Source of the DNA: Candidatus Cryptobacteroides sp.
GTDB lineage: Bacteria; Bacteroidota; Bacteroidia; Bacteroidales; UBA932
Assembly (NCBI GenBank): GCA_045598165.1
Contig: JAZLLN010000088.1
Span: 56,588 to 120,587 of the forward strand
Direction: 5' to 3'
Length of the DNA stretch: 64,000 nucleotides
Part shown: one piece after another, positions 1 to 64,000 of the stretch
Numbering within the stretch: the first letter of the stretch is position 1
How the letters are laid out: the number at the start of each line of letters is the position of its first letter
Translations under genes and position numbers: made by a program
Notes under the pieces: generated by a model
Seen by the model: the letters and a program-made list of their open reading frames with translations, nothing else
Databases searched by the model: none
Told to the model about the DNA's origin: nothing

Positions 1-1077
1 GCTGAAAAGCTCAGCTCCCAAGTACCCGGTTCTCCGGAGGAAAACAAAGAAATCTCAATTTCAGAACCTGAGAAATACTCCATGATAGCCCACCTTTTCC
101 ATCTGCATTCCTGGCTGCCCGTATATGTGAATTACGATGCCGTCTCCAACCTGAACATGCAGTCCCTGGCTTCCGATGCGGGCCTCGGAGCGACCGTTCT
201 CTTCCACAATGATCTCAATTCGATGCAGGGCATCGTCGGATACTCAGCCTGGAACCGGAACAGCGGATGGAGACATTCCCTTCACGGACAATTCACCTAC
301 AGCGGCTGGTATCCGGTAATCGAGGTCTCCTTCGACCTTAACGACAAAGATGCAGTTCACTACCTTCCCCAATCATACTACAGCAATTTCGACAGGAAAG
401 AATCATACGTGACCCAATCACTGGACATCCCGTCCTTCCAGAGCAACGTCAGAATGTACGTACCGCTGCAGTTCTCTTCAGGAGGATGGAGAAGGGGAAT
501 CATCCCGGAGGTCAATCTCCGTTTTACCAACAACTGGTTCAGCACAGGATTGAAGAATATTCCCATGACAAGCATAAATGCCAGAATCAGCGGCTACATT
601 ATGCGACCCGTCGCCTCCTCCTGCATTTACCCGCGCCTCGGAATAGGGGCGGAAGCCGGATACAGCAACTATATCGGCCTCGGCCATTTCTCAACCCCTG
701 CGGCCTATCTGTCCTTTTACGGATATCTCCCGGGCATTCTCCGCACACACGGCATCAGATGGGACGCATCCCTGCAGAGCCAGACGGAAGTGTCCTCCAT
801 TCTGCGGCTGCGCTATGCTTTCCCGTTCGCGGCAGTGGACTGGTCCTTCCTGAGCCCTGTGGCCTACATCAAGAACTTCGAATTCTCCGCCGACTGCCGT
901 TGGCAGCACTATTATCCCACTGACAAGGATTCCATTACTTTCCTCGGCACATTGTGTGCACGGCTCGGGAATCTTCTGTGGATACCCTACGACACCCGCA
1001 TTGGCGTGAACGTTTCCTACACTCCCGGCATCTCCAAAGGTCCCGAATGCAGCCTCGCTTTCAGCGTGGCCATGTAA
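1..1077 (+). CDS. C-terminal part of a hypothetical outer-membrane (beta-barrel-like) protein, 5'-truncated by the window edge
   Basis: Frame 1 is open from base 1 into the ORF called at 82. Alternating aromatic beta-strand-like segments. No diagnostic motif recognised. Confidence 0.6.
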   Translation, partial: AEKLSSQVPGSPEENKEISISEPEKYSMIAHLFHLHSWLPVYVNYDAVSNLNMQSLASDAGLGATVLFHNDLNSMQGIVGYSAWNRNSGWRHSLHGQFTYSGWYPVIEVSFDLNDKDAVHYLPQSYYSNFDRKESYVTQSLDIPSFQSNVRMYVPLQFSSGGWRRGIIPEVNLRFTNNWFSTGLKNIPMTSINARISGYIMRPVASSCIYPRLGIGAEAGYSNYIGLGHFSTPAAYLSFYGYLPGILRTHGIRWDASLQSQTEVSSILRLRYAFPFAAVDWSFLSPVAYIKNFEFSADCRWQHYYPTDKDSITFLGTLCARLGNLLWIPYDTRIGVNVSYTPGISKGPECSLAFSVAM

Positions 1078-1080
1078 TCC

Positions 1081-4000
1081 CTAAAGATTGAAACCGCGGA
1101 TTTCCGGCTTGATGATCCTGTTGTCCCCTTCCCATGCCTTCAACGTCACCGTGCGCTTCTCGTGCGGCATCAGATGGAAATAGTTGTCAGAGATGACGGC
1201 GGGAAGTATCTGTTCGCCCGTCCCGGCATCCCTTGCAATGATGCGTATCATCATCGCCGGTGTGTCGGACAGATTTTCAAGAGTCAGCCTGTCTCCCTCC
1301 ATCCTGTATTTCACCTTAGCCTTCGGCAGTCTGTGCAGAGCCTTGAAATTGTCCGTATCCCTGCCGAGCACATAGAAGTTCTCCGAAAGCAGGCGTCCTT
1401 CCGCATCGGTCAGCTTCAGGCTGTAATAATAGACAGCCTGACCCTCAGGTACGCCGAGGCCGAAACATCCGACTGTGCTGTCCTCCCTGCTCGAAAGGGA
1501 GCATTCCGATGCCGACAATTCCCTGCCGTACATATCCAGAATTGACGCGGAAGCTTTCAATCCTGTCAGATTTCCGGCACTGACGTTGACGACCTCGACC
1601 CTGCGGATTGCCGGATTCCATTGTATGTGAAGCGGTTCACAGGCCTTACGGCAGCCGTAATAAGCACCGTCCGTGTCGAAATAGTAATCGTATGTAAAGA
1701 ACACCAGATCCGGCCAGGCGCTGTGGCTCATCCAGAGGGTAAGGCCCCGGCGCTCCGCACTGCGGGATTCGAAGATTGCCCTGTAGCCGTCATAATTGAC
1801 CCACTGGGCCCATTCGCAGAACTGCTCCGCATCCTCAGGTTTGCCGAACATCCCCTCAACCGCCGAATTGAAGGTCCCGACGCTCTGGGCACTCTCACAG
1901 GTATAGTTGTGATATCCCCACATATTGTCCTGAGGCCACAGATGCTCCTCAGGAATAAAGCGCACCAGACTTTCGTAATTGGGGACATTGGGCATTCCAA
2001 GTTCGCTGTGGAACTTTTCCTGTCCCCAGGAGGTGAAGGTCTGCAGGGCACTCCTGCGGCAATAAGGGCCGTGTCCGCTCACGATTTCCCTTGAAGAATC
2101 CGGGAAATAAATCATTCCCGGGGCCAATTCCCCGACCAGATCCCTCAGGCCGCTATCCAGTCCGGCGGGGGGAGAACCCTCATTGCGGCCACAGTACAAC
2201 GCAATGCAGGGATGATTCCTTATCCTCCGCACATAGTTGTCCGCATTCCTCAGGAACATCTCCTCATCGTCGGGTTCGGGACCGTCAACAGGATTTGCAA
2301 GCCAGAAATCCTGCCACACCATAACACCGTATCTGTCGCAGGCCTCATAGAATTCCTCGTCTCCGGTCTGCCCCACCCAGTTGCGGATAATATTGAAGTT
2401 CTCTCCCGCTTCCAGTCCGACAGCCATGTCGTACTCCCGGGCCCGATAGCGCAGCAGGGCTTCTGAGAAACCCCAGTTGCCGCCGCGGCCGATGAACCTC
2501 CTGCCATTTACATAGATACTCAGCCTTCCGTCCGACGTGTCGTAAGTCATTTCGCGGAGCCCGGTCCTGAAGCACAGACTGTCCGACACCAAACCATCCC
2601 GGGAGGTCTTCATACACACGTCATACAGTTCCGGACTGCCGTATCCGTTGGGCCACCACAGCCGTGGTTTTTCTATTTTCATCGTTTCCCCCACTTCAAA
2701 CCTCGCTCCGGCCGGGACTCTGATGTCTTCATTGATCTCGCAGTCTCCCAGACTCGCCGTCCACAGAGTCGTGATGTCATTGGAAGAATGGCTGGAAAGC
2801 GTCGCTCCCACAAACACGTCGGCGGAACCGTCCGGATTGAGTTTTGTCCTCACCACGGGATCGGAAATCGTCACCGTCCCGGTACTGCTGAAATATACAT
2901 CGTTCCAGATGCCTATGTTGCGGTCGTGGACACTCGGCATCCAATCCCATCCCACGGTGGCGTGGAAAGTGGGGTTATCCGCTCCGAGTTTACCGCCGTT
3001 CCTCGCACAACGGGCATACGTGTCAGCTTTGTTGGAACCGGGATGGTCCGGACGATGAATATAAACCTCAATCTCATTGTCTCCCTGCCTGACTATGTCC
3101 GTCACGTCAAAATGAGCGTCGGTAAACGCCCCTTCTATCCTTCCGAGCGCCGTACCGTTGAGGCTCACGTCCGCCTTCCAGTTGATGCCGTCAAAATTGA
3201 GCCACGTCCTGTCTCCCCGGCCGTCATAGCGCATCACTCCCCTGTATATGAAATCGTTCAGGAAATATGACTCCGATATCTGGGTATTGTTGTCGCCGAA
3301 GAAGGGGTCCGGGACAGCACCGTCGTCCAGATAGGATGTAAGCACCGTTCCCGGAACGGTTGCGGGAAGCCAGGCTTCGGGATTGTCCTTCTCCGGTACG
3401 CGGGCCAACTTCCATCCGGTATTCCTCTCCTCGATGTCATTGCTGCCGTATATCTCCACTTCGCCGAGAGAGAAAGGATTAAGGTCAGCAGTGGCGTCAA
3501 GTTCAAGTCTGACATAGCGGGCTCTGCCCTTCAGGGCGATTTCATCGGGAACACCCGCCCGAATATATGAAGAAGCGCCTTCAATATCTGCAAGCTTTCT
3601 CCACCGGGCGGCATCGTCGGACACGAGCACCCTTCCGGAAACCGGAGGATTATGCCAATATAACTTCATCGAGGACAGGCTTGTCCTCGCTCCGAGATCT
3701 ATGTACAACCACTCGCTTTCCCCGCTGCGGCTCACCCAGAAACTGCTGAACACAGAGGAAGGGCGTACCTCTATCTGTCTGCCGTCCCTGTAGAATTTCC
3801 ACTCGTTGAAAGTGAAGGAAGATGCCGTCTGGCACGATGCCAGAAGTTTGAATCCTCTGTATTCCCCGGCGGGAAGCGCTGTATGGAGATTGATGCTCCC
3901 TCCCCCGGCCAGCACTTCCTCCTGCGAAAGAGTACCTTCCCATCTGCCTGCTTCCTCCCATTCCTTTCCGTCCCGCGTAGCCAGAATTACATAGCTGTAA

Positions 4001-4371
4001 GGAGCGTATGTTATTGTGTTCTTGCACTGGAAGGTGGCAAAATAGCATATTGCATCCGTATTTATGCTGCATCCCTCACACTTGAGTTCCAGCTCAAAAC
4101 TGTTCAGGCTGCAAGTGAATTTCGACTTGTCCCTTTCGTCAAGAAGCCAGTCCGCCTCCTCACGCGGCACCGGCTTGCCGTTCAGCCAGAAACGCATGGA
4201 TGCCGGAGCGGACTGTTCTTTTATCCCGTCCGTCACCAGCTGGGCCGTAAGATTATAATCCGTGGCGGAAGACGCCACCGCAGCCCTGTGAAGGGCAACA
4301 TTGCGCTCGGGCAGGGGATTGCAGGCAAACGCGAATGCCAAGGGAATCAGGAGGAGAGTTTTTGCATTCAT
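1081..4371 (-). CDS. Glycoside hydrolase family 2 lipoprotein (beta-mannosidase/exo-beta-glucosaminidase-like) with N-terminal discoidin (F5/8C)-like domain(s)
   Basis: Lipobox AFAC; WLYIDLG...ARYVRL discoidin-like segment; GH2 motifs NFNIIRNWVG, YEACDRYGVMVWQDFW, GRNEG (acid/base) and HSELG (nucleophile). Confidence 0.85.
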   Translation of the reverse strand: MNAKTLLLIPLAFAFACNPLPERNVALHRAAVASSATDYNLTAQLVTDGIKEQSAPASMRFWLNGKPVPREEADWLLDERDKSKFTCSLNSFELELKCEGCSINTDAICYFATFQCKNTITYAPYSYVILATRDGKEWEEAGRWEGTLSQEEVLAGGGSINLHTALPAGEYRGFKLLASCQTASSFTFNEWKFYRDGRQIEVRPSSVFSSFWVSRSGESEWLYIDLGARTSLSSMKLYWHNPPVSGRVLVSDDAARWRKLADIEGASSYIRAGVPDEIALKGRARYVRLELDATADLNPFSLGEVEIYGSNDIEERNTGWKLARVPEKDNPEAWLPATVPGTVLTSYLDDGAVPDPFFGDNNTQISESYFLNDFIYRGVMRYDGRGDRTWLNFDGINWKADVSLNGTALGRIEGAFTDAHFDVTDIVRQGDNEIEVYIHRPDHPGSNKADTYARCARNGGKLGADNPTFHATVGWDWMPSVHDRNIGIWNDVYFSSTGTVTISDPVVRTKLNPDGSADVFVGATLSSHSSNDITTLWTASLGDCEINEDIRVPAGARFEVGETMKIEKPRLWWPNGYGSPELYDVCMKTSRDGLVSDSLCFRTGLREMTYDTSDGRLSIYVNGRRFIGRGGNWGFSEALLRYRAREYDMAVGLEAGENFNIIRNWVGQTGDEEFYEACDRYGVMVWQDFWLANPVDGPEPDDEEMFLRNADNYVRRIRNHPCIALYCGRNEGSPPAGLDSGLRDLVGELAPGMIYFPDSSREIVSGHGPYCRRSALQTFTSWGQEKFHSELGMPNVPNYESLVRFIPEEHLWPQDNMWGYHNYTCESAQSVGTFNSAVEGMFGKPEDAEQFCEWAQWVNYDGYRAIFESRSAERRGLTLWMSHSAWPDLVFFTYDYYFDTDGAYYGCRKACEPLHIQWNPAIRRVEVVNVSAGNLTGLKASASILDMYGRELSASECSLSSREDSTVGCFGLGVPEGQAVYYYSLKLTDAEGRLLSENFYVLGRDTDNFKALHRLPKAKVKYRMEGDRLTLENLSDTPAMMIRIIARDAGTGEQILPAVISDNYFHLMPHEKRTVTLKAWEGDNRIIKPEIRGFNL

Positions 4372-4388
4372 AACTCCGTAAAGTTAAT

Positions 4389-4396
4389 TATCTTTG
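4389..4396 (+). promoter_or_regulatory. Bacteroidota -7 promoter element (TATCTTTG)
   Basis: Matches TAnnTTTG, 5 nt before the ATG at 4402. Confidence 0.65.
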
Positions 4397-4401
4397 CATA
4401 T

Positions 4402-4995
4402 ATGTCAAAATTCACCGAAATAAGTTTCACCTGCCCCGAATGCGGAGAAAGCGGCGTCTTCAAGCGCTACAGCGGTGTAAACGCCGCCGAAGACCCCGAA
4501 CTCAGGGATGAGGTGCGCACAGGCAGGCTTTTCGTCCGAGAATGCCCGAAATGCGGACACAAGGACATAGAAACCAGCCCTTTCCTTTATACAGATCCGG
4601 AGCTAAGGGTGATTCTCGCCCTTTCAAAAGAAAAATTGAATGCCAGCGGCGAAATTCCCGGATACACGGCAAGGCAAGTGTCTACTGTAGGGGAACTTAT
4701 CGAAAAGCTCAAGATTTTCGAAGCCGGATTGGATGACATTGCCATTGAAATGTGCAAATACGTCACCTCTCAGGAACTCTGCAGGGACGTGGATCTGAAA
4801 TTCTGCGGAATGAACGGTCCAGATCAGGAAATAAGCCTCACATACCCGGAAAAAGGGCAGATGCAAATACTTGAGATAGGACTCAACGTCTATAACGACT
4901 GCTGCGGCATCCTGTCGCGCAACCCCCTCATCGCCGAAAAAGCGAAAGGCCTGGTCCGTGTGGACCAAGCCTGGCTTTCAAATTTTATCGGATAA
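4402..4995 (+). CDS. CpXC-domain (double CxxC zinc-ribbon) protein
   Basis: FTCPECG...DPELRDEVRTGRLFVRECPKCG...FLYTDP. True start placed at ATG 4402 behind a -7 element; the ORF-track extension to 3883 overlaps the GH2 gene. Confidence 0.75.
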   Translation: MSKFTEISFTCPECGESGVFKRYSGVNAAEDPELRDEVRTGRLFVRECPKCGHKDIETSPFLYTDPELRVILALSKEKLNASGEIPGYTARQVSTVGELIEKLKIFEAGLDDIAIEMCKYVTSQELCRDVDLKFCGMNGPDQEISLTYPEKGQMQILEIGLNVYNDCCGILSRNPLIAEKAKGLVRVDQAWLSNFIG

Positions 4996-6138
4996 CTAAA
5001 GTTTCCTTGCTCCGTCGGAGATGACCACGTCGTAAATCTTGGGACTGTGGCCGAACTTGGCGGTGAACTGCTCTTTGGCGGCCTCGATGAAAGGCTCGTA
5101 GAGTTCGTCCTTCACGAGGTTGATGGTGCAACCGCCGAATCCGCCTCCCATCACGCGTGATCCGGTGACATCCATCTTGCGGGCAAGTTTGTTGAGGAAG
5201 TCCAGTTCTTCGCAACTTACCTCATACAATCTGCTCAGGCCGAAGTGAGTCTGATACATCATTTCTCCCACGGTCTCGTAATCACCCCTTTCAAGGGCGT
5301 CGCAAACGTCAAGGACCCTCTGGACTTCACCTATCACATACTCCGCACGCAGGAAATCCTCTTCGGGAATCTCACCGCGGACCTCGTCCAGCCACAGGCG
5401 GTTGCAGTCGCTGAGGAATTCTATATCGGGATGGTTCTTCTTGATGTGGGCGGCCGCATTCTCACAGGACTGACGGCGCTTGTTGTAAGCGGAAGAAGCC
5501 AGTTCATGCTTGACGCAGGAATCGATGAGTACAAGTTTGTAACCCTCGGGATTGAAGGGGAAATACTTGTATTCCAAGGTTTTGCAGTTCAAACGGATAA
5601 GGCTGCCCTTCTTTCCGAAACAGGACGCAAACTGGTCCATAATGCCACAGTTGACACCGCAATAGTGATGTTCGGTCATCTGACCTATCTTGGCAAGTTC
5701 AAACTTGTCTATGCCGTTTTTGTTGATATCTTCAATCGCAAAGGCAAAGGTGCTCTCAAGTGCCGCGGATGATGAAAGGCCGGCTCCGAGAGGAACGTCT
5801 CCCGCAAAAACAGTATCGAATCCGGCAACCTTTCCGCCTCTCTTTATCGTTTCGCGGCAGACTCCGAATATATAGCAGGCCCAAGCCTGTGCCGGTTTGT
5901 CCTCCTCGTTGAGGCCGAAAGTCACCTCTTCGTTATAATCAAGGGAAAACGCTCTGACCTTGTCGCTTCCATTCAACTTGATTTCTGCAATGATACCGCA
6001 GTCGATGGCTCCGGGGAACACATACCCTCCGTTGTAATCGGTATGCTCACCGATAAGGTTGACACGCCCGGCCGAAGCATACTGGACACCGCCTTCTCCG
6101 AAAATTTCCTTGAATTTCTCGTGAATTCTTGTTTTCAT
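4996..6138 (-). CDS. galK: Galactokinase
   Basis: GRVNLIGEHTDYNGG, PLGAGLSSSAA, CGIMDQ and GSRVMGGGFGGC GHMP-kinase motifs. Confidence 0.95.
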   Translation of the reverse strand: MKTRIHEKFKEIFGEGGVQYASAGRVNLIGEHTDYNGGYVFPGAIDCGIIAEIKLNGSDKVRAFSLDYNEEVTFGLNEEDKPAQAWACYIFGVCRETIKRGGKVAGFDTVFAGDVPLGAGLSSSAALESTFAFAIEDINKNGIDKFELAKIGQMTEHHYCGVNCGIMDQFASCFGKKGSLIRLNCKTLEYKYFPFNPEGYKLVLIDSCVKHELASSAYNKRRQSCENAAAHIKKNHPDIEFLSDCNRLWLDEVRGEIPEEDFLRAEYVIGEVQRVLDVCDALERGDYETVGEMMYQTHFGLSRLYEVSCEELDFLNKLARKMDVTGSRVMGGGFGGCTINLVKDELYEPFIEAAKEQFTAKFGHSPKIYDVVISDGARKL

Positions 6139-6159
6139 AATTTATGCAATTGGTTATAG

Positions 6160-7260
6160 TTATACGTTAAAAAGGAAATGCATAATGTCTCCGTCCTGCA
6201 CCACATACTCCTTGCCCTCCACTCCCATCTTGCCGGCAGTACGCACTGCAGCTTCCGTCTTGTAGTTCACGAAATCTTCATATTTGATGACTTCTGCACG
6301 GATGAAGCCCTTCTCGAAATCGGAATGGATCACTCCCGCAGCCTTCGGGGCCTTGTCGCCCTTGTGAATGGTCCATGCGCGGCATTCATCGGCTCCCGCG
6401 GTAAAGAAAGTCTGAAGGCCCAGAAGGTGATACGCCCCCTGAATAAGCCTCACGACGCCCGATTCACTGAGCCCCATCTCTTCGAGGAACATCTGGCGGT
6501 CCTCGAAGGAATCCATCTCCGCAATCTCGGATTCCGTCTTCGCGGAAATAATGAGAATTTCAGCATTCTCATCCTTTACCGCTTCACGCACTGCATCCAC
6601 ATAGGCATTTCCGTTCACAGCCGAAGCGTCATCCACGTTGCATACATACATCACGGGCTTGTTTGTAAGCAGGAACAGGTCACGGGCTATGGCTTCCTCC
6701 TCTTCGTTCATAAGAGCCACGCTCCTGCAGGATTTGCCCTGGAGAAGGGCTTCACGGTAACGTGTGAGCACGGCCGCAAGTTTCTTTGCGTCCTTGTCCC
6801 CGGCCTTACCCGCCTTGTCGGCCTTACCGAGTCTTGACTCAACCGTCTCGAGGTCCTTGATCTGAAGTTCCGTATCCACAATCCCCTTGTCTCTGACAGG
6901 ATCCACACTGCCGTCCACGTGGACAACGTTTCCGTCATCGAAGCAACGCAGCACGTGAAGAATTGCATCGCACTCCCTGATATTTGCCAGGAACTGATTG
7001 CCGAGACCCTCACCCTTGCTGGCACCTTTCACAAGGCCCGCAATATCCACGATATCCACCGTAGCGGGGATGGTCCTCTGCGGTTTGCAGATTTCCGACA
7101 GCACGTCAAGCCGCCTGTCGGGCACATTGGTTGAACCGAGATTAGGCTCTATCGTACAAAAAGGGAAATTGGCGCTCTGCGCCTTCCCGGAACTTACACA
7201 ATTGAAAAGGGTTGACTTGCCGACATTGGGCAATCCCACGATTCCGCACTTAAGTGACAT
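6160..7260 (-). CDS. ychF: Redox-regulated ATPase YchF (Obg family)
   Basis: [46 protein letters not shown] and C-terminal TGS domain ([13 protein letters not shown]). Confidence 0.97.
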
Positions 7261-7350
7261 CTCTCGTTGTTTTTACAAACTTAACTATTTTTTTGCAAAG
7301 TTTTTTCTGTTTCTTTATTTGAGTCACGCAAAAATAAGCCATCTTGCCGT

Positions 7351-8133
7351 ATGATGATATCTTCAGTCTCTGCGGCCGTGCTTGTGATTGTGGTGTTTTG
7401 GAACGTCGAGAATTTCTTCGGCGACAGACCGTATTTCTCCGCCAAATGCAACGGGATAGCAAAAACCGTTCTGCAGATTGCAGACCACGAGGGCAAGATG
7501 CCCGAGATAATTGCCCTGGCCGAAGTCGGCGACAGGAAAGTTCTTGAAAGACTGGTTTACACGACAGCCCTGAGGAAATACGACTACCGCATCGTGCATT
7601 ATGATTCGCCGGACAAGCGCGGCATAGACTGCGCCCTGCTGTACAGGAAGTCAAAGGTGAACGTAATCAGGTCCAAAGCCTGCCATCTTTATGACTCCAC
7701 TGGAGCTGTGATGAACACCAGGGATATCCTCCTGTGCGAATTCGACACACTCGCCGTTCTGGTCAACCATCATCCTTCAAAAGTAGGGGAGGGCAGCAAT
7801 GAAAGAAGGCGCATCGCAATGGACAGAATGAACGGTCTGTGCGATTCCTTGGAAAATGCCGGGATCCACCGGATACTGTGCATCGGAGACTTCAACGACA
7901 ACCTCTGGGGCACCTTCTCCCAAGGAACCATCAAATACAATGGACAATGGGAAAAAATAGACGGACACTTCTCAAGAGGACTCGACCCTACTGAAGAAGT
8001 GTTCGTATCATCTTTTCTTCTCACCAAAGACAGCAAGTTCGGTGGAGAGAAACCCCTGCGAACCTTTTCCGGACCCCGGTACCTCGGAGGTCTCAGCGAC
8101 CACCTGCCCATAATAATAAAGACCGGCCCCTAA
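7351..8133 (+). CDS. Endonuclease/exonuclease/phosphatase (EEP) family protein
   Basis: [36 protein letters not shown]. Confidence 0.85.
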
Positions 8134-8168
8134 AAGACCGGTCTCCATTATAGAATCTGAAATTGTTT

Positions 8169-10256
8169 TTAGAAGAATCTTGCCCTGTTGTCCCTGACGT
8201 CGGCGTCATCCATCATTACAGGGAGAATCATCTGTGAACTGTACTGAGCCTTCTGGCTGTTCATCATCCTGGCATCGTCAGCTGTGTAGAAAGATTCCGT
8301 ATCGCGGCTGTTGACGACAAACACATAAGTTCCGACAGCACCTGCAACCGGTCCTGATATTGTGTTCAGGGGAGCCTTGAACATTGCGCCGAGAGCTGCA
8401 GGATCAATCTGTGCGTTCATCGTTGAGAAGGAGATTTCCTGATCCTTGTTCACAGTGGAATTGAGAGTGGAGGCAACCTCATCGATGGATGCAATCCCGG
8501 CTATCTTGGCTGCGACATCTTCCTTGGCTTTGGCATTGCGGGCCTCGGCGTAAAGCATCTGGCTGATAGGAGCTGACACCTCTGACAAAGGAGCATAACC
8601 CTCTTTGTGAATCTCCTTGAGAGCGGCAATGAAGAAGAAGTTCTGATTGACGGTTATAATCTCCGAAGACTTGTTCTTCTTGGCATCAAATGCCCAGCGT
8701 GTAACTTCCTTGGCATTGTCAACCGCTCCATAGGAAGAAGTGGCCTCAGTGATCTTCATCTGGTGGGAATAGACTCCGAGAGAGTCAACAGCCTTCTTGT
8801 ACCCCTCAAAGGAGCCTGCTGCAATGGATGCGAACTTGTTGGCTTTTGCATAATACTCGTTGAATGTCCCCTCGCTTGCAAGAGCTGTTTTTTCGAGGAT
8901 GGCAACTCTCTTCTTCGCAACGGGAGCCGTCTTCTTTGAAACAAGGACAACGTGGCTTCCGTACCTTGTGTCAATGATATAAGGCTTGCCGACCTCGGCT
9001 GTAAGTACGGATTCGAATCCGGGGATCATATAAGTCTGGGTCATCCAGCCGATATTGCCGATTTCTCCGTCAGCCATCGAGCCCTGGTCTGCGGAATAGA
9101 CTGCCGCTGTCGCGGAGAAGTTCGCACCTTTCTTCACAACGTCCAGAAGGCTGTCTGCGAGATGCTTCGCTTCCTTGCCCTGGAGAAGAATGTGCTTTAC
9201 ATATACGGAATCGGGAATATTTGCAGTTTCCACCACCTTGGCGGCATAGAATGAGTTGCCTGAGCGGATGATGGGAGATACACCCTTTGCCTCTCCGAAC
9301 ACAAAGCTGTTGATGTCGGCATTCACGGTATTGAGTTCGCCTGCCTTGTACCAGTAGTCGGACAACTGGCTCTCGGAGTTCTTGAGAAGGAATGCCTTCA
9401 TATTGTCAGTCGTTCCGAATTCATCGTAAACCGCAGCCATCGCCTCGTTTGTAGCATTGATGTCTCCCTCTGAAGGAGTGACTTCGAACACTACATACTC
9501 TATGTCGCGGCTTGCGTTCTGCTTGTAGAACTTCTTGTGAGCCTTGTAATAAGCCCTGACATCGGCCTCACTGACCTTAATGGTGCTGTCTACGGCAAAA
9601 CTGTAGGGAGCAAGCACAAAGTCAACATTGGCCTTAGTGTTGTTCATTGCAATTTCAGACTCTGCCTGAATGGCGTTCTGATAATAGCTGTTTGTGAAGA
9701 GAGCGCCATACTTGGCGTAGAACTGCTGGGTAAAGACGGTGTTCTGGATATAGTCCCAATAAAGCTTGAGATTTCCGGAAGGGTCATTGCTTATATTCTT
9801 GACAAACTCCACGACATTCTCTCTGGAGAATTGTCCGTTCTGGTCAAGGAACATAGGATTCTGAGCAATGATGGGAGAGATTTCGTCTCCGGTGGTCAGA
9901 GCGATCAGCTCATCATTGCCAACACCGATTCCGGCCGCTTTCGCGTTCTTGATGAAGAGATATCTGTCAATGAGCTCCTGCCAGGCGGCATTGCGGATCT
10001 GCTGGCTGGTCTGCTCGTTCTGCACGGATGAACCGGTGATGATTTCATTGATAGTCTTGTACCTGTCAATGTCCGACAGGAAATCCGAATAGGAAATGGA
10101 CTTTCCGGCAATGATGCCGACGTCATTCTTGGGATTCATGGTCTGAGCGACTGTCTGAAGAGTGCTCGGGTCAATGATGAATGACAAAAGGGCCAGTGCG
10201 ATGATGATTGAAATCGCCAGGCCGAACTTCACGCGTATTTTTTCAAGTACCGCCAT
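8169..10256 (-). CDS. ppiD: PpiD/SurA-N-domain peptidyl-prolyl isomerase (periplasmic chaperone)
   Basis: MAVLEKIR N-terminus with TM anchor; parvulin motifs VKHILL, YSADQGS, GNIGW, TRYGSHVV. Confidence 0.85.
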   Translation of the reverse strand: MAVLEKIRVKFGLAISIIIALALLSFIIDPSTLQTVAQTMNPKNDVGIIAGKSISYSDFLSDIDRYKTINEIITGSSVQNEQTSQQIRNAAWQELIDRYLFIKNAKAAGIGVGNDELIALTTGDEISPIIAQNPMFLDQNGQFSRENVVEFVKNISNDPSGNLKLYWDYIQNTVFTQQFYAKYGALFTNSYYQNAIQAESEIAMNNTKANVDFVLAPYSFAVDSTIKVSEADVRAYYKAHKKFYKQNASRDIEYVVFEVTPSEGDINATNEAMAAVYDEFGTTDNMKAFLLKNSESQLSDYWYKAGELNTVNADINSFVFGEAKGVSPIIRSGNSFYAAKVVETANIPDSVYVKHILLQGKEAKHLADSLLDVVKKGANFSATAAVYSADQGSMADGEIGNIGWMTQTYMIPGFESVLTAEVGKPYIIDTRYGSHVVLVSKKTAPVAKKRVAILEKTALASEGTFNEYYAKANKFASIAAGSFEGYKKAVDSLGVYSHQMKITEATSSYGAVDNAKEVTRWAFDAKKNKSSEIITVNQNFFFIAALKEIHKEGYAPLSEVSAPISQMLYAEARNAKAKEDVAAKIAGIASIDEVASTLNSTVNKDQEISFSTMNAQIDPAALGAMFKAPLNTISGPVAGAVGTYVFVVNSRDTESFYTADDARMMNSQKAQYSSQMILPVMMDDADVRDNRARFF

Positions 10257-10313
10257 TTTATGGTTAATTTTTGATTAATATTCAATATGGGCTGCGAATA
10301 TAATAATTTTCCG

Positions 10314-10943
10314 TCACTTTTTGACCAACGGACCTATAAAATTAACAGAATCAATCACTACCACAGTCGTATCCTTCACGGTAACGGCATATCCGTTGAA
10401 AGGTCTCAGCAGAATTGAATTGCGTGCCCTGTCATCAGACCGCATTCCGTATCCCTGCATAAAACCGTCCGGAGAATACATTTTCACATAACAATCCGTG
10501 TATATTTCCTTTTTCTCCCGATCCCAGTATATGGTATCCGTCTCCATCGTCTGCTGGTTGATGACATTGTGTATCACTACATTGCCGAAGGCTTCCCATA
10601 ATTCTTTCCTGTTCCTCTTTTTCCCCGTTATGTGCCTTGCGTTGTCTGCCGCAATAAGGGATTCAAGCAGGCCCTCGTCCGTGTAGGAATAGACCGTGAA
10701 TCCTTTGGGGAAAGAATCCCAGGATACCGTATCGGTTTCGAAATGCTGCATCAGGTCAGCCTCAGCCCTCATTATGACCACACCGTTCCTTGTCTGGACT
10801 GCAAACATATTGTCAATTGTTTGCAGCGGTGTTGTCTCCAGATCGAGAGCGTCCTCGGCATTCCTGCCACTGCAGGAAATCACAAGGATAGCAACCACTG
10901 CGGCGGTTGCTATCCTGATACTGATATGTCCTGCACCCAGCAA
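10314..10943 (-). CDS. lptC: LPS export ABC transporter periplasmic protein LptC
   Basis: FPKGFTVYSY, WEAFGNVVI, METDTIYWD, IYTDCYVKM; conserved position after the TPR gene. Confidence 0.8.
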   Translation of the reverse strand: MLGAGHISIRIATAAVVAILVISCSGRNAEDALDLETTPLQTIDNMFAVQTRNGVVIMRAEADLMQHFETDTVSWDSFPKGFTVYSYTDEGLLESLIAADNARHITGKKRNRKELWEAFGNVVIHNVINQQTMETDTIYWDREKKEIYTDCYVKMYSPDGFMQGYGMRSDDRARNSILLRPFNGYAVTVKDTTVVVIDSVNFIGPLVKK

Positions 10944-10945
10944 AA

Positions 10946-12250
10946 CTATTTCTGTGTTCTGACAACGGTAGTTGCCCTCATTCCGCCGCAGGACACGGTA
11001 TATGCCTGTCCGTCGGTGAGGCTGTACATGAATGCGTCAGCAGTCTGGGGATAATATTTGCTGTACATTCCGATATACCTGTTAGCCTCTTCCGTAAGGG
11101 TTTCGTCCGCAGCTTTTGCCTTCTGCATATAATCAACTGCCACCCAATAGGGAGCGCGTTTTTCAATTTCGTCTCCACCGCAGGTCGTAGAACCCCAGAT
11201 GTTGCCGATGAGGAAGTAGGACTTGCCGGCAAGTGCCTGATCGAGCTCGGCAGCCTTCACGGCAGATTCGAATGCAAGACTCCTGCGTCCGTTCTTGAAG
11301 GAATATGTGGCAAGCTCGAAATAGTACTCTGCATCCGTCTTTGCGTCGGACTCCTCAAAAGCGATGGCCTCCTCAAGATAATTGATGGCTTCCTCCACGT
11401 TGTCATTCACTGAATTGAGTCTGAACAAGGCATATGCGGAGTTATAGGAAGGATTGTCGGCGTGCATCACGGTCACTGCCTTGAGATAAAGGTCATTCTT
11501 GATACAATCCTCAGCCACATTGAGCATCTTTACGATTCTTCCCGCAAGTTCGGCATTGGTAGGTTCAGCCTCGAATTTGGGAGTGAGGATAGAAAGCAGC
11601 GTCTCGCAACTCGCCACACCGCTCTGGATGAAACGGGCCTCAAGTTCAGCCTTTGCGGAAGCGGCTTCCTCGCCTTCTGCAGAGGCGAGATACTCCATGT
11701 TCTGCTGATAGATGTTTATGAGATTCTCACCATCCATCTTTCCATCCTTGTAAAGCTCTGTGGCGGCATTGAACTGGTGAACGAAAAGAGTGGGCTTTGT
11801 AAGTTCCCTGTTGGCATCAACGATTGCGCTGTACTCCTTGAAAAGCCTTTCGTTGTCGTTCTTGATATAATTGAAGATATCCTGTCCCTTGTTGTTCAGC
11901 GCAGTAACCTTGTATTTAGGGAAAAACTGAACCCTCTGGTCGTGAAGAGTAAACAGAGTATCAATCAATGCGTCCCTGTATTCAACGTTCTTTGCATTCT
12001 TCGAAATAAGCCTGCGGACAAGTATTGTTCCGTTGGTAAGTATCGTCTGTCTTGAAGCGGGCGGGCACAGTTTGTATGCCTGACGCCATGCGGGAATAGC
12101 ATCGTCGAAAGCCTTCTGTTTGAAATACTCCTCATAATATGAAATGTACTTGAGGCATTCTTCCTTGTTGGGACCGAACTTGTCATCCTGCGCAAGAGCG
12201 CTTGCTCCGGCAAAAAACGCAATGAGAGAAATTAAAATCAGTTTTTTCAT
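10946..12250 (-). CDS. Tetratricopeptide-repeat periplasmic protein
   Basis: Signal peptide MKKLILISLIAFFAGASALA at ATG 12250; helical repeats; YWVAVDY..KAK motif typical of the Bacteroidota TPR protein upstream of lptC. Confidence 0.75.
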   Translation of the reverse strand: MKKLILISLIAFFAGASALAQDDKFGPNKEECLKYISYYEEYFKQKAFDDAIPAWRQAYKLCPPASRQTILTNGTILVRRLISKNAKNVEYRDALIDTLFTLHDQRVQFFPKYKVTALNNKGQDIFNYIKNDNERLFKEYSAIVDANRELTKPTLFVHQFNAATELYKDGKMDGENLINIYQQNMEYLASAEGEEAASAKAELEARFIQSGVASCETLLSILTPKFEAEPTNAELAGRIVKMLNVAEDCIKNDLYLKAVTVMHADNPSYNSAYALFRLNSVNDNVEEAINYLEEAIAFEESDAKTDAEYYFELATYSFKNGRRSLAFESAVKAAELDQALAGKSYFLIGNIWGSTTCGGDEIEKRAPYWVAVDYMQKAKAADETLTEEANRYIGMYSKYYPQTADAFMYSLTDGQAYTVSCGGMRATTVVRTQK

Positions 12251-12266
12251 ATTTGTTGTACGTTTG

Positions 12267-13559
12267 TTAATCGTATTGCATCTTGTAGAACCACCTGTCG
12301 TACAGGTTGACGGCAAAAGAGAAATTGATATAAGTCTCTCTGACCATACTGTTTTTCAAAGAGCCCCTGCGTCCGAGGTCAATCGCAACGGTAACTGCAT
12401 TGAATCCGTTGAATACAGGGAACGTGGCACCTACCGTCAATCCCTTGGCATCAATCTTATTGCCGCCGACGGTAAAATATTCATCGTTATAATACACCCC
12501 GGCCCGGTATGACACACGCCTGAAATAATATCTGGGATCCCTGCGGTCAGGAACATATTCCGCTCCCAGACGGAAGGACTGGGATCTTTTACCTGCAAAG
12601 GAATTGACCAGTCCGTTGACTGAAAAGAAGCGGTCATTTTCAAATCCTGACTTTGCCCAATCCGACGTAAGGTAGTCGAATTCTATCGTAAGGACGTCAC
12701 GGAACCTTGCGGAAAGGCCCGCTCCCAGTTCGTCGGCAAAGTTTATGCTCCCGAGTTCCCCTTCCACACCGTCATATGTCACTGCGCCTCTCATCGGCGA
12801 ACCGAGTTTATACGTCGCTCCCACCCCGAAGTTCCAATCTGCACCGACAGGCTGGAAGAACTGCAATCCGAATTTTCCGGAAAATGTGTTGATGTTGGTC
12901 CGGTCCAGACCGGAATAGCCCCGATAACTCTCCTCAGAAAAACTTACGGTTCTTTTCTTGACTATGTTGCCGAAATAGTACATAGCCTCCGCTCCGATGG
13001 ACAGTCGGTCCCAGAATGTCACACCTGCAGCCGCGAACAGCTGATATATCGCACCCTGGCCACCGTAGGCATAACTGATGTTGCCGCAGTCCGCAATTAC
13101 CTTCGGATCCGTTTCAAAATAATTGTAGCCGTATCCGGTATTGCTGTACGGCATTATTCCCACCATCATCGCCGAAGATCTGTAAATGGGAAAGGAGATA
13201 ATGCAGTCCCCGATATTGAAAGTGTTGCTGACGGAAGTGAGATTTGACGATCCCGCATCCTGACGGAAATACTTGTTCCCCTGGTAAAGGGAGAAATCCA
13301 CCATGAAGGCAAGGGAATCGCGCGCAGTTACCGCAGCCGGATTCATCGGATTGATATAACGGTGGTTACGTGATGCTATACCGACACCTCCCATACTGGT
13401 AGTATAGGCAGAACCCATCGAATAAAGGTCTCCGAAGCCGAAAATCGAATATGGAGTAAATGTTCCGTATGCCCCCGTGTCATCTTCCGCGCTGGCGGAA
13501 ATAACACCGGCGAACAAAGCGAACGCAAGCAAAAGTCCCCTATAAACTCTTCCTGACAT
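12267..13559 (-). CDS. Outer-membrane beta-barrel protein (FadL/PorV-like superfamily)
   Basis: Signal peptide; TPYSIFGFGDL, SMGGVGIA and NPMNPAA N-terminal motifs; ends DRWFYKMQYD. Confidence 0.7.
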   Translation of the reverse strand: MSGRVYRGLLLAFALFAGVISASAEDDTGAYGTFTPYSIFGFGDLYSMGSAYTTSMGGVGIASRNHRYINPMNPAAVTARDSLAFMVDFSLYQGNKYFRQDAGSSNLTSVSNTFNIGDCIISFPIYRSSAMMVGIMPYSNTGYGYNYFETDPKVIADCGNISYAYGGQGAIYQLFAAAGVTFWDRLSIGAEAMYYFGNIVKKRTVSFSEESYRGYSGLDRTNINTFSGKFGLQFFQPVGADWNFGVGATYKLGSPMRGAVTYDGVEGELGSINFADELGAGLSARFRDVLTIEFDYLTSDWAKSGFENDRFFSVNGLVNSFAGKRSQSFRLGAEYVPDRRDPRYYFRRVSYRAGVYYNDEYFTVGGNKIDAKGLTVGATFPVFNGFNAVTVAIDLGRRGSLKNSMVRETYINFSFAVNLYDRWFYKMQYD

Positions 13560-14100
13560 AATTGTCTGTAATCAAAGCCAAACCCATCAAAACAAGGTTG
13601 CGAACAACAAAGATGGAGTTTTTCATCCTTTTTGCAAAATAAATTGCATTTTCCCCTGTAAAAACGGCAATATTCTTCGGGCGTACCGCCAGTACCCTTT
13701 CAATTTCAAACTCCGTGCCTGAAATCGGCTCCTCCCCACGGCAGTTCCCGTACCAATCCACGAAATCAACGGAATATTCACCGCCGAGATGAAAGACGGA
13801 ACAGGCCCTTCCCTTGAAAAGATAACGCGCGCATTCAGAAGCCGCCACCCTGCAAAACGATTTGTCAAAAACCATAAGATGATGGCTGCAGCCCCTGAGC
13901 AATGTTTCTGTTTCCACCGGAATCGGATCCTCGGAAATCAACGCCATCACTTCAGGTTTTTCTTTTTCCGCTTCAATGCTTGAAATGATGAATTTCAGAT
14001 AATCCTTCCCTTTGCAACGATATATTCTGCCAAGGGTCAATCCTTCGGACCATGCAAGCTTGAATGAAGAACCTTCTATTTCAACCAAAAGGTTAGCCAT
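13540..14100 (-). CDS. Degenerate type III pantothenate kinase (CoaX)-like protein
   Basis: Syntenic with Bacteroidota coaX. NLLVEIEGSSFKLA, CRVAAS, SVFHLGGEYSVDFV, VFTGENA and NLVLMGL align to CoaX motifs, but catalytic residues are substituted. Confidence 0.65.
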   Translation of the reverse strand: MANLLVEIEGSSFKLAWSEGLTLGRIYRCKGKDYLKFIISSIEAEKEKPEVMALISEDPIPVETETLLRGCSHHLMVFDKSFCRVAASECARYLFKGRACSVFHLGGEYSVDFVDWYGNCRGEEPISGTEFEIERVLAVRPKNIAVFTGENAIYFAKRMKNSIFVVRNLVLMGLALITDNYVRKSL

Positions 14101-14122
14101 AACGGAGCCACAAATTTAGCAA

Positions 14123-17100
14123 TTATCCGAGTATTGTCAAAACCTGATACGCTTTCTCCAATGAATCAATTCCCCTTGCAACTATTTTCAGTTTGGAATC
14201 GACCTGCTTGAGGGAAAAAATCCCTGGATGATCACCAATTTTCTGCATTACGGATACAAACACGTCGGATTTATAGTAAGGTGACATAGGATTGCCTATA
14301 AAGAACAGAATGAACATTCCGTTTTTTATTATAATCTTTTCAAAACCGAGAGATGCACCGAGATTTCTGATTCTGACAACCATGAACAGATTGTCTGTCT
14401 CCGGAGGTATTTCGCCGAATCTGTCCCTTATCTGACTGTGGAGCCTTTCAATCTCTTTCTCCGAACCCAGTGAATCCAACTGTTTGTATATCCTTATCTT
14501 TTCGGAAGTAATGTCTATATAATCATCGGGAATCAAAGCCGACTGGTCTGTTTCTATGGTACAGTCTTCCGTGAACTTCCCATTTTCGCGCCTGATTTCA
14601 GTACCCGTTTCAACACCGAGTTCCTCCATAGCCTCAGCAAGAATCTTCTGATATGTTTCATATCCCATTTCAGTTATGAAACCGCTCTGCTCGGCGCCAA
14701 GCAGATTTCCCGCACCGCGGATGTCCAAATCCTGCATGGCAATGTTGAAACCGCTTCCAAGATCCGAAAATTCCTCTATAGCCTTGAGCCTCCTCCTGGC
14801 ATCATCCGTAATGCTGACGAGAGGTGGGACTATAAGATAGCAGAATGCCTTCCTGTTAGACCTTCCTACACGTCCACGAAGCTGATGCAAATCACTGAGA
14901 CCGATATTCTGGGCTTGATTTATTATGATTGTATTGGCATTCGGTATATCAAGCCCGTTCTCGATTATGGTTGTACAGAGAAGCAGATCATAATCGCCCC
15001 TTATGAAATCAAGCATTCTGTTTTCAAGTTCCTTTGATTCCATCTGTCCGTGCACAACGCATATTTTCATATCGGGAACAAGCCTGTGAAGAATTTCTTC
15101 TATGGAAGGAAGTTCTTCAACCTTGTTGTGAAGGAAAAATATCTGACCTCCCCGGTTCAGTTCGTAATTGATTATGCTCTTTATTTCCTTCTGATCGAAC
15201 AGAATGATTTCCGTCTGGACGGGAATCCTGTTCGGAGGAGGGGTACTTATTATACTCAAATCCCTCGCTCCAAGCAAAGAAAACTGAAGAGTTCTTGGAA
15301 TAGGTGTGGCGGTAAGTGTCAATGTGTCTATTCCGGCTCTTATTCTGCGCAGTTTTTCCTTGGCGGCGACACCGAATTTCTGCTCCTCATCAATCACTAA
15401 AAGTCCAAGGTCCTTGAATTCAAATGATTCCCCGAGTATTTTGTGTGTTCCTATCAGAACGTCTATCTTTCCTGCGGCAAGTCTTTCCCTTATGTTTGAT
15501 ATTTCTTTTGCAGTTCGGAGCCTGCTGACATAATCCACATTGCATGGAAGTCCCTTCAAACGTGACAGGAACGTATTGTAATGCTGCAATGCAAGTATTG
15601 TCGTCGGAACAAGAACGGCCACCTGTTTGCTGTCGCACACGGCCTTGAATGTTGCCCTGATTGCTATTTCGGTTTTTCCGAATCCTACATCACCGCATAC
15701 AAGTCTGTCCATTGGACAATTATCCTCCATGTCTCTCTTGACAGAAATACTTGCCGCTTCCTGATCCGGAGTGTCTTCAAACATGAACGATGATTCAAGT
15801 TCTTCCTGGAGATAGGTATCCGCAGAAAACGCAAAACCTCTGGAAGCCTTCCGCTTGGCATATAACTGTATAAGATCCTTGGCTATGTCCTTGACTTTTG
15901 ACTTTGCCGTATTTTTCAGGGCTATCCAGGATTTTGAACCCAGTTTGTTGATTTTTGGAGCTTCTCCATCCCGGCTGCGAAAACGTGAAATCTTATGAAG
16001 CGCGTGTACGGATACAAAAACCACATCTCCGTCCTTATATGTAAGTTTAATAACTTCCTTCGGACGTCCCTTGTCGTCATACATCCTTACCAAACCTCCG
16101 AAAACACCGACACCGTGGTCTATATGAACCACATAATCACCCACATTGAATGAATTCAGGTCATTCAACGTCAGCTGTTCGCTTTTTTCAACGCTTCTTC
16201 TTATACTGACCCTGTGGAATCTGTCAAATATCTCATGGTCGGTATAACAGCATATTTTATTGTCATTGTCTATAAATCCCTGATGAATGTTTTTCCCGAC
16301 GACAAATTCAGGAATAAGTCCACCATTGACGGACAGTATGGATTTCAATCTGTTGAGTTGCGATTCCTTTTCTCCATAAATCAGAACCCTGTAGCCACTT
16401 TCAATTTTTTTCCTTATGTCAATTGAAAGGAGTTCAAAATCCTTGTTGAACACAGGCTGCGGACTGATGTTGAATTTTACGGTATTTTCTCCGGAATATG
16501 ACAATGGAGTATCCAGAAAAACTTTCTTAAACCCTGTCGTAAGATTGAAAAAGTCCGATTCCCTGTACATATCGGAAGAATCAAGCCATAATACCGATTT
16601 ATCAGGAATAATTGAAAGTATGTTTTCAGATTCGTTTGAATCCGCCGCCACGATATCCGATATTACCTGAATCTTTTTAACCTTTTCCTTTGAGAGCTGG
16701 GTATTGCAGTCGAACAGGCTTATGTCATCTATTTCGTTTCCCCAGAAAGAAAGTCTGTAAGGATAATTGTTCGAATATGAGAAAATATCAACTATTGAAC
16801 CTCTTATTGCAATCTGTCCTGGAGATGACACAAAATCAACTTTCTCAAAGCCCAATGCTGAAAGTTTTTCAAGAATACTCTCGTGGGATATTTCATCTCC
16901 TATGGAAAATTCCAGAACGGACGAGTTTATTTTCCTTTTTGAAGGAATAGGTTCCTCCAAAGCTTCCGGATAACTTACTATTACCGTAAATTCACCATTA
17001 TGTGAAATGATTCTTTCAACAGCAGACGTTCTTTGTACTCCCAGAGTTGACTTGTAATTGCTTCTTTCGACTCCCTTTCCTCCCTCGGGTAAATAAAAGA

Positions 17101-17329
17101 TACAATCCCCCTCGATAAGGTTATATAGGTCCGCGACACAGTATTCCGCGCTTTCTTTTGTCGGAAGTATTATAAAATGGAAATTTTTTTCAGCAATTTG
17201 ACTGAATACGAACCACTTTGCAGAAAGAAACAATCCCGAACAGAATGTTTCATCAGAAGAAATCATTCTGTCACGAAGAATCGTTGTCATCTCACCACTT
17301 ATCAACATTTTTTCCTTAAAGCTGTTCAT
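14123..17329 (-). CDS. mfd: Transcription-repair coupling factor
   Basis: GDYVVHIDHGVG (CarD-like/RID), DRLVCGDVGFGKTE, DEEQKFG, TATPIPRT, QLRGRVGR, DLDIRGAGNLLG. Confidence 0.97.
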   Translation of the reverse strand: MNSFKEKMLISGEMTTILRDRMISSDETFCSGLFLSAKWFVFSQIAEKNFHFIILPTKESAEYCVADLYNLIEGDCIFYLPEGGKGVERSNYKSTLGVQRTSAVERIISHNGEFTVIVSYPEALEEPIPSKRKINSSVLEFSIGDEISHESILEKLSALGFEKVDFVSSPGQIAIRGSIVDIFSYSNNYPYRLSFWGNEIDDISLFDCNTQLSKEKVKKIQVISDIVAADSNESENILSIIPDKSVLWLDSSDMYRESDFFNLTTGFKKVFLDTPLSYSGENTVKFNISPQPVFNKDFELLSIDIRKKIESGYRVLIYGEKESQLNRLKSILSVNGGLIPEFVVGKNIHQGFIDNDNKICCYTDHEIFDRFHRVSIRRSVEKSEQLTLNDLNSFNVGDYVVHIDHGVGVFGGLVRMYDDKGRPKEVIKLTYKDGDVVFVSVHALHKISRFRSRDGEAPKINKLGSKSWIALKNTAKSKVKDIAKDLIQLYAKRKASRGFAFSADTYLQEELESSFMFEDTPDQEAASISVKRDMEDNCPMDRLVCGDVGFGKTEIAIRATFKAVCDSKQVAVLVPTTILALQHYNTFLSRLKGLPCNVDYVSRLRTAKEISNIRERLAAGKIDVLIGTHKILGESFEFKDLGLLVIDEEQKFGVAAKEKLRRIRAGIDTLTLTATPIPRTLQFSLLGARDLSIISTPPPNRIPVQTEIILFDQKEIKSIINYELNRGGQIFFLHNKVEELPSIEEILHRLVPDMKICVVHGQMESKELENRMLDFIRGDYDLLLCTTIIENGLDIPNANTIIINQAQNIGLSDLHQLRGRVGRSNRKAFCYLIVPPLVSITDDARRRLKAIEEFSDLGSGFNIAMQDLDIRGAGNLLGAEQSGFITEMGYETYQKILAEAMEELGVETGTEIRRENGKFTEDCTIETDQSALIPDDYIDITSEKIRIYKQLDSLGSEKEIERLHSQIRDRFGEIPPETDNLFMVVRIRNLGASLGFEKIIIKNGMFILFFIGNPMSPYYKSDVFVSVMQKIGDHPGIFSLKQVDSKLKIVARGIDSLEKAYQVLTILG

Positions 17330-17558
17330 AACCTATTGAAAACCCTGTTAATTTCTGAAAGCACCTGTGTTGAAAAAAAACTTCATTGATTTTTCAACAT
17401 TTTACAATCACTGTCACAAACGTGTTCCTAACAATTTTAATATATTATAAATAATTGATTTATAATTATTTAATTGGTTATTAACAATATTAACAACACT
17501 ATAATAATCAATAGAATAAATAAAAAAACTATATTTGTATTTAATAAGAAACCGGCTT
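17299..17558. other. Candidate chromosomal replication origin (oriC)
   Basis: Divergent mfd/ruvB spacer with a ~110-nt almost pure A/T tract and repeated DnaA-box-like 9-mers: TTATCAACA 17299, TGTTCATAA 17323, TGTTGAAAA 17368, TTTTCAACA 17391, TTATTAACA 17478. GC skew flips nearby. Confidence 0.55.
17530..17537 (+). promoter_or_regulatory. -7 promoter element (TATATTTG) for ruvB
   Basis: TAnnTTTG match 21 nt upstream of ATG 17559. Confidence 0.55.
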
Positions 17559-18572
17559 ATGACAGACTTCGACCCCCACAATACAAACGAAAGCAAAGAT
17601 AAGGATTTGGATGGAATAATAAGACCGCAGGAACTTAAAGATTTCACGGGTCAGAGAGAAATCATTTCAAATCTGAAAATATACATAGAAGCGGCAAAAA
17701 TGAGGGGGGATGCTCTGGATCATACCCTTTTCCATGGTCCTCCCGGACTGGGAAAGACTACCCTCGCGCACATCATAGCAAATGAATTGGGTGTCAATAT
17801 GAAAATTACATCCGGACCGGTACTCGACAGACCCGGGGATCTTGCTGGACTGCTGACTTCACTTGAAACGGGTGACGTGCTTTTCATTGATGAAATTCAC
17901 AGATTATCCCCTGAAGTTGAGGAATATCTTTATTCGGCGATGGAGGATTATGTGATAGACATCATGATAGACAAGGGACCGGGAGCCAGGTCCGTCCGTA
18001 TTTCACTAAATCCTTTCACTCTTGTAGGAGCCACAACGCGAAGCGGTCTCCTTACCGCACCGCTTCGTGAACGGTTCGGAATTACATGTGCTCTGGAATA
18101 TTATGATTCCGAGGATCTTGTCAGGATAGTTAAGAGAAGCTCCTCCATTCTGAAGGTTGATATAGATGATGAGGCCGCAAAGGAGATTGCTTTACGCAGT
18201 CGCGGAACTCCGAGAATTGCAAATGCTCTCCTTAAGCGTGTGAGAGATTTTGCACAGGTTATGGGAGATGGTCTCATCGATATAGGCATAACAAAATATG
18301 CCCTTGACAAGCTGCATATCGATACAAGAGGCCTTGACTCCATAGATAACAGGATACTTGATACGATAATAACAAAATTCAAGGGAGGTCCTGTAGGTGC
18401 CAGTACAATAGCTACGGCCATTGGGGAGGATCAAGGCACTTTCGAAGAGGTATATGAGCCTTATCTCATTAAAGAGGGATTCATTTTAAGAACACAGCGG
18501 GGAAGAATTGCAACCGATCTTGCCTATGAACATTCAGGTCTCAAGAAGAATGATGAATCCAGCCTGTTCTGA
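17559..18572 (+). CDS. ruvB: Holliday junction branch migration helicase RuvB
   Basis: [54 protein letters not shown]. Confidence 0.97.
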
Positions 18573-18638
18573 TTGCAATTGTGCATAAAAATGACTAAAA
18601 TTGCAGACTGATTGAAAATAGATAAATCCTAAATAAAT

Positions 18639-20585
18639 ATGGCAGATAAACTAATCTCAAAAATTCCGGACGGACCTTTGGCTGAAAAATGGACCAAACG
18701 TAAGTCGGAACTTCATCTTGTCAGTCCCAACAATAAGCGAAAACTTGAAATAATAGTTGTCGGAACAGGTCTAGGAGGAGCATCTGCAGCCGCTTCTCTT
18801 GGTGAGTTGGGTTACAACGTTAAAATCTTCTGCATAAGTGACACTCCGCGTCGTGCGCATTCCATCGCCGCTCAGGGAGGTATCAATGCGGCTAAGAATT
18901 ATCAGAATGACAATGATTCTATATATCGTCTGTTTTATGATACGATCAAAGGCGGAGATTACCGCAGCCGTGAAGCAAACGTTTATCGTCTTGCAGAGGT
19001 TAGTGCTTCAATCATAGACCAATGTGTTGCACAGGGTGTTCCTTTTGCCCGTGAATACGGCGGATATCTTGCAAACAGGTCTTTCGGAGGAGTGCAGGTC
19101 AGCCGTACATTCTATGCACGCGGTCAAACCGGACAGCAGCTTCTTCTCGGAGCTTATGCTTCTCTTAACAAGGAGATTGCGGCGGGTACCGTGAAAGCCT
19201 ACCCCAGACACGAAATGCTGGATCTCGTCATAATTGACGGTCAGGCAAAGGGTATCATTGCCCGTAACCTCGTAACAGGACAGCTCGAGAGGTTCGGGGC
19301 ACATGCAGTGGTGATAGCTACTGGAGGTTATGGAAACACTTATTTCCTTTCCACCAATGCCATGAACAGCAACGGTTCAGCTGCAGTTCAATGTTTTAAG
19401 AAAGGAGCATATTTCGCAAATCCCTGTTTCGCCCAAATCCATCCGACCTGTATTCCTGTTCATGGAGATCAGCAGTGCAAGCTTACACTTATGTCCGAGT
19501 CTCTCAGAAATGACGGACGTATCTGGGTTCCGAAAAAGAAAGAGGACGTTGAAAAGCTTCGCAAGCACGAGATAAAGGCTTCTCAGATTCCTGAAGAGGA
19601 TCGTGATTATTATCTCGAGCGCCGTTACCCGGCTTTCGGAAATCTTGTTCCACGTGACGTTGCGTCACGCGCCGCAAAGGAGCGTTGTGATGCCGGTTTC
19701 GGTGTTAATGAGACCGGAAAAGCCGTGTTCCTTGATTTCAGCGATGCCATAAACCGTCTCGGTCATCAGAGAGTTGCAGAACGTTACGGCAATCTTTTCG
19801 ATATGTATGAGAAGATTACCGCTTCTTCTCCCTGGAAAGAGCCTATGATGATTTATCCTGCAATCCATTATACCATGGGTGGAATCTGGGTGGATTATGA
19901 CCTTCAGACAACGATTCCGGGATTGTATGCGATTGGTGAGGCCAATTTCTCGGATCACGGTGGAAACAGGCTTGGAGCTTCTGCTCTCATGCAGGGTTTG
20001 GCTGACGGATATTTCATTCTTCCCGTTACTATCAACGACTATCTTTCAAAGAAGTTTGCCGAACCTAAGACCGATATCAATGCAAAGGAGTTTGTACTGG
20101 CTGAAAAGGCTGTTCAGGCACGTATTGACAGGTTGTTCTCCATCAACGGAACAGAGCCTGTGGATGCAATCCATAAGGCATTGGGACAGATTATGTGGGA
20201 ATATGTAGGTATGGCACGTGATGAAAAGGGTCTCAAGACAGCTATCACTGAAATCCGCGCTCTCAAAGAGAAATTCTACAAGAACGTGAAGGTTACCGGA
20301 ACTCAATACGAGTTCAATCAGGAACTTGAGAAGGCTCTCCGTCTCGAAGATTTCTTCGAAATCGGTGAACTTATGGCACGTGATGCTTTGAATAGAAGTG
20401 AATCCTGCGGAGGACATTTCCGTGTTGAGAGTCAGACTGAAGAAGGTGAAGCAAAGCGTGATGACGCTAACTTCATGTATGTTGCAGCCTGGGAATACAA
20501 GGGTGAAGGCCAGGAGCCTGAACTGCACAAGGAGAAACTTAACTACGAGTTTATTGAGGTGAAAACCAGAAACTATAAAGACTAA
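18639..20585 (+). CDS. frdA: Fumarate reductase/succinate dehydrogenase flavoprotein subunit
   Basis: [50 protein letters not shown]. Confidence 0.95.
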
Positions 20586-20590
20586 GGAAG

Positions 20591-21370
20591 ATGGAATTCA
20601 ACTTGAAAATATGGCGTCAGAAGAACGCTAAAGCCAAAGGACATTTCGAGACATACCATATCAGCGGTATAGAGGAGGATGCATCTTTCCTTGAGATGCT
20701 CGATATTCTCAATGAACAGCTTATCAGGGAAGGAAATGACCCTGTTGCCGTTGAAAGAGGTTGTCAGAGCAGTGGTCCCGTCTCTTTCGATCACGATTGT
20801 CGTGAGGGAATATGCGGAGCCTGCTCACTTTATATTGACGGTCGTGCACACGGTCCCGATGACCACGTTACTACCTGTCAGTTGTTTATGCGTCATTTCA
20901 AGGATGGTGCGACTATTACTGTAGAACCTTTCAGAAGCGCGGCTTTCCCTGTAATAAAGGACCTTGTAGTTGACCGTTCCGCCTTTGATAAGATACTTCA
21001 GGCAGGAGGATTCATTTCTGTACGTACAGGCGCAGCGCAGGATGCCAACAATATACTTATTCCTCACGACAGGGCTGAGGAGAGTATGGATGCGGCTGCG
21101 TGTGTGGGCTGCGGAGCCTGTGTTGCTACCTGCAAGAACGGATCTGCGATGCTCTTTGTTGCGGCCAGAGTCAGTTCACTGGCTCTTCTTCCTCAGGGAC
21201 GTCCTGAAGCGAAGCGTCGTGCCAAGGCTATGGTTGCAAAGATGGACGAGCTCGGTTTCGGTAACTGTACCAACACCAGAGCCTGTGAGATGGAATGTCC
21301 CAAGGGAATTTCCGTTGCTCACATCGCACGTCTCAACAGAGAGTTCCTTAAAGCTAAATTCTCGGATTAA
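20591..21370 (+). CDS. frdB: Fumarate reductase/succinate dehydrogenase iron-sulfur subunit
   Basis: [40 protein letters not shown]. Confidence 0.95.
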
Positions 21371-21374
21371 GAGA

Positions 21375-22262
21375 TTATTCTATATCCTTCCTGTAAGGAA
21401 TGGATTCCTGCGCTCCCATCTTCTGAACGGTGAGAGCGCTTGCTTTTGTGGCGAATTCAACAGCGTCTCTCTTGGATTTTCCTTCGCTGAGGGCAACGCA
21501 CAGGGCTCCGCAGAATGTGTCACCTGCAGCGGTGGCATCTACAGCCTTGACCTTTTTCGCCGGGATGATTTCCGCTCTATCTCCGTCCCATATTGCTGAT
21601 CCCCTGCTTCCGAGAGTGAGGATTATGTCTTTGACCCCCATTTCATTCAGTTTTTTCATAGCGGCTTCAATATCCCCTTCAATGCCTGTCATAAGAGCTA
21701 TTTCCGTTTGATTGGGAGTGGCGAGTGATACGTATTTGAAGAGTTCTGCAGGCAATTTGCAGGCAGGTGCCGGATTCAGTATGACATAGGCTCCTGATTC
21801 GTGGGCAATCTTTGCTGCAGTCACCACGCTCTCAACCGGTATTTCGAGTTGAAGCACTACGTAATCGGCTTTCTTTATTATTTCGCCTATTCCTTCGATG
21901 TCTTCGGGAGTAATGTCTCCATTTGCGCCGGGTGCGACAGAAATGCAATTTTCCCCATTATTGTCCACCATAATCAGGGCGGTACCGGACGCTTTGTCGG
22001 AATACAGTATGTTGGATGTATCTATGCCTTCCTTAATGTAGCCTTCTACTGATTTTTCTCCGAAGACATCATGTCCAACTTTGCACACGAAACTGACTTT
22101 TCCGCCAAGTCTCGCAGCTGCAACTGCCTGATTTGCACCTTTTCCGCCAGGGCCCATCTTGAATTCACCCCCAAGAATCGTTTCCCCGGGTTGAGGAATT
22201 CTTGGAGCTTTTATAGTCATGTCAGTGTTGCTGCTTCCGATTACGAGAATTTTCTTCCCCAT
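21375..22262 (-). CDS. rbsK: Ribokinase
   Basis: GSSNTD, GGKGANQAVAAARLG, NPAP, PNQTE, DATAAGDTF. Alternative ATG at 22274. Confidence 0.93.
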   Translation of the reverse strand: MGKKILVIGSSNTDMTIKAPRIPQPGETILGGEFKMGPGGKGANQAVAAARLGGKVSFVCKVGHDVFGEKSVEGYIKEGIDTSNILYSDKASGTALIMVDNNGENCISVAPGANGDITPEDIEGIGEIIKKADYVVLQLEIPVESVVTAAKIAHESGAYVILNPAPACKLPAELFKYVSLATPNQTEIALMTGIEGDIEAAMKKLNEMGVKDIILTLGSRGSAIWDGDRAEIIPAKKVKAVDATAAGDTFCGALCVALSEGKSKRDAVEFATKASALTVQKMGAQESIPYRKDIE

Positions 22263-22267
22263 ATTTT

Positions 22268-23452
22268 TTACCATAAGAAATTATTGAATGGGTAGCGTCC
22301 TGCGTGTATTTCCGCCACCATTTTATATATGTCGTTCTTTAGTTTGGAGATATTTGTCTTCTCTTTCGCAGAAATGAAAATGCAGGGACTTTTTTCGTCC
22401 GCTATCCAACTGTTCATAAGTTCGTCCAAACTGCGGTTTTCCTTTGATTTCGGCTCGATGGAGAACTCGTCGTATTCCTCATACGTATAGGAATCTATCT
22501 TGTTGAAAACGACGTATACCGGCTTTTTAGCGGCTCCAATTTCCTGCAGTGTCCTTTCCACCACTTCCATCTGTTCTTCAAATTCCGGATGTGAAATATC
22601 CACTACGTGTACCAGGATATCAGCTTCCCTGACTTCATCGAGAGTGCTTTTGAAGGCTTCTATCAATTGTGTGGGCAGTTTCCTGATGAATCCCACCGTG
22701 TCGCTGAGGAGAAAAGGACAGTTCTCGATAACTACTTTCCGGACTGTAGTGTCCAATGTAGCAAACAGTTTATTTTCAGCAAACACGTCAGATTTGGCCA
22801 GCAGGTTCATTAAAGTGCTTTTGCCTACGTTTGTATAACCCACAAGCGCCAGACGTACCATCTGGCCTCTGTTCCCCCTCTGTGTGGACATCTGCTTGTC
22901 CACTTTCTTGAGCTGCTCCTTGAGTCTTGTTATCCTTTCTTTTACAATCCGCCGGTCCACTTCTATCTGGGTTTCACCCATACCACCTCTTGTGCCGTGT
23001 CCTCCTCTCTGTCTTTCAAGGTGAGTCCACATACCGGCAAGTCTTGGCAACATATAGTTGTATCTTGCCAGTTCCACCTGCATTTTTGCATAAGACGTTT
23101 TTGCTCTTTGGGCAAATATCTCGAGGATCAGACTGGTCCTGTCTATGACTGCTGCAGTCTTGATGACCTTTTCGATATTGCGTTGCTGCATTCCGGTAAG
23201 TTCATCGTCGAAGATCACGTAGTTGATGCAGTTTTCTTCGCAATACTGAGCGATTTCCTCAAGTTTTCCACTTCTTATGTATGTGGCTTTTTCAGGTTTG
23301 TCCAATCTCTGTACGAATTTCCTGTCTCCTGCGGCACCTGCCGTTTCTGCAAGAAACTCAAGTTCGTCAAGGTATTCCATTACCTTTCTTTCATCATCAT
23401 TTTGTCTGATGATGCCGACGAATACTGCTTTTTCTATGATATTTTCAGCCAC
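22268..23452 (-). CDS. hflX: GTPase HflX
   Basis: LILEIFAQRA, GETQIEVDRR, GYTNVGKSTL, LFATLDTT, DTVGFI, NKID. Confidence 0.96.
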   Translation of the reverse strand: MAENIIEKAVFVGIIRQNDDERKVMEYLDELEFLAETAGAAGDRKFVQRLDKPEKATYIRSGKLEEIAQYCEENCINYVIFDDELTGMQQRNIEKVIKTAAVIDRTSLILEIFAQRAKTSYAKMQVELARYNYMLPRLAGMWTHLERQRGGHGTRGGMGETQIEVDRRIVKERITRLKEQLKKVDKQMSTQRGNRGQMVRLALVGYTNVGKSTLMNLLAKSDVFAENKLFATLDTTVRKVVIENCPFLLSDTVGFIRKLPTQLIEAFKSTLDEVREADILVHVVDISHPEFEEQMEVVERTLQEIGAAKKPVYVVFNKIDSYTYEEYDEFSIEPKSKENRSLDELMNSWIADEKSPCIFISAKEKTNISKLKNDIYKMVAEIHAGRYPFNNFLW

Positions 23453-23458
23453 TTGTTA

Positions 23459-23488
23459 AAAAAAGGCCATCCTTTTGTGGACGGCCTT
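23459..23488 (-). terminator. Probable intrinsic terminator downstream of tonB
   Basis: Minus strand reads AAGGCCGTCC-ACAAAA-GGATGGCCTT followed by a T run. Confidence 0.65.
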
Positions 23489-23507
23489 GTATTCTTTAGC
23501 CTTCAGA

Positions 23508-24197
23508 TTAGCGAAGCTGGAAAATCACAGGGAAGGTGTATGTAACCTTCACCGCACGGTCACGCTGCTTTCCGGGTTTCCATTTAGGAGAACTTGAAAC
23601 AACGCGGACAGCTTCCTTGTCCAATGATGAATCAACGCCGCGGAGAACTTTCACGTTGGATACAGATCCGTCAGGGTTAACCTGGAACTGGAGCATCACA
23701 CGGCCCTGAACGCCGTTTTCTTTAGCGATTTCGGGATAAACGAGGCGCTGGTTGACCCATTTTGAGAACTCGTTTGCATCACCTCCGTTGAACTTCGGCT
23801 TTTCCTCTACAAGCTGGAAAGGAATGGCTTCTTCCTCAACGACTTCTTCCACAACTTCCTCGTGGTAATCCATGATTTCCACACCGAGATTTGCGTCATC
23901 CTCAGAGCTGAAATCGATGTCGTCCACCTTGATGTCATCGTCCACGATGTCGATGTTGTCTGAAAGGACGGGAATCTGATTAAGTTCGGGGGGAGGTGGA
24001 GGGGTTTCCTGCGTGATAGGTATCATTTCCTCCTCAATGATTTCCTGGTTACCTGCATCGAGAACGGCTGTCTTCTTGTCCTTGGAACTCCATTCAAAGG
24101 CAAAGAGGACCACTCCGAGGGCCAGAACCATACCAATCTCCACGAAGAGCAATCTCTTGTTCTCCAGGCTGGCTTTTTCTGATTTCTTTACTTCCAT
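23508..24197 (-). CDS. tonB: Energy transducer TonB
   Basis: MEVKKSEKASLE N-terminus, TM helix, PPPPP linker, C-terminal YPEIAKENGVQGRV...LDKEAVRVV...WKPG. Confidence 0.9.
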   Translation of the reverse strand: MEVKKSEKASLENKRLLFVEIGMVLALGVVLFAFEWSSKDKKTAVLDAGNQEIIEEEMIPITQETPPPPPELNQIPVLSDNIDIVDDDIKVDDIDFSSEDDANLGVEIMDYHEEVVEEVVEEEAIPFQLVEEKPKFNGGDANEFSKWVNQRLVYPEIAKENGVQGRVMLQFQVNPDGSVSNVKVLRGVDSSLDKEAVRVVSSSPKWKPGKQRDRAVKVTYTFPVIFQLR

Positions 24198-24295
24198 ATC
24201 AAAGTTTTGTTGTATTTCTTCATTTAGGGTTTTCAAAGTTAGAAATATTTCATATAATTTCCAACATTTAATAAATTTGTACAAACTTTTTTCAA

Positions 24296-24715
24296 ATGAT
24301 CAGATATTTTACAGAAGATATCAAGTTCGAATTCAAGGACAAACTTTCAAACAACAGGTGGCTGCGTCTCGTTGCCTCAAGCGAGGTAAAAAAGCTTGGT
24401 GACATCAATATCATATTCTGTTCCGACAATTATATTCTTGATGTCAACATGAAATATCTTCAGCATGACTATTTCACGGATATAATCACTTTTGACTATT
24501 GTGAAGGCAATGTTCTGAACGGCGATCTTTTCATAAGCGTCGATTCCGTGAGGGAGAATGCCTCCTATTATGGAACTGAATTCCCCGATGAGTTGAAGCG
24601 GGTCATGGTTCACGGTATTCTGCATCTGATTGGCTATGATGACCATAGTGAAGAAGATATTAAGGTTATGCGCTCGAAAGAGGATTACTATCTTTCGTTG
24701 CGGAATGTTCTCTGA
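24296..24715 (+). CDS. ybeY: rRNA maturation RNase YbeY
   Basis: HDYFTDIITFD, GDLFIS, HGILHLIGYDDH. Confidence 0.95.
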   Translation: MIRYFTEDIKFEFKDKLSNNRWLRLVASSEVKKLGDINIIFCSDNYILDVNMKYLQHDYFTDIITFDYCEGNVLNGDLFISVDSVRENASYYGTEFPDELKRVMVHGILHLIGYDDHSEEDIKVMRSKEDYYLSLRNVL

Positions 24716-26578
24716 ATGATTTCCGAATTTGATATAATTGTAGTCGGGGGAGGACACGCCGGTTGCGAGGCCGCTATGGCCGCTGCAAACATGGGGTCGA
24801 AGGTTCTTCTTCTTTCCATGGATACGCTTGCTTTTGCAAAGATGTCCTGTAACCCTGCAATTGGTGGAATTGCAAAAGGTCAGATTGTGAGGGAGATTGA
24901 TGCGCTTGGCGGATATACCGGGATCATCACTGACCGGTCAACGCTTCAATTCAGGATGCTCAATCGTTCCAAAGGTCCCGCAATGTGGAGCCCGCGCGCT
25001 CAATGTGATAAGATTCTTTTCTCTAATAATTGGAAAGAAGCCCTCGTAAGTAATTGTAACATAATTATTTACGAAGATTCTGTGAATTCTTTTGTCTTTG
25101 AGGATTCGAAAATTTGCGGCGTGCGTACGGAAGGAGGCAGAATTTTTTATTCTCGTGCGGTTATTCTGACTGCCGGGACCTTCCTCAACGGAAAACTTTT
25201 TGTCGGAAGGAAGGAGTTGCCGGGTGGACGTATAGGTGAGGATTCTTCTGTCGGACTGACAGAACAACTCATTGGAATGGGGCTCTCCACATCGAGGATG
25301 AAGACAGGGACTCCCCCGAGGATTGATATTACTACTGTCGATCTTTCAAAACTTCCCGTTCAGTTTGGAGATGAAGAGCCGGAAAGATTCTCATTTCTTC
25401 CGGTCAATTCAAGAATTCAGGAAGGTGGGAAACCTCAGATGCAATGCTATATTCTGCATACAAATCCTGAAGTACACGAAATCCTTAAATCCGGTTTCGG
25501 AGATTCGCCTCTTTTCACGGGGCTTATTCACGGAAAGGGACCCAGATACTGTCCAAGCATCGAAGATAAACTCAGAGTTTTCCCTGATAACGATGCCCAT
25601 CAGCTTTTCCTTGAGCCGGAAGGTGAACACATAAACGAGTATTATCTTCAAGGTTTTTCATCTTCCTTGCCTTACGATATTCAGATAGATGCCATGCATC
25701 ACATAAAGGGGCTGGAAAATGTCAGGGTCTTCAGGCCGGCTTATGCTGTCGAATACGATTATTTCGACCCCACACAGTTGAAGCCTTCCCTTGAGTTGAA
25801 ATCGATAGAAAATCTGTTTTTTGCCGGTCAGATCAACGGAACCACCGGATACGAGGAGGCTGCCGCTCAAGGATTGCTTGCCGGCATCAATGCTTATTTG
25901 AAAATTAATGGCAAGCCCGCTCTTGTCCTTTCCAGGATGGATTCTTATATCGGTGTCCTCATAGATGATCTTGTGACAAAAGGAGTGGATGAACCTTATC
26001 GAATGTTCACTTCCAGAGCGGAGTATCGTATACTTCTCAGGCAGGATAATGCTGACCAGCGTCTGACTCCCATAGGATATTCCATTGGTCTTGCCACAAA
26101 GGAAAGATATGACTTGACGCTAAAAAAATATAAAGATATTGCTGAACTGGCCGAGTATTGCGAAACCAGGAATGTGACAGCCGCAAAAGCTAATCCTTAC
26201 CTGGAGTCAATAGGTTCCGCTCCGCTCAAGGATTCAAAGAAGATTGCTGAAATCGCCCTTCGCCCGGAAGTGAAATTATCAGAGCTCTTTTCCATTGTTC
26301 CACGTGGAACATATTCTCGGGGAGTTTTCGATTCTGTTGAAATCAATTTGAAGTATAAGGGTTATATAGATAGAGAAAAGAGGAACGCTGATAAAATTTC
26401 TCATTTGGAAAATCTCGTCATCCCTGAAGACTTTGATTTTGACAAAGTCTCCGGTTTGACTATTGAATGCCGTCAGAAGTTTAAAAAATATAATCCGAGA
26501 ACCATAGCTCAGGCCTCTCGGATTTCTGGTGTTTCACCATCGGACATCTCTGTCCTCCTGGTGTATTTTGGACGATAG
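24716..26578 (+). CDS. mnmG: tRNA uridine-5-carboxymethylaminomethyl(34) synthesis enzyme MnmG (GidA)
   Basis: VVGGGHAGCEAA, MSCNPAIGG, GPRYCPSIEDK, GQINGTTGYEEAAAQG, MFTSRAEYR. Confidence 0.97.
   Translation: MISEFDIIVVGGGHAGCEAAMAAANMGSKVLLLSMDTLAFAKMSCNPAIGGIAKGQIVREIDALGGYTGIITDRSTLQFRMLNRSKGPAMWSPRAQCDKILFSNNWKEALVSNCNIIIYEDSVNSFVFEDSKICGVRTEGGRIFYSRAVILTAGTFLNGKLFVGRKELPGGRIGEDSSVGLTEQLIGMGLSTSRMKTGTPPRIDITTVDLSKLPVQFGDEEPERFSFLPVNSRIQEGGKPQMQCYILHTNPEVHEILKSGFGDSPLFTGLIHGKGPRYCPSIEDKLRVFPDNDAHQLFLEPEGEHINEYYLQGFSSSLPYDIQIDAMHHIKGLENVRVFRPAYAVEYDYFDPTQLKPSLELKSIENLFFAGQINGTTGYEEAAAQGLLAGINAYLKINGKPALVLSRMDSYIGVLIDDLVTKGVDEPYRMFTSRAEYRILLRQDNADQRLTPIGYSIGLATKERYDLTLKKYKDIAELAEYCETRNVTAAKANPYLESIGSAPLKDSKKIAEIALRPEVKLSELFSIVPRGTYSRGVFDSVEINLKYKGYIDREKRNADKISHLENLVIPEDFDFDKVSGLTIECRQKFKKYNPRTIAQASRISGVSPSDISVLLVYFGR
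26296..26311. promoter_or_regulatory. parS centromere-like site (inside mnmG)
   Basis: Perfect palindrome TGTTCCACGTGGAACA matching the canonical parS consensus; encodes VPRGT. Confidence 0.85.
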
Positions 26579-26592
26579 TTCCACGTGGAACT
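26577..26592. promoter_or_regulatory. parS site in the mnmG/ruvA convergent gap
   Basis: Perfect palindrome AGTTCCACGTGGAACT (14-bp canonical core) overlapping the mnmG stop codon. Confidence 0.8.
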
Positions 26593-26593
26593 T

Positions 26594-27187
26594 TTATAAC
26601 ATCTGTAGAGCCGATTTTATGATCTGCTCCACTGAAGCCTTTGGATTTGCTTTCAGTATCGCCTGAATTGCCTTATTGATGTTTGGTTTGGCAAATCCCA
26701 GCATTACCAGAGCGGAGCTGGCCTCCTCCACGGCTGCACTGTCGGGCGATGTGAATAAAACCTCATCTCCGCTTTCATCACCTTTGACAATCTTATCTTT
26801 CAGTTCAAGAATCATTCTTTGCGCACTCTTCAATCCGATTCCTTTTATTGACTTGAGTGTGTTCACATTCTCTGACAGGATGGCCTCCCGCAGTTCGTCC
26901 GGGCTTAGGGAAGATAAAATCATCCTTGCTGATGCCGCCCCCATTCCGGATACGCTTGTTATCATTTGAAACAATTCCCTTTCGGATTTGCTTGCGAAAC
27001 CATAGTCCGTTTGTGTGCCGTCTCTCTGATTAACCTGACTTTGAATGAAGACGACAGCTTCTTTCTTGCCGTCAAGGGAGGCATAGGTTTGAAGAGAGAT
27101 CTCGATACTGTAGCCGATGCCGTTATTGTCTACAACAACCCTTGTAGGGGTCAATTCGGCAATTTTACCTGAAATGTAATCTATCAT
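26594..27187 (-). CDS. ruvA: Holliday junction branch migration protein RuvA
   Basis: MIDYISGKI, GIGYSI, YGF, SVSGMGA, IKGIGLKSAQRMILELKDK, ALVMLGF. Confidence 0.95.
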   Translation of the reverse strand: MIDYISGKIAELTPTRVVVDNNGIGYSIEISLQTYASLDGKKEAVVFIQSQVNQRDGTQTDYGFASKSERELFQMITSVSGMGAASARMILSSLSPDELREAILSENVNTLKSIKGIGLKSAQRMILELKDKIVKGDESGDEVLFTSPDSAAVEEASSALVMLGFAKPNINKAIQAILKANPKASVEQIIKSALQML

Positions 27188-27211
27188 ATCACAAAACTAC
27201 ATAAAAAATGT

Positions 27212-27219
27212 TAAATTTG
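27212..27219 (+). promoter_or_regulatory. -7 promoter element (TAAATTTG) for sufS-sufE-sufT-folK
   Basis: TAnnTTTG match 5 nt upstream of ATG 27225. Confidence 0.6.
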
Positions 27220-27224
27220 TCTTT

Positions 27225-28424
27225 ATGAAAGAGTGGTTTCCACAGTTGTCCGAAAAAGTTTACGGCAAGCCCCTTGTCTATCTTGACAATGCGGCCACGT
27301 CCCTGCGCCCACAGTCGGTCATAGACAAGTGGACGGAGATGTCTGTGAAATACAATTCCAATCTTCACAGAGCCGTTCATTATACTGCGGCCAAGGCTAC
27401 CGGGGAATATGAGGATGCGAGAAAGCAACTCGCAACATTCATCGGAGCAAAACCGTCACAGATTGTATTTACTTCCGGGACTACGGCGTCACTCAATCTG
27501 CTTGCCTTTTCGTTCGGAGAATATTGCGTAGGGGAAGGAGACGAGATTATAATTGCGGAGAGCGAACACCATTCCGATATTGTTCCCTGGCAGATGCTTT
27601 GCCAGAGGAAGAAGGCTGTCATCAAGGTTCTTCCTGTCGATGATACCGGGCACCTCTGCATTGAATCCCTTCCTTCCCTGCTGACAGAAAAGACAAGGAT
27701 AGTTTGTGTAGCTCAGGTCTCCAATGTTCTCGGAATAGTGAATCCCATATCAAGGATAGTGGATATCTGCCATTCCAAAGGTATCCCTGTACTGGTTGAC
27801 GGGGCTCAGGGAATAGTCCATCTTCCCGTGGACGTCAGCGAAATAGCTTGTGATTTCTATGTTTTCTCGGGCCATAAAATGTATGCGGCTCCAGGAACAG
27901 GCGTTTTGTATGCCTCCGGAGACTGGTTGGAAAAACTTCCCCCTTATATGGGTGGAGGAGAAATGATAGGAACGGTTAAATGGCCCGGTTCCTCATATGC
28001 TCCGGCTCCTCATAAGTTTGAAGCCGGAACCCAGAATATTTCCGGAGTTCCAACCTGGTGTCCGGCCATAGAGACCGTTGAAGCTTTGCGCGCCAGGGAT
28101 ACCCGGATGTCGGGGATCAGGGATTATGTTCTGGAAAGTCTTCATGCAATTGAAGGCTTGAGACTGTACGGAGAACCGGCACGTCCGGAAGAAAAGATTC
28201 CTCTTTTTTCTTTTACCGTCGAAGGTGTCCATCACGAAGATCTTGCCTTGATTCTGGACAAGATGGGCATCGCAGTACGTTCAGGCCAGATGTGCGCTGA
28301 GCCGCTTATGGACAGATACGGCGTGACCGGGATGCTTAGGGCGTCATTTGCTGCGTACAACACAATGCAGGAAGCGGAATATTTTATTGAGTCGTTGAAT
28401 AAGGCAATTTCAATGTTGAAGTGA
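27225..28424 (+). CDS. sufS: SufS-family cysteine desulfurase
   Basis: YLDNAATS, EHHSDIVPW, VDGAQ, FSGHKMY (PLP Lys), VRSGQMCA (catalytic Cys). Confidence 0.93.
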   Translation: MKEWFPQLSEKVYGKPLVYLDNAATSLRPQSVIDKWTEMSVKYNSNLHRAVHYTAAKATGEYEDARKQLATFIGAKPSQIVFTSGTTASLNLLAFSFGEYCVGEGDEIIIAESEHHSDIVPWQMLCQRKKAVIKVLPVDDTGHLCIESLPSLLTEKTRIVCVAQVSNVLGIVNPISRIVDICHSKGIPVLVDGAQGIVHLPVDVSEIACDFYVFSGHKMYAAPGTGVLYASGDWLEKLPPYMGGGEMIGTVKWPGSSYAPAPHKFEAGTQNISGVPTWCPAIETVEALRARDTRMSGIRDYVLESLHAIEGLRLYGEPARPEEKIPLFSFTVEGVHHEDLALILDKMGIAVRSGQMCAEPLMDRYGVTGMLRASFAAYNTMQEAEYFIESLNKAISMLK

Positions 28425-28425
28425 T

Positions 28426-28845
28426 ATGACACTGTCGGAAGCAAAACAGGCTGTGGTCGAAGATTTCTCAATGTTTGACGAGTGGCTTGACAAATACGAA
28501 TATCTGATAGAACTTGGCAAGAAACTTGATGTGTTCCCGGAGAGTTCCAAAACTGAGGATAAACTCATAAAAGGTTGTCAATCAAGGGTTTGGCTTGACA
28601 GCAAGGAGGAAGAAGGTAAAATTTTTTTCAAGGCTGACAGCGATGCAATCATAACAAAAGGGATTATTTCCCTGCTTATCGGGGTCTATTCGGGACGCAG
28701 TGCGGAGGAGATTGCGGATGATGATTTTGCCTGGATAGAGGAGATAGGGCTCAGGGAAAATCTTTCCCCTACCCGATCCAATGGTCTGGCATCCATGATA
28801 GAAACCATAAAGAAAAAAGCCGATTCATCAAGAAACAATGGATAA
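28426..28845 (+). CDS. sufE: Fe-S sulfur acceptor SufE
   Basis: KYEYLIELG, IKGCQSRVWL, ADSDAIITKG, LSPTRSNGL. Confidence 0.93.
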   Translation: MTLSEAKQAVVEDFSMFDEWLDKYEYLIELGKKLDVFPESSKTEDKLIKGCQSRVWLDSKEEEGKIFFKADSDAIITKGIISLLIGVYSGRSAEEIADDDFAWIEEIGLRENLSPTRSNGLASMIETIKKKADSSRNNG

Positions 28846-29203
28846 CGAAGTTCTCACACCTGAAGACGTAAAGGAATTGGCTCCCCTGTACGAAGCCGTT
28901 GTACTTGCACTCAAGCAGGTATATGATCCCGAAATACCGGTGAACATATATGATCTCGGACTGATTTATGAACTCAATATAAACAAGGCGAGGGAAGTAT
29001 ATGTCAAAATGACTTTCACGGCCCCGAACTGTCCCATGGCGGACGAGGTGATGGCCGAGGTGAAACATTCCATAGAACTCACTCCCGGAGTGTCCGGATG
29101 CAGGATCGAACTTGTTTTCGAGCCTGCCTGGGATCAGAGCATGCTGTCGGACGAGGCCCGAGTCGCGCTTGGCTACGATGTTTTCGATGAAGATGAAAAG
29201 TGA
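28838..29203 (+). CDS. DUF59/SufT-like Fe-S cluster assembly protein
   Basis: VYDPEIPVNIYDLGLIY, MTFTAPNCP, VFEPAW. Confidence 0.88.
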   Translation: MDNEVLTPEDVKELAPLYEAVVLALKQVYDPEIPVNIYDLGLIYELNINKAREVYVKMTFTAPNCPMADEVMAEVKHSIELTPGVSGCRIELVFEPAWDQSMLSDEARVALGYDVFDEDEK

Positions 29204-29627
29204 TGTCCTGGTTCTTGCTCTCGGCAGCAATCTCGGCGACAGGGAAAATTGCATAAAAAGGGCAGTTGATTTATTGTCAGGGCATTTCGGGCCGGTGAAG
29301 GATTTCTCCGGCATTCTGGAAACTGAAGCTGTGGGATTCGACGGCCCGCCGTTCTTGAACTGTGTCCTGAGCTTTGACGGAGTCACTGAAGACGCTCAGG
29401 AGATTCTCAGATTCTGCAAGGAAACGGAAAAAATGCTGGGCAGAACAGATAGTCCCGAATATGATGCCGACGGAAACAGAATCTATCATTCACGCTGCAT
29501 AGACATAGATATTCTCTATTACGGGGACAGGCAGATTGATTCTCCGGAACTGACTGTCCCCCACCCAGGAGTTAATTCAAGAGGGTATCTTCAGGAACTT
29601 TTGAAGAGGCTTCGCTACAGCAGATAA
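29193..29627 (+). CDS. folK: 2-amino-4-hydroxy-6-hydroxymethyldihydropteridine diphosphokinase
   Basis: LALGSNLGDR, ETEAVG, FLNCV, RCIDIDILYY, LTVPHP. Start chosen at ATG 29193 (29187 also possible). Confidence 0.9.
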   Translation: MKSDVLVLALGSNLGDRENCIKRAVDLLSGHFGPVKDFSGILETEAVGFDGPPFLNCVLSFDGVTEDAQEILRFCKETEKMLGRTDSPEYDADGNRIYHSRCIDIDILYYGDRQIDSPELTVPHPGVNSRGYLQELLKRLRYSR

Positions 29628-30676
29628 AGAACCACTCCTACGGCGGCTGCCACGAAGAAATTGATTGACTTGGCGATCAGGAATGATTTCCTGTCCTCGG
29701 CAAGGAGGGGGAGCGCCGCGTGTCCGTCCTGGCTGATACAGCTTGCCACAAGGACAGGAAGGGGTACGATGCCTGAAGCATACAGCATTACAAAAGCCAG
29801 ATGAGGGCCTGATTCAGGAATGATGCCCACAGCGGCGGCGATGACAATCATTAGAATTGTATTGCCACTGACCCAGGATGAGATGTCTATATGGCTCATC
29901 AGCACGGAGATGAGGGCAAGCGTACCCGCGGTCCACAGAAAAATCTTTGGAAGATGCTCGCACACCACGTGATGCCACAAATGTTCCTCCACAAAATGAT
30001 CGCTGGCGAATATGGCCATGAACAGGACGGAAACACCGAAGATTGCGAACAGGACATTCATCCAATCCTCGCTCAGCAGATTAATTCCCCCTAAAAGAAA
30101 TTCCGCCTCGGCAGGACCTGCGTCATGTTCTTCTTCCAGAAGACCGGAGCATAATGCCGCCAGAAACAATCCGACACCCAGAACGATTGCCAATCTTTTC
30201 CAACTGAAATGCCGTTCTCCCTTGATAGCGTCTTCGCTATGCGTGGTGAAATTGTCGCAGTGGCACGGAATCGGTCTTGACGGCTTGTATATCCTGTCGG
30301 TGACAAGTCCGACAAAGACTGCCAGCGCAGCCAGTCCCAGCATAATAAACAGAGCCTGACGCGGCATCATCGCCAGCATCACGAAAGCTTCGTCTCCGGA
30401 ACTTGCAATCATCATCGCTATCAGAGCCCCGAAACTCACTATGCCGTGGGTGAACATCGAGACGACGGCGAATCCTCCCATACACCCCGGAATGGCTCCG
30501 AGCAGGGTGCAGATGACAATCTGAAGCAGGCCTGCTTCCCTTACGGTACCGGTAAGCCGTCCCTTCGACCATACATTGAAGCATTCGATAAGCATCATCA
30601 TCACCGTAACGAGGCCTGTGACAAGAACCGCACTTGACAGTATTTCTGAAATCTGTGTAAGTATTATTGGTGTCAT
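29615..30676 (-). CDS. Putative manganese/metal transporter family membrane protein
   Basis: Multi-TM; LGAIPGCMGGF, SSGDEAFVML, GIIPESGPH, SISQDGH-like motif (SCISQDGHAALPLL). Start at ATG 30676 behind TACCTTTG. Confidence 0.7.
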   Translation of the reverse strand: MTPIILTQISEILSSAVLVTGLVTVMMMLIECFNVWSKGRLTGTVREAGLLQIVICTLLGAIPGCMGGFAVVSMFTHGIVSFGALIAMMIASSGDEAFVMLAMMPRQALFIMLGLAALAVFVGLVTDRIYKPSRPIPCHCDNFTTHSEDAIKGERHFSWKRLAIVLGVGLFLAALCSGLLEEEHDAGPAEAEFLLGGINLLSEDWMNVLFAIFGVSVLFMAIFASDHFVEEHLWHHVVCEHLPKIFLWTAGTLALISVLMSHIDISSWVSGNTILMIVIAAAVGIIPESGPHLAFVMLYASGIVPLPVLVASCISQDGHAALPLLAEDRKSFLIAKSINFFVAAAVGVVLYLL

Positions 30677-30778
30677 ATTATGGCGACAAAGGTAAGACTT
30701 TTTTCCCAAGCATCTTCGAATCTGCCGAATTTTGCGTAAATTCGCAAGTTCGGAACGAAAATAAAACAACACAATATT

Positions 30779-32317
30779 ATGACTCAAGACGAACTGTTCA
30801 AGGTACTCGTGGCACATTGCAAGGAGTACGGATTCATTTTCCCTTCAAGTGAGATTTATGACGGTCTGGCTGCCGTTTATGACTATGGCCAGATGGGTGT
30901 CGAACTCAAGAACAACATCAAGCAGTACTGGTGGAATGCGATGACCCGCCTGAACGAGAACATCGTCGGTATTGACTCCTGCATCTTCATGCATCCCCGC
31001 ATCTGGGAGGCATCCGGCCATGTGGGAGCTTTCAATGACCCCCTCATTGACAACAAGGATTCCAAGAAGCGTTACCGTGCAGACGTGCTGATAGAAGATT
31101 TCCTCGGCAAGATTGAGGAGAAGATGAACAAGGAGGTTGAGAAGGGCCGTCGCAAGTTCGGAGACGCCTTCAATGAGGAGCAGTTCCGCGCCACCAATCC
31201 CAACGTGCTTCGCGAGAAGAAGAAATGGGACGAGGTTCACGACCGTTACGTTGCTGCCGAGGCGGCGAACGACCTCAATGAATACAGGCAGATAATCATC
31301 GACAATAATATCGTGTGCCCCATCAGCGGTACCTGCAACTGGACCGAGGTCCGTCAGTTCAACCTTATGTTCAGTACGTCCATGGGCAGCACGTCAGAGG
31401 GAGCAAACACCATATATCTGCGTCCCGAGACAGCACAGGGCATCTTCGTGAACTACCTGAACGTTCAGAAGACGGGCCGTATGAAGATTCCTTTCGGAAT
31501 AGCCCAGATAGGAAAGGCCTTCCGCAACGAGATAGTGGCACGTCAGTTTATTTTCCGTATGAGGGAGTTCGAGCAGATGGAGATGCAGTTCTTTATCAAG
31601 CCCGGCACCGAGCTCGACTGGTTCAGGAAGTGGAAGGAGCAGCGTATGAAGTGGCACGTCAATCTGGGGATGGGTGCGGAGAATTACCGTTTCCACGATC
31701 ATGAGAAACTTGCACATTATGCAAACGCAGCCACCGATATCGAGTTCAACTTCCCCTTCGGTTTCAAGGAACTTGAAGGTGTGCACAGCCGTACTAATTT
31801 CGACCTTGGAAACCATCAGAAATTCTCAGGCAAGAAGATAGAATACTTTGATCCCGAGGAGAACAAGGCTTATACCCCTTATGTGGTCGAGACTTCCATC
31901 GGTGTGGACCGTATGGTGCTTGCAGTTCTCAGCCACTCGTTCCACGAGGAACAGTTGGAAGGCGGGGACAGCCGCGTGGTTCTCAGCATCCCGGCTCCGC
32001 TCGCTCCGGTCAAGGCCGCTGTTCTGCCTCTTGTCAAGAAAGACGGACTTCCCGAACTTGCACAGAAGATAATGGATGACCTGAAGTATGATTTCAACTG
32101 TCAGTACGAAGAAAAGGATTCCATCGGCAAGCGCTACCGTCGTCAGGATGCCATCGGTACTCCTTTCTGCATTACCGTCGACCACGACAGTCTCAAGGAC
32201 AATTGCGTGACAGTACGTGATCGTGATACCATGCAGCAGGAGCGTGTGCCTGTCTCAGAACTTCGCTCAATGATAGACAAGAAGGTCAATCTCAATAATC
32301 TCCTCCGCAACCTTTAA
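30779..32317 (+). CDS. glyS: Glycine--tRNA ligase (homodimeric, GlyQS type)
   Basis: YDYGQMG, YLRPETAQGIF, GKAFRNEI, REFEQME, ELEGVHSR, SIGKRYRRQDAIG. Confidence 0.96.
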   Translation: MTQDELFKVLVAHCKEYGFIFPSSEIYDGLAAVYDYGQMGVELKNNIKQYWWNAMTRLNENIVGIDSCIFMHPRIWEASGHVGAFNDPLIDNKDSKKRYRADVLIEDFLGKIEEKMNKEVEKGRRKFGDAFNEEQFRATNPNVLREKKKWDEVHDRYVAAEAANDLNEYRQIIIDNNIVCPISGTCNWTEVRQFNLMFSTSMGSTSEGANTIYLRPETAQGIFVNYLNVQKTGRMKIPFGIAQIGKAFRNEIVARQFIFRMREFEQMEMQFFIKPGTELDWFRKWKEQRMKWHVNLGMGAENYRFHDHEKLAHYANAATDIEFNFPFGFKELEGVHSRTNFDLGNHQKFSGKKIEYFDPEENKAYTPYVVETSIGVDRMVLAVLSHSFHEEQLEGGDSRVVLSIPAPLAPVKAAVLPLVKKDGLPELAQKIMDDLKYDFNCQYEEKDSIGKRYRRQDAIGTPFCITVDHDSLKDNCVTVRDRDTMQQERVPVSELRSMIDKKVNLNNLLRNL

Positions 32318-33303
32318 TGGCAACGTTTGCAGATCTGGGCCGAGTGGAGGCCATCCGTCAGCTTTTCGAAGGAACAGGTTTCATTCCTTTCGGGGAACCT
32401 CTGTTCTATATGGCAAAAGCTGGAGATGCAGTGACGACAGCCTCTGTAACGATGCTGGAAGGGATGGATTTCGATCTGGTGTACTTCCCTCTCAAGCATC
32501 TTGGTTATAAATCAGTCATTGCAGTGACCGGGGAACTTTATGCCGTGATGGCACAGCCGGAGACGCTGTCCGTAAGACTTGGAATTTCATCGAAACTTGA
32601 TTTTGAGCAGACTCGGGAATTGTGGAGCGGAATAGTCTCTGCTGCCAAAGAACACGGATACAAGAGCCTGAGCCTCGACCTGCAACCTTCCAAAAACGGA
32701 CTCTGCATCAGCATTGCTGCAGGTGGAAGATGTTGCAAACTGAGTTGCGTAAGGCGTTCCAAGGCCCAGAGCAAGGATCTCATCTGCGTTTCAGGAAGCC
32801 TGGGAGCCGCATATCTGGGACAGAGGGTTCTTGAAGCCGAAAGGCGGAAATTCGATGAGGGGAGTCTTGAGCAGAAAAGGATAGAGAAATACAAGATGCT
32901 GGTAGCCGCTTACCTCAAACCTGAATTGGCCCCGGGAACGGTACATCAGCTGGAAGATGCGCAGATATACCCCTCGTTCGGTTATTTCATCAACAGAGGC
33001 CTTGCAGACGCCGTTCTGAGGCTCACCCGGGACAGCGGACTGGGCGCCAAGGTCTATGCGGACAAAATTCCTTTTGAAGGAGGCAGTTTCGAACTCGGAA
33101 GGGAACTTGACATAGACCCTGTTTCCGCGGCTATGAGCGGCGGGGATGATTACAGGCTTCTTTTCACCATCCCGATTCTTCAAATGGAGAAATTCGGCAG
33201 GGAATTCCAGACATTCGACATCATAGGTCATCTGGCTCAGCCGGAAGTCGGAGCGGTGCTTGTCACGCCCGACGGTCTGGAGCATCCGATTTCCACTTTT
33301 TAG
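32317..33303 (+). CDS. Degenerate thiamine-monophosphate kinase (ThiL)-like protein
   Basis: LEGMDFDLVYFPLKHLGYKS, DLICVSGSLGAAY, GGDDYRLLFT align to ThiL, but Mg/ATP-binding aspartates are replaced (see findings). Confidence 0.75.
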   Translation: MATFADLGRVEAIRQLFEGTGFIPFGEPLFYMAKAGDAVTTASVTMLEGMDFDLVYFPLKHLGYKSVIAVTGELYAVMAQPETLSVRLGISSKLDFEQTRELWSGIVSAAKEHGYKSLSLDLQPSKNGLCISIAAGGRCCKLSCVRRSKAQSKDLICVSGSLGAAYLGQRVLEAERRKFDEGSLEQKRIEKYKMLVAAYLKPELAPGTVHQLEDAQIYPSFGYFINRGLADAVLRLTRDSGLGAKVYADKIPFEGGSFELGRELDIDPVSAAMSGGDDYRLLFTIPILQMEKFGREFQTFDIIGHLAQPEVGAVLVTPDGLEHPISTF

Positions 33304-33350
33304 AAAAATTTTTTTAACATTGCAATCTGACGTGCATCTTGGGTTCTGAT

Positions 33351-34334
33351 ATGAAACGACTTGTTATTATCTTCATTATGATGCTGTTTTCATTCTGTTC
33401 TTCTTTTGGACAGGAGGCTGTAGCCACATCGAATCGGAATCCGGTTTTTCTGTTTGAGGACTTCACTCCGTCCGTTATCAGAATCAGGGAGAAGGTCGTA
33501 AGAGGGGTAATGGTAAATTATGATATAAACAATCAGAAATTGTATTACGTTGAAGGAGAACATGTGATGGAGATGACTAATTCCCGGGATTTGGATACCT
33601 TGTATGCCGCAGATAGCAGGTTCGTTTGGAAAAATGGCTCGCTTTGCGAGTATATTCCCGAAGATTACGGTTCTGTATATGTCAAGCGAGAGATTCGTAA
33701 ATTCAGTGATATTGAGAATATTTATTACCTTGTCTGCAATGACCGTGAATATACGGTAAGGGATCTTTCCGACTTGTATGAACAATTTCCGGAAAAGGCT
33801 TCGGAAACGAGGAATATGGTCCGTGAATATGGCCTGAGTATGACAGATGTGGATGGGGCATGTAAGATTTTCCGTTTCGTCTGTTCCGGCACCCTTCCTC
33901 AATTTACCTATAAAGACCTTATCGGGTACTGGTGCCTGGATATGGAATATAACAGGGAACCTCATAAGCTCATTCATTTCATAGACGGGAGTACCGCTGT
34001 CATTTATAGTGAAACGGGTGTAGTCAATCAGTTCCATAATACTGTAGGCTTGCAGGTGCCCGGTTTCAACGGTCTTTTCTATTGTCCTCAGCATAATTCA
34101 ACGTATGGATACTCCCTGACAAACGAAGCAGTCAGGATATCCAATGGAATGACTCTCAAGATTACAAAAAAGGGACTTCTTAAAGTCGAGGGGACTTCGG
34201 TTCTGTACCGGAAATTCGAGCAGCGGACTTTCTCGGAGGTAGTACCTCCTCTGAATTCACGGTACGGGAATCCGGAAAGGAATGAGTGGAACCCGGTTCC
34301 CGGTCTATCGGTGTTTGACCCGAATCCACGTTAG
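33351..34334 (+). CDS. Hypothetical exported protein
   Basis: Signal peptide MKRLVIIFIMMLFSFCSSFG; long ORF with coding-like composition; no recognisable motif. Confidence 0.6.
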   Translation: MKRLVIIFIMMLFSFCSSFGQEAVATSNRNPVFLFEDFTPSVIRIREKVVRGVMVNYDINNQKLYYVEGEHVMEMTNSRDLDTLYAADSRFVWKNGSLCEYIPEDYGSVYVKREIRKFSDIENIYYLVCNDREYTVRDLSDLYEQFPEKASETRNMVREYGLSMTDVDGACKIFRFVCSGTLPQFTYKDLIGYWCLDMEYNREPHKLIHFIDGSTAVIYSETGVVNQFHNTVGLQVPGFNGLFYCPQHNSTYGYSLTNEAVRISNGMTLKITKKGLLKVEGTSVLYRKFEQRTFSEVVPPLNSRYGNPERNEWNPVPGLSVFDPNPR

Positions 34335-34395
34335 CCGGGTTAAGAAATCAAGTGAATTTTTAGTACCTTTGTCGCTCTTTGAAGAAAGGAGAGAT

Positions 34396-36264
34396 ATGAA
34401 AGTGACATTGACAGTCGAATACCACACTCGATGGGGTGAAAGTCTGTGCCTTGTGGCGCAGGATGTAAAATATGCCATGCGGTGGGCCGGAGAGGGTGTG
34501 TGGAGTGTTACGCTGAAGAATGCTACCGCAGCTATGCTCAAGGACTACAGTTATGTTGTGATGGAGGACGGGCTTATCTCCCGAACGGAATGGGAGCACC
34601 ATCACAGCAAACTTGTATCTGAAATACACGATTCGTGGATTGACTGTCCCATCTCCGGATGCCCTTTTCCCCGCAGGCATTCTGCATCGATTTTTGACAG
34701 TCCCGGATTCCGTGGAGCCGGCACGGCCGTGCCGGTATTCTCCCTCAGGACGGAATCGGACTTCGGCATAGGGGAATTCACGGACCTCAGGCCTCTGGTT
34801 GACTGGGCAGCCCGCACGGGGCAGTGCATCATCCAGTTGCTGCCCATCAACGACACCACCCGCAAGGGGGATTGGAAGGATTCCTATCCGTACAGTCCCA
34901 TCAGCAGTTTCGCCCTGCATCCCCTTTACATCCATCTGCAGGACATAGGTGTTGAGGAAGATGCGGAATTCCGGAAGATGCAAAAGGAACTTAACGCATT
35001 GCCGGAGTTGGACTATCCGAGGGTTTTCAAGGCAAAGATGGCATATGTCCGCAAGGCGTTCGAGAAGAACGGGGCTGTAGATATGGCAGGTGCGGCATTC
35101 CACAGCTTCTATGCCGCCAATTCTTCCTGGCTGGGCGAGTATTGCGAATTCTGTGCTCAAAGGGACGGACTGGAGACAGAATACTATGCCTGGATGCAGT
35201 ACCATCTGGACAAACAACTTTCCCGCGAGGTGGCATATGCCCACAGGAAGGGCGTTTATCTCAAAGGAGACCTGCCTATAGGAGTGAGCGGAGACGGTGC
35301 GGATGCATACTGGCATCCCCAACTCTTCAATCTTGATTCATCGGCCGGAGCTCCGCCCGATTTCTTCTCCGCTGACGGACAGAACTGGGGCTTCCCCACC
35401 TATAACTGGGAGGAGATGGCAAAGGATGATTATGCCTGGTGGAAAGCACGTCTGCGCAAGATGGCTCAGTATTTTGACGCTTTCCGTATAGACCATATTC
35501 TCGGTTTCTTCCGTATCTGGGAGATTCCCTCCGGGGTCAGGAGCGGAATGCTGGGGCACTTCAACCCAGCCCTGCCTTACACGGCGGAGGAAATAGCCGC
35601 AGCCGGACTCCCGATAGATGGGCTCTTCCACGAGGACCCGCGCAATCCCGGGAAATACCAACCTCTGATAACACCATTATCCGCTGATTTGCCCCAATGG
35701 CAGCAGGAACGTTTCGGAGCCATATACAATGACTTTTTCTACCACCGCAACGATGCATTCTGGCGTCACAACGCCTTGCGCAAGCTTCCCGAACTTCTCG
35801 GAGCCACAGGAATGCTGGCCTGCGGCGAAGATTTGGGAATGGTTCCCGACTGTGTGCCGGGAGTTATGGACGGACAGAAGATTCTGTCGCTGAAAATGAG
35901 AGGAATGGAGCAGGAAGGAGAGTGGAAGGAACTCAGCGTCTGCGCAACGTCCAGCCACGATATGCAGACCCTGCGTATGCAATGTGACAACGATCCGCAA
36001 CCCTGGGAGTGCCTCAATATGCTTTCGAAGTTCCTGTTCTCTCCATCAATGCTTGCAATCTTCCCGATTCAGGACTGGTTGTCTTTGAGCGGCCGTCTTA
36101 GAAATCCTGATCGCAATGAGCGCATCAATCATCCCGAGAATCCGGACCACCACTGGCGCTACAGGGTGCATCTGAATCTTGATGTCCTTGCTGAAGATTC
36201 GGATTTCTGTGTGAGTGTCGCTTCCATGATAAAGGATTCAGGAAGGGCTCAGATGTGCCTTTAA
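34396..36264 (+). CDS. malQ: 4-alpha-glucanotransferase (GH77, amylomaltase) with N-terminal CBM20-like segment
   Basis: EYHTRWGESL, QLLPIND, YLKGDLPIGV, QNWGFPTYNW, RIDHILGFFRIW, CGEDLG, TSSHD. Confidence 0.92.
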   Translation: MKVTLTVEYHTRWGESLCLVAQDVKYAMRWAGEGVWSVTLKNATAAMLKDYSYVVMEDGLISRTEWEHHHSKLVSEIHDSWIDCPISGCPFPRRHSASIFDSPGFRGAGTAVPVFSLRTESDFGIGEFTDLRPLVDWAARTGQCIIQLLPINDTTRKGDWKDSYPYSPISSFALHPLYIHLQDIGVEEDAEFRKMQKELNALPELDYPRVFKAKMAYVRKAFEKNGAVDMAGAAFHSFYAANSSWLGEYCEFCAQRDGLETEYYAWMQYHLDKQLSREVAYAHRKGVYLKGDLPIGVSGDGADAYWHPQLFNLDSSAGAPPDFFSADGQNWGFPTYNWEEMAKDDYAWWKARLRKMAQYFDAFRIDHILGFFRIWEIPSGVRSGMLGHFNPALPYTAEEIAAAGLPIDGLFHEDPRNPGKYQPLITPLSADLPQWQQERFGAIYNDFFYHRNDAFWRHNALRKLPELLGATGMLACGEDLGMVPDCVPGVMDGQKILSLKMRGMEQEGEWKELSVCATSSHDMQTLRMQCDNDPQPWECLNMLSKFLFSPSMLAIFPIQDWLSLSGRLRNPDRNERINHPENPDHHWRYRVHLNLDVLAEDSDFCVSVASMIKDSGRAQMCL

Positions 36265-39200
36265 TTCTTCCTGACGACGGAATAGCTGAGTCCCAGATGC
36301 TCAATGCCGTTGATGAATTCCTCGCAGACAGCTACTGAATACTTCTTGGAAACCATCTCGATGCGGTAGTTCTTTTCTTTGTCGGTCAAGGTGATTCCAA
36401 GAGTGGTTTTCCCCTTGAATTCCTTGAGGATTTTCACAAGCTCCTTCTTGAAATCCGCATTCAGCCTTTCGTCAGGAACGGTTATGGTGAACGATTTGAT
36501 ATGGTCTTCCCCTACATTGCCCAAAAGGGAAATCTTCTTTATCTTGAACGAGTAAGGCACTGTCTTGTCCTTGGTACGTTCCTCCGGCTTGACGAAATAT
36601 CTTTCCGCAATCTCCCCTTCTATGTATAGTTGGGAGTGCAGTTGCATATAGGCCATATAAGCCTCGTAGTCCTTGCCGAAAAGAGCCAGTTCATAAGTTC
36701 CGCTGAAGTCCTCGAGTACTATTCTCGCCCCGGGAGCGCCGGCTTTTGTCGTCACGGGCTTGATATCCGTCACAATACCCGCTACAGCGGTCTTGGTGGG
36801 AGTCTTCAACTTTTCACATTCGTCAATCCTCTCGTTGAGAGAAGAAAGCCGGCAGTCCGTAAAGTGCTCTATCTCAAATGCGTATCGGTCTAAAGGATGA
36901 GAACTGAGATACATTCCCACATATTCCTTTTCCTTTTGCAGGAGGGCAAGTACGTCTTCTTCAGCAATCAGGGAAGGCATCTCGGGACGTACGGGTTTCA
37001 TTTCCTCGACTTCACCGAAAAGGGAGGTTGAGGAGTCCAGCTTGTCGTTTCTGTAAAGATCGGCGTAGCGGACAAGCTCGTCTATGAACAGATCATCGCT
37101 TTTGCCTGAGGTAAAGAATTGACCCCGTTTGTAGCCGAAAGAATCGAAGGCACCGGAAAAAACGAGGGTTTCGAGGGATTTCCTGTTGACGCTTCCGGAG
37201 AGCCTTTCCATAAAGTCCCATACGTCGGTAAACAATCCGCGTGCGGACCTTTCCTCAATAATGGCTTTGACGACATTATCCCCGAATCCTTTAAGTCCGC
37301 CCAGCCCGAATCGTATGTCTCCTTTTTTGTTGACGGAGAAATCCGCTTCGGACTCGTTGACATCCGGACTCAGCACCTTGATCCCTCCCTTCCGGCAGTC
37401 TGCCATAATCTCCTTCATCTCCTCCATGTCCGAGGTGTTCTGGGTGAGGTTGGAGGCCTGGAATTCGGCAGGATAGTGAGCTTTGAGCCAGGCTGTCTGG
37501 TAGCTTACCCAGGCATAGCAGGTGGCGTGGGACTTGTTGAATGCGTATTTTGCGAAAGCTTCCCAGTCTTTCCAGATTTTCTCCAGCATCTCCTGGGGAT
37601 GGCCGTTCTTGAGGGCTCCTTCCATGAAGGACTGTTTCAGGGAGTCGAGCACATCCTTCTTCTTCTTGCCCATAGCTTTGCGGAGCTTGTCCGCCTTGCC
37701 TTTGGAGAATCCTGCAAGTTTCTGGCTGAGCCTCATCACCTGTTCCTGATATACAGTCACGCCGTATGTCTCTTTCAGGTACTCTTCCATATCAGGAAGG
37801 TCATAGCTGATGGTGCTTGGATCGACTTTGCCTGCGACGAACTTTGGGATGTAGTCCATGGGACCCGGACGGTAGAGGGCATTCATTGCTATGAGGTCTT
37901 CGAAGCGTTCCGGATGAAGTTTGATGAGCCACTCCTTCATTCCTCCGGATTCAAACTGGAAGATGCTCTTGGTATCACCACGGCTGTAAAGGTCAAAGAC
38001 TGCCGGGTCGTCGATGGGAATCTTTTCAATGTCGAAATCGGGGTTGTTGTCAACGCTTCCGAAGCGTTTTTTGACAAGCGCGAGGCAGCGGTCAATGATG
38101 GAAAGTGTCTTGAGTCCAAGGAAATCCATCTTCAACATACCCACATCCTCGATTTTCGTTCCCTCGTACTGACTTACCCAAACTTGCTGTCCGGTGGCCT
38201 TGTCTTCTCCCATGGTGATGGGGATAAAGTCCGTGAGATCACCGCGTCCTATGATCATGGCGCAGGCATGGATGCCGGTCTGACGGATGCAGCCTTCCAG
38301 TTGCAGTGCGTAGTTCAGCACCTCCCTTACCAGAGGATCCCCGTTTTCGAACTCATTTTTGAGTTCCTTGACATATTTGATGCTGTTGGCAAGTGTCGGC
38401 TTGTATTCCTTGTCTTCTCCGTTTTCCTTGACCACAATGGGCCGGTCCGGAATCATCTTGGTCAGACGGTTTGATTCGGGGATGCTCAGATTAGAGATGC
38501 GTGCAACGTCCTTTACGGCCAGTTTTGCGGCCATAGTGCCGAAGGTTATTACGTGCGACACGTGATCGGCACCGTAATGTTCCTGCACGTACTGGATTAC
38601 GCGGTAACGGCCGTCATCATCGAAATCCACGTCGATATCGGGCATCGAGATACGTTCAGGATTGAGGAAGCGCTCAAACAGAAGGTCGTAGCGGATGGGG
38701 TCAAGATTGGTGATACCGAGGCAGTATGCAACCATCGAACCGGCGGCGGAACCACGTCCAGGACCTATGGATACACCGTTCCGGCGTCCCCAGTTGATGA
38801 AATCCTGCACAATCAGGAAATAATCCGGGAATCCCATGTAACTGATGGTCATCAGTTCGAAATGAAGCCGTTCCGACTGTACCTCGTTGAGGGTTTCCCC
38901 GTAACGTCTGCGGGATCCTTCGTAGGCAAGGTGGCAGAGGAAGGCCACGGATTTGCAGAACTCCTCTCCCCTGTCTTTTTTCTCCAGCACATTGCCGTCG
39001 TGGTCCTTCGTTATTTCCCAGCGGCCGTTGTCTATTATATCCTTATATTTTTCCAGGTAAGTATCGACGTTCGCGAGGAAGGTTTCGTCTATCTGGAATT
39101 TCGGAAGGACGTGACCTCTGTCTATGTCATAACGCTCCACCTTGTCCAGAACTTCAAGAGTATTGGAAATGACCTCCGGATGCTCCGGGAAAAGGGACGA

Positions 39201-39977
39201 CATCTCCTCCTCGCTTTTCAGATATTCCTGCTGCGTGTAGCGGAGGCGCTTGGGGTCATCCACCATCGAGTTGGTGGTGAGGCAGATGAGCCTGTCGTGT
39301 GCCGGACCGTCCTCCTTGCGGATGAAATGGACGTCATTCGTGGCCACAACTTTAACCTTGTGCTTCTCAGCCAGTTTAAAGATGGCATCGGTGTACTTCT
39401 TCTGTTGGAAATACAAATCCTGGCTCAGTCCCGGGACTTCAGTTCTGTGAAGCATCACCTCGAGGTAATAGTCCTCTCCGAATACCTTCTTGTGCCATTC
39501 GATAGCTTTGTCCACGGCATTCCAATCCTCGGCAAGGATGGCTTTCGGTACCTCGCCGGCCATACAGGCAGAGCAGCAGATAATGTCCTCGTGGTATTTC
39601 TCCAGCACCTCATGGCTCACGCGCGGCTTGTAATACATGCCGTTGATGTGGCCCTCGGAGACAATCTTCATCAGGTTCTTGTACCCGTTGTAGTTTTTAG
39701 CCAGCAGGATAAGATGATAGTATTTCTTGTGGTCGTTGTCCTTGATACGGTGATCATAATGCTGAGTAACATAGACCTCGCAACCTACGACAGGCTTCAC
39801 TTCCGGATATTTTTTCGCCGTATCGCAGAAGTCCTTGATTCCGTACATATTGCCGTGATCGGTGATGGCGATGCCGGGCATGCCGAGCTCTTTGGCTCTC
39901 TCGAAAAGTTTCCCGATATCGGACATCCCGTCCAGAATGGAGTATTGTGTATGTACGTGAAGATGGACGAATGACAT
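36261..39977 (-). CDS. dnaE: DNA polymerase III subunit alpha
   Basis: FVHLHVHTQYS (PHP domain), GPGRGSAAGS, SMPDIDVDFD, KMDFLGL, YAFNKSH, OB-fold C-terminus; no intein. Confidence 0.97.
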   Translation of the reverse strand: MSFVHLHVHTQYSILDGMSDIGKLFERAKELGMPGIAITDHGNMYGIKDFCDTAKKYPEVKPVVGCEVYVTQHYDHRIKDNDHKKYYHLILLAKNYNGYKNLMKIVSEGHINGMYYKPRVSHEVLEKYHEDIICCSACMAGEVPKAILAEDWNAVDKAIEWHKKVFGEDYYLEVMLHRTEVPGLSQDLYFQQKKYTDAIFKLAEKHKVKVVATNDVHFIRKEDGPAHDRLICLTTNSMVDDPKRLRYTQQEYLKSEEEMSSLFPEHPEVISNTLEVLDKVERYDIDRGHVLPKFQIDETFLANVDTYLEKYKDIIDNGRWEITKDHDGNVLEKKDRGEEFCKSVAFLCHLAYEGSRRRYGETLNEVQSERLHFELMTISYMGFPDYFLIVQDFINWGRRNGVSIGPGRGSAAGSMVAYCLGITNLDPIRYDLLFERFLNPERISMPDIDVDFDDDGRYRVIQYVQEHYGADHVSHVITFGTMAAKLAVKDVARISNLSIPESNRLTKMIPDRPIVVKENGEDKEYKPTLANSIKYVKELKNEFENGDPLVREVLNYALQLEGCIRQTGIHACAMIIGRGDLTDFIPITMGEDKATGQQVWVSQYEGTKIEDVGMLKMDFLGLKTLSIIDRCLALVKKRFGSVDNNPDFDIEKIPIDDPAVFDLYSRGDTKSIFQFESGGMKEWLIKLHPERFEDLIAMNALYRPGPMDYIPKFVAGKVDPSTISYDLPDMEEYLKETYGVTVYQEQVMRLSQKLAGFSKGKADKLRKAMGKKKKDVLDSLKQSFMEGALKNGHPQEMLEKIWKDWEAFAKYAFNKSHATCYAWVSYQTAWLKAHYPAEFQASNLTQNTSDMEEMKEIMADCRKGGIKVLSPDVNESEADFSVNKKGDIRFGLGGLKGFGDNVVKAIIEERSARGLFTDVWDFMERLSGSVNRKSLETLVFSGAFDSFGYKRGQFFTSGKSDDLFIDELVRYADLYRNDKLDSSTSLFGEVEEMKPVRPEMPSLIAEEDVLALLQKEKEYVGMYLSSHPLDRYAFEIEHFTDCRLSSLNERIDECEKLKTPTKTAVAGIVTDIKPVTTKAGAPGARIVLEDFSGTYELALFGKDYEAYMAYMQLHSQLYIEGEIAERYFVKPEERTKDKTVPYSFKIKKISLLGNVGEDHIKSFTITVPDERLNADFKKELVKILKEFKGKTTLGITLTDKEKNYRIEMVSKKYSVAVCEEFINGIEHLGLSYSVVRKN

Positions 39978-39981
39978 AATG

Positions 39982-39989
39982 CAAATATA
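39982..39989 (-). promoter_or_regulatory. -7 promoter element (TATATTTG) for dnaE
   Basis: TAnnTTTG match only 4 nt before the ATG at 39977. Confidence 0.6.
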
Positions 39990-39991
39990 AC

Positions 39992-40027
39992 AAAAAAACA
40001 CCCGACCTGAAAGAGCCGGGTGCTTTT
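39992..40027 (-). terminator. Intrinsic terminator after secDF
   Basis: Minus strand reads CACCCGGC-TCTTTCAG-GTCGGGTG followed by T7; T run also on the plus side. Confidence 0.75.
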
Positions 40028-40045
40028 AATATGGAGAAGATTCCC

Positions 40046-43000
40046 TTATTTCTTGTTTGCCTTTTTGGCAGCCTTCACTGAGGAATCGTACATAACAGGA
40101 GTACCTATCATGATAGATGCATAGGTTCCGATGCAGATACCGAGGATGAGGGCCACTGCAAGACCGCGGATGCTCTCACCGCCCCAGATGGCGATAGCAA
40201 TCATGGGAAGGAGAGTGGACACTGAGGTGTTGACCGTACGGGTGAGGGTCTGGTTGAGCGAAGTATTGACGTTCTCCTTGAAGTCTCCGTTGGGATGCAG
40301 GCCGAGGTTTTCACGGATACGGTCGAAGATAACCACGTTATCGTTGATGGCGTAACCGATAATCGTCAGGATAGCGGCGATGAATGTCTGGTCAACGTCA
40401 AGGTTGAACGGGAGTATTCCGCTGAACAGGGAGAAGAATCCGATGATGATGATGGAGGTGTGGGCAAGTGAGACCACGCCGCCGAGACCCCAGGTCCAAC
40501 CTTTGAAACGGAATGCAATGTATCCGAAGATGATGAGGAGTGCGAGGAGCACTGAAATCACTGCGGAGCGCTTGATGTCGTTTGCTATTGAAGCGCCAAC
40601 CTTGTCGGAACTGATGATACCGTTGGGGTTGTCGAGGGTTGACACGAAGTCGGAGAGTGAGAGCTCTTCTTTGAAGAGACCCTTCAAAGCCTCGTAGAGC
40701 ATTCCTTCTATCTCTGCGTCAACGCTGCTGGATTCATCCTGATATTTGTATGAAGTAGTGATCTTCATCTGGCTTTCTCCACCGAATTGTTTGACCTCAG
40801 CTGATGAGTTGCTGACATTTTCGTCAGCAGCAGCGGCTGTGTTGAACACGTCGAGAACGGCTTCGCGCACCTGCTCGGCCTGAACGGGCTGGTCAAAGCG
40901 CACAACATAGGTACGGCCGCCGGTGAAATCTACACCATAGGTGAATCCCTTTATGCAGATGGATGCGATGGCGATAACGATGAGGGCTCCGGAGATGATG
41001 TAGGAGTACTTGCGTCCGCCAAGGAAGTTGATATGAGTGTTCTTGAGGAAGTTCTTCGTCACATTGTTCTCGAAAGTGATGCTCTTTCCCTTGCTCACGC
41101 GGGCCTCGAAGATGAGGCGGGTGATGAAGATGGAAGTGAGGACGGATGTGATGATACCGATGATGAGGGTGGTAGCGAAGCCCTTGATGGGGCCTGAACC
41201 GAAGAAGAAGAGTACGAAACCGGTGAGGAGGGTTGTCACCTGACCGTCTATGATGGCGGAGTAGGCATTGCTGTATCCGTCATGGATAGCCTTGCCTGGA
41301 CCCTTGCCGGCCTTGAGTTCCTCTTTGATTCGTTCATAGATAATTACGTTGGCATCCACGGCCATACCGAGAGTCAGGACGAGACCTGCGATGCCCGGCA
41401 GGGTAAGAACTGCCCCGAATGAAGCGAGTGTTCCGAACAGGAGAATGACGTTGGTGAGAAGAGCCGCATCGGCTGCAAGACCTGCGCCCTGGTAGAAGAG
41501 AACCATATAGACGAGGACGAGGATGAATGCGATGATGAATGATACGAGACCGCTGTGAATTGACTCTGCACCGAGGGAAGGACCCACAACCTGCTCCTGG
41601 ACGATAGTTGCGGGAGCGGGGAGCTTGCCTGACTTGAGCACGTTCACAAGGTCGGTAGCCTCCTCAACGTCGAAATGACCGGTGATGGAAGATGAACCTC
41701 CGGAAATTTCACCCTGAACGGTAGGATATGAATATACGGTGCCGTCGAGGACGATGGCAATCTGTTTTCCGATATTTTCTTTTGTGAGTCTTGCCCAAGC
41801 ATTCGCGCCCTCGGCGTTCATGGACATCGAGACGGAAGGTTCAGCACCTCTGGTATGCTCATAAACAACCTGTGCGTCAGTGACGACACCTCCGTCAAGA
41901 GGGGCCTTCCCATCGCGGCTGGAAGCCTTGATGGCCACGAGCTCATATGTGTTGTCGCTGATATAGGTTGCAGGCTTGACAGACCACATAGGACGGAATT
42001 CTGCAGGGAAGAGCTCGGCAACCCTGGGATTGTTGAGCATCCTGTTGACCTTAGCGGTATCGATGGCATTGGCATAACCGATGCAGGCGTTTCCACGGGC
42101 CTGTGAGGGCTGGAGAACTGCAAACAGAGGGTTGGCTTTTCTGTATGCCTCGAAGTTGGCTTTGTCCTCGGAATTCTGGTTCTGAATCTCTTCAGCTACG
42201 AGGTCGGTGGCAGCAGCATCGGCTTCAACAGCCTCTTCCGCCTTGACGACGCCCTCATTGTTGAGTTCGGCGAGGAGTTCATTGGCCTCTATGAGGTAAG
42301 GATAGATTTCCTGATTGTCGAATGTTGTCCAGAATTCGAGGGATGCGGTGCCCTGAAGCAGTTTGCGTACACGCTCAGGTTCCTTTACACCGGGAAGCTC
42401 TACAAGGATACGTCCGCTGTTTCCGATTTTCTGGATAGAAGGCTGCGTGACACCGAAACGGTCGATACGGTTACGCAGGACGTTGAATGAGTTGGAAACT
42501 GCGCTTTCGGCCTCGGTCTTGATGACAGAAAGGACTTCTTCATCGCTTGATTCGGGTTTGATGCGGTCGCGCATCTCGTAGGTGCCGAAAATCTGTGAAA
42601 GGCGGGCACCGCCGGAAACTTCTTTCCAGGCCTCCCCGAAGAGAGTGATGAGGTCTGACTGAGAAGACACGCTGCGCTCCTTTGCGAGGGCGAGGGCCTT
42701 GAGGAAGTCAGGATCGGTATTATTGCCTGCCAGAGCCTTTACAAGATCCTCGAGCTGGACCTGAAGCATGACGTTCATACCGCCTTTGAGGTCGAGTCCG
42801 AGATTGATTTCCTTGGCTCTTACATCCTTGTAAGTGTACCCTAAATAAACCTTTTCGGAGGAGATGGAATCTGCGTACCATCTGCTCTGCTCCTTCCTGA
42901 TGGAATCCAGGTAGTATGCCTGGTCCTCTACCGCGATCTTGCTGTATTCAACATTGTTGATGGCTTCTGCCACGGCCTTTTCTCCGGCCTTTTCCGCCTT

Positions 43001-43099
43001 CTTTCCTTCAATGCCGGAAACGAGGCTGAAGGAGAGTTGCCACAGGCAGGCGATGACGAGCAAAATCGCTACAAGTCTGATTGCACCTTTGCTTTGCAT
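40046..43099 (-). CDS. secDF: Protein translocase subunit SecDF (fused)
   Basis: INLGLDLKGG, RIDRFGVTQP, VGPSLG, GMAVDANVIIYERI, GVDFTGG, GYAINDNVVIFDRIRE. Confidence 0.97.
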   Translation of the reverse strand: MQSKGAIRLVAILLVIACLWQLSFSLVSGIEGKKAEKAGEKAVAEAINNVEYSKIAVEDQAYYLDSIRKEQSRWYADSISSEKVYLGYTYKDVRAKEINLGLDLKGGMNVMLQVQLEDLVKALAGNNTDPDFLKALALAKERSVSSQSDLITLFGEAWKEVSGGARLSQIFGTYEMRDRIKPESSDEEVLSVIKTEAESAVSNSFNVLRNRIDRFGVTQPSIQKIGNSGRILVELPGVKEPERVRKLLQGTASLEFWTTFDNQEIYPYLIEANELLAELNNEGVVKAEEAVEADAAATDLVAEEIQNQNSEDKANFEAYRKANPLFAVLQPSQARGNACIGYANAIDTAKVNRMLNNPRVAELFPAEFRPMWSVKPATYISDNTYELVAIKASSRDGKAPLDGGVVTDAQVVYEHTRGAEPSVSMSMNAEGANAWARLTKENIGKQIAIVLDGTVYSYPTVQGEISGGSSSITGHFDVEEATDLVNVLKSGKLPAPATIVQEQVVGPSLGAESIHSGLVSFIIAFILVLVYMVLFYQGAGLAADAALLTNVILLFGTLASFGAVLTLPGIAGLVLTLGMAVDANVIIYERIKEELKAGKGPGKAIHDGYSNAYSAIIDGQVTTLLTGFVLFFFGSGPIKGFATTLIIGIITSVLTSIFITRLIFEARVSKGKSITFENNVTKNFLKNTHINFLGGRKYSYIISGALIVIAIASICIKGFTYGVDFTGGRTYVVRFDQPVQAEQVREAVLDVFNTAAAADENVSNSSAEVKQFGGESQMKITTSYKYQDESSSVDAEIEGMLYEALKGLFKEELSLSDFVSTLDNPNGIISSDKVGASIANDIKRSAVISVLLALLIIFGYIAFRFKGWTWGLGGVVSLAHTSIIIIGFFSLFSGILPFNLDVDQTFIAAILTIIGYAINDNVVIFDRIRENLGLHPNGDFKENVNTSLNQTLTRTVNTSVSTLLPMIAIAIWGGESIRGLAVALILGICIGTYASIMIGTPVMYDSSVKAAKKANKK

Positions 43100-43193
43100 A
43101 ATTGTTTTTGTATGTTATTTATTATCAATATTCGCAAAATAGCCCACAAATTTACGTAAATTTTTCAAAGAAATGAATAAATTTGCAAGAACG

Positions 43194-44312
43194 ATGAAAA
43201 GAAAGTCGATAATCCTCCTGATATATGTCTTTTGCGGGCTCGTGGCATATGGCCAGAATCCGCAGAAAATGTATTCATATGATTTTGACGGAGCTCTTTC
43301 CGAATACAGGGATTCTCTTGAAGCATGCACTGATTCACTGAAGATGACCGCTTTTCTGAAGGCAATCAAATGCGCCGAAAACGGAATAAGCCTTACGGAA
43401 TATTGTCATCAGCCTGTTGTCGTTGCCCGCAAACGTTTTCATAGGGACGAATTTTTCCTGTATTATCCGCTTCAGGACAAGGCCTGGCATGCCGTTCAGA
43501 ACGATACTGCAGGCGTGGTTTTCGATGTCTCCGGGGCGAAGGATACACTTTGCGTCGACAGGAGGGATTCTCTTCTGCTTTATCCTATGACATGTGGGGA
43601 GGAACGTTTTTTTGCCTCCCGGGACCTGTATGGAATGGGAGGATATGATATTTATGTGGAGCATTGGGACAAGGAGACAGGGACATGGGGAGAACCCCAG
43701 AATATGGGATTCCCGTATTCGTCTCCGTTCAATGATTTTCTTTTTATCAATACCGAAGACGGCAAATACAGTATTTTCGCTTCCGACAGGGATTGTCCTT
43801 CAGACAGTGTGAATGTCTATGTGCTTGAGTATGAGCCGAACCCCATACACGGTGCGGTGAGTGATCCGGTGAAACTCAAGGAGATGGCTATGCTCAACCC
43901 TCCTCCGGCCGAAAAAAGGGAAAAGGTATCCGTGTCTTGCGGGAACGAGCCCGATGAACAGACGCGCATATATAAAGGGAAAGTTGCCGAAGTGCGCTCC
44001 TGCCGCAAGGCAGTTGAGGAGATGTCCTGTAATCTGGACAGGATGAGGGAATCTTATTCGTCCGCTCAGGCTGATGAGAAAGCGAAACTGGAAGAAGCCC
44101 TTATGGAAGGGGAAATGGCGTTGACTTCGCTGAGAGCGACTTTGGACAGGGCTTCCAGAGAACTGCAGAACATTGAGATGGATTTCCTTTTGAACGGGGT
44201 GGAGATAAAATTGGGGGCCGAAGCGGAGGAAGTTGAAACCGGGACCCCTACGCGTGAATTCAAATTTGAGAAGAAGCAGTTCGGGTCACCTCTGTTTGTA
44301 AAATTCCAATAA
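43194..44312 (+). CDS. Hypothetical exported protein with PD40/TolB-like repeats and coiled-coil C-terminus
   Basis: Signal peptide; FASRDLYGMGGYDIY, PQNMGFPYSSPFND, IFASDR. TAAATTTG at 43178-43185 supports ATG 43194. Confidence 0.65.
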   Translation: MKRKSIILLIYVFCGLVAYGQNPQKMYSYDFDGALSEYRDSLEACTDSLKMTAFLKAIKCAENGISLTEYCHQPVVVARKRFHRDEFFLYYPLQDKAWHAVQNDTAGVVFDVSGAKDTLCVDRRDSLLLYPMTCGEERFFASRDLYGMGGYDIYVEHWDKETGTWGEPQNMGFPYSSPFNDFLFINTEDGKYSIFASDRDCPSDSVNVYVLEYEPNPIHGAVSDPVKLKEMAMLNPPPAEKREKVSVSCGNEPDEQTRIYKGKVAEVRSCRKAVEEMSCNLDRMRESYSSAQADEKAKLEEALMEGEMALTSLRATLDRASRELQNIEMDFLLNGVEIKLGAEAEEVETGTPTREFKFEKKQFGSPLFVKFQ

Positions 44313-44317
44313 TATTT

Positions 44318-45046
44318 ATGGACTATTCGGAAATCAAGAACAGCTGCGTATCGTGGATACGTGACTGGTTTGACAGGAACGGGAAAGATTGCTGTGCCGT
44401 GTTGGGAATGAGCGGAGGAAAGGACAGTACCGTTGCCGCCGCATTGTGTGCGGAGGCTCTCGGATGCAGCCGTGTCATAGGAGTGGCGATGCCGGCTGAA
44501 GGGCAGAGCCTGAATGATGCCGACGAGATATGCCGCTGGATAGGAATCCGCTATCTCTGCATCCCGATAGGAGATATCATCAATTCTTTTTCATCTCTCA
44601 CCTCTGAACTTGTTCTGTCAAAGCAGGCGGAGCAGAATGTTCCGCCGAGGGTCAGGATGACGGTTCTGTATGCAGTGTCCCAATCTCTGAACGGCAGGGT
44701 GGTGAATACCTGCAACCTGTCGGAAGACTGGGTGGGCTATGCTACCCGCTGGGGTGACAGTGTGGGGGATTTCAGTCCTCTCGGTTCTCTGGTGGTTCAG
44801 GAAATACGTGGTATCGGGCACGCCCTCGGCATTCCTTCAAAATGGGTTGACAAAACTCCCGATGACGGCCTTCCCCACAGTTGCTCGGATGAGCAGAAGT
44901 TCGGTTTCACATACGAAGTTCTGGACCGGTACATAAGGACCGGGGAGTGTGATGATAAGGAAGTGAAGGAGAAGATAGACGGTATGCATCGCCGCAATTG
45001 GTTCAAGATGTCCATGCCCGAAAGTTTCAACCCGTGGGAAAAGTAG
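44318..45046 (+). CDS. nadE: NH3-dependent NAD+ synthetase
   Basis: VLGMSGGKDS, NVPPRVRM, NLSE, GYATRWGD, KTPDDGL, DEQKFGFTY; no glutaminase domain. Confidence 0.93.
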   Translation: MDYSEIKNSCVSWIRDWFDRNGKDCCAVLGMSGGKDSTVAAALCAEALGCSRVIGVAMPAEGQSLNDADEICRWIGIRYLCIPIGDIINSFSSLTSELVLSKQAEQNVPPRVRMTVLYAVSQSLNGRVVNTCNLSEDWVGYATRWGDSVGDFSPLGSLVVQEIRGIGHALGIPSKWVDKTPDDGLPHSCSDEQKFGFTYEVLDRYIRTGECDDKEVKEKIDGMHRRNWFKMSMPESFNPWEK

Positions 45047-46239
45047 CGATTATCGGCGCCGGGGCGTCAGGGTGTTTTTGTGCAGTCAACATAAAGTCTG
45101 TGAGACCTGATGCGGAGGTCTCCGTGTTTGAGGCTGCTCCCGGTCCGATGGCAAAGTTGTCCCTTACCGGTGGCGGCCGTTGCAATCTTACGAATACATT
45201 TTCCAGTATTGACAATCTCCGTGAAGTATATCCGCGGGGATTCAATCTGACGAAGAGAACTTTTTCTTCTTTCGGTCCTGAGGAATGTCGCGCCTGGTTC
45301 GAAAAGGAAGGCGTGCGTCTTTATGCTCAGGCTGATGGAAGGGTTTTTCCGAGTTCCGATGATGCAATGGAGATTGTCGGCCTGCTGGCGGACAGAATGC
45401 GGAGAACCGGAGTTGAACTTCATTGCCGGCACAGGGTTATCGGCCTCAGAAAAGAAGAAAAGTTTATTCTTGACTTCGACGGCAGGCCTTCGTTCGAGGC
45501 GGATGTCGTTGTGGTGGCAAGCGGAGGAGGAACTGCCGGATTGCTCGGAAATCTGGGTTTGAAAACGGTTCCGCAGGTTCCTTCCCTGTTTTCGTTCAGG
45601 ATAGATGATGCTCCCTTGACCTCACTTATGGGTACTGTGGTCCCCAAAACGATTCTCGGTCTTGCAGGAACGAATTTCAGAGCGGAAGGAGAAATGCTTG
45701 TTACCGATTGGGGTGTGAGCGGCCCTGCAGTGTTGAGGTTGAGTTCTTATGCCGCCCGCAGGCTGGCGGAAATGAACTATATGGCGGATTTGACGGTGAA
45801 CTGGTTTGGAAGCGGTGAAGAAGAGGTTCGGAAATGGTTGCAGGGAGTAGCCGGGGAAAACGGACATAAGCAGGTCAGCAGCATCCATCCTGAAGGAATC
45901 AGCAACCGTACATGGAGGCATATCCTTTCCAGGGCCGGAATCCGTGAGGATTTGCGCTGGTCTGAACTGGGCACGAAGGGTGCCAACAGATGTGTTGCAT
46001 CAATCACTTCGGATACATATTCCATAACGGGGAGATGCAGATTCAAGGATGAATTCGTGACTTGCGGAGGAGTCAATCTTTCGGAAGTCAGTGCAAACAC
46101 GATGGAATCCAGAAAGATATCGGGGCTTTTCCTCACCGGCGAGGTGCTTGATGTGGATGCGGTGACAGGAGGTTTCAATCTGCAGGCTGCGTGGAGTACG
46201 GCTTATGTTGCAGGAGTGACAATTACGGAAAGAATTTAG
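45034..46239 (+). CDS. HI0933/BaiN-family flavoprotein
   Basis: IIGAGASG, KLSLTGGGRCNLTN, GRVFP, GEMLVTDWGVSGPAVL, GEVLDVDAVTGGFNLQAAW. GTG start inferred. Confidence 0.9.
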   Translation: MGKVAIIGAGASGCFCAVNIKSVRPDAEVSVFEAAPGPMAKLSLTGGGRCNLTNTFSSIDNLREVYPRGFNLTKRTFSSFGPEECRAWFEKEGVRLYAQADGRVFPSSDDAMEIVGLLADRMRRTGVELHCRHRVIGLRKEEKFILDFDGRPSFEADVVVVASGGGTAGLLGNLGLKTVPQVPSLFSFRIDDAPLTSLMGTVVPKTILGLAGTNFRAEGEMLVTDWGVSGPAVLRLSSYAARRLAEMNYMADLTVNWFGSGEEEVRKWLQGVAGENGHKQVSSIHPEGISNRTWRHILSRAGIREDLRWSELGTKGANRCVASITSDTYSITGRCRFKDEFVTCGGVNLSEVSANTMESRKISGLFLTGEVLDVDAVTGGFNLQAAWSTAYVAGVTITERI

Positions 46240-46247
46240 TATATTTG
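46240..46247 (+). promoter_or_regulatory. -7 promoter element (TATATTTG), probable promoter of the 46254-55384 gene run
   Basis: TAnnTTTG match 6 nt upstream of ATG 46254; downstream gaps are all 11 nt or less through 55384. Confidence 0.6.
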
Positions 46248-46253
46248 TAAGTT

Positions 46254-47048
46254 ATGATAATTCTCATCACGGGAATAACGTCAGGATTCGGCAAGGCGAT
46301 GGCTGAAAGACTGAGTGCCGACGGGCACAAGGTGTTCGGAACATTCCGCAAGGAATGTGACAGGATACCGGGGGTGACGTACCTCAAAGCTGATGTGCAG
46401 AATGAGGAAAACTGCAAAGCTGCTGTTGACAGCGTGGTCGCCGCTGAAGGTAGGATAGATGTTTTCATCAACAATGCAGGGATGGGGATAGGCGGTCCGC
46501 TGGAGTTCTGTTCCCTTGAGGATGCTCAGCTCCAGATGGATACCAACTTTATGGGAATGGTGCGTTTCCTGCATTTTGTTCTTCCGGTAATGAGAAATCA
46601 GGGTTCAGGAAAGATATTGTGTTTCAGCTCGATAGGCGGCCTTATGGGTCTGCCGTTCCAAGGCTTGTACAGTGCCAGCAAGTTTGCCATTGAAGGGTAT
46701 TGCGAGGCTTTGAGAATGGAAGTGAAGAGTTTCGGGATAGATGTTGTGGTGATAGAACCCGGAGACTTTGCCACAAAGTTCACGGCACAACGCAAATCTG
46801 TGACGGACGGAGAGGCTTATAGAATTTACAGAACCTACGCCGAGTCTCTGGCCAGCATAGAGAATGATGAACAGACGGGTCTGAAACCTGAATATCTTGC
46901 CGGGAAAATCAGCAGGATAGTGATGAAAAAGCATCCTGCCTGTTCTTATGTAATATCAACTTTCGAACAGTATCTTTCCACTGTTCTCAAGAGAGTTCTG
47001 CCTGCAAGATGGTTCTCGGCCATTCTCAGCAGTTATTATAAACTTTAA
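46254..47048 (+). CDS. Short-chain dehydrogenase/reductase
   Basis: TGITSGFG, NNAG, SSIGG, YSASK. Confidence 0.9.
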   Translation: MIILITGITSGFGKAMAERLSADGHKVFGTFRKECDRIPGVTYLKADVQNEENCKAAVDSVVAAEGRIDVFINNAGMGIGGPLEFCSLEDAQLQMDTNFMGMVRFLHFVLPVMRNQGSGKILCFSSIGGLMGLPFQGLYSASKFAIEGYCEALRMEVKSFGIDVVVIEPGDFATKFTAQRKSVTDGEAYRIYRTYAESLASIENDEQTGLKPEYLAGKISRIVMKKHPACSYVISTFEQYLSTVLKRVLPARWFSAILSSYYKL

Positions 47049-47059
47049 ATCACACGATT

Positions 47060-47881
47060 ATGCGAAAACTTCTTTTGCTGCCTCTGGCCATAATGATGGC
47101 CGCCTGTTCGTCTCAGGAACTTCAGGTTATGTCTTTCAACATCCGCCACGGTCTTGCCAACGACGGGGAGAATTCCTGGTCAAATCGTTGCCCCGCCACG
47201 ATTGCGATGCTGCAGGACCGGAAGCCGGATATTTTCGGTCTTCAGGAGGCGCGTGATTTTCAGATAGATTACATTTCAGAGAATCTTCCCGAGTACAGCA
47301 ATGTGGGAGTCGGCCGAGATGACGGAATCCGCGAAGGAGAGACAATGGCGATATTCTGGAACACATCCAAGATTGATCTTCTGGATTGGGGTACCTATTG
47401 GCTCTCGGAGACTCCTGAAGTGCCGTCAAAAGGATGGGATGCCGCCTGCATCCGTACCGCTACATGGTCGAAACTTAAAATGAAGGATAGTGGCAGGGAA
47501 TTCTTTTATGTCAACACGCATCTTGACCACATCGGGCCCATGGCACAGAAAAACGGTCTTGCCCTCATCGTCGAAAGGATTGCGACAATGAATCCCGACG
47601 GCATTCCTATGATTCTCACCGGAGACTTCAACGTGACGGCTGACAACCCCTGTCTGGAAGATCTCGACAACATGATGAAGAGCGCCCGTGTGGAGGCTCC
47701 GCATACCGACAACAGCATCACCTACAATGCCTGGGGCAATGAGGAGAATTCCTGCGTGATTGACTATATCTACTATTCAGGATTCGAGTCCTGTGACAAT
47801 TTCAAGGTAGTCAACCAGTCCTATGCCGGCATACCTTATGTCTCGGACCATTATCCCGTAACGACTACGCTGAAATTCTAG
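47060..47881 (+). CDS. EEP-family lipoprotein (phosphoesterase)
   Basis: Lipobox MAAC; MSFNIR, GLQE, VNTHLDH, GDFN, IDYI, SDHYP. Confidence 0.88.
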   Translation: MRKLLLLPLAIMMAACSSQELQVMSFNIRHGLANDGENSWSNRCPATIAMLQDRKPDIFGLQEARDFQIDYISENLPEYSNVGVGRDDGIREGETMAIFWNTSKIDLLDWGTYWLSETPEVPSKGWDAACIRTATWSKLKMKDSGREFFYVNTHLDHIGPMAQKNGLALIVERIATMNPDGIPMILTGDFNVTADNPCLEDLDNMMKSARVEAPHTDNSITYNAWGNEENSCVIDYIYYSGFESCDNFKVVNQSYAGIPYVSDHYPVTTTLKF

Positions 47882-47885
47882 GCTG

Positions 47886-49331
47886 ATGAAAAGACTGTTT
47901 GCAATTCTCACGTCACTTGCATTGCTTGTGGCAGTGGATGCCGGGGCGAAGATAACGTTCCCCTCGGTCATAAGCGACAATATGGTCCTTCAGCAGCAGA
48001 CCGAAGTTGCATTGTGGGGAAAGGCTGTGCCGGGCAAGACCGTGACAGTCAAGGCCGGTTGGGCAAAATCTCCCATAAGGACTGTCGCAGATTCTGAAAC
48101 CGGGAAATGGTCGGTGCGCATCTCAACGCCTGCTGCGGGTGGTCCGTATGAGATTACAGTCAGTGACGGAGAGGCTGTGACGCTGAAGAATGTCCTTGTC
48201 GGTGAGGTTTGGTTCTGCTCGGGCCAGTCCAATATGGAAATGCCTGTGAAGGGATATAATTCCCAACCGGCGAAGGGCGCGACTGAATTCATAGTGGGAG
48301 CGAAGGCTTCCCGCCCCATCAGAATCTGCAACATCAAGAAGAAATCTTCCAGGACTGTTGAAGAAGTCTCCGAAGGCAGCTGGGAAGAGCATGTCCCTTC
48401 CGTTGTGGCAAAGACCAGCGCCACGGCTTATTTCTTTGCCGAAGCTCTTCAGTCCGCCATTGATGTGCCTGTAGGCATCATTGTTTCCAGTTGGGGAGGC
48501 AGCAGCATCGAGACCTGGATCCCCCGTGAAGTGATAGCGAAGGATTTCCCCGAGTTCGACCTCAAGTTCCTGGATGACCCTTCCATAGAGGTTCACAACT
48601 ATCAGGCTCCCAGCCTTCTGTTCAACGGTCAGGTAGCTCCTCTTGTCCCTTATACCTTCAAGGGAATGATATGGTATCAGGGTGAGACCAACCGTTTCCG
48701 TCCCGCACAGTACATCCGTCTTCAGACAGCGTATGTTCAGGCAATGAGGGATATTTTCCAAGTTCCCGACGCTCCTTTCTACTTTGCTCAGATTGCTCCG
48801 TTCAAATACGGTGACGGCACCAATTGCGAACTGGGATATTTCAACGAAGCCCAGCAGAAGACTTTGGACTGCATTCCTCACAGCGGCATGGCGGTTCTCT
48901 GCGACATAGGTGAATTCGGTACGATACATCCCTGTGAGAAGCGGAAAGTCGGTCAGAGACTGGCTTATCTGGCCATGAGGCACGACTATGGCTTTGATTT
49001 CCTCGAGGCTGACGCTCCCCTCTATACGGGAGTGGAATTCAAGGAAGGCAAGGCTTACGTGAGTTTCAGCACGGGAACGGGACTTTCTCCGATGGGATGT
49101 GAACTCGGTGGATTCGAAATGGCCGGTGCCGACAAGGTTTATCACAAGGCGGTGGGAGAACTTTCAGGAAAGGACAACAGGGTAATCGTGGTAAGCTGCG
49201 CTGAAGTCCCGGAACCTGTTGCAGTCCGTTACTGTTTCCGTGACTGGAGTGAAGGTTCGGTATATAACAATTATGGAATTCCGGTTGCCCCGTTCCGTTC
49301 CGACGACTGGGCGAGGGAGGATGTTGAATGA
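47886..49331 (+). CDS. Sialate O-acetylesterase (SASA/SGNH) family protein
   Basis: Signal peptide; DNMVLQQ, GEVWFCSGQSNM, WGGSSIETW, WYQGE, IHP. Confidence 0.88.
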   Translation: MKRLFAILTSLALLVAVDAGAKITFPSVISDNMVLQQQTEVALWGKAVPGKTVTVKAGWAKSPIRTVADSETGKWSVRISTPAAGGPYEITVSDGEAVTLKNVLVGEVWFCSGQSNMEMPVKGYNSQPAKGATEFIVGAKASRPIRICNIKKKSSRTVEEVSEGSWEEHVPSVVAKTSATAYFFAEALQSAIDVPVGIIVSSWGGSSIETWIPREVIAKDFPEFDLKFLDDPSIEVHNYQAPSLLFNGQVAPLVPYTFKGMIWYQGETNRFRPAQYIRLQTAYVQAMRDIFQVPDAPFYFAQIAPFKYGDGTNCELGYFNEAQQKTLDCIPHSGMAVLCDIGEFGTIHPCEKRKVGQRLAYLAMRHDYGFDFLEADAPLYTGVEFKEGKAYVSFSTGTGLSPMGCELGGFEMAGADKVYHKAVGELSGKDNRVIVVSCAEVPEPVAVRYCFRDWSEGSVYNNYGIPVAPFRSDDWAREDVE

Positions 49332-50440
49332 TTATGGCAGACAGCCTGGAAAAATACGGTCTGGATCTCCACTGTACGATGATTCTCGAGGAATACCGCG
49401 GGAATCTTGATGTGTTTGAGAAAATCAGGAGCATAGCATGCGACATCCTGAAGAAGAACATATCCGACAACGGAATATACCTGAATGCCATCGAGTCCAG
49501 GGTGAAGACTGAGAAAAGCCTTGCCGGCAAACTGGAACTCAAGGGGTCGAAGTATTCCTCCCTTGATGACATCACCGATATCGTGGGTCTGAGGGTCATA
49601 ACGTTCTACAGTGATGAGGTTGACAAGATTTCCGCCATGGTGGACAGGCTGTTTGAAATAGACTGGACGAACAGCGTGGACAAGCGCAAGATGCACGAAC
49701 TCGACAGTTTCGGCTACAATTCGTTGCACTACGTCTGCAGGATTCCAAAAACGCTGTATAATGATCCCGAGCATCCTGAGATCAACACGTACAGACTGGA
49801 AATTCAGATGCGGACGGCTCTCCAGCACGTCTGGGCTACAATGTACCACGATACCGGTTATAAATCCGGAGTTGAGGTCCCAAAAGAATATCTCCGCAAT
49901 CTCAACAGGCTTGCCGGTATGATGGAACTGGCTGACGAGCAGTTCAGTCTGATAAGGACCAATATCAACAACTACAGACGCGGGGTGCAGAAGCTGGTGT
50001 CAAGCGGCCGTTTCGATGACGTGCCTCTTAACGGAGACTCTTTCAAAAGTTATCTTGAACTCAGGCCTTTCGACAAATTGGTCAAGAAGATAGCGGCTAT
50101 CAACCAGGCCGAAATCCACGAATCATCCATACTTCCCTACCTTCAGGTATTCAAACATTTCAACTTTGAGACGCTCGGCGATGTTGACAGGTTCATCAAG
50201 GAGAATAGTGATGATGCCTATAATCTCGCTGTATATCAGATAGGAAACACTGATTTGGACATTATCTCTTCCACGGTTGCCGTCCAGGACCTTTGTGTCG
50301 TCTGTATCCTGAAGAAAAAAGGTGGAGTCGGAGGTCTCAAGCGGATGTTCGACATTCTTGGCGGACGTTCCGATTACAACGAGGCAAGGGCGGAGAGAAT
50401 TGTGGAGACAGCCAGGCAGTTACCTTTTATGAATGAATAG
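49328..50440 (+). CDS. Small alarmone synthetase (RelA/SpoT synthetase-only protein) with C-terminal extension
   Basis: RVKTEKSLAGKL, DIVGLRVI, GYNSLHY, EIQMRT, QHVWATMYHDTGYK; no HD, TGS or ACT domain. Start may be ATG 49334. Confidence 0.88.
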   Translation: MIMADSLEKYGLDLHCTMILEEYRGNLDVFEKIRSIACDILKKNISDNGIYLNAIESRVKTEKSLAGKLELKGSKYSSLDDITDIVGLRVITFYSDEVDKISAMVDRLFEIDWTNSVDKRKMHELDSFGYNSLHYVCRIPKTLYNDPEHPEINTYRLEIQMRTALQHVWATMYHDTGYKSGVEVPKEYLRNLNRLAGMMELADEQFSLIRTNINNYRRGVQKLVSSGRFDDVPLNGDSFKSYLELRPFDKLVKKIAAINQAEIHESSILPYLQVFKHFNFETLGDVDRFIKENSDDAYNLAVYQIGNTDLDIISSTVAVQDLCVVCILKKKGGVGGLKRMFDILGGRSDYNEARAERIVETARQLPFMNE

Positions 50441-50442
50441 TT

Positions 50443-51024
50443 ATGGCAAACAGATATTTGGATACGACATTTGTAGACAAGGCGATAAAGTTCGCAGTGG
50501 ACGCCCATGCCAATACGGAACGCAGGGGAAAAGGTTTCCCTTATGTCATTCACGTTCTGGAGGCAATGGAAATCGTGGCATCAATGAGCAATGACCCCGA
50601 ACTGCTGGCTGCGGCCGCATTGCATGATACTGTGGAGGACACAGGAGTAACGGTGGAAGAAATCAAGTCCGGGTTCGGTGAAAAGGTTGCGAATCTTGTG
50701 AAAGCCGAGTCCGATGTGATTGACAGCAGTGTCAGTGAAACGGAAAGTTGGAGGTCACGCAAGCAGGCTGCAATTGACAGGCTCTCTTCGGCAAGTCTGG
50801 AAGCGAAGATGGTTGCCTTGGGTGACAAACTGTCCAATATGAGGGCTATTGCCAGGGATTATAAGAAATCAGGGGACAAACTGTGGGAGATTTTTCACGC
50901 TCCGGGTGGAAAGTCCGATCATGAATGGCACTACCGCGGACTTACCGAAGCTCTTTCGGACCTTGAGGGAACGGACGCTTATGCGGAGTTTATATCATTG
51001 ATAGATGGAGTTTTCAAAAGATAA
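50443..51024 (+). CDS. Small alarmone hydrolase (stand-alone HD domain, Mesh1/SpoT-HD-like)
   Basis: AH...RRGKGFPYVIHVLE, AAALHDTVEDT, FGEKVANLV, GDKLSNMR. Confidence 0.88.
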   Translation: MANRYLDTTFVDKAIKFAVDAHANTERRGKGFPYVIHVLEAMEIVASMSNDPELLAAAALHDTVEDTGVTVEEIKSGFGEKVANLVKAESDVIDSSVSETESWRSRKQAAIDRLSSASLEAKMVALGDKLSNMRAIARDYKKSGDKLWEIFHAPGGKSDHEWHYRGLTEALSDLEGTDAYAEFISLIDGVFKR

Positions 51025-51033
51025 TTTAACGGT

Positions 51034-51426
51034 ATGATTCGAAAATTCAGTCCGGTAGAAGGAAGAAATGCGGAAATCATCGAAGCGGTGATGAGCTGTC
51101 CGGAAGTTGTGGATCTTCCCGACGAAATGAAATTCAAAATCCGCCTTTGTGTGGAGGAGGTCGAGGAAAACATTCTCGATTATTCGGGTACAACCTGGGT
51201 GGAGGTCAGCGTGGATGCCGCCACGGACCAGTTGAAGGTGATGTTCAAGGATGGGGGCATAGAATTTGACCCTCTTGATTCTCCCGAGCCGGATATCACC
51301 TCTCCCGTTGAAGAAAGAAAGATAGGTGGGCTTGGAATCTTTCTGTGCAAGCAGATGATGGATTCCCTGGACTATCACTACGAAAACGGCAGCAATATTT
51401 TCACGATGGTAAAAAAAATCAAATAA
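51034..51426 (+). CDS. RsbW/SpoIIAB-like anti-sigma-factor Ser/Thr kinase (HATPase_c)
   Basis: N-box EEVEENILDY, D-box DGGIEFDP, G-box ERKIGGLGIFL, then DSLDY...N. Confidence 0.88.
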   Translation: MIRKFSPVEGRNAEIIEAVMSCPEVVDLPDEMKFKIRLCVEEVEENILDYSGTTWVEVSVDAATDQLKVMFKDGGIEFDPLDSPEPDITSPVEERKIGGLGIFLCKQMMDSLDYHYENGSNIFTMVKKIK

Positions 51427-51429
51427 ATT

Positions 51430-51732
51430 ATGAACGTAGAAATTACAAGGGAAAGCGCAAAAACTTTCGTCAAACTTTCAGGCAGGCTTGATACCACGAA
51501 CGCTGATCAGTTCCAGAAAGACATTACCCCTTTGATGGAGGATCCGAAGCCTGATTTTGAAATAGACTGTACGGATATGGAGTACACTTCAAGTCAGGGA
51601 TTGAGACTTTTCCTGATGCTTCAGAAAGCTGTATCTTCCAAAGGAGGCGCAATGGTCATGACAAATATGAAGCCTCAGGTCAAGGAAGTCTTCGATATCA
51701 CGGGATTCTCAAATATCATCAGAATCATATAG
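51430..51732 (+). CDS. STAS-domain anti-anti-sigma factor (RsbV/SpoIIAA-like)
   Basis: LSGRLDT, IDCTDMEYTSSQGLR (phospho-acceptor Ser context), EVFDITGF. Confidence 0.9.
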   Translation: MNVEITRESAKTFVKLSGRLDTTNADQFQKDITPLMEDPKPDFEIDCTDMEYTSSQGLRLFLMLQKAVSSKGGAMVMTNMKPQVKEVFDITGFSNIIRII

Positions 51733-52536
51733 ATGGATTTTGCTTCCCAAAGCATAGGACTGAGCACTGTCTTCAATGCCCGGGATTTGGGTGGTTATGT
51801 CCTTCCGGGAGGCCGTTCTGTAAAGAAAGGCCTGCTGTTGAGGGGCGGTGATCTTGCAAGGATTTCGGATGAAGAGGTCGCTGTACTGAAGGAAAGGTAC
51901 AATCTTTCGAAGGTGTTTGATTTCCGTACAAGTATGGAAGTCAAGAATCTGCCGGACAGGGAGATTCCCGGCGCAAGCAATATCTGGATGCCGGCATTCA
52001 ATGAAGGAAGCCAGAAAATGGAGGAGATGGTTCTTCCCAGGGAGGCGTACGTGGATCTTGGCGGGTGGCTGGTGAAACATGCAGGGAATGTCAAGGTGCA
52101 GTCGGTAGCCAGGGAAATGTACGCCGGGCTCGTCACGGACGATTTTACTCAGATGCAGTATGCGGGTTTCCTGCAGAACATAGTCAACACGCCCTCGGGG
52201 GCTGTGTATTGGCACTGTTCACAGGGAAAGGACAGAACCGGTATCGCCGCAGCCCTGGTCCTTACGGCGCTCGGAGCCGACAGGGACCTTGTAATGGCAG
52301 ATTACGGGATTTCCAATGAATTCTATAAGGAAGACGTTGACCGTTATTGCTCGCTTCTGGGTACCGCGGAGGAACGGGAGGTTATCCGGACTTTCATCGG
52401 TGTGAATCCTCGTTATTTCGGCCAGGCTCTTGACTTGCTCGAAGCGCAGTATGGTTCACTTATGGAATTTCTCACCGGCCCGTTGTGCCTGTCACGGGAA
52501 GACATTTTGATTTTACGCGAAAGATATACCGAATGA
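51733..52536 (+). CDS. Cys-based tyrosine/dual-specificity phosphatase (PtpB/IphP-like)
   Basis: FNARDLGG, LLRGG, FDFRT, HCSQGKDRTG (CX5R P-loop), DY.ISN. Confidence 0.88.
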   Translation: MDFASQSIGLSTVFNARDLGGYVLPGGRSVKKGLLLRGGDLARISDEEVAVLKERYNLSKVFDFRTSMEVKNLPDREIPGASNIWMPAFNEGSQKMEEMVLPREAYVDLGGWLVKHAGNVKVQSVAREMYAGLVTDDFTQMQYAGFLQNIVNTPSGAVYWHCSQGKDRTGIAAALVLTALGADRDLVMADYGISNEFYKEDVDRYCSLLGTAEEREVIRTFIGVNPRYFGQALDLLEAQYGSLMEFLTGPLCLSREDILILRERYTE

Positions 52537-53477
52537 AACGGACACTGACTTCAATATTGTTGTTTCTGTGCGCATTAAGCCTGAATGCACAGAAACTTAC
52601 GTTCGTTCCGCAATGGACGGCACAGACTCAGTTCGCGGGCTATTACATGGCACTGGAAAAGGGATATTACGCAGAGGAGGGACTGGATGTGTTCATCAAT
52701 CATCTCAAGGCCAATTCTTCCGAGACTTCCATGGATATGCTGCTGAACGGTAAGGCCGAGATTGTAGGCCAGCAGCTGATTCAGTCTGTCATTGCCCGTG
52801 CTGACGGAGTGAAACTGGTCAATGTTTTCCAACTGACTCAGGAAAGCGGGCTCTGTTGTGTATCCAGGACACCTATCAGTGAACCCAAGGATATGGATTC
52901 ACTGCGTGTAGGGCGGTGGAAGGTGGGATATGCGGATTTTTGCGACATGCTTGAAGCGTATACGGGCATCAGGGTCAACTGGGTTCCTTTTCTGAACGGA
53001 ATCAATCTTTTCATTTACGGTGCCGTGGACGCTACGCTGTGCTATTCTTACAGTGAACTTATCTCTCTCGATCTTGCAATCGGCAATATTCCGGAAGATC
53101 ACGTCATCCGATTCTCGAATTTCGGATATGAGTGTCCCGAAGACGGACTCTATGTCACGGAGGAATATTACAGGAAGAACAAAGAAACCGTCGACAAATT
53201 CGTAAAAGCTTCAAAACGCGGATGGGATTATGTCAGAGGACATAGGGAAGAGGCGTTGGAGGTCACATACAAATTCATTGAGGCGAACAGAATAAGCACT
53301 AACAGGGAACATCAGAAGAGGATGCTTGACGAGTATCTGAGTCTTCAGATCAACGGGCATACGGGATGCACGGACTATGCACCTGTGAGGGAACCGGTGT
53401 TCCGTGATATTGTCGGGGCACTGTTGAATACCGGTTATATTACAAGCAATGTTGAATACAGCGATCTGATCAAATGA
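52533..53477 (+). CDS. NMT1/THI5-like periplasmic substrate-binding protein (orphan)
   Basis: Signal peptide MKRTLTSILLFLCALSLNA; PQWTAQTQFAGYYMALEKGYYAEEGLDV; FVKASKRGWDY. Confidence 0.82.
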   Translation: MKRTLTSILLFLCALSLNAQKLTFVPQWTAQTQFAGYYMALEKGYYAEEGLDVFINHLKANSSETSMDMLLNGKAEIVGQQLIQSVIARADGVKLVNVFQLTQESGLCCVSRTPISEPKDMDSLRVGRWKVGYADFCDMLEAYTGIRVNWVPFLNGINLFIYGAVDATLCYSYSELISLDLAIGNIPEDHVIRFSNFGYECPEDGLYVTEEYYRKNKETVDKFVKASKRGWDYVRGHREEALEVTYKFIEANRISTNREHQKRMLDEYLSLQINGHTGCTDYAPVREPVFRDIVGALLNTGYITSNVEYSDLIK

Positions 53478-55384
53478 AAATCAAGGAATCTTTTTCTGCC
53501 AAGCTCAGTCTGGGCATTCTTGCGGTCACATCCGTGATATTCATCATAACCATAGGCATCTCCGCATTTTTCTCGCAGAAGATATTGGTCGAAGAGGCTA
53601 CCAAGTCTGCCGAGAGCCTCAGGGATGCGACTGTAGCCAATATAGAGAAAATTCTCAAGGACGTTGAAATATCAGTGATTGCATCATCCTGGCTTGTCAA
53701 AGAGAATATCAGCAATGAGGAGTATCTTTATCATATCACACATAAACTTGTGGAGGAGAATCCGAACATTGTGGGAAGTGCAATCGCTTTCGAAAAAAAC
53801 TATTTCCCCGGGAAATACTATTTCAGTCCTTACTCCTATCTCGATGCCGGGACAGGTGAAGTGATATCAAAACAGTTGGGAAACCAGCAGTATGATTATT
53901 TCTATATGGACTGGTATCAGATCCCGTCCCTTCTTGAGGGCCCCTGTTGGGGCGAGCCCTATTATGATGAGGGAGGGGGAGAGTATATGATGGCTACGTA
54001 CAGCTATCCTCTCAAGGATGATGAAGGGAAAGTGTTTGCCGTTATGACGGCTGATATTTCTCTTTTCTGGATTTCCGAGATGCTTGCCGGTATAAAGCCA
54101 TATCCCAATTCAAACGTGATGCTCATCAGCCGTAACGGCTCTTATATCTCACAGGGGTCGAAAACGGATCTGACGGGAGAAACGATATTCTCCACCTTGT
54201 ATTACACTGAAGACGGCGACGGCAGACTTGAAAAGGTAGCCCAGGCATTGAGTGAGGGGAAAAAGGGATCCATGCAATACAGACAGGGTACGGAAATTTC
54301 ATTTGCGGTTTTTGCCCCTCTCGACAACGGATGGAAAGCATGTATCACCTGTGGTTATCGGGAAATCCTTTCACGATTGGATCAGATGAGGTTGATTGTG
54401 TTCATTCTCAGCATCTTCGGAATCCTGGTACTCTTCATTGTGTCGTACGTTGCAATAAGGAGGATAATACAGCCTTTGCTTGAGTTCTCCAAATCGGTGA
54501 TGAACATAGCGAAGGGAGATTTCAACACCACTCTTCCGGAAATCCAGAGTGAAGATGAAATCAAGAAGCTCAGGGATTCCTTCGAGTATATGCAGACCTC
54601 TCTCAAGGAATACATAAGCGAACTGAAGACCACCACCGCGGCAAACCAGAAATTTGAAAGCGAACTCAGCATTGCCAACGCCATTCAGATGGCTATGCTT
54701 TCAAAGAACTTCCCGCATACGGACAGGGTCGACGCCTTTGCGCTGGTACAGCCCGCCAGGGAAGTCGGAGGGGACCTGTACGATTTCTTCATAGAAAAGG
54801 ACAGGTATCTTTATTTTGCCGTCGGTGACGTGTCCGGAAAGGGTGTTCCGGCATCTCTCGTAATGGCAATCACAAGGGCGGCATTCCGTTTCATTGCCAA
54901 AATGGGATTGTCTATGGAGGAAGTCGTGGGTAAGATGAACGACACTCTTTCCGAGGGTAACGATACGGGAATGTTCGTGACATTCTTTGCCGGAAAGATA
55001 GATTTGCAGACCGGAGAATTCGAATATTGCAACGCGGGCCACAATCCCATTGTGGTCATATCTCCGGACGGCAAGGCGGAATATCTCAAGCCGAAGTCGA
55101 ATCTTGCGCTGGGCCTTTTCCCCCAGTTCCCCTATGTCCTTGAGAAGGGCCGTGTGGAGAAGGGTTCAAGCCTGGTGCTCTATACGGACGGAGTCACGGA
55201 AGCTGAGCGCGTGGACAAGGAACAGTTCGGTGAAGAACAACTTATCGGCTGGGCCGGTAAATACCGTGGCAGTTATGCAAATGCTGACGAATCCTGCCAT
55301 CAGCTTCTGAATGAGGTCAAGGCATTCACTGCCGGCAATGAGCCGAATGATGATATAACGATAATGACAATAGACCTTAAATAG
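53474..55384 (+). CDS. Membrane sensor phosphatase: TM-dCache-TM-HAMP-SpoIIE(PP2C), RsbU-like
   Basis: Two TM helices flanking a Cache-like region (DWYQ..WGEPYYD..TADI); HAMP (QPL...IAKGDF...DEIKKL); PP2C motifs EVGGDLYD, GDVSGKG, MFVT, NAGH, LYTDGVTEA, DDIT. Confidence 0.9.
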   Translation: MKIKESFSAKLSLGILAVTSVIFIITIGISAFFSQKILVEEATKSAESLRDATVANIEKILKDVEISVIASSWLVKENISNEEYLYHITHKLVEENPNIVGSAIAFEKNYFPGKYYFSPYSYLDAGTGEVISKQLGNQQYDYFYMDWYQIPSLLEGPCWGEPYYDEGGGEYMMATYSYPLKDDEGKVFAVMTADISLFWISEMLAGIKPYPNSNVMLISRNGSYISQGSKTDLTGETIFSTLYYTEDGDGRLEKVAQALSEGKKGSMQYRQGTEISFAVFAPLDNGWKACITCGYREILSRLDQMRLIVFILSIFGILVLFIVSYVAIRRIIQPLLEFSKSVMNIAKGDFNTTLPEIQSEDEIKKLRDSFEYMQTSLKEYISELKTTTAANQKFESELSIANAIQMAMLSKNFPHTDRVDAFALVQPAREVGGDLYDFFIEKDRYLYFAVGDVSGKGVPASLVMAITRAAFRFIAKMGLSMEEVVGKMNDTLSEGNDTGMFVTFFAGKIDLQTGEFEYCNAGHNPIVVISPDGKAEYLKPKSNLALGLFPQFPYVLEKGRVEKGSSLVLYTDGVTEAERVDKEQFGEEQLIGWAGKYRGSYANADESCHQLLNEVKAFTAGNEPNDDITIMTIDLK

Positions 55385-56125
55385 TTATTCTCCCGCATAA
55401 GCGAGTGTGGCGACGGAGATTCTTACTCTGCCGCCATATTTTTTGAAAATGGCGTTGCAGCAGGCCGCTGAAGTTGCTCCGGAGGTGAAAACGTCGTCAA
55501 CAATCAGGATGTGCTTCGGCTCATCCTTTCCGGAGGGTCTGTTGAAATAAAAGGAATTCCTTACGTTTTTCTCACGGGCGGATTCATCCAGAACTGTTTG
55601 CGTGCGGGTATTTCTTGTTCTCGAAAGGGAAGAGCAGTCCAGGGTCGCACCCGGGAAATTGTCGGCTATGATTCTTGCTATGATTTCTGCCTGATTGTAT
55701 CCCCTTGTCCATTTTCTCCGCCAGTGAAGGGGAACCGGGACGATGAGGTCAACGTCATTGAAATATCCGGAGCTTACAAGCCTGCGTGCCAGCATTCCGG
55801 CGAAATGTCGGCCTTCGCAGAAGTCTCTTCTGTATTTCAGCCCTTTGGGTATTTCCTTGTAGTCCGACGTATAGAATACGAGCGCCACGGCATACAGATA
55901 CATGCCGGCAGGAGCTTCCACCCGACCATTGAGTGTGTCGGCCATAGGATTATGCGCATATTCCCAGAAATGGGTGAGAGGCAGGTCAGCCAGACAGCGG
56001 AGGCATATCGTATCTTCCGCAAGAATCAGATTCCTTCCGCATACGGCGCATTTCCTCGGCAGTGCCAGATCCGCCAGACCGCGGAGCAGGAGCTCCAGCG
56101 TCAGCACGACATTGCTCCGCAGCAA
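55385..56125 (-). CDS. ComF-family phosphoribosyltransferase-like protein
   Basis: Zn finger CAVCG...CLRC, LKY, VPVPLH, RGYNQA, IVDDVFTSGAT. Start uncertain (TTG). Confidence 0.88.
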   Translation of the reverse strand: MLRSNVVLTLELLLRGLADLALPRKCAVCGRNLILAEDTICLRCLADLPLTHFWEYAHNPMADTLNGRVEAPAGMYLYAVALVFYTSDYKEIPKGLKYRRDFCEGRHFAGMLARRLVSSGYFNDVDLIVPVPLHWRRKWTRGYNQAEIIARIIADNFPGATLDCSSLSRTRNTRTQTVLDESAREKNVRNSFYFNRPSGKDEPKHILIVDDVFTSGATSAACCNAIFKKYGGRVRISVATLAYAGE

Positions 56126-56847
56126 TTGATGACCTGGCCGCTTACATATGAAGCCAGATCACTGGCGAGGAAGAGTGCGACTTTGGCTACGTCTTCGACA
56201 GTGCCGCCACGGCGGAGGGGGATGGTTTTTATCCAGGCTTCGCGGACGTCATCAGGCATTGCCGCAGTCATATCCGAAATGATGAAGCCCGGGGCGATGC
56301 AGTTGGCGCGGATTCCTCTGGGTCCCATTTCCTTGGCGATGGATTTGGTAAGGCCTATCAACCCGGCCTTGGATGCGGAGTAGTTGCATTGTCCGGCATT
56401 TCCGTGTTCGCCGACGACAGAACTCATACTGATGATGCTGCCTCTGCGTTGCCTTGCCATAACCGGAGTGACGGCGTGGATGAAATTGAATGCGGATTTG
56501 AGATTGACGTTGATGACAGCGTCCCACTGGGGTTCTTCCATCCTGAGCATCAGTCCGTCCTTGGTGATTCCGGCGTTGTTGACAAGGATGTCAATCTTTC
56601 CGAAGTCGGAGAGAATCTGTTCCACTACGGAATGGCTTTCGTCAAAGGATGCCGCATTGGAAGCATAGGCCCTGACTTTGTGACCGAATGCGTTTAGTTC
56701 TTCAACGGTCTGCTGGGCCGTTTCGTTAATAACCAGGTCTGTGAAGGCGACATCAGCGCCTTCTTCCGCGAATTTCAGGGCGATAGCCTTGCCTATTCCT
56801 CTGGCCGCTCCGGTGATGAGCGCCACTTTTCCATCCAATAATCCCAT
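56101..56847 (-). CDS. fabG: 3-oxoacyl-[ACP] reductase
   Basis: ITGAARGIG, NNAGITKDGLMLRM, SSVVG..GNAGQCNYSASKAG, NCIAPGFI. Confidence 0.92.
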   Translation of the reverse strand: MGLLDGKVALITGAARGIGKAIALKFAEEGADVAFTDLVINETAQQTVEELNAFGHKVRAYASNAASFDESHSVVEQILSDFGKIDILVNNAGITKDGLMLRMEEPQWDAVINVNLKSAFNFIHAVTPVMARQRRGSIISMSSVVGEHGNAGQCNYSASKAGLIGLTKSIAKEMGPRGIRANCIAPGFIISDMTAAMPDDVREAWIKTIPLRRGGTVEDVAKVALFLASDLASYVSGQVINCCGAMSC

Positions 56848-56851
56848 GGTG

Positions 56852-58273
56852 TCAGTCATTTGCCATAGCCTCTTCCACTTCTTCAGGACTGATGGGGAGG
56901 CGTTTCCCACCGAGTCTTCTGGCGCCGTCTTCAGTGATCAGAAGATCATCTTCAAGACGTATTCCGCCGAAATCGTAATATTGTTCGAGTTTTGAATAAT
57001 TTACAAGGTCTTTGGCCTGGCCCCCGTTCTTCCACTGTTCGATGAGGGCGGGGATGAAGTATATGCCCGGTTCGTCTGAAATGATGTTGCCGGGAACGAG
57101 CCTGCGGGCCATCCTGAGGCTGCCGAGTCCAAGTTGGGGAGAACGTTTCTGGTCGGAATCATATCCTACAAGATCTTCTCCGAGATCTTCCATATCGTGA
57201 ACGTCCAGACCGATATTATGGCCCAGACCGTGGGGCATGAAGAGTCCTGCGACACCTTCCTCCATCATCGAGTCGATGCAGCCGTTCACAAGGCCGAGGC
57301 TCGCGAGCCGCTCAAGCATAAGTATGGAAACGGCTTTGTGGACATCCAGATAAGTTGTGCCGGGTTTTGCAAGGGAGAAGGCCAGTTCGTTGCAGTCGTA
57401 CACAATCTGGTAGATGTCACGTTGTCTTGAAGAGAATTTTCCCGAAGTGGGATAGGTTCTTGTGAAATCCGAAGCGTAATGCTCGTTGCTTTCGGCTCCC
57501 GCATCTATGACAAGAAGTTTCCCGGCTTCTATGGGCTGCCGGTGCGAATGACAGTGGAATATTTCGCCGTGCTGAGTGAGGATGGTAGTGAAGCTGGTAC
57601 CCCATCCCTTTGCGAGAGTGACGGCTTCCATCTCCCCCACAATCTCCTGTTCAATCCTGCCGATGCGTATGCCCTTTCTGGCAACGGTATGCATTTCCTG
57701 CCCCAGTACGGCAGCTTCGTCCATCAGTCTTATCTCTTCAGGAGACTTGATGAGCCTCATCGAAACGACGGCCCTTACCAGAGCTTCGGATGCTGCGGGG
57801 CACCCCGCTTTCCCGTTACGGAATGTCTGCGAGGGATCGAGGCCCGCAAGTGAGCCCAAACGCATTGCGTTGTAGTACCGTGAAGCAGGAAGGAAATGAA
57901 TTCTACGCCCCTTGATGATGGCTTCCGTTACTGTCCAGGACAGTTTTGATGCAGGAAGGGTGTTCCTGATACCTGCTGCGGCGGCCTGGGAGGCGACGGA
58001 TTCCATGGGACCTGTCCATATTATATCGTCTATGCTGTAGTCGTCGGCAAATATGGTTTCCTCACCGGAATCAAGGTCCAGCACCGCGGCGAATCCGGGT
58101 TCGTCTATTCCGAAGAAATAAAGCCAGTTGCTGTCCTGCCTCCATTTGTAAGGATTTTCTTTGTACTGGGCGGGAGAGTCCACGTTGCCTATGAAGAGAA
58201 TGATGCCGTTTTCTCCTTTCATCCTGTCGAAAAGTTCACTGCGGCGCTTGATATAAATTTCCCTGGAGAACAT
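56852..58273 (-). CDS. pepP: Xaa-Pro aminopeptidase (M24B)
   Basis: RQDSNWLYFFG, DAGAE...YASDFTRT, PHGLGHNIGLDVHD, SDEPGIY, GIRLEDD. Confidence 0.9.
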   Translation of the reverse strand: MFSREIYIKRRSELFDRMKGENGIILFIGNVDSPAQYKENPYKWRQDSNWLYFFGIDEPGFAAVLDLDSGEETIFADDYSIDDIIWTGPMESVASQAAAAGIRNTLPASKLSWTVTEAIIKGRRIHFLPASRYYNAMRLGSLAGLDPSQTFRNGKAGCPAASEALVRAVVSMRLIKSPEEIRLMDEAAVLGQEMHTVARKGIRIGRIEQEIVGEMEAVTLAKGWGTSFTTILTQHGEIFHCHSHRQPIEAGKLLVIDAGAESNEHYASDFTRTYPTSGKFSSRQRDIYQIVYDCNELAFSLAKPGTTYLDVHKAVSILMLERLASLGLVNGCIDSMMEEGVAGLFMPHGLGHNIGLDVHDMEDLGEDLVGYDSDQKRSPQLGLGSLRMARRLVPGNIISDEPGIYFIPALIEQWKNGGQAKDLVNYSKLEQYYDFGGIRLEDDLLITEDGARRLGGKRLPISPEEVEEAMAND

Positions 58274-58309
58274 GATTCTATTCTTTTGTTCCGCTAAGAT
58301 AGCAAATTC

Positions 58310-59452
58310 TCATTCGAGAGCAAAACTGATTTCAACGTCTCCGAAACGGCCGGAGACTATGTCCGCCTCCTGGAAAAAGGTCGCTGCAAGCTGTCCCCTC
58401 CACACGATGTCATCCTTGTCGTGATAGGGAATGTCGAGGTCGAAACCATAGCTTTTGGACTGGATTTTCACCGTGGCGGAACATTTCCAGCTGGTTGTGG
58501 TCCCGCCGTCATCCTCTGTCACGAGGAAAGCCAGCATATCCAGCTGATTTGAGAAATCGGACAGCATAATTGTATTGAAGGGAATGTCTTTCCCCTTTTC
58601 GCTTCGTCTGATTACAATCATGAAGTCTGTGACGGAAGGGTTGTAAAGCCGCATCTCCGCCTCCGTGCTCGCCGTGAACCTGTCGACAGTTCCCAGCTTG
58701 ACGAAGAATTCACTTGCCCCGCCGAACCAGCTGTCATAATTTCTCAACATTTTAAAGGACTTGAGAAGGAGTTTCCTCGTAATGCCTTTGGTTTCAGGGA
58801 TGATGCCGCCTTTGGAGTATAGTTCCAGGGGAGTGAAGGCGCTGTCATCATTCGTGTTCACCACCCAGACAGGGCGTTTCATGGCTACAGCTTCGTCAAC
58901 GAATACGGAATCGACCACTCTGATGCCGTTTCCGGTCCGTATCATTTCGTAGCCATAGTTTGATTCGGCACCATAACCGGGGTCGAAGGTGATGATGGGA
59001 AGGGTCTCCCCGTCCCAGTTCTCCGAGAAAGGACAATAAAGTTGAAATCCGCTGGATTCAAGCCTGTTTATGTAATCCTCCACATCGGAGATTCCGGATT
59101 TGGTAGCGCGTGTGCTTTCAAGGTGCTCCCTGATAAGGTCACGAAGTGGATGGGCGTAGGAAGAGCGGCTTTCAGCTCTGGTCTTAAGGTCATCTCCCAC
59201 ACCACAGCCCGGAGATTCGAAGATATCCCTGACCAGGTATTCCTCGTCATATCCGTTCCCGGCGGAGGCGCCGGCAGCATTGTAAACTTCTTGCAGATGT
59301 TCTTTTTCCAGAGGCAGTTCGGAGAGAATCTTTGCCACGGACCGGAGAGTTATTTCCTCCGTAGGATACCTGTCCGGTTTTTCCACAATTGAGGTTCTGT
59401 TGCAGGCTGCAAGGAAAAGAGAAGCGGCCAGAATCAAACATACTTTTTCCAT
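58310..59452 (-). CDS. Hypothetical lipoprotein
   Basis: Lipobox LAAC after a hydrophobic core; long ORF; no assignable family. Confidence 0.7.
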   Translation of the reverse strand: MEKVCLILAASLFLAACNRTSIVEKPDRYPTEEITLRSVAKILSELPLEKEHLQEVYNAAGASAGNGYDEEYLVRDIFESPGCGVGDDLKTRAESRSSYAHPLRDLIREHLESTRATKSGISDVEDYINRLESSGFQLYCPFSENWDGETLPIITFDPGYGAESNYGYEMIRTGNGIRVVDSVFVDEAVAMKRPVWVVNTNDDSAFTPLELYSKGGIIPETKGITRKLLLKSFKMLRNYDSWFGGASEFFVKLGTVDRFTASTEAEMRLYNPSVTDFMIVIRRSEKGKDIPFNTIMLSDFSNQLDMLAFLVTEDDGGTTTSWKCSATVKIQSKSYGFDLDIPYHDKDDIVWRGQLAATFFQEADIVSGRFGDVEISFALE

Positions 59453-59510
59453 AACGGCATTTTTCTGCAAAGTGACGCAGAATCATCCGTTTGTCCCAAA
59501 AAGCAAACGT

Positions 59511-60347
59511 TTAATTTCCTTTTCTGAACTTCACGAAGCGGTCCTTGCCAGCCAAGTCCTTTTCAATCAGGATATTGTGAAATCCCGCTTGAGAGAAAAT
59601 CTCTGCCGTTGCAGCTCCGTAATCTTCATTGATTTCAACGATTCCCGACCCTTCTTCCGCGAGGAGCCGCTTAGCCCAGAGGGCGACCGCCCGATAGAAC
59701 AGCAAAGGATCCTCGTCGGGGACGAACAGGGCTGATGACGGCTCATAGTCGGTAACGTTAGGCCTCATTGCGGTTTTTTCGGAGTTGCAGATGTACGGTG
59801 GGTTGGCGGTGATGAGATCAAACGGCCCGCAGAAAGGAGCTTCCTTCAGAATATCAGCTTCAATGAAGGCGGGACCGGGTCCATCGAATTGCTCGGACGC
59901 AATTTCCAGGGCCTCCCGTGAAATGTCAACCGCACTGACATGGGCGCCCGGAATATCCTTGTAAAGGGTCCATGCTATACAGCCGGAGCCGGTGCAAAGG
60001 TCAAGAATCCTGGGTTCAGAGACTCCTCTGAGCAGACTTTCCGCTTGTTCTACAAGAAGTTCCGTTTCCGGTCTTGGAATCAGGACTCCGGGACGGACAT
60101 TGAACTTTCTTCCGCAGAAATAAGCCTCACCCAAAACGTATTGAACGGGTTCCCATCGTGCCAGCCGCCGTATATCTTCTGAAGCCAGGCCCTCATCAAT
60201 CTGAAGGTCCGGATGCAGGATGTGGGTGTATTTTTCCGTTCCGAACCTCTTCTGGCAGACAAGAAGAACAATATCCCCGGCTTCTTCGCGGGGATATTGA
60301 GTCTCAAGGGCAGATGTGCTCTCGCGGATGAAATCTGCGAGACGCAT
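59511..60347 (-). CDS. prmC: Release-factor glutamine methyltransferase
   Basis: EPVQYVLG, VLIPRPETE, LDLCTGSGCI, ANPPYI, EP..ALF. Confidence 0.95.
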   Translation of the reverse strand: MRLADFIRESTSALETQYPREEAGDIVLLVCQKRFGTEKYTHILHPDLQIDEGLASEDIRRLARWEPVQYVLGEAYFCGRKFNVRPGVLIPRPETELLVEQAESLLRGVSEPRILDLCTGSGCIAWTLYKDIPGAHVSAVDISREALEIASEQFDGPGPAFIEADILKEAPFCGPFDLITANPPYICNSEKTAMRPNVTDYEPSSALFVPDEDPLLFYRAVALWAKRLLAEEGSGIVEINEDYGAATAEIFSQAGFHNILIEKDLAGKDRFVKFRKGN

Positions 60348-61367
60348 TTATGAGTTTTCTATGATTGTACTCAGGAAATCGGTGATGTCAAGTCCTGCGG
60401 TGCGTACCATTTTCGGCACCAGGGAGGCGCTTGTCATACCCGGGATAGTGTTGACTTCCAGGAAATAAAGGCCGTTTTCCGTAAGAATGTAGTCCATCCT
60501 TACGACTCCCGCACAACCGAGGAAATTGTAAATCATTTTCGTGGTGCTGCTTACGAGTTCCGCTTCCGGTCCCGAAATTTCAGCGGGGCACACCTCATTG
60601 CTGTGTCCGTTGTATTTCGCATCATAGTCGAAGTACTCGTTGTCGGTGATGATCTCGATTATGGGCAGGGTTTTTATTTCCTTTCCGTCAAAAAAGGCGG
60701 CGCAGGTAAGTTCCCGGCCGTGGACTCCCTGTTCAATGAGAACGGCGGGACCTTCGGAGAAGGCAAATTCAACGGCTCTCTGGAGGTCTTCGGCTTTCTT
60801 GACCATGGTTACACCGAAGCTGGATCCGCCGATGGTCGGTTTGACGAATACGGGGAACTGCAATTTTCCGGAAGCCTCCTTGCATACGGCGGCAACGTCT
60901 GATGAGCCCTTGCGGACAAGTGCATCGGGAGCGCATTTCACTATTCCGAGGTCCCGGATATAACTTTTGCAGGCATATTTGTCGAATGCGATGGTGGAGA
61001 CGGAGGCGTTGCAGGTGCTGAACGGTATCCCAAGAATCTCAAGATAGCCCTGAAGTTCTCCGCTTTCGCCGGGGGCTCCGTGCTGCACGATGTAGGCGTA
61101 GTCGAAGTTCACCTTTTCACCCAGGATGCTGATGGAGAAATCCGTTTTGTCAACTTCAGGGCGGGAGCCTTCGGGGAAGGTAACCCTCATCGCATTCTTC
61201 TTCTTGAAAGCGACAAGCTGCCAGCGTCCGAAGCGGGCGAAAATTTCATAAACGTCATATTCGTTGCCGTCAATCCGGGAGGCGACGAACTCACCGCTGC
61301 GGCAGGAGACTTCCCATTCGGAGGAATCGCTGCCGTAAATAACTGCAATTGAACTGTATTTTCCCAT
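60348..61367 (-). CDS. ddl: D-alanine--D-alanine ligase
   Basis: GSDSSEWEVS, HGAPGESG, FDKY, KPTIGGSSFGV, YFDYDAKY, EVNTIPGMT. Confidence 0.93.
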   Translation of the reverse strand: MGKYSSIAVIYGSDSSEWEVSCRSGEFVASRIDGNEYDVYEIFARFGRWQLVAFKKKNAMRVTFPEGSRPEVDKTDFSISILGEKVNFDYAYIVQHGAPGESGELQGYLEILGIPFSTCNASVSTIAFDKYACKSYIRDLGIVKCAPDALVRKGSSDVAAVCKEASGKLQFPVFVKPTIGGSSFGVTMVKKAEDLQRAVEFAFSEGPAVLIEQGVHGRELTCAAFFDGKEIKTLPIIEIITDNEYFDYDAKYNGHSNEVCPAEISGPEAELVSSTTKMIYNFLGCAGVVRMDYILTENGLYFLEVNTIPGMTSASLVPKMVRTAGLDITDFLSTIIENS

Positions 61368-61368
61368 A

Positions 61369-63732
61369 TCAGTCGAAATAATACTGGTCTTGTGTCAGAT
61401 TTGAATCCGTATCGAATATGTCTCCTCCCTCGCAGTTGAGATCCAAAGAGAATCCCGCAGGGGCCGAGAATTTGTCTTCTTCACTGAATATTCCCGAATT
61501 CAGACATTTGGTCATGAAGATTCCCCAAATGGGGAGGGCCATATTGGAACCGCCACCCAGGGCAAGGGATTCGAAGTGGACCTGACGGTCTTCTCCTCCC
61601 ACCCAGATACCTGCCGTGATGCTCGGGGTGTAACCTATGAACCAGCCGTCGGAATTGTCGTTGGTGGTGCCGGTCTTGCCCGCAATCTCCCCTTTCAGCC
61701 CATACTTCCCCCTCAATCTGGATCCTGTACCGTTATTGACGACTCCTTCCATGAGATTAACCATCAGGAACGCAGTCCTCTCGCTCAGGGCCTCCCTCTT
61801 TTTGTTGGTGAATTCCGACAGTACGTTGCCCTGGTTGTCTTCAATCCGGGTTACGAACAGGGGCGAAACATAAACGCCTTTGGAGGGGAAGGTATTGTAG
61901 GCGGAAACCATTTCAAGGGGAGAAAGGTCTGCAGGGCCTACACAAAGGGAATAAACTTCGTCAATATGGCTCTGGATGCCCATTTTTCTCATCATCTGAG
62001 CCATGGCCTGAGGGCCGAACTGTCCCATCAGGTAAGCCGATATGTTGTTGGAACTATGGGTAAGGCCCCATTTCAAAGTTACCGTACGGCCTATCCATTC
62101 CTCCTTGTCCGTACTTCTGGGCGTCCAGGTGGTGCTGTCGGCGAGGGCGAAGGTCTGAGGAACGTTCACAACCTTGTGACAGGGGCTCATGCCTTCCTGC
62201 ATTGCCAGAGTGTAGAGGAAAGGCTTGATGGTGGATCCGACCTGCCTTTTGCCCTGACTTACGTTGTCATATTTGAAATAACGGTAGTTCGGACCTCCCA
62301 CGTACGCCTTCAGATGGCCGGAGGAAGGTTCGATTGCCACAAAGGCGGATCTCAGGATGCTCTTGTAGTAGCGGATGGAGTCATTGGGCGTCATCACGGT
62401 GTCGATGTGTCCCTTGCTGTTCCAGGAGAAAACACGCATTTTCACGGGCTTGTCGAACTGGGCCAGAATCTCCGCCTCAGGAACACCTTCCTTCCTTGCC
62501 ATGCGGTATCGGTCGCTCCACCGACGGGCATTGCTCATCAGGATATCGACGGTGGACTGCTCCACGCTGTTGGAGAAAGGCCTGTTTTTCTTCCATTTCA
62601 CTTCCCGTTCGAACGCTTTCTGGAGATCTTTTCCAAGGTGCTCGGCCACGGCTTCTTCCGCGAACTTCTGCATCTTGTAGTTTATGGTGGTATAGATTCT
62701 CAGCCCGTCCTTGTCCAGGTTGTATTTTTCCCCGTTGGCCTTCTTGTTCTTGTTCAGCCATCCGTAGAGGTCGTCCTGGACCCATTTGAGGGAGTCGGCG
62801 GAATAATCCTCCACTGTAGCGTATTTTGTTCTGCGCGGTTTCTCGGCATTCATATAGCGACGGAGCATATCGCGGAAATAGGGCCCTGCACCGGAGTTGT
62901 GGTCCTGTACCTGATATTTCTCCACTCCTAGAGGAAGCAGACAAAGTGAATCGGCCTCCTGCTTTGTGAGGAAATTGTTTTTCTCCATCCTCCCTATCAC
63001 GAAATTCCTTCTGGCGAGAGACCGTTCCGGATTCAGCACGGGATTGTATCTGGTAGGCTTGTTCACCATTCCGATAAGTGTGGCCGCCTCTTCCACCGTG
63101 AGGTCTGCGGGTTCCTTTGCAAAGAAGGTTTCGGATGCCGCCCTGATACCGTAGGCCCCGCTGCCGAAGAATACGGAATTGAGATACATGTCCAGTATCT
63201 CATCCTTGGTATAGTTCCTTTCCAGCTTGACTGCCGTAATCCATTCCTTGAGTTTTGTCCATACCATCACGATACTCGCCCATCCCGGGATTTTGCTTTT
63301 CACTTCCCGCCGGGGATAAAGGGTCTTGGCGAGCTGCTGGGTGATGGTGGATCCTCCTCCCTGGCTGGAATCGTGCATCAGCAGGGTCTTGACAAAGACT
63401 CTGGCCAGACCTTTCGTGTCGATTCCGGAATGCTTGTAGAAACGGGAATCTTCCGTAGATACCGCCGCGTGTATGAGGTTGGGAGACAACTCTTCATAAG
63501 GCACATAGGTGCGGTTCTCGATGTGGAAGGTGGACAGGACCATGCTTCCGTCATCAGCGATAATCTGGGTGGCCAGTTTATTGTCGGGATGTTCCAGTTC
63601 TTCGAATGAAGGGATGCGGGCGAACATCCAGACCAGCAGGAGGAGCAGAAATATTACAGCAAAGGGAGCTGTCAATATTATCCAGAACCATTTGGTTATC
63701 TTTTTTTTTGTCTCGTCAGTCATCACGATCAT
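61369..63732 (-). CDS. mrcA: Class A penicillin-binding protein (PBP1A)
   Basis: STEDSRFYKHSG, GGGSTITQQLAK, KLKEW, YLN, SxxK (STIK), SxN (SSN), KTG. Start uncertain (63723-63753). Confidence 0.92.
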   Translation of the reverse strand: MIVMTDETKKKITKWFWIILTAPFAVIFLLLLLVWMFARIPSFEELEHPDNKLATQIIADDGSMVLSTFHIENRTYVPYEELSPNLIHAAVSTEDSRFYKHSGIDTKGLARVFVKTLLMHDSSQGGGSTITQQLAKTLYPRREVKSKIPGWASIVMVWTKLKEWITAVKLERNYTKDEILDMYLNSVFFGSGAYGIRAASETFFAKEPADLTVEEAATLIGMVNKPTRYNPVLNPERSLARRNFVIGRMEKNNFLTKQEADSLCLLPLGVEKYQVQDHNSGAGPYFRDMLRRYMNAEKPRRTKYATVEDYSADSLKWVQDDLYGWLNKNKKANGEKYNLDKDGLRIYTTINYKMQKFAEEAVAEHLGKDLQKAFEREVKWKKNRPFSNSVEQSTVDILMSNARRWSDRYRMARKEGVPEAEILAQFDKPVKMRVFSWNSKGHIDTVMTPNDSIRYYKSILRSAFVAIEPSSGHLKAYVGGPNYRYFKYDNVSQGKRQVGSTIKPFLYTLAMQEGMSPCHKVVNVPQTFALADSTTWTPRSTDKEEWIGRTVTLKWGLTHSSNNISAYLMGQFGPQAMAQMMRKMGIQSHIDEVYSLCVGPADLSPLEMVSAYNTFPSKGVYVSPLFVTRIEDNQGNVLSEFTNKKREALSERTAFLMVNLMEGVVNNGTGSRLRGKYGLKGEIAGKTGTTNDNSDGWFIGYTPSITAGIWVGGEDRQVHFESLALGGGSNMALPIWGIFMTKCLNSGIFSEEDKFSAPAGFSLDLNCEGGDIFDTDSNLTQDQYYFD

Positions 63733-63814
63733 ATTTTTGCCAAAATTACTCATTAAATTTTGAAAAATTCCGAGTTTGTGTTTTTCTTTGCAGACGGAAA
63801 CAAAAAAATCAGGT

Positions 63815-64000
63815 ATGGCGGGAAAGCTTGTGATAGTGGAGTCTCCACATAAAGCTAAGCAGATTCAGGGATATTTAGGCAAGGATTATACGGTCAGAGC
63901 CAGTCAGGGCCATGTCAGAGACCTGCAGGAAAAGGCTTTGAGCATAGATCTGGAGAACGGCTTCAATCCGGAATATACCGTGTCCCCCGGAAAGGAAAAG
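63815..64000 (+). CDS. topA: DNA topoisomerase I, N-terminal TOPRIM part (truncated by the window end)
   Basis: Manual translation MAGKLVIVESPHKAKQIQGYLGKDYTVRASQGHVRDL; not in the ORF track because there is no stop before the window end. Confidence 0.93.
   Translation, partial: MAGKLVIVESPHKAKQIQGYLGKDYTVRASQGHVRDLQEKALSIDLENGFNPEYTVSPGKEK

Follow-up and report, generated by a model that had tools for sequence, protein, structure and literature searches.

A partner-switch gene cluster with a candidate alarmone synthetase output in a gut Bacteroidales bacterium

We analyzed a window of 64,000 nucleotides from the genome of a horse/ruminant-gut Bacteroidales bacterium. At 49328-55384, the + strand carries seven genes for an alarmone synthetase (SAS), an alarmone hydrolase (SAH), an RsbW-like kinase, a STAS protein, a CX5R phosphatase, an NMT1 binding protein and a dCache-HAMP-PP2C protein (Table 1). 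The inter-gene gaps from the open reading frame (ORF) listing are, in order, +2, +9, +3, 0, -4 and -4 nt, and the ORFs, domains and gaps all agree with the original prediction of a seven-gene cluster. That prediction also read the tight spacing as translational coupling within an operon. Seven adjacent + strand genes are indeed present, but such spacing is not exclusive to them: a sialate-esterase-like gene upstream (47886-49331) shares 4 nt with the start of SAS, and the three genes preceding it are spaced 4-14 nt apart. Spacing, therefore, does not show where the transcription unit begins. The nearest upstream promoter motif is weakly suggestive of the start of a longer unit; no further + strand TAnnTTTG copy occurs between 46247 and 54999, and the motif is not enriched overall across the window (33 observed versus 28 expected). 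The locus lies in a housekeeping context with full synteny to a sister species, in which the NMT1-PP2C genes are absent at the corresponding site; the seven-gene layout is specific to the genome of the window.

Table 1 Features of the cluster and its upstream region
Feature	Length	Coordinates	Strand	Assignment
SAS	370 aa	49328..50440	+	RelQ/RelP-like synthetase domain (about residues 1-200) and family-specific C-terminal domain; RelA_SpoT (Pfam) 1.8e-17
SAS C-terminal domain	residues 205-370	49940..50437	+	mostly helical; AF2 pLDDT 94
SAH	193 aa	50443..51024	+	HD_4 (Pfam) 2.2e-21
RsbW/SpoIIAB-like serine kinase	130 aa	51034..51426	+	HATPase_c_2 (Pfam) 4.7e-17
STAS anti-sigma-antagonist-like switch protein	100 aa	51430..51732	+	STAS (Pfam) 9.9e-18
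Cys-based phosphatase, MptpB-like	267 aa	51733..52536	+	Y_phosphatase3 (Pfam) 1.9e-53
Secreted NMT1/THI5-type solute-binding protein	314 aa, ATG start	52533..53477	+	NMT1 (Pfam) 5.2e-30
Membrane sensor phosphatase, TM-dCache-TM-HAMP-PP2C	636 aa	53474..55384	+	SpoIIE 1.1e-50, MCP-like PDC 4.1e-28, HAMP 8.6e-11 (Pfam)
Bacteroidetes-type -7 promoter motif TATATTTG		46240..46247	+	nearest upstream; may mark where a longer transcription unit begins (weakly supported)

The AF2 model of the SAS (pLDDT 88) gave Bacillus subtilis SAS1/SAS2 and Staphylococcus aureus RelP as top Foldseek matches (TM about 0.8 on the target), and PDB profiles placed it far nearer to RelP/RelQ (5e-17) than to CapRel (3e-4). 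Its motifs DITDIVGLR (49568-49594), GYNSLH (49712-49729) and EIQMRT (49799-49816) represent the DxxDxxGxR, GYxSxH and ExQxRT signatures, which are conserved. With 55 bits against a cut-off of 320 for the YjbM equivalog, the protein is not an orthologue. It further differs from RelQ/RelP in sharing a predicted operon with hydrolase and partner-switch genes and in its extra 165-aa C-terminal domain, which, as modeled, is of no known fold: Pfam gave no match, PDB and viral structure searches returned none (E > 1, TM < 0.33) and, among 1.84 billion representatives searched, the domain stood only behind RelA_SpoT domains of the same SAS family. RelQ and RelP are regulated by transcription, pppGpp and RNA, and we know of no partner-switch regulation of either.

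The closest solved chains for the SAH were small alarmone hydrolases and Rel hydrolase domains, and its HD (50623-50628), ED and GDKLSNMR motifs are kept across 74 homologues. The kinase carries an N-box (EEVEEN), DGGIEFDP and GGLGI, with the N-box, DxGxxFDP and GGLGI kept in 63 homologues. The STAS protein scored 73.6 bits against TIGR00377, exceeding the cut-off; in its YTSSQGLR segment, S, S, G, L and R are each at least 95% conserved in 62 homologues, and Ser55 (codon 51592-51594) is the predicted phospho-acceptor. PDB matches of the Cys-based phosphatase included 8dhi (5.7e-29) and Mycobacterium tuberculosis PtpB (1e-12), and its HCSQGKDRTG motif (52213-52242) is conserved; in a set of 62 species-level Bacteroidales loci, this enzyme was present in 26 and directly followed STAS in 16. 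The NMT1 protein begins with a signal-like segment, and its gene directly precedes a Cache-PP2C gene in 11 of the 62 loci (nine Cache~PP2C and two Cache~PP2C~RsbW). In the sensor phosphatase, two hydrophobic segments (about residues 6-39 and 302-335) flank the Cache region, and the PP2C metal-binding motifs GGDLYD, GDVSGKG, YTDG and NDDIT are present; many relatives encode it as a single polypeptide with the RsbW-like kinase (Cache~PP2C~RsbW). Every motif checked was intact in the enzymes and in STAS, as the original prediction had stated for the catalytic motifs. A TIGR02172 APH-like kinase, encoded outside the window elsewhere in the genome, is a further conserved member of the system.

The kinase, STAS protein and PP2C phosphatase belong to the same three families as RsbU/RsbV/RsbW (SigB) and SpoIIE/SpoIIAA/SpoIIAB (SigF) of Bacillus, with catalytic and phospho-acceptor motifs intact. 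Unlike Bacillus RsbW and SpoIIAB, the kinase is a short protein of 130 aa that falls below both equivalog cut-offs (31.8 bits for NCBIfam RsbW, under the 145-bit cut-off). A second difference is that no cognate SigB/SigF-type (group-3) sigma factor is encoded in the cluster or in the 97.5%-complete genome, where the single sigma factor with region 3 is a 288-aa RpoD-like protein and the others are ECF-sized. The earlier statement that there is no sigma factor, therefore, holds genome-wide for the SigB/SigF type but not for RpoD-like and ECF-sized proteins. The gene conserved beside the switch encodes an alarmone synthetase, to which the kinase is fused in one clade.

Partner-switch genes were linked to SAS/SAH in 52 of the 62 Bacteroidales loci, with gene order taking more than 30 forms; these counts come from related genomes and, hence, from non-independent samples. 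Beside SAS, we detected RsbW in 49 loci, STAS in 48 and PP2C in 38. Among the fully flanked loci (6 kb or more at each end, n = 33), RsbW and STAS were both present in 29 and accompanied by PP2C in 21. STAS was the immediate upstream neighbor of SAS in 16 loci, a kinase-then-STAS pair occurred in 19, and SAS-SAH or SAH-SAS adjacency was the commonest pair (31 + 10 + 15 loci). Because the 2.4-Mb genome of the window contains few switch genes (two STAS, three HATPase_c_2 and three SpoIIE), adjacency by chance has a probability of about 2%. Within the genus, the sets of genomes with SAS, with RsbW and with STAS coincide exactly (12 of 25); in one genome (G024), the three lie on different contigs. 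Five genomes in which SAS stands alone each have a Cache-PP2C/STAS(/RsbW/APH) operon at another site. The original prediction had been staked beforehand on co-conservation of SAS/SAH with the partner switch, which these loci, gene orders and identical genus profiles clearly display.

In an even sample of the order, 8 of 392 genomes carried the SAS. For the seven carriers besides the genome of the window, represented by five loci that were read, switch genes adjoin SAS in five and SAS-SAH stands alone in two. One of these five genomes carries a homologue with 44% identity, where STAS genes flank SAS-SAH on either side and no RsbW lies within the visible stretch. In Fibrobacter, where the SAS clade shows 60-66% identity, none of 11 fully flanked loci had a switch beside the SAH-SAS pair, and distant SAS homologues sharing the C-terminal domain also stand without an adjacent switch. 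These lone pairs and homologues indicate that the SAS can work without a neighboring switch and, for the homologues with the same domain, that the C-terminal domain is not switch specific. Conversely, other Bacteroidales families have RsbW/STAS but not this SAS, so such switches have other outputs too.

A direct physical connection is suggested by three diverged proteins of 521 aa each (P0133, P0215 and P0216), in which an RsbW-like HATPase_c_2 domain is fused to SAS. Their sequences, obtained from separate contigs or sources, share 81-82% identity and retain the kinase motifs; the fusion is limited to one small clade. Its maintenance bears on whether the genes are merely co-regulated, that is, whether the switch targets a regulator or sigma factor encoded elsewhere while SAS and SAH are co-expressed members of a stress regulon with no physical coupling. 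The switches lacking this SAS in other families, the second switch in the genome of the window, which adjoins an NRPS-like gene, and the Fibrobacter pairs would agree with such co-regulation. We nevertheless consider it highly unlikely, given the fusion, the perfect co-occurrence in the genus with unlinked cases included, the missing SigB/F-type sigma factor and the lack of any recurring regulator gene in the clusters.

The original prediction left the output as SAS or SAH. Switch linkage is tighter to SAS than to SAH, because several lineages have RsbW-STAS-(PTP)-SAS loci without SAH nearby and because fully flanked loci contained RsbW/STAS in 29 of 33 cases versus 21 of 33 for SAH; the SAS part of the statement is, thus, favored over the SAH part. 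The same loci speak against a module resembling toxSAS toxin-antitoxin systems, in which a toxic SAS (producing ppApp or pyrophosphorylating tRNA) would cause growth arrest or phage defense, SAH would be its type IV antitoxin and the switch would only gate it. SAH antitoxins of toxSAS enzymes are established (PMC7229694). As in such modules (FaRel-ATfaRel and the fused CapRel), an SAS here directly adjoins an SAH, sometimes overlapping it, and has a C-terminal extension. The frequent SAS-SAH adjacency and extra C-terminal domain of the window's family are reminiscent of these modules, as are its patchy distribution (12/25 genus and 8/392 order genomes), the Fibrobacter clade, which suggests inter-phylum transfer, and a domain-level PADLOC match to PDC-S33. 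However, this match of SAS is partial and the other six of the seven proteins matched no defense model; the SAS profile and fold are far nearer to RelP/RelQ, and its C-terminal domain had no match among viral or CapRel-type structures. A syntenic housekeeping context and a tie to an environmental sensor cascade, with periplasmic Cache and solute-binding proteins suited to small molecules rather than phage proteins, add to making a toxSAS role very improbable indeed.

We consider it fairly probable, from comparative evidence, that the cluster forms one signaling system, a partner switch whose output is an alarmone synthetase in place of a sigma factor and through which an external chemical cue probably controls the alarmone level. 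Linkage, co-occurrence, the unlinked cases, the kinase~SAS fusion and the missing group-3 sigma factor all support the proposal that the switch acts on alarmone enzymes. From these observations and the domains and motifs, we infer the following route, down to its ligand, its nucleotide product, the direction of regulation and every contact between proteins. The activity of the membrane PP2C would be set by a ligand in the periplasm that the NMT1-type protein and/or dCache binds, and PP2C would remove the phosphate that the RsbW-like kinase adds to STAS Ser55. The RsbW-like protein would hold SAS, a role played elsewhere by an anti-sigma factor, and unphosphorylated STAS would compete for it, freeing or activating SAS. 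With its RelQ/RelP-like catalytic domain, SAS would make a (p)ppGpp-type nucleotide that SAH removes, such that the alarmone level would track the external signal independently of the ribosome. The APH-like kinase and Cys-based phosphatase would belong to the same system. We found no paper describing a partner switch tied to an alarmone synthetase, consistent with the earlier remark that no characterized system of this architecture is known.

Partner switches controlling nucleotide-messenger synthases are, however, known: SiaABCD of Pseudomonas aeruginosa, HptB-HsbR-HsbA-HsbD and BgrSTUWV-BgrR of Sinorhizobium meliloti control diguanylate cyclases via a STAS-like protein (PMC8457831). In SiaABCD, as proposed here, the phospho-state of a small switch protein depends on a PP2C phosphatase (SiaA has HAMP) and an RsbW-like kinase, and the output is a nucleotide-messenger enzyme instead of a sigma factor (PMC8457831). 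SiaA was also the best NCBIfam match of the window's PP2C protein, over HAMP and the early PP2C region, but at 70 bits against a cut-off of 700, the two are not orthologues. The systems differ in output (a RelA/SpoT-type alarmone synthetase with a paired hydrolase here, a GGDEF cyclase in SiaABCD) and in switch protein (a canonical STAS with a Ser site versus the DUF1987 protein SiaC with a Thr site). The window system adds a periplasmic Cache and solute-binding-protein input and two more phospho-enzymes (APH-like and PTP).

As in SiaC- or HsbA-type control, unphosphorylated STAS could itself bind SAS and activate or inhibit it, with the RsbW-like protein serving as STAS kinase only and sequestering nothing. 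All three characterized diguanylate cyclase switches act via the STAS-like protein (PMC8457831), and STAS immediately upstream of SAS in 16 loci, together with the 44%-identity homologue flanked by STAS genes, would fit such a contact. Yet the only fusion found that involves SAS joins it to the kinase and not to STAS, pointing to kinase-SAS contact, and STAS~SAS fusions were absent from the 94 representatives carrying the SAS C-terminal domain; we regard direct STAS control as possible but rather unlikely. For the preferred RsbW-SAS contact, the frequent Cache~PP2C~RsbW fusion is a counterpoint: with the kinase joined to the membrane phosphatase, STAS is the sole freely diffusing part and soluble messenger, an arrangement that a STAS-to-SAS contact fits at least as well as RsbW-to-SAS.

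ORF calling returned seven plus-strand genes with exactly the coordinates of the original prediction (49328-55384), and the gaps of +2, +9, +3, 0, -4 and -4 nt between them were confirmed. The claim that their catalytic motifs are intact likewise held, with every nameable catalytic or acceptor motif found and these motifs kept across 29-74 homologues per family. The genes encode a small alarmone synthetase (SAS), a small alarmone hydrolase (SAH), an RsbW-like kinase, a STAS protein, a Cys-phosphatase (PTP), a secreted solute-binding protein (NMT1) and a Cache-HAMP-PP2C sensor phosphatase.

Genes of the cluster at 49328-55384 and their domain assignments
Feature	Start	Length	Strand	Assignment	Source
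SAS		370 aa	+	RelA_SpoT, synthetase-only	Pfam/NCBIfam
SAH		193 aa	+	HD_4	Pfam/NCBIfam
RsbW-like kinase		130 aa	+	HATPase_c_2	Pfam/NCBIfam
STAS protein		100 aa	+	anti-sigma-antagonist superfamily model, score above cut-off	Pfam/NCBIfam
PTP		267 aa	+	Y_phosphatase3	Pfam/NCBIfam
NMT1 solute-binding protein	ATG at 52533	314 aa, counted from this ATG	+	NMT1	Pfam
Sensor phosphatase		636 aa	+	TM-dCache-TM-HAMP-PP2C	Pfam/NCBIfam

The PP2C domain matches Pfam SpoIIE at 1.1e-50 and carries the metal-binding Asp motifs (GGDLYD, GDVSGKG, YTDG and NDDIT). The kinase matches HATPase_c_2 (4.7e-17, Pfam), with N, G1 and G2 boxes kept in 63 homologues, but does not reach the equivalog cut-offs for RsbW and SpoIIAB, which makes it a family member and not an orthologue. 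The STAS protein scores 73.6 bits against TIGR00377 (cut-off 53.45 bits), and its phosphorylatable-Ser motif SSQG is at least 95% conserved before the G. SAH is a stand-alone HD_4 domain with HD, ED and DxLxN motifs. The switch parts belong to the same families as Bacillus RsbU, RsbV and RsbW, but the sigma partner that defines the Bacillus system is absent here.

Tight spacing had also been read as marking a seven-gene operon. The spacing itself stands, but it does not delimit the operon because the upstream genes are close as well: the start of SAS lies within the last 4 nt of an esterase-like gene, which is preceded by three genes spaced 4-14 nt apart. This same-strand run at 44998-49331 (flavoprotein, SDR, EEP-family phosphatase/nuclease and sialate-esterase-like genes, with gaps of 14, 11, 4 and -4 nt up to SAS) is syntenic with a sister species and with no other relative. 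Membership of the esterase in the system was rejected, as it is kept solely in this syntenic sister species and missing from all 11 genus-relative loci searched. The nearest plus-strand Bacteroidetes-type -7 motif, TATATTTG, lies at 46240 immediately ahead of the SDR gene and gives a weak hint of a promoter; the motif is not enriched in the window, and sigma-70 promoter and terminator scans performed no better than on shuffled sequence.

To survey the neighborhood in relatives, the SAS alignment was scanned against 185,579 species genomes, yielding 80 loci with flanks of up to 10 kb, in which six-frame ORFs were searched with one HMM for each of nine families. The original prediction had proposed co-conservation as a check, and both RsbW and STAS genes lie beside SAS in 29 of the 33 Bacteroidales loci flanked by 6 kb or more on each side. 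All three switch genes (RsbW, STAS and PP2C) are present in 21 of these fully flanked loci.

Bacteroidales SAS loci with each family in the flanks (APH-like, kinase related to TIGR02172)
Loci	n	RsbW	STAS	PP2C	SAH	APH-like	PTP	NMT1
All	62	49	48	38	45	31	26	11
6 kb or more on each side	33	29	29	21	21	18	16	8

More than 30 gene orders occur among the loci, among them SAS-SAH-RsbW-STAS-PTP, RsbW-STAS-(PTP)-SAS without SAH, SAS-SAH-APH-[Cache~PP2C~RsbW fused]-STAS and [Cache~PP2C~RsbW]-STAS-SAS-APH-SAH-PTP, as well as divergent arrangements. That the gene set has survived this much reshuffling is the classic signature of a functional unit. SAS directly adjoins SAH in most loci, yet SAH is missing from the vicinity in 12 of the 33 fully flanked Bacteroidales loci; the linkage of the switch to SAS is at least as tight as that to SAH. 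Where NMT1 occurs, it immediately precedes the Cache-PP2C gene in 11 of 12 loci. In the sister species (SAS 88% identical), synteny with the window runs from the flavoprotein gene to genes beyond ComF, except that NMT1 and Cache-HAMP-PP2C (52533-55384 in the window) are cleanly absent between PTP and ComF (L024:12411-13902). Its genome carries paralogous Cache-HAMP-PP2C genes elsewhere. The sensory input is thus exchangeable. At the locus of one genus relative, a HipA-like kinase pair (Couple_hipA and HipA_C, L015:3453-4720) adjoins an SAS-SAH-RsbW-STAS-PTP cluster.

In an independent sample spread evenly over the order (392 high-quality genomes, 226 genera), SAS occurred in only eight genomes, from five genera. 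Five loci were examined, standing for all seven matches other than the window's genome: switch genes adjoin SAS in five genomes, including one 44%-identity homologue in the order STAS-SAS-SAH-STAS-PTP, and SAS-SAH stands alone in two. Within the genus, SAS, RsbW-like and STAS genes occur in the same 12 of 25 genomes and are absent from the other 13, six of which are at least 93% complete; these genomes are related and hence do not represent independent samples. The association extends to unlinked genes. In one genome (G024), SAS and the RsbW-STAS pair lie on different contigs, and all five Bacteroidales genomes with SAS alone have a Cache-PP2C/STAS operon elsewhere, together with RsbW or APH, the STAS protein being 57-72% identical to that of the window in four of the five. 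Co-occurrence that survives unlinking nevertheless argues that SAS and the switch are tied by function and not by position.

The window's genome, a 2.4-Mb metagenome-assembled genome of 97.5% completeness, has Candidatus Cryptobacteroides and other horse- and ruminant-gut Bacteroidales as its nearest named relatives. It encodes one SAS, one SAH and two long RSH enzymes, along with two STAS, three HATPase_c_2 and three SpoIIE-type PP2C genes. Given this small number of switch genes in a 2.4-Mb genome, the probability that they adjoin the single SAS by chance is roughly 2%. The prediction that the cluster lacks a sigma factor was borne out, and genome-wide the single region-3 sigma factor is a 288-aa RpoD-like protein, all others being ECF-sized. 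No SigB/SigF-type sigma factor that could serve as an alternative kinase partner was found in this 97.5%-complete genome, and no sigma gene recurs near SAS among the 80 loci.

A physical link between kinase and synthetase is indicated by gene fusions. Searching the SAS C-terminal domain (residues 205-370) against 1.84 billion representatives recovered a 521-aa protein in which HATPase_c_2 is followed by RelA_SpoT and then by the C-terminal domain, and a follow-up search added two further 521-aa HATPase_c_2~SAS proteins. At 81-82% identity, the three differ from one another throughout both halves, and they share a conserved linker and keep the kinase motifs intact; two were recovered from a single NCBI metagenome assembly, on separate syntenic contigs, and the third is from JGI. 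Diverged copies on separate contigs and from separate sources identify the fusion as a maintained gene and not a sequencing error, and the fusion argues that the RsbW-like protein and SAS would act together physically. Two other apparent SAS fusions in the public collection, P0121 with an FtsI-like N-terminus and P0127 with an amidohydrolase, were rejected because their abrupt joins inside SAS look chimeric, and they advise caution with single fusion records as evidence.

On this sequence evidence, we consider it probable that the switch has SAS as its output, through direct protein contact. In the proposed mechanism, the RsbW-like protein would sequester SAS, unphosphorylated STAS would relieve the sequestration, and a periplasmic ligand would gate the switch and thereby alarmone synthesis independently of the ribosome. 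Contact could instead run between STAS and SAS, as in SiaC- or HsbA-like systems. STAS adjoins SAS, lying directly upstream of it in 16 loci, and some kinase fusions are tethered to the membrane, both of which would suit this arrangement. No STAS~SAS fusion was present among the representatives from the C-terminal-domain search, and the kinase~SAS fusion leads us to favor sequestration by the RsbW-like protein; we regard direct STAS-SAS contact as unlikely. We lean slightly towards a broader reading, in which SAS has replaced a sigma factor as the target of an RsbW-type kinase and its STAS antagonist. The resulting (p)ppGpp pathway of herbivore-gut Bacteroidales would be gated by a periplasmic ligand, work independently of the ribosome and include a dedicated APH-like/PTP pair as well as an SAS C-terminal domain of new fold.

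The synthetase combines a RelA_SpoT nucleotidyltransferase domain, its catalytic motifs and an SAS fold, without an HD domain. In the AF2 model (pLDDT 88), the N-terminal half superposes on B. subtilis SAS1 and SAS2 and S. aureus RelP (TM about 0.8 on target). Profile searches of PDB sequences placed RelP/RelQ (5e-17) ahead of the tRNA-pyrophosphokinase CapRel (3e-4), while a score of 55 bits against the 320-bit RelQ equivalog cut-off shows that SAS is not a RelQ orthologue. This closer likeness to RelP/RelQ than to CapRel is the sole pointer, and an indication, that the product would be (p)ppGpp and not (pp)pApp or pyrophosphorylated tRNA.

Two further readings were weighed. The genes might be merely co-regulated with no physical coupling, or SAS and SAH might form a toxSAS-type growth-arrest or defense module, whose two-gene synthetase-antitoxin layout is matched here by the SAS-SAH adjacency. 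Both are made less likely by the kinase~SAS fusion, the RelP/RelQ-like catalytic domain, a stable, housekeeping chromosomal context, sensors of the small-molecule type and the near absence of defense-model matches (PADLOC returned a single partial domain match, PDC-S33). We consider co-regulation alone and a toxSAS module both very unlikely.

Residues 205-370 form a confidently modeled (pLDDT 94), mostly helical domain that is confined to this SAS family among the 1.84 billion representatives. Modeled separately, it had no structural match in the PDB or the viral BFVD, and matches to the full-length model cover the synthetase half only. Mimicry of a sigma-factor domain or of the CapRel antitoxin domain found no structural support. 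A role as the docking site of the switch was weakened, because Fibrobacter and distant homologues retain the domain without an adjacent switch; it is thus not simply a switch-docking module. One distant homologue with this domain is the final gene of an acetolactate-synthase (ilvB/ilvN-like) operon (L131:2342-9074), with a cluster-type STAS gene 5.4 kb upstream, and the single Firmicutes-like homologue examined has no switch beside it. The Fibrobacter members of this SAS family (L033-L068, L087), at 60-66% identity, form one clade (SH-aLRT 98) that sits among Bacteroidales clades in a midpoint-rooted tree, which suggests that SAS was transferred between phyla among herbivore-gut bacteria. Most Fibrobacter loci contain SAH-SAS only, with similar PP2C~RsbW-STAS modules at other sites in these genomes.

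Long RSH enzymes take their inputs from the ribosome and acyl-carrier protein, and small synthetases from transcription, pppGpp, RNA and antitoxins. Partner switches drive sigma factors and, in a few Proteobacteria, diguanylate cyclases. The latter systems, SiaABCD, HsbA-HsbD and BgrV-BgrR (PMC8457831), follow the same logic as the cluster, with a GGDEF enzyme as the SiaABCD output where the putative output enzyme here is RelA_SpoT. The window's PP2C matches SiaA only partially (70 bits versus a 700-bit cut-off) and is not an orthologue, so the likeness to SiaABCD is one of logic and not of membership. The 2011 RSH survey listed no SAS for Bacteroidia and, for Fibrobacter, only unplaced 'divRel' sequences (PMC3153485), while the toxSAS paper described SAH antitoxins but not a partner switch (PMC7229694). 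A full-text literature search found no paper tying partner switching to SAS or an alarmone. If the proposal is correct, this would be the first known case of a partner switch acting on an alarmone. In addition, it would represent a new output class for partner switching, a new way of regulating SAS and the first post-translational route from an extracellular chemical cue to alarmone level. It would also explain the role of 'orphan' RsbW/STAS pairs in a phylum without SigB/F-type sigma factors. Rumen and hindgut metagenomes contain thousands of homologues, and a family of such abundance may bear on how fibre-degrading gut bacteria slow their growth in response to nutrients. Being small and soluble, the proteins are open to direct testing in vitro.

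Clusters of relatives repeatedly include the APH-like kinase, often fused to SAH. It scores 211-236 bits against TIGR02172 ('Fibrobacter succinogenes paralogous family'), with the 228.2-bit cut-off passed solely by the SAH~APH fusion, and retains HGDxxxxN and DLG kinase motifs. The orthologue in the window's genome (285 aa) lies apart from the cluster, between S4-like and folD-like genes (C27:26941-27798); across the genus, its profile equals that of SAS plus one extra weak match. PTP is MptpB-like and usually comes next after STAS or SAH. Together, the two may constitute a second pair of kinase and phosphatase, with a protein or nucleotide of the system as substrate.

Partner switches in the order are not exclusive to SAS, as RsbW and STAS also occur without it in other families. 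In the window's genome, a second Cache-PP2C (594 aa) and STAS (100 aa) pair immediately precedes a 3083-aa NRPS-like ORF (C65:115003-126363) and may represent another non-sigma output. A third Cache/PP2C gene (C122:7181-8334), located next to recombinase-like ORFs, is seemingly broken into two ORFs that overlap; this may reflect either a pseudogene or faulty assembly. Adenylation- or condensation-like genes adjoin two further genes (C105:365-2122 and C24:20789-22507), each for a multi-pass membrane protein of about 575-585 aa with a C-terminal, RsbW-like HATPase_c_2 domain.

What the first reader, a model, noticed from the sequence alone, without database searches (positions are those of the whole stretch)
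49328..51024. SAS-SAH bicistron; SAS carries an unassigned ~150-aa C-terminal domain
Seen: a synthetase with all four SYN motifs followed 2 nt later by a stand-alone HD hydrolase. After the synthetase core (from about 49960) is a helical region (...VPLNGDSFKSYL...FETLGDVDRF...) that is not recognisably TGS or ACT. Known: some SAS-SAH pairs act as toxin-antitoxin modules (toxSAS), producing (p)ppGpp or (p)ppApp or pyrophosphorylating tRNA. Inference: the extension may be the regulatory docking site for STAS or RsbW; alternatively the pair is a TA-like brake on growth.
Basis: partly seen in the sequence, partly recalled or inferred. Interest (0 to 1): 0.62.

Follow-up and report, generated by a model that had tools for sequence, protein, structure and literature searches.

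The report
Switch-linked alarmone synthetase, unknown tail domain
A gut Bacteroidales bacterium encodes a stress-nucleotide (alarmone) synthetase with an extra tail domain of unknown fold and, next to it, the matching hydrolase; across related species the synthetase is tied most tightly to a phosphorylation switch protein rather than to the hydrolase, which points to an undescribed way of switching alarmone synthesis on and off.

Summary
Window 49328-50440 encodes a 370-aa small alarmone synthetase (SAS) with all catalytic motifs. A 193-aa HD_4 hydrolase (SAH) starts 2 nt after its stop. SAS residues ~228-370 have no Pfam, PDB-sequence or Foldseek match, although the AlphaFold model is confident (pLDDT 96).

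The toxin-antitoxin reading is poorly supported. Among 64 orthologous loci with enough flank, a STAS gene lies nearby in 48 and usually abuts the SAS. An RsbW-like kinase lies nearby in 44, and an SAH in only 29. Three diverged proteins fuse an RsbW-like kinase to this SAS.

The tail domain is not special to this clade. It is homologous (hhalign 97%) to the tail of a large family of ~355-aa single-gene SASs on prophage-like contigs (phrog_9640). There it evolves fast (18% identity). In the STAS-linked clade it is conserved (49% identity at the same core divergence).

Best reading: the SAS is the output of a sigma-less partner switch, analogous to SiaABCD of Pseudomonas. The tail is probably the regulatory or docking domain, and the SAH is an optional brake. 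Binding, product and toxicity are untested.

This scan had already noted the partner-switch/SAS link in at least 29 other genomes. I found no paper describing it.

The parts
49328..50440 (+). Small alarmone synthetase (SAS), 370 aa. The RelQ/RelP-like synthetase core spans aa ~19-226. Its start overlaps the stop of the upstream esterase gene by 4 nt (ATGA).
   Evidence: Pfam RelA_SpoT E 1.8e-17. Catalytic motifs are invariant in 105 homologues. Foldseek top hits are RelQ/RelP, E 3e-9, target-normalised TM ~0.8. Junction sequence seen.
50009..50437 (+). C-terminal domain of the SAS (aa 228-370). It is a compact, mostly helical domain of unknown fold. Clade-specific polar motifs are IAAINQAE (254-262), TLGD (282-285) and TDLDI (308-312).
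   Evidence: AlphaFold pLDDT 96.2. No Foldseek match in PDB or BFVD. No Pfam or PDB-profile hit. Homologous to the tails of prophage-contig SASs (hhalign 97%, E 9e-11). Invariant A256, E262 and D311.
50443..51024 (+). Small alarmone hydrolase (SAH), 193 aa, HD_4 domain, starting 2 nt after the SAS stop.
   Evidence: Pfam HD_4 E 2.2e-21. Best PDB sequence matches are stand-alone hydrolase-type chains 7QOC/7QOE (E 8e-22), Lmo0812 4YF1 and MESH1. The HD and ED motifs align (LHDTVEDT).
51034..51426 (+). RsbW-like serine kinase (HATPase_c_2), 130 aa.
   Evidence: Pfam PF13581 E 4.7e-17. Weak NCBIfam RsbW/SpoIIAB hits. 41% identical to the kinase domain fused to the SAS in P0122.
51430..51732 (+). 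STAS protein (anti-sigma-antagonist type), 100 aa, with the phosphorylatable serine motif YTSSQGLR.
   Evidence: Pfam STAS E 1e-17; NCBIfam ant_ant_sig E 1e-20, above its cut-off. The motif Y-[IT]-S-S-x-G-L-R is invariant in 59 of 59 SAS-linked STAS proteins.
51733..52536 (+). Y_phosphatase3-family phosphatase (CX5R motif HCSQGKDRTG), 267 aa. Its role is unknown. In relatives it usually follows the SAH.
   Evidence: Pfam PF13350 E 1.9e-53. Present in 21 of 64 orthologous loci, mostly directly after the SAH.
52533..53477 (+). Secreted NMT1/THI5-like solute-binding protein. It overlaps the start of the sensor phosphatase gene and is a possible co-receptor.
   Evidence: Pfam NMT1 E 6e-30. Found directly upstream of the PP2C gene in six other loci.
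53474..55384 (+). Membrane sensor phosphatase: dCache/PDC sensor, HAMP and PP2C (SpoIIE) domains, 636 aa.
   Evidence: Pfam SpoIIE E 1e-50, MCP-like_PDC_1 E 4e-28, HAMP E 9e-11. Present in 35 of 64 orthologous loci. In 31 of those it is fused to the RsbW-like kinase in one ORF.

Best explanation
The SAS is the output enzyme of a sigma-less partner-switching circuit, and the SAH is an accessory brake.

Proposed mechanism (inferred, not shown):
1. The membrane dCache-HAMP-PP2C phosphatase, possibly helped by the NMT1-like binding protein, senses an external ligand.
2. Together with the RsbW-like kinase it sets the phosphorylation state of the small STAS protein on its conserved serine.
3. One phospho-form of STAS then binds the SAS and changes its activity or assembly. 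The most likely contact is the conserved C-terminal domain or the long helix leading into it. In the alternative wiring, STAS pulls RsbW off the SAS.
4. The SAS makes a 3'-pyrophosphorylated nucleotide, most likely (p)ppGpp.
5. The co-transcribed SAH removes it, so the signal is transient.

Origin of the tail: the C-terminal domain is inherited from a large, uncharacterised SAS subfamily. The prophage-borne members of that subfamily are single-gene and have fast-evolving tails. In the Bacteroidales clade the same tail is held constant, as expected if it now reads an internal partner rather than a changing external one.

Shown here: gene content, conserved linkage, the fusion proteins, intact catalytic and phosphorylation motifs, homology of the tail, and its contrasting evolutionary rates.

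Inferred: every binding step, the direction of regulation, and the product.
For: Operon: seven genes lie on one strand with gaps of -4 to +9 nt from the SAS to the PP2C gene.

Linkage in 64 orthologous loci from different species with at least 3 kb on both sides:
- STAS nearby in 48, RsbW in 44, PP2C in 35, SAH in 29.
- STAS without SAH in 22; SAH without STAS in 3.
- STAS immediately upstream on the same strand in 52 of 74 loci, typically with a gap of -14 to +56 nt.

Gene order is shuffled while linkage is kept:
- Window and L030: SAS-SAH-RsbW-STAS-PTP-NMT1-PP2C.
- L025/L026: RsbW-PP2C-STAS-SAS-SAH.
- Paludibacteraceae: PP2C~RsbW-STAS-SAS-APH-SAH-PTP.

The link persists in relatives of about 40% identity.

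Fusion proteins: three diverged 521-aa proteins join an RsbW-like kinase to this SAS.

Phylogeny: all STAS-linked SASs fall in one clade (SH-aLRT 97) that holds no prophage-contig member.

The free component: in 31 of 35 loci the phosphatase and kinase are one membrane protein, which leaves STAS as the only free component able to carry the signal.

Intact motifs: the STAS serine motif is invariant in 59 of 59, and the synthetase and hydrolase motifs are intact.

Tail constraint: at matched core identity the tail is 49% identical in this clade and 18% in the prophage set. Partial correlation of tail with STAS divergence given the core is 0.38, against 0.17 for core with STAS given the tail.

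Precedent: in SiaABCD a PP2C, a kinase and a STAS-like protein control a nucleotide-messenger synthase by direct binding to its helical stalk (PMC8457831, PMC7647112).
Against: - No binding, activity or expression data exist.
- The tail also occurs in homologues with no STAS nearby, so it cannot be a dedicated STAS receptor by origin.
- 13 of 64 orthologous loci have neither STAS nor SAH within 8 kb. One subclade lacks an adjacent STAS altogether.
- The window's own gene order separates STAS from the SAS by two genes.
- The mirror-tree signal is weak and confounded by shared ancestry and by rate differences.
- The RsbW~SAS fusions fit an 'anti-SAS' kinase model at least as well as a STAS-binding model.
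- The product is unknown.
Confidence: 0.62

Rival explanations
1. Anti-sigma-like wiring. The RsbW-like kinase, not STAS, is the direct partner of the SAS. It binds and silences the SAS as RsbW silences sigma-B. Dephosphorylated STAS captures RsbW and frees the SAS. The tail, or the N-terminal face of the SAS, is the RsbW docking site.
For: Three natural RsbW~SAS fusion proteins exist, and they occur in loci without an adjacent STAS. This is the canonical logic of partner switches (established knowledge of RsbW/RsbV and SpoIIAB/SpoIIAA). RsbW lies within 8 kb in 44 of 64 loci and is never present without STAS.
Against: In 31 of 35 loci the kinase is fused to the membrane phosphatase, so sequestering the SAS would tether it to the membrane. 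STAS, not RsbW, is the gene that abuts the SAS. Four loci have STAS without RsbW and none the reverse.
Confidence: 0.2
2. One reading: the SAS-SAH pair is a toxSAS/type IV antitoxin-like or anti-phage module. The SAS is a growth-arresting toxin, its tail is an autoinhibitory sensor as in CapRel, and the SAH neutralises its product. The partner-switch genes are neighbours with another job.
For: - The SAH starts 2 nt after the SAS.
- SAHs neutralise all tested toxSASs (PMC7229694).
- The wider family is common on prophage-like contigs as a lone gene with a fast-evolving tail.
- It matches phrog_9640 and, over the core only, the PADLOC defence candidate PDC-S33.
- Distribution in the order is patchy: full-length orthologues in 5 of 301 sampled genomes and in neither of 2 same-genus genomes.
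Against: - The SAH is absent within 8 kb in 35 of 64 orthologous loci and abuts the SAS in few.
- None of the prophage-contig members has an SAH nearby.
- The STAS-linked clade holds no prophage-contig member.
- Its tail is conserved rather than fast-evolving.
- The locus is a seven-gene sensory operon among housekeeping genes.
- Similarity to CapRel is restricted to the core: sequence E 0.18, TM 0.35, and no tail match.
Confidence: 0.12
3. The linkage is real, but the tail is only an oligomerisation or stability domain. Regulation acts elsewhere, for example on the SAH, the PTP or the APH-like kinase, or on transcription.
For: RelQ-type SASs work as oligomers through their C-terminal helix (established knowledge of PDB 5DEC). 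The tail predates the STAS link. An SAH, a PTP and an APH-family kinase are also recurrent in these operons.
Against: STAS linkage follows the SAS, not the SAH: 22 loci have STAS and SAS without an SAH, against 3 with the reverse. The tail carries clade-specific invariant polar residues, which are unusual for a purely structural role.
Confidence: 0.06

Closest known systems
SiaABCD of Pseudomonas aeruginosa (PP2C SiaA, kinase SiaB, STAS-like SiaC, diguanylate cyclase SiaD)
   Same: It has the same parts list and probably the same logic. A HAMP-PP2C membrane phosphatase and a small kinase set the phospho-state of a small switch protein encoded beside a nucleotide-second-messenger synthase, and no sigma factor is involved. 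SiaC binds a helical stalk of SiaD (PMC8457831). The window's PP2C gives a below-cut-off NCBIfam hit to SiaA.
   Different: The output enzyme is a RelA/SpoT-type pyrophosphokinase, not a GGDEF cyclase. A degrading enzyme (SAH) is often co-encoded. The sensor has a dCache domain. The phosphatase and kinase are usually fused. No biochemical data exist. The proteins are not orthologues of the Sia proteins.
RsbU/RsbV/RsbW-sigmaB and SpoIIE/SpoIIAA/SpoIIAB-sigmaF partner switches of Bacillus
   Same: It has a PP2C phosphatase, a HATPase_c_2 serine kinase and a STAS protein with the conserved SSxGL serine.
   Different: No sigma factor gene is in the operon. The gene that co-varies in position is an SAS. 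RsbW is only 130 aa. All NCBIfam hits to RsbW and SpoIIAB are far below their cut-offs.
RelQ/RelP (SAS1/SAS2) small alarmone synthetases of Firmicutes
   Same: They are the best sequence and fold match for the core (E ~1e-11; Foldseek E 3e-9, target TM ~0.8), with the same catalytic motifs.
   Different: Identity is 21-27%. The NCBIfam YjbM score is 55 against a cut-off of 320. There is an additional 143-aa C-terminal domain. The genomic context is different.
CapRel (fused toxSAS; PDB 7ZTB, 9ERV; PMC9712102)
   Same: Overall layout and length are the same: an N-terminal RelA/SpoT synthetase-fold domain plus a ~150-aa C-terminal regulatory domain in one ~370-aa protein. The wider family of the window's SAS is likewise found as a lone gene on prophage-like contigs.
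   Different: The tail has a different fold: the tail model finds no CapRel match, and the whole protein gives TM 0.35. Sequence E is 0.18. The window clade is chromosomal, operonic and STAS-linked, with a conserved tail.
FaRel-ATfaRel type toxSAS with SAH antitoxin (PMC7229694)
   Same: An SAS is encoded beside a stand-alone HD hydrolase that could degrade its product.
   Different: The SAH is dispensable in most orthologous loci. No small cognate antitoxin gene is present. Subfamily membership could not be tested because the RSH subfamily HMMs were not available.
phrog_9640 (PHROGs family of unknown function)
   Same: The window SAS matches profile positions 7-287 of 365 with E 2e-62. Prophage-contig relatives match full length with E down to 1e-201. 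The tails are homologous.
   Different: Members of the family on viral contigs are monocistronic and have no STAS, RsbW or SAH nearby. Their tails diverge much faster.

Membership tests
RSH superfamily, small alarmone synthetase (SAS) class | RelA_SpoT synthetase domain with the conserved catalytic motifs (RxK, DxxGxR, GYxSxH, ExQxRT) | tested here: met
   Pfam PF04607 E 1.8e-17, 64 bits against a cut-off of 27. The motifs are invariant in 105 homologues. The fold matches RelQ/RelP.
RSH superfamily, small alarmone synthetase (SAS) class | No HD hydrolase, TGS or ACT domains in the same protein | tested here: met
   Only RelA_SpoT was found. The tail has no Pfam or fold match.
RelQ/YjbM equivalog (NCBIfam NF053588) | Score above the curated cut-off of 320 bits | tested here: not met
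   55 bits.
CapRel fused toxSAS | C-terminal pseudo-zinc-finger antitoxin/sensor domain homologous to that of CapRel SJ46 | tested here: not met
   The tail model finds no PDB match (best E 3.3, no CapRel chain listed). The whole protein against 7ZTB gives TM 0.35 and rmsd 17. Sequence E is 0.18, over the core only.
CapRel fused toxSAS | tRNA pyrophosphorylation and phage-triggered toxicity | not testable with these tools
   Needs biochemistry and phage assays.
toxSAS-SAH toxin-antitoxin pair (FaRel/ATfaRel type) | SAS and SAH kept as a conserved adjacent pair | tested here: not met
   The SAH lies within 8 kb in 29 of 64 orthologous loci and within 15 nt of the SAS in 6. 22 loci keep STAS and SAS without an SAH.
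toxSAS-SAH toxin-antitoxin pair (FaRel/ATfaRel type) | SAS toxic when expressed alone and rescued by the SAH | not testable with these tools
   Needs expression in a laboratory strain.
Small alarmone hydrolase (SAH) | Stand-alone HD_4 domain with the His/Asp metal-binding and ED motifs of RelSeq/MESH1-type hydrolases | tested here: met
   PF13328 E 2.2e-21. Matches 7QOC/7QOE E ~1e-21, MESH1 E 1e-12, and the aligned LHDTVED motif.
Partner-switching system | PP2C phosphatase, HATPase_c_2 serine kinase and STAS protein with a conserved phospho-serine, encoded together | tested here: met
   Pfam hits. ant_ant_sig is above its cut-off. The serine motif is invariant in 59 of 59.
Partner-switching system | A sigma factor as the sequestered target (classical Rsb/SpoIIA type) | tested here: not met
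   No sigma factor gene lies among the seven operon genes or in the recurrent neighbours. The recurrent neighbour is the SAS.
SiaABCD-like partner switch controlling a nucleotide-messenger synthase | Direct binding of the STAS-like protein to the synthase, dependent on its phospho-state | not testable with these tools
   Only genomic linkage and fusions are available. No multimer prediction was possible.
RSH subfamily classification (Atkinson/Hauryliuk HMM set) | Best-scoring subfamily HMM | not tested
   The HMMs are not available here, and no supplementary files of PMC7229694 are held.

The most novel reading that the evidence does not exclude
The ~143-aa tail is a new kind of regulatory module for RelA/SpoT-type synthetases, put to two uses. 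In prophage-borne single-gene relatives it would be a fast-evolving sensor of invading phage. In gut and rumen Bacteroidales the same domain would be fixed as the receiver that reads the phosphorylation state of a STAS protein, or binds an RsbW-like kinase. An external ligand sensed by a dCache-PP2C receptor would then switch alarmone synthesis directly, with no ribosome and no sigma factor involved. That would be a new post-translational control route for small alarmone synthetases, and an evolutionary bridge between anti-phage toxSAS-like proteins and ordinary signal transduction.
Probability: 0.3. Interest if true: 0.8.

Novelty: new variant of a known kind. Interest (0 to 1): 0.62.

Why it matters
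How small alarmone synthetases are controlled after translation is largely open. Known cases rely on transcription, on allosteric pppGpp or RNA, or on antitoxins.

A partner switch that gates an SAS would give a direct line from an extracellular ligand to an alarmone pulse. It occurs in Prevotella, Paludibacteraceae and related Bacteroidales, which are abundant in the rumen and hindgut. It would also add a second nucleotide messenger, after c-di-GMP, to the outputs of sigma-less partner switches.

The tail domain is a confident, compact fold with no known relative. It defines a large uncharacterised SAS subfamily: 1029 clusters at 50% identity score E<1e-30. The contrast between conserved and fast-evolving versions of the tail makes its function directly testable.

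Tried and rejected
- **TGS, ACT or other known domain in the tail.** Rejected: no Pfam or NCBIfam hit, no PDB profile hit, and no Foldseek hit in PDB or BFVD.
- **CapRel membership.** Rejected.
- **PADLOC.** Only the candidate family PDC-S33 matches, and only over the synthetase core. This holds for the window protein and for nine relatives. It is not informative for the tail.
- **RSH subfamily classification.** Not possible: the HMMs are unavailable and no supplements are held for PMC7229694. The 2011 survey lists no SAS subgroup typical of Bacteroidia.
- **Cultured-phage GenBank search with the SAS.** Returned only distant core-only matches. The phage link rests on IMG/VR contigs and PHROGs.
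- **Literature searches linking small alarmone synthetases with partner switching or STAS.** 0 papers. A looser query gave one unrelated SigB review. One query was too loose to be useful, and one failed on syntax.
- **Promoter and terminator scans.** Not above chance. The Bacteroidetes -7 motif TAnnTTTG is not enriched in the window (33 found, 28 expected). On the + strand near the operon it occurs only at 46240, upstream of three further genes, so the transcript start is unresolved.
- **Position of the tail relative to the active site.** Model coordinates are not exposed, so this could not be measured.
- No further structure prediction and fold search could be run, so the RsbW~SAS fusion could not be modelled.


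Full report
**What is there.**
The window carries a run of same-strand genes:
- SAS at 49328-50440, 370 aa.
- SAH at 50443-51024, 193 aa.
- RsbW-like kinase at 51034-51426.
- STAS protein at 51430-51732.
- Y_phosphatase3 phosphatase at 51733-52536.
- Secreted NMT1-like binding protein at 52533-53477.
- dCache-HAMP-PP2C membrane phosphatase at 53474-55384.

Gaps between these genes are -4 to +9 nt. The SAS stop (TAG, 50438-50440) is followed by TT and then the SAH start codon. The SAS start overlaps the stop of an upstream SASA-type esterase gene by 4 nt. Pfam and NCBIfam assign every gene as listed.

**The two enzymes look active.**
The SAS has RelA_SpoT over aa 57-181 (E 1.8e-17). The catalytic residues are invariant in 105 homologues of 38-72% identity: R58, K60, K68, D84, G87, R89, G129, Y130, S132, H134, E158, Q160, R162, H167 and W169.

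Its closest solved relatives are RelQ/RelP. The sequence E is about 1e-11. Foldseek gives E 3e-9 with target TM about 0.8. It falls far below the NCBIfam cut-off for the YjbM equivalog (55 against 320 bits).

The SAH is an HD_4 protein. It is closest to the stand-alone hydrolases 7QOC/7QOE and Lmo0812, and the HD and ED motifs align.

The same genome also has three long RSH-type proteins of 732, 715 and 625 aa. The SAS/SAH pair is therefore an addition to, not a replacement of, the usual stringent-response enzymes.

**The C-terminal domain.**
AlphaFold2 with 105 sequences gives pLDDT 93.3 and pTM 0.79. The core ends in a long helix (186-226), followed by a compact, mostly helical domain with two or three short strands (228-370). 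Modelled alone with 75 orthologous tails, it gives pLDDT 96.2 and pTM 0.91.

It matches nothing known:
- No Pfam or NCBIfam family. No consistent Pfam hit among 75 tails at E<=1.
- No PDB chain at E<=10 with a profile of the tail.
- Best Foldseek E is 3.3 in the PDB and 2.0 in BFVD.

It is not TGS, not ACT and not the CapRel C-terminal domain.

**The domain is not unique to this gene.**
A full HMMER scan of 1.84 billion representatives gave 7525 clusters at E<=1e-3 and 1029 at E<=1e-30. Many of these are 345-375 aa long and align over the whole length at 26-54% identity.

A scan of IMG/VR found 201 relatives on viral or prophage-like contigs. The 84 SAS-like ORFs read from the 80 loci kept are mostly 340-375 aa. 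These belong to phrog_9640 over their full length. The window protein matches that profile over positions 7-287 of 365 (E 2e-62).

A profile-profile comparison of the tails of the Bacteroidales clade against the tails of the viral-contig proteins gives 97% probability and E 9e-11 over 132 columns. The tail is therefore an ancestral feature of a large, uncharacterised SAS subfamily.

**What the SAS is linked to.**
I fetched 80 orthologous loci (51-66% identity) from different species. All are rumen, horse or other gut Bacteroidales: Prevotella, Paludibacteraceae, Ca. Cacconaster and Ca. Cryptobacteroides. I searched their ORFs iteratively with the window's proteins.

Among 64 loci with at least 3 kb on both sides:

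| Gene within the locus | Loci (of 64) |
|---|---|
| STAS | 48 |
| RsbW | 44 |
| PP2C | 35 |
| SAH | 29 |
| PTP | 21 |

- STAS without an SAH occurs 22 times. An SAH without STAS occurs 3 times.
- STAS is the gene immediately upstream of the SAS in 52 of 74 loci, with gaps mostly between -14 and +56 nt.
- The SAH either abuts the SAS (6 loci) or is separated from it by an APH-family kinase gene (PF01636, E 1e-18).
- Gene order differs between lineages while the linkage persists. Persistent linkage under shuffled order is the classical sign of functional coupling.
- Relatives of about 40% identity are still STAS-linked.
- In 31 of 35 loci the PP2C and the RsbW-like kinase are one ORF.
- The STAS motif Y-[IT]-S-S-x-G-L-R is invariant in 59 of 59.

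**Fusion proteins.**
Three proteins of 521 aa, 81-82% identical to each other, join an N-terminal HATPase_c_2 kinase domain to this SAS. They come from separate contigs and from two sources (NCBI and JGI). The kinase domain is 41% identical to the window's RsbW. The two whose contigs I read lie as lone genes with no STAS or SAH nearby.

**Phylogeny.**
I built a 90-sequence maximum-likelihood tree (quick search, SH-aLRT support only). Its rows were a subsample: every third genome-locus SAS, every second viral-contig SAS and every fourth representative. All STAS-linked SASs fall in one clade (support 97) that contains no viral-contig sequence. Inside it, one subclade lacks an adjacent STAS, and that subclade includes the kinase fusion.

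The viral-contig members are monocistronic. They are often flanked by opposite-strand genes, and have no recurrent neighbour and no STAS, RsbW, SAH or PP2C.

**Rate contrast.**
For pairs of proteins whose cores are 45-65% identical, the tails are on average 49% identical in the STAS-linked clade and 18% identical among the viral-contig proteins. The tail is therefore under much stronger constraint where a STAS/RsbW module is present.

A partial mirror-tree test points the same way. The correlation of tail with STAS divergence, given the core, is 0.38. The correlation of core with STAS divergence, given the tail, is 0.17. I treat this as weak, because shared ancestry and rate differences inflate such numbers.

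**Interpretation.**
The conserved unit is STAS-SAS together with its kinase and phosphatase. It is not SAS-SAH. The most economical model is a sigma-less partner switch whose output is the SAS. This is analogous to SiaABCD of Pseudomonas aeruginosa, where a HAMP-PP2C, a kinase and a STAS-like protein control a diguanylate cyclase through binding of the switch protein to a helical stalk (PMC8457831, PMC7647112).

The phosphatase and kinase are usually one membrane protein, so the free STAS protein is the likely messenger. The kinase-SAS fusions keep the canonical alternative open, in which RsbW holds the SAS and STAS releases it.

The tail is the best candidate for the contact or regulatory surface, for two reasons. 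It is the part that distinguishes this subfamily, and it is frozen in the STAS-linked clade. That step is inference. The SAH, present in under half of the loci, fits a brake that makes the signal transient. Where it is missing, the long RSH hydrolases could serve.

**The toxin-antitoxin reading.**
This reading is weakened by four findings:
- The SAH is dispensable in most orthologous loci.
- The prophage-borne relatives have no SAH.
- The tail is conserved in this clade.
- The setting is a chromosomal sensory operon.

It is not excluded that the enzyme is growth-inhibitory when unleashed. The wider family's presence on prophage-like contigs and its patchy distribution keep a defence-type ancestry plausible. 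Full-length orthologues occur in 5 of 301 sampled genomes of the order and in neither of two same-genus genomes.

**Novelty.**
I found no paper in the searchable library that combines small alarmone synthetases with partner switching or STAS domains. The 2011 and 2020 RSH surveys that I could read do not describe this architecture. Their supplementary tables were not available.

Earlier notes of this same scan report the partner-switch/alarmone-synthetase link in at least 29 other genomes. They also report prophage SASs with fast-evolving tails of unknown fold. Those notes agree with what I measured, but they are not independent evidence.

I class the finding as a new variant of a known kind. 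Both the partner switch and the SAS are known. Their coupling and the tail domain are not described.

**Limits.**
- There is no binding, activity, product or expression evidence.
- No multimer prediction or model coordinates were available.
- Contexts were sampled from the 80 best loci out of more than 599.
- Related species are not independent observations.

Noticed in passing
L046:5313-7697 (and 31 of 35 orthologous loci): The dCache sensor, the PP2C phosphatase and the RsbW-like kinase are fused in one ~790-aa membrane protein. In the window they are separate genes (RsbW 51034-51426, PP2C 53474-55384).
   Followed up: partly
L046:9113-9952 and about 17 Paludibacteraceae/Bacteroidales loci: An APH-family (PF01636) small-molecule-kinase-like gene of ~279 aa sits between the SAS and the SAH. 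The window's operon has no such gene. Its substrate is unknown.
   Followed up: partly
window 51733-52536: A Y_phosphatase3 'tyrosine phosphatase' with an intact CX5R motif follows the STAS gene with no gap. In 21 of 64 orthologous loci it follows the SAH. It might act on a nucleotide or on a phosphoprotein of the circuit.
   Followed up: no
window 52533-53477 / 53474-55384: A secreted NMT1/THI5-like binding protein overlaps the start of the sensor phosphatase gene by 4 nt. The same pairing recurs in six other loci (L030, L074, L075, L086, L095, L108), which suggests a binding-protein co-receptor.
   Followed up: partly
window 46254-49331: Three upstream genes (SDR 46254-47048, endonuclease/exonuclease/phosphatase-family protein 47060-47881, SASA-type esterase 47886-49331) are packed tightly on the same strand. 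The last overlaps the SAS start by 4 nt. The only + strand TAnnTTTG motif near the operon is at 46240. The transcript may therefore start about 3 kb upstream of the SAS. This upstream set is not conserved in other loci.
   Followed up: partly
G000:C83 (locus L004:682-2559, minus strand): A third long RSH-type protein of 625 aa is present besides the two of 732 and 715 aa, so the 2.4-Mb genome has four RelA_SpoT-domain proteins. Its domain make-up was judged from the translated sequence by eye, not by a domain search.
   Followed up: partly
G000:C65:116194-117091: A second PP2C (605-aa ORF) and STAS (109-aa ORF) pair lies elsewhere in the genome with no SAS beside it. Two further HATPase_c_2 domains sit inside 574-aa and 590-aa ORFs on C24 and C105.
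   Followed up: no
L110:8001-9566 and L111:2282-3847: The RsbW~SAS fusion genes lie alone between MFS transporter and peptidase genes, with no STAS, SAH or PP2C within the fetched flanks.
   Followed up: partly
L194:183-3131: A relative of about 40% identity has the order STAS - DUF3089 - SAS - HD_4, followed by two bacteriocin-type ABC exporters. This is another variant of the linkage.
   Followed up: no

Follow-up and report, generated by a model that had tools for sequence, protein, structure and literature searches.

A candidate two-protein periplasmic sensor: an NMT1-type binding protein paired with the dCache domain of a PP2C phosphatase

Introduction

Membrane receptors stimulated by a binding protein are known in several families, among them LuxP-LuxQ of Vibrio, HptA-HptS of S. 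aureus, and NspS-MbaA of V. cholerae (PMC8050422). These systems share with the locus described here a binding-protein gene that adjoins the receptor gene, a binding protein without a transporter, and a periplasmic receptor domain of the double-PDC (dCache) fold; in HptS, the membrane-proximal module is what contacts the binding protein. The parts, however, are different. The binding proteins of the three systems are of the Peripla_BP_4, SBP_bac_11, or SBP_bac_8 families, whereas ours is of the NMT1 family, and they signal through histidine kinases or GGDEF/EAL enzymes, whereas the output here is a PP2C phosphatase. NMT1 is not among the 13 families of receptor-interacting binding proteins given in PMC8050422, the text of which contains neither NMT1 nor PF09084, and its abstract names no phosphatase among the receptors stimulated by binding proteins.

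Other described systems resemble the locus in one aspect or another. In GlnH-GlnX-PknG of Mycobacterium and Corynebacterium, a nutrient signal passes, as may be the case here, from a transporter-less binding protein to a membrane protein and on to Ser/Thr phospho-signalling, but there the binding protein is of the SBP_bac_3 type, its partner in the membrane is a bundle of four helices that has no enzyme domain, and the signal ends at a kinase, not at a PP2C. On the output side, RsbU of Chlamydia trachomatis and SiaA of Pseudomonas aeruginosa are, like the sensor here, transmembrane PP2C phosphatases that work on a STAS-type switch protein in opposition to an RsbW-type kinase. Chlamydial RsbU has a metabolite-binding periplasmic sensor domain to which TCA-cycle acids bind directly, and we know of no dedicated binding protein for either RsbU or SiaA. 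On the sensing side, the closest sequence and structure matches of our dCache domain include members of the dCache_1AM class: PctD, McpX, M. mazei 3lib, and the Ser/Thr phosphatase R3 of D. inopinatus (WP_027185430.1; PMC10589655). PP2C outputs occur in this class as they do here, and five of its pocket positions can be mapped onto our sensor, with T175 at the position of PctD Ser217; these receptors bind amines directly, with no binding-protein partner reported.

Results

The window, by which we mean the whole 64-kb stretch of DNA analyzed, contains an operon with the following features.

49328..51024, + strand: RelA/SpoT-type synthetase and HD_4 hydrolase, on which the switch probably acts (Pfam)
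51034..51426, + strand: RsbW-like serine kinase (Pfam HATPase_c_2, 4.7e-17)
51430..51732, + strand: STAS protein, presumed PP2C substrate (Pfam STAS, 1e-17)
51733..52536, + strand: Y_phosphatase3 protein, between the STAS and binding-protein genes (Pfam, 1.9e-53)
52533..52536, + strand: ATGA overlap of the Y_phosphatase3 stop and the binding-protein start (sequence read)
52533..53477, + strand: exported NMT1/THI5-family solute-binding protein, 314 aa, proposed co-sensor (Pfam NMT1, 5e-30)
52533..52589, + strand: Sec signal peptide, residues 1-19, predicted cleavage LNA/QK (sequence)
53474..53477, + strand: ATGA overlap of the binding-protein TGA and the PP2C ATG, translational coupling (sequence read)
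53474..55384, + strand: membrane sensor phosphatase, 636 aa, TM1-dCache-TM2-HAMP-PP2C (Pfam, hydropathy, motifs DVSGKG at 452 and NDDIT at 625)
53579..54376, + strand: periplasmic dCache domain, residues 36-301, on which the binding protein is proposed to dock (model pLDDT 91)
54452..54610, + strand: HAMP linker, residues 327-379 (Pfam HAMP, 8.6e-11)
54800..55378, + strand: PP2C (SpoIIE-family) phosphatase domain, residues 443-635 (Pfam SpoIIE, 1.1e-50)

An earlier note on this DNA had described the binding-protein gene as overlapping the PP2C start by ATGA, and the sequence bears this out at 53474-53477; the junction with the upstream gene is likewise an ATGA. The reading frame runs from the ATG at 52533 to 53477 and encodes 314 residues. 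The upstream Y_phosphatase3 protein has no signal peptide and no hydrophobic span. The N-terminus of the binding protein, MKRTLTSILLFLCALSLNA with QK following the cleavage site, is a Sec signal peptide in which an A precedes a Q at the cut, a pattern shared by most of 40 N-termini of the family that were inspected. We rejected a lipoprotein reading of this signal, as LFLC does not constitute a lipobox and a lipobox-like Cys is present in only 9 of 99 family members. The protein belongs to the NMT1/THI5-like fold, with a PF09084 match of 105.4 bits against the curated cut-off of 20.5 and a type II periplasmic-binding-protein fold in an AlphaFold model of pLDDT 95.5. All 19 nearly invariant family residues are present, including W28, Q31, Q33, F34, Q100, D166, and E175. 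There are 337 metagenomic homologues at 50-99% identity (relatives at 70-73% included), and where public annotation names homologues at all, the name is “ABC transporter substrate-binding protein.”

The best Foldseek matches (TM 0.72-0.77) are ThiY of ThiXYZ (3ix1; TM 0.77), the thiamin-binding protein 4nmy, and the HMP-P synthase Thi5, all of the same Pfam family. In contrast to these, neither a permease nor an ATPase of the ThiX/ThiZ type accompanies the gene, and there is no TPP riboswitch; a search of positions 48000-56500 returned no Rfam match of any kind. The thiamine-related pyrimidine that had been suggested as a possible ligand rests on the fold similarity, at only 17-20% identity to ThiY, Thi5, and the thiamin-binding protein, and must be regarded as unsupported. 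Identity as a THI5-type HMP-P synthase was rejected, since the positions of Thi5 Lys62 and His66, which we take to be active-site residues, are Gln80 and Gln84 in the alignment, and an export signal is present.

The sensor matches MCP-like_PDC_1, dCache_1 (43.7 bits, slightly below the cut-off of 45), HAMP, and SpoIIE/PP2C in Pfam, and two hydrophobic spans, residues 15-33 and 308-326 by hydropathy, put the dCache domain on the outer side of the membrane. The phosphatase is of the partner-switching type represented by RsbU, SpoIIE, and SiaA, as judged from the SpoIIE score, the metal-binding Asp motifs, and the STAS and RsbW-type genes in the operon; NCBIfam adds a partial SiaA match that spans the HAMP region and the start of the PP2C domain. 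The structures nearest to the dCache domain are 9heh, 3lic, 3lib, TlpQ, McpX, and PctD; amine and histamine receptors are among its top structural neighbors, and neither LuxQ nor HptS appears in the list of top matches. Through the 3lib alignment, five residues of the AM motif of PctD (F188, Y189, M215, S217, and D235) correspond to W147, Y148, M173, T175, and D194, with R103, D133, and W155 of the motif lying outside the mapping. The distal pocket resembles those of amine-binding dCache domains.

In 138 of 142 homologous loci, distributed over about ten phyla, the binding-protein gene lies immediately upstream of a gene for a homologous dCache sensor, and 3 of the 4 exceptions are contig ends. 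In an evenly drawn Bacteroidales sample, every one of the 47 binding-protein genes is followed at once, on the same strand, by the sensor gene; a phylum sample gave 14 of 15, and a scan of about ten phyla gave 77 of 80. The intergenic gap has a median of -14 to +8 nt when the longest open reading frames are used to set the starts. Around this constant pair the STAS and RsbW genes change position, and the output of the partner varies, from dCache-HAMP-PP2C through a PP2C-RsbW fusion, a GAF-histidine kinase followed by a REC-PP2C, and a TPR-histidine kinase to a nucleotide cyclase; some partners consist of a dCache domain with no output domain at all. The carriers include gut and rumen Bacteroidales and sulfate reducers, among others; Phocaeicola barnesiae DSM 18169 (L085) and Xylanibacter ruminicola D31d (L102) are culturable examples. 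Among longer proteins, none was found in which a close relative of this binding protein is fused to a sensor; fusions are confined to distant NMT1 domains, which are joined directly to histidine kinases or share a polypeptide with an MCP signalling domain. In its gene neighborhood and in having no transporter of its own, the pair looks like the binding-protein-dependent receptors of the LuxPQ, HptAS, and NspS-MbaA type, and the retention of a transporter-less binding protein directly before the sensor in about ten phyla makes a two-part sensor of the outside probable.

The earlier note had reported no ABC permease or ATPase adjacent to the pair; this is correct and can be extended, as neither was detectable within the whole window. 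The whole genome (2.4 Mb, 97.5% complete) has no second NMT1 homologue, and its BPD_transp_1 permeases are confined to two systems: one is PotABCD-like and comes with a binding protein of its own, while in the other, which is GlnPQ-like, SBP_bac_3 domains are fused to the permease. Both importers thus carry their own binding domains, and no suitable free permease for an NMT1 protein was found. By BLASTP, the tail of the genome's GlnQ-like ATPase had no significant similarity to the RsbW-like kinase (E 0.99). Membership in an importer of the ThiXYZ, SsuABC, or TauABC type is not indicated, the cognate permease and ATPase being absent. Across the homologous loci, the permease queries proved insensitive to the SsuC type, with none detected in control locus L197, a remote NMT1 homologue with ABC neighbors; detection of the ABC ATPase, which was validated on this same control, therefore served as the transporter proxy. 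By this measure, only 8 of the 138 pairs have an ABC ATPase within 1 kb, and 120 have none within 3 kb. The homologues accordingly co-occur mostly with a dCache sensor and seldom with an ABC ATPase; the earlier note had named ABC permeases as the usual neighbors that would speak against its reading.

The possibility that the binding protein is an ordinary transport protein, serving an ABC importer encoded elsewhere (e.g., the GlnPQ-like one on contig 57) and lying beside the sensor because of co-regulation or of sharing between uptake and sensing, is in our estimation quite improbable. It draws on five loci (L082, L083, L100, L105, and L121) where a polar-amino-acid-type permease with a truncated periplasmic stub and a GlnQ-like ATPase are flush with the binding-protein gene, which makes a transport use possible in some lineages. 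Moreover, a related transporter with 3-5 fused binding domains neighbors the module in six others (L040, L042, L067, L068, L127, and L135), and there is precedent in BctC, ChvE, and GltB for one binding protein serving both a transporter and a sensor (PMC8050422). On the other side stand the 120 pairs without a nearby ATPase, in a survey whose detection of ABC neighbors did work on the control, and the lack of a free permease in either the window or the genome. In addition, the usual partners of NMT1-family proteins are permeases of the SsuC, TauC, or ThiX type, not of the polar-amino-acid type. As far as sequence comparison can tell, the evidence says that the NMT1-type homologues are dedicated partners of one dCache sensor family.

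The part that the binding protein plays in this partnership is another matter. The earlier note had cast it as the primary receptor that presents a ligand to the dCache domain. The coupling to a dCache sensor, rather than to a transporter, stands; the primary role is not supported. Of 77 homologous sensors drawn without bias from Bacteroidales, 30 (about 40%) have no binding-protein gene, and many of their genomes carry no such protein anywhere. The nearest relatives of the window's sensor, L159 and L160 (46% identity), with which it groups, are in this class, and at least 5-8 changes are needed to account for presence and absence of the binding protein on the tree. Moreover, the five distal pocket residues (W147, Y148, M173, T175, and D194) are equally conserved with and without a binding protein. 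With the pocket conserved and so many sensors lacking the binding protein, a co-sensor is more likely than a primary receptor.

Two lines of evidence bear on contact between the partners. First, over 101 pairs the divergence of the binding protein follows that of the dCache domain (r = 0.84-0.91) more closely than that of the PP2C domain (r = 0.63-0.68), and more closely than the dCache and PP2C domains of the same polypeptide follow each other (r = 0.58-0.68). The partial correlation between binding protein and dCache domain is 0.74, a value reached in none of 500 permutations, and after thinning to 61 rows the three correlations are 0.86, 0.61, and 0.56, respectively. Such co-divergence could also stem from rate variation shared by periplasmic domains or from the shuffling of both as one module. 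Second, Q149 and I150 are conserved in 95% and 91% of sensors with a binding protein and in 0% and 13% of those without, and membrane-proximal positions between 208 and 257 have the same binding-protein-linked conservation over lineages that are not monophyletic; L120 and L124 are examples of orthologues with the full signature. Both observations, the first confined to the dCache domain and the second tied to the presence of a binding protein, are easier to account for if the partners touch than if they only share a ligand, even if a common ligand might yield some of the effect.

These same observations weigh on the notion that the binding protein never touches the sensor and is instead a periplasmic ligand buffer, scavenger, or enzyme that sets the free concentration of the compound sensed by the dCache domain. 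We consider this unlikely, though it has real points in its favor. The pocket of the dCache domain is intact, there are homologous sensors that do without a binding protein, enzymes do exist among proteins of the NMT1 fold (Thi5), and the isolated dCache domain of a Ser/Thr phosphatase of the amine-binding class binds ethanolamine unaided, at 2.3 uM (PMC10589655). A buffer or enzyme would account less readily than contact for co-divergence specific to the dCache domain or for sensor residues conserved only alongside the binding protein, and the Gln residues at the two Thi5 positions argue against the enzymatic version.

Within this lineage, it might also be supposed that the pairing is a relic, the sensor having gone back to sensing alone and the binding-protein gene having been left without a signalling role. 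The window's sensor does group with L159 and L160; it lacks, as do L079 and L086, six of the membrane-proximal signature residues (N214, Q227, G235, E253, A256, and Q257); and the whole module is absent from three genomes of the same genus. However, the binding-protein gene is intact and translationally coupled, its nearly invariant residues are all in place, its metagenomic homologues are numerous, and the sensor retains Q149, I150, K208, T237, F239, and S240, which are conserved only in sensors with a binding protein. A relic is, in our judgment, highly improbable.

Discussion

The reading that we prefer, and think somewhat better than an even bet, is that the binding protein acts together with the periplasmic dCache domain of the phosphatase as a single sensing unit made of two proteins. 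To judge from its signal peptide, the binding protein would be exported by the Sec route. It would then bind a small molecule in the cleft between its lobes, as the invariant W28, Q31, Q33, F34, Q100, D166, and E175 suggest, and dock on the dCache domain, for which gene order, co-divergence, and the sensor residues conserved only with a binding protein are the grounds. The intact distal pocket of the dCache domain probably takes an amine-like small ligand of its own, and thus the binding protein would be a second input or a gain control, and not the sole receptor. The combined signal would pass through TM2 and HAMP to the PP2C domain, which may dephosphorylate the STAS protein in opposition to the RsbW-like kinase; the STAS switch would then act on a downstream partner, probably the alarmone synthetase/hydrolase pair of the same operon. 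Physical docking, the identities of the ligands, and the direction of regulation are put forward here as proposals.

A literature search found no description of an NMT1-type binding protein paired with a dCache sensor. The wider claim, on which we are evenly divided, is that the two constitute an undescribed two-protein periplasmic receptor module present in about ten phyla, the first binding-protein-dependent receptor of the PP2C (partner-switching) kind, and a new binding-protein family in signalling; the module may be a coincidence detector in which each protein binds a different small molecule. If true, the receptors stimulated through a binding protein would come to include PP2C partner-switching systems, and the NMT1 family would join the binding proteins that act in this way; both are absent from the account of such systems in the 2021 review, as given in its abstract and its list of families (PMC8050422). 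From a more utilitarian perspective, the binding protein would be a tractable soluble handle for ligand discovery in a widespread receptor family.

In this genome, the same proposal would tie an outside chemical cue to alarmone metabolism. A synthetase/hydrolase pair also adjoins the module in L087, L096, L098, L108, and L109, and SAS alone does so in L090 and L111. The pair adjoins sensors without a binding protein, too, in L159, L160, and L185.

Gene cluster and domain organization

The binding protein and its sensor close a cluster of seven tightly packed plus-strand genes (49328-55384):

49328-50440, +, RelA/SpoT-type synthetase
50443-51024, +, HD_4 hydrolase
51034-51426, +, RsbW-like kinase
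51430-51732, +, STAS protein
51733-52536, +, Y_phosphatase3 protein, cytoplasmic, wedged between the STAS and binding-protein genes
52533-53477, +, NMT1-family binding protein, 314 aa
53474-55384, +, sensor phosphatase, 636 aa

The binding-protein gene has an ATGA overlap at both its junctions, and its product carries a Sec signal peptide with predicted cleavage between LNA and QK. Most of the 40 family N-termini compared share this Ala-Gln type of signal peptide; of 99 family members, only 9 have a lipobox-like sequence. In the sensor, the 270-residue dCache domain lies between hydrophobic spans at residues 15-33 and 308-326; after it come HAMP and then a PP2C domain of SpoIIE type, in which the motifs DVSGKG and NDDIT are present. 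No ABC ATPase or permease is detectable across the 64-kb window. What the earlier note had observed of the two genes, namely the overlap with the PP2C start, the secretion of the binding protein and the lack of adjacent ABC genes, was borne out in every respect.

The transcription unit may be longer than these seven genes, since the plus-strand genes from 43173 to 55384 are all nearly contiguous and the stop of a SASA esterase gene overlaps the synthetase start (49328-49331). The Y_phosphatase3 gene seems to travel with the alarmone genes, not with the sensor; at a locus lacking the binding protein (L185:1-735) it adjoins the HD_4 hydrolase gene.

Gene pairing with a sensor rather than with a transporter

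The binding protein is the sole NMT1 homologue of the whole genome (2.4 Mb, 97.5% complete), where only two sets of binding-protein-dependent permeases were found: a PotABCD-like set that comes with its own SBP_bac_8 protein, and a GlnPQ-like permease that carries fused SBP_bac_3 domains. No riboswitch was found in the region of the binding-protein gene.

Homologues were collected from 400 evenly drawn genomes of the same order (Bacteroidales), from 400 genomes of the phylum and by scanning a single genome of each prokaryotic species with a sequence pattern, and their flanking DNA was scored with profiles made from the window's own proteins. A dCache sensor homologue lies directly 3′ of the binding-protein gene, on the same strand, in 47/47 cases in the order sample, 14/15 in the phylum sample and 77/80 in the species scan; three of the four unpaired genes are at contig ends, leaving a single locus, L113, as the only genuine exception. 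Of 138 pairs, 8 have an ABC ATPase no more than 1 kb away and 18 have one no more than 3 kb away; the scoring did register an adjoining ABC ATPase at L197, a remote NMT1 homologue that served as control. Because the sensor follows nearly always and an ABC ATPase is rarely near, the homologues are not mostly neighbors of ABC permeases, and the proposed transporter-less coupling to the sensor stands.

Importers do adjoin the module in some lineages. At five loci (L082, L083, L100, L105 and L121), a polar-amino-acid-type permease with only a short periplasmic stub (~130 aa) and a GlnQ-like ATPase are flush with the binding-protein gene; at six others (L040, L042, L067, L068, L127 and L135), a related importer with 3-5 fused SBP_bac_3 domains neighbors the module. 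In such lineages the binding protein may double as an uptake component, or the importer may be under the control of the switch; the window is in neither situation. This GlnPQ-like importer, repeatedly found next to the binding protein/PP2C/STAS module and in several phyla, has a copy in the window's own genome on contig 57 (L008:3262-5993), and its uptake may be regulated by the switch. Its ~360-aa ATPase has an unassigned ~120-aa tail, for which BLASTP against the RsbW-like kinase gave no match (E 0.99).

The conserved unit

Going by record titles, the carriers in the species scan belong to Bacteroidota, Desulfobacterota/Thermodesulfobacteriota, Acidobacteriota, Planctomycetota, Ignavibacteria-type lineages, Omnitrophota, Kiritimatiellia, Victivallales, Thioalkalivibrio and Coprothermobacterota. 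The outputs of the paired sensors include PP2C, PP2C fused to an RsbW-type kinase, a GAF-histidine kinase followed by a REC-PP2C protein, a TPR-histidine kinase and an adenylate/guanylate cyclase, and some dCache domains have no output at all. Since outputs vary, and the STAS and RsbW genes are found at different places and on either strand relative to the pair, what stays constant is binding protein plus dCache domain. Across 101 pairs, binding-protein and dCache distances correlate at r = 0.84-0.91, as against 0.63-0.68 for the binding protein and the PP2C domain and 0.58-0.68 for dCache and PP2C, which share one polypeptide. The partial correlation of binding protein and dCache given the catalytic domain is 0.74, a value reached by 0 of 500 permutations, and the 61 divergent rows left after thinning give 0.86, 0.61 and 0.56, respectively. 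Such co-divergence fits either contact co-evolution or joint movement of the module; either way, the binding protein would be tied to the dCache domain.

More distant NMT1 domains sit inside sensors themselves (loci L024, L027, L030 and L038; proteins P0206, P0221 and P0220): NMT1-PAS-histidine kinases occur in Bacteroidota, some proteins have an MCP signaling domain followed by a C-terminal NMT1 domain, and one 2077-aa kinase has two NMT1 and two SBP_bac_3 domains. At the outer edge of the sensor-linked clade are stand-alone homologues of ~30% identity (L026, L028 and L029), flanked on one side by a MIP-channel-like gene and on the other by an adenylate-kinase-like gene, each judged from N-terminal sequence only; their ~1.5-kb flanks showed neither a sensor gene nor an ABC gene. 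Many modules are followed by a trio comprising an ABC_sub_bind protein, a ~410-aa protein with STAS at its N-terminus and an ABC ATPase of 271 aa (L113:7840-11943; downstream in L043, L044, L047, L055-L057, L060, L063, L064, L119, L123 and L124), with the 366-aa ABC_sub_bind member seen and typed in L113 only. The trio may be another transporter wired to STAS signaling.

Ligand and receptor roles

The structure model of the binding protein is confident (pLDDT 95.5). By fold it most resembles ThiY (FAMP), a thiamin-binding protein and Thi5, with 17-20% sequence identity to them; TauA, SsuA and PqqT come next. A role as HMP-P synthase was rejected: Lys62 and His66 of Thi5, which we take to be its active-site residues, align with Gln80 and Gln84. 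The family-invariant residues are aromatic, amide or acidic (W28, Q31, Q33, F34, Q100, D166 and E175), with no Arg or Lys among them, from which we infer that a neutral or cationic heterocycle or amine would suit the protein better than a sulfonate or nitrate.

The earlier note had further cast the binding protein as the primary receptor presenting ligand to the dCache domain, and here the sensor's own pocket argues otherwise. Pocket residues W147, Y148, M173, T175 and D194 are as well conserved in sensors that lack a binding protein as in those that have one. Among the closest matches of the domain in sequence and structure are 3lic, 3lib, MkcA, TlpQ (histamine), McpX and PctD; the 3lib alignment places the five residues at PctD F188, Y189, M215, S217 and D235, which belong to a published amine motif (PMC10589655). 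In the same paper, the dCache domain of a Ser/Thr phosphatase from Desulfovibrio inopinatus is reported to bind ethanolamine at 2.3 µM when isolated. It is thus likely that the dCache domain senses a ligand by itself. We consider it rather likely that the binding protein is a dedicated co-sensor of the dCache phosphatase; of the earlier interpretation, the coupling to a sensor is retained and the primary-receptor role is not.

Binding-protein-stimulated receptors are well established: a 2021 review (PMC8050422) counts 13 binding-protein families with receptor interactions and names, as receptor types, chemoreceptors, histidine kinases, GGDEF/EAL enzymes and a single Ser/Thr kinase system. NMT1 (PF09084) appears nowhere in that review's text, and its abstract lists no phosphatase among the stimulated receptors. 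In full-text literature searches, no publication came up that describes an NMT1-type binding protein together with a Cache-PP2C sensor.

Sensors with and without a binding protein

Binding-protein-linked sensors from both halves of the tree share positions that are unconserved in sensors lacking one. Directly after the pocket pair W147-Y148, Q149 is found in 95% versus 0% and I150 in 91% versus 13%; a membrane-proximal set comprises Y214, H227, N235, T237, F239, S240, R253, G256 and R257. In the sensor-domain model these positions map to a helix over the distal pocket and to the proximal module. The window's sensor retains Q149, I150, K208, T237, F239 and S240, but like those of L079 and L086 it has N214, Q227, G235, E253, A256 and Q257 instead of the signature residues; the signature is thus only partly kept here.

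Homologous sensors without a binding-protein gene make up 30 of 77 in the Bacteroidales sample, and many of their genomes have no such gene anywhere. Presence and absence map onto the sensor-domain tree with 8 changes, of which well-supported branches force at least 5; with shuffled labels the mean is 23.8. The window sensor's nearest relatives (L159 and L160, 46% identity) both lack a binding protein and have the order RsbW-PP2C-STAS-synthetase-hydrolase; in a Bacteroidaceae MAG (L079), the binding protein is inserted between RsbW and PP2C. Three same-genus genomes (G406, G663 and G764) have neither binding protein nor dCache sensor, which makes the module an accessory one in this genus. In a genome of the same family (G547), the sensor is of the histidine-kinase type and no binding protein accompanies it. 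In the window's own genome, the minus strand of contig 122 (~7199-8361; L007) encodes a PP2C domain and another dCache fragment (E 5e-13) in separate short open frames; together they may represent a second sensor phosphatase, lacking a binding protein, that is split or in decay.
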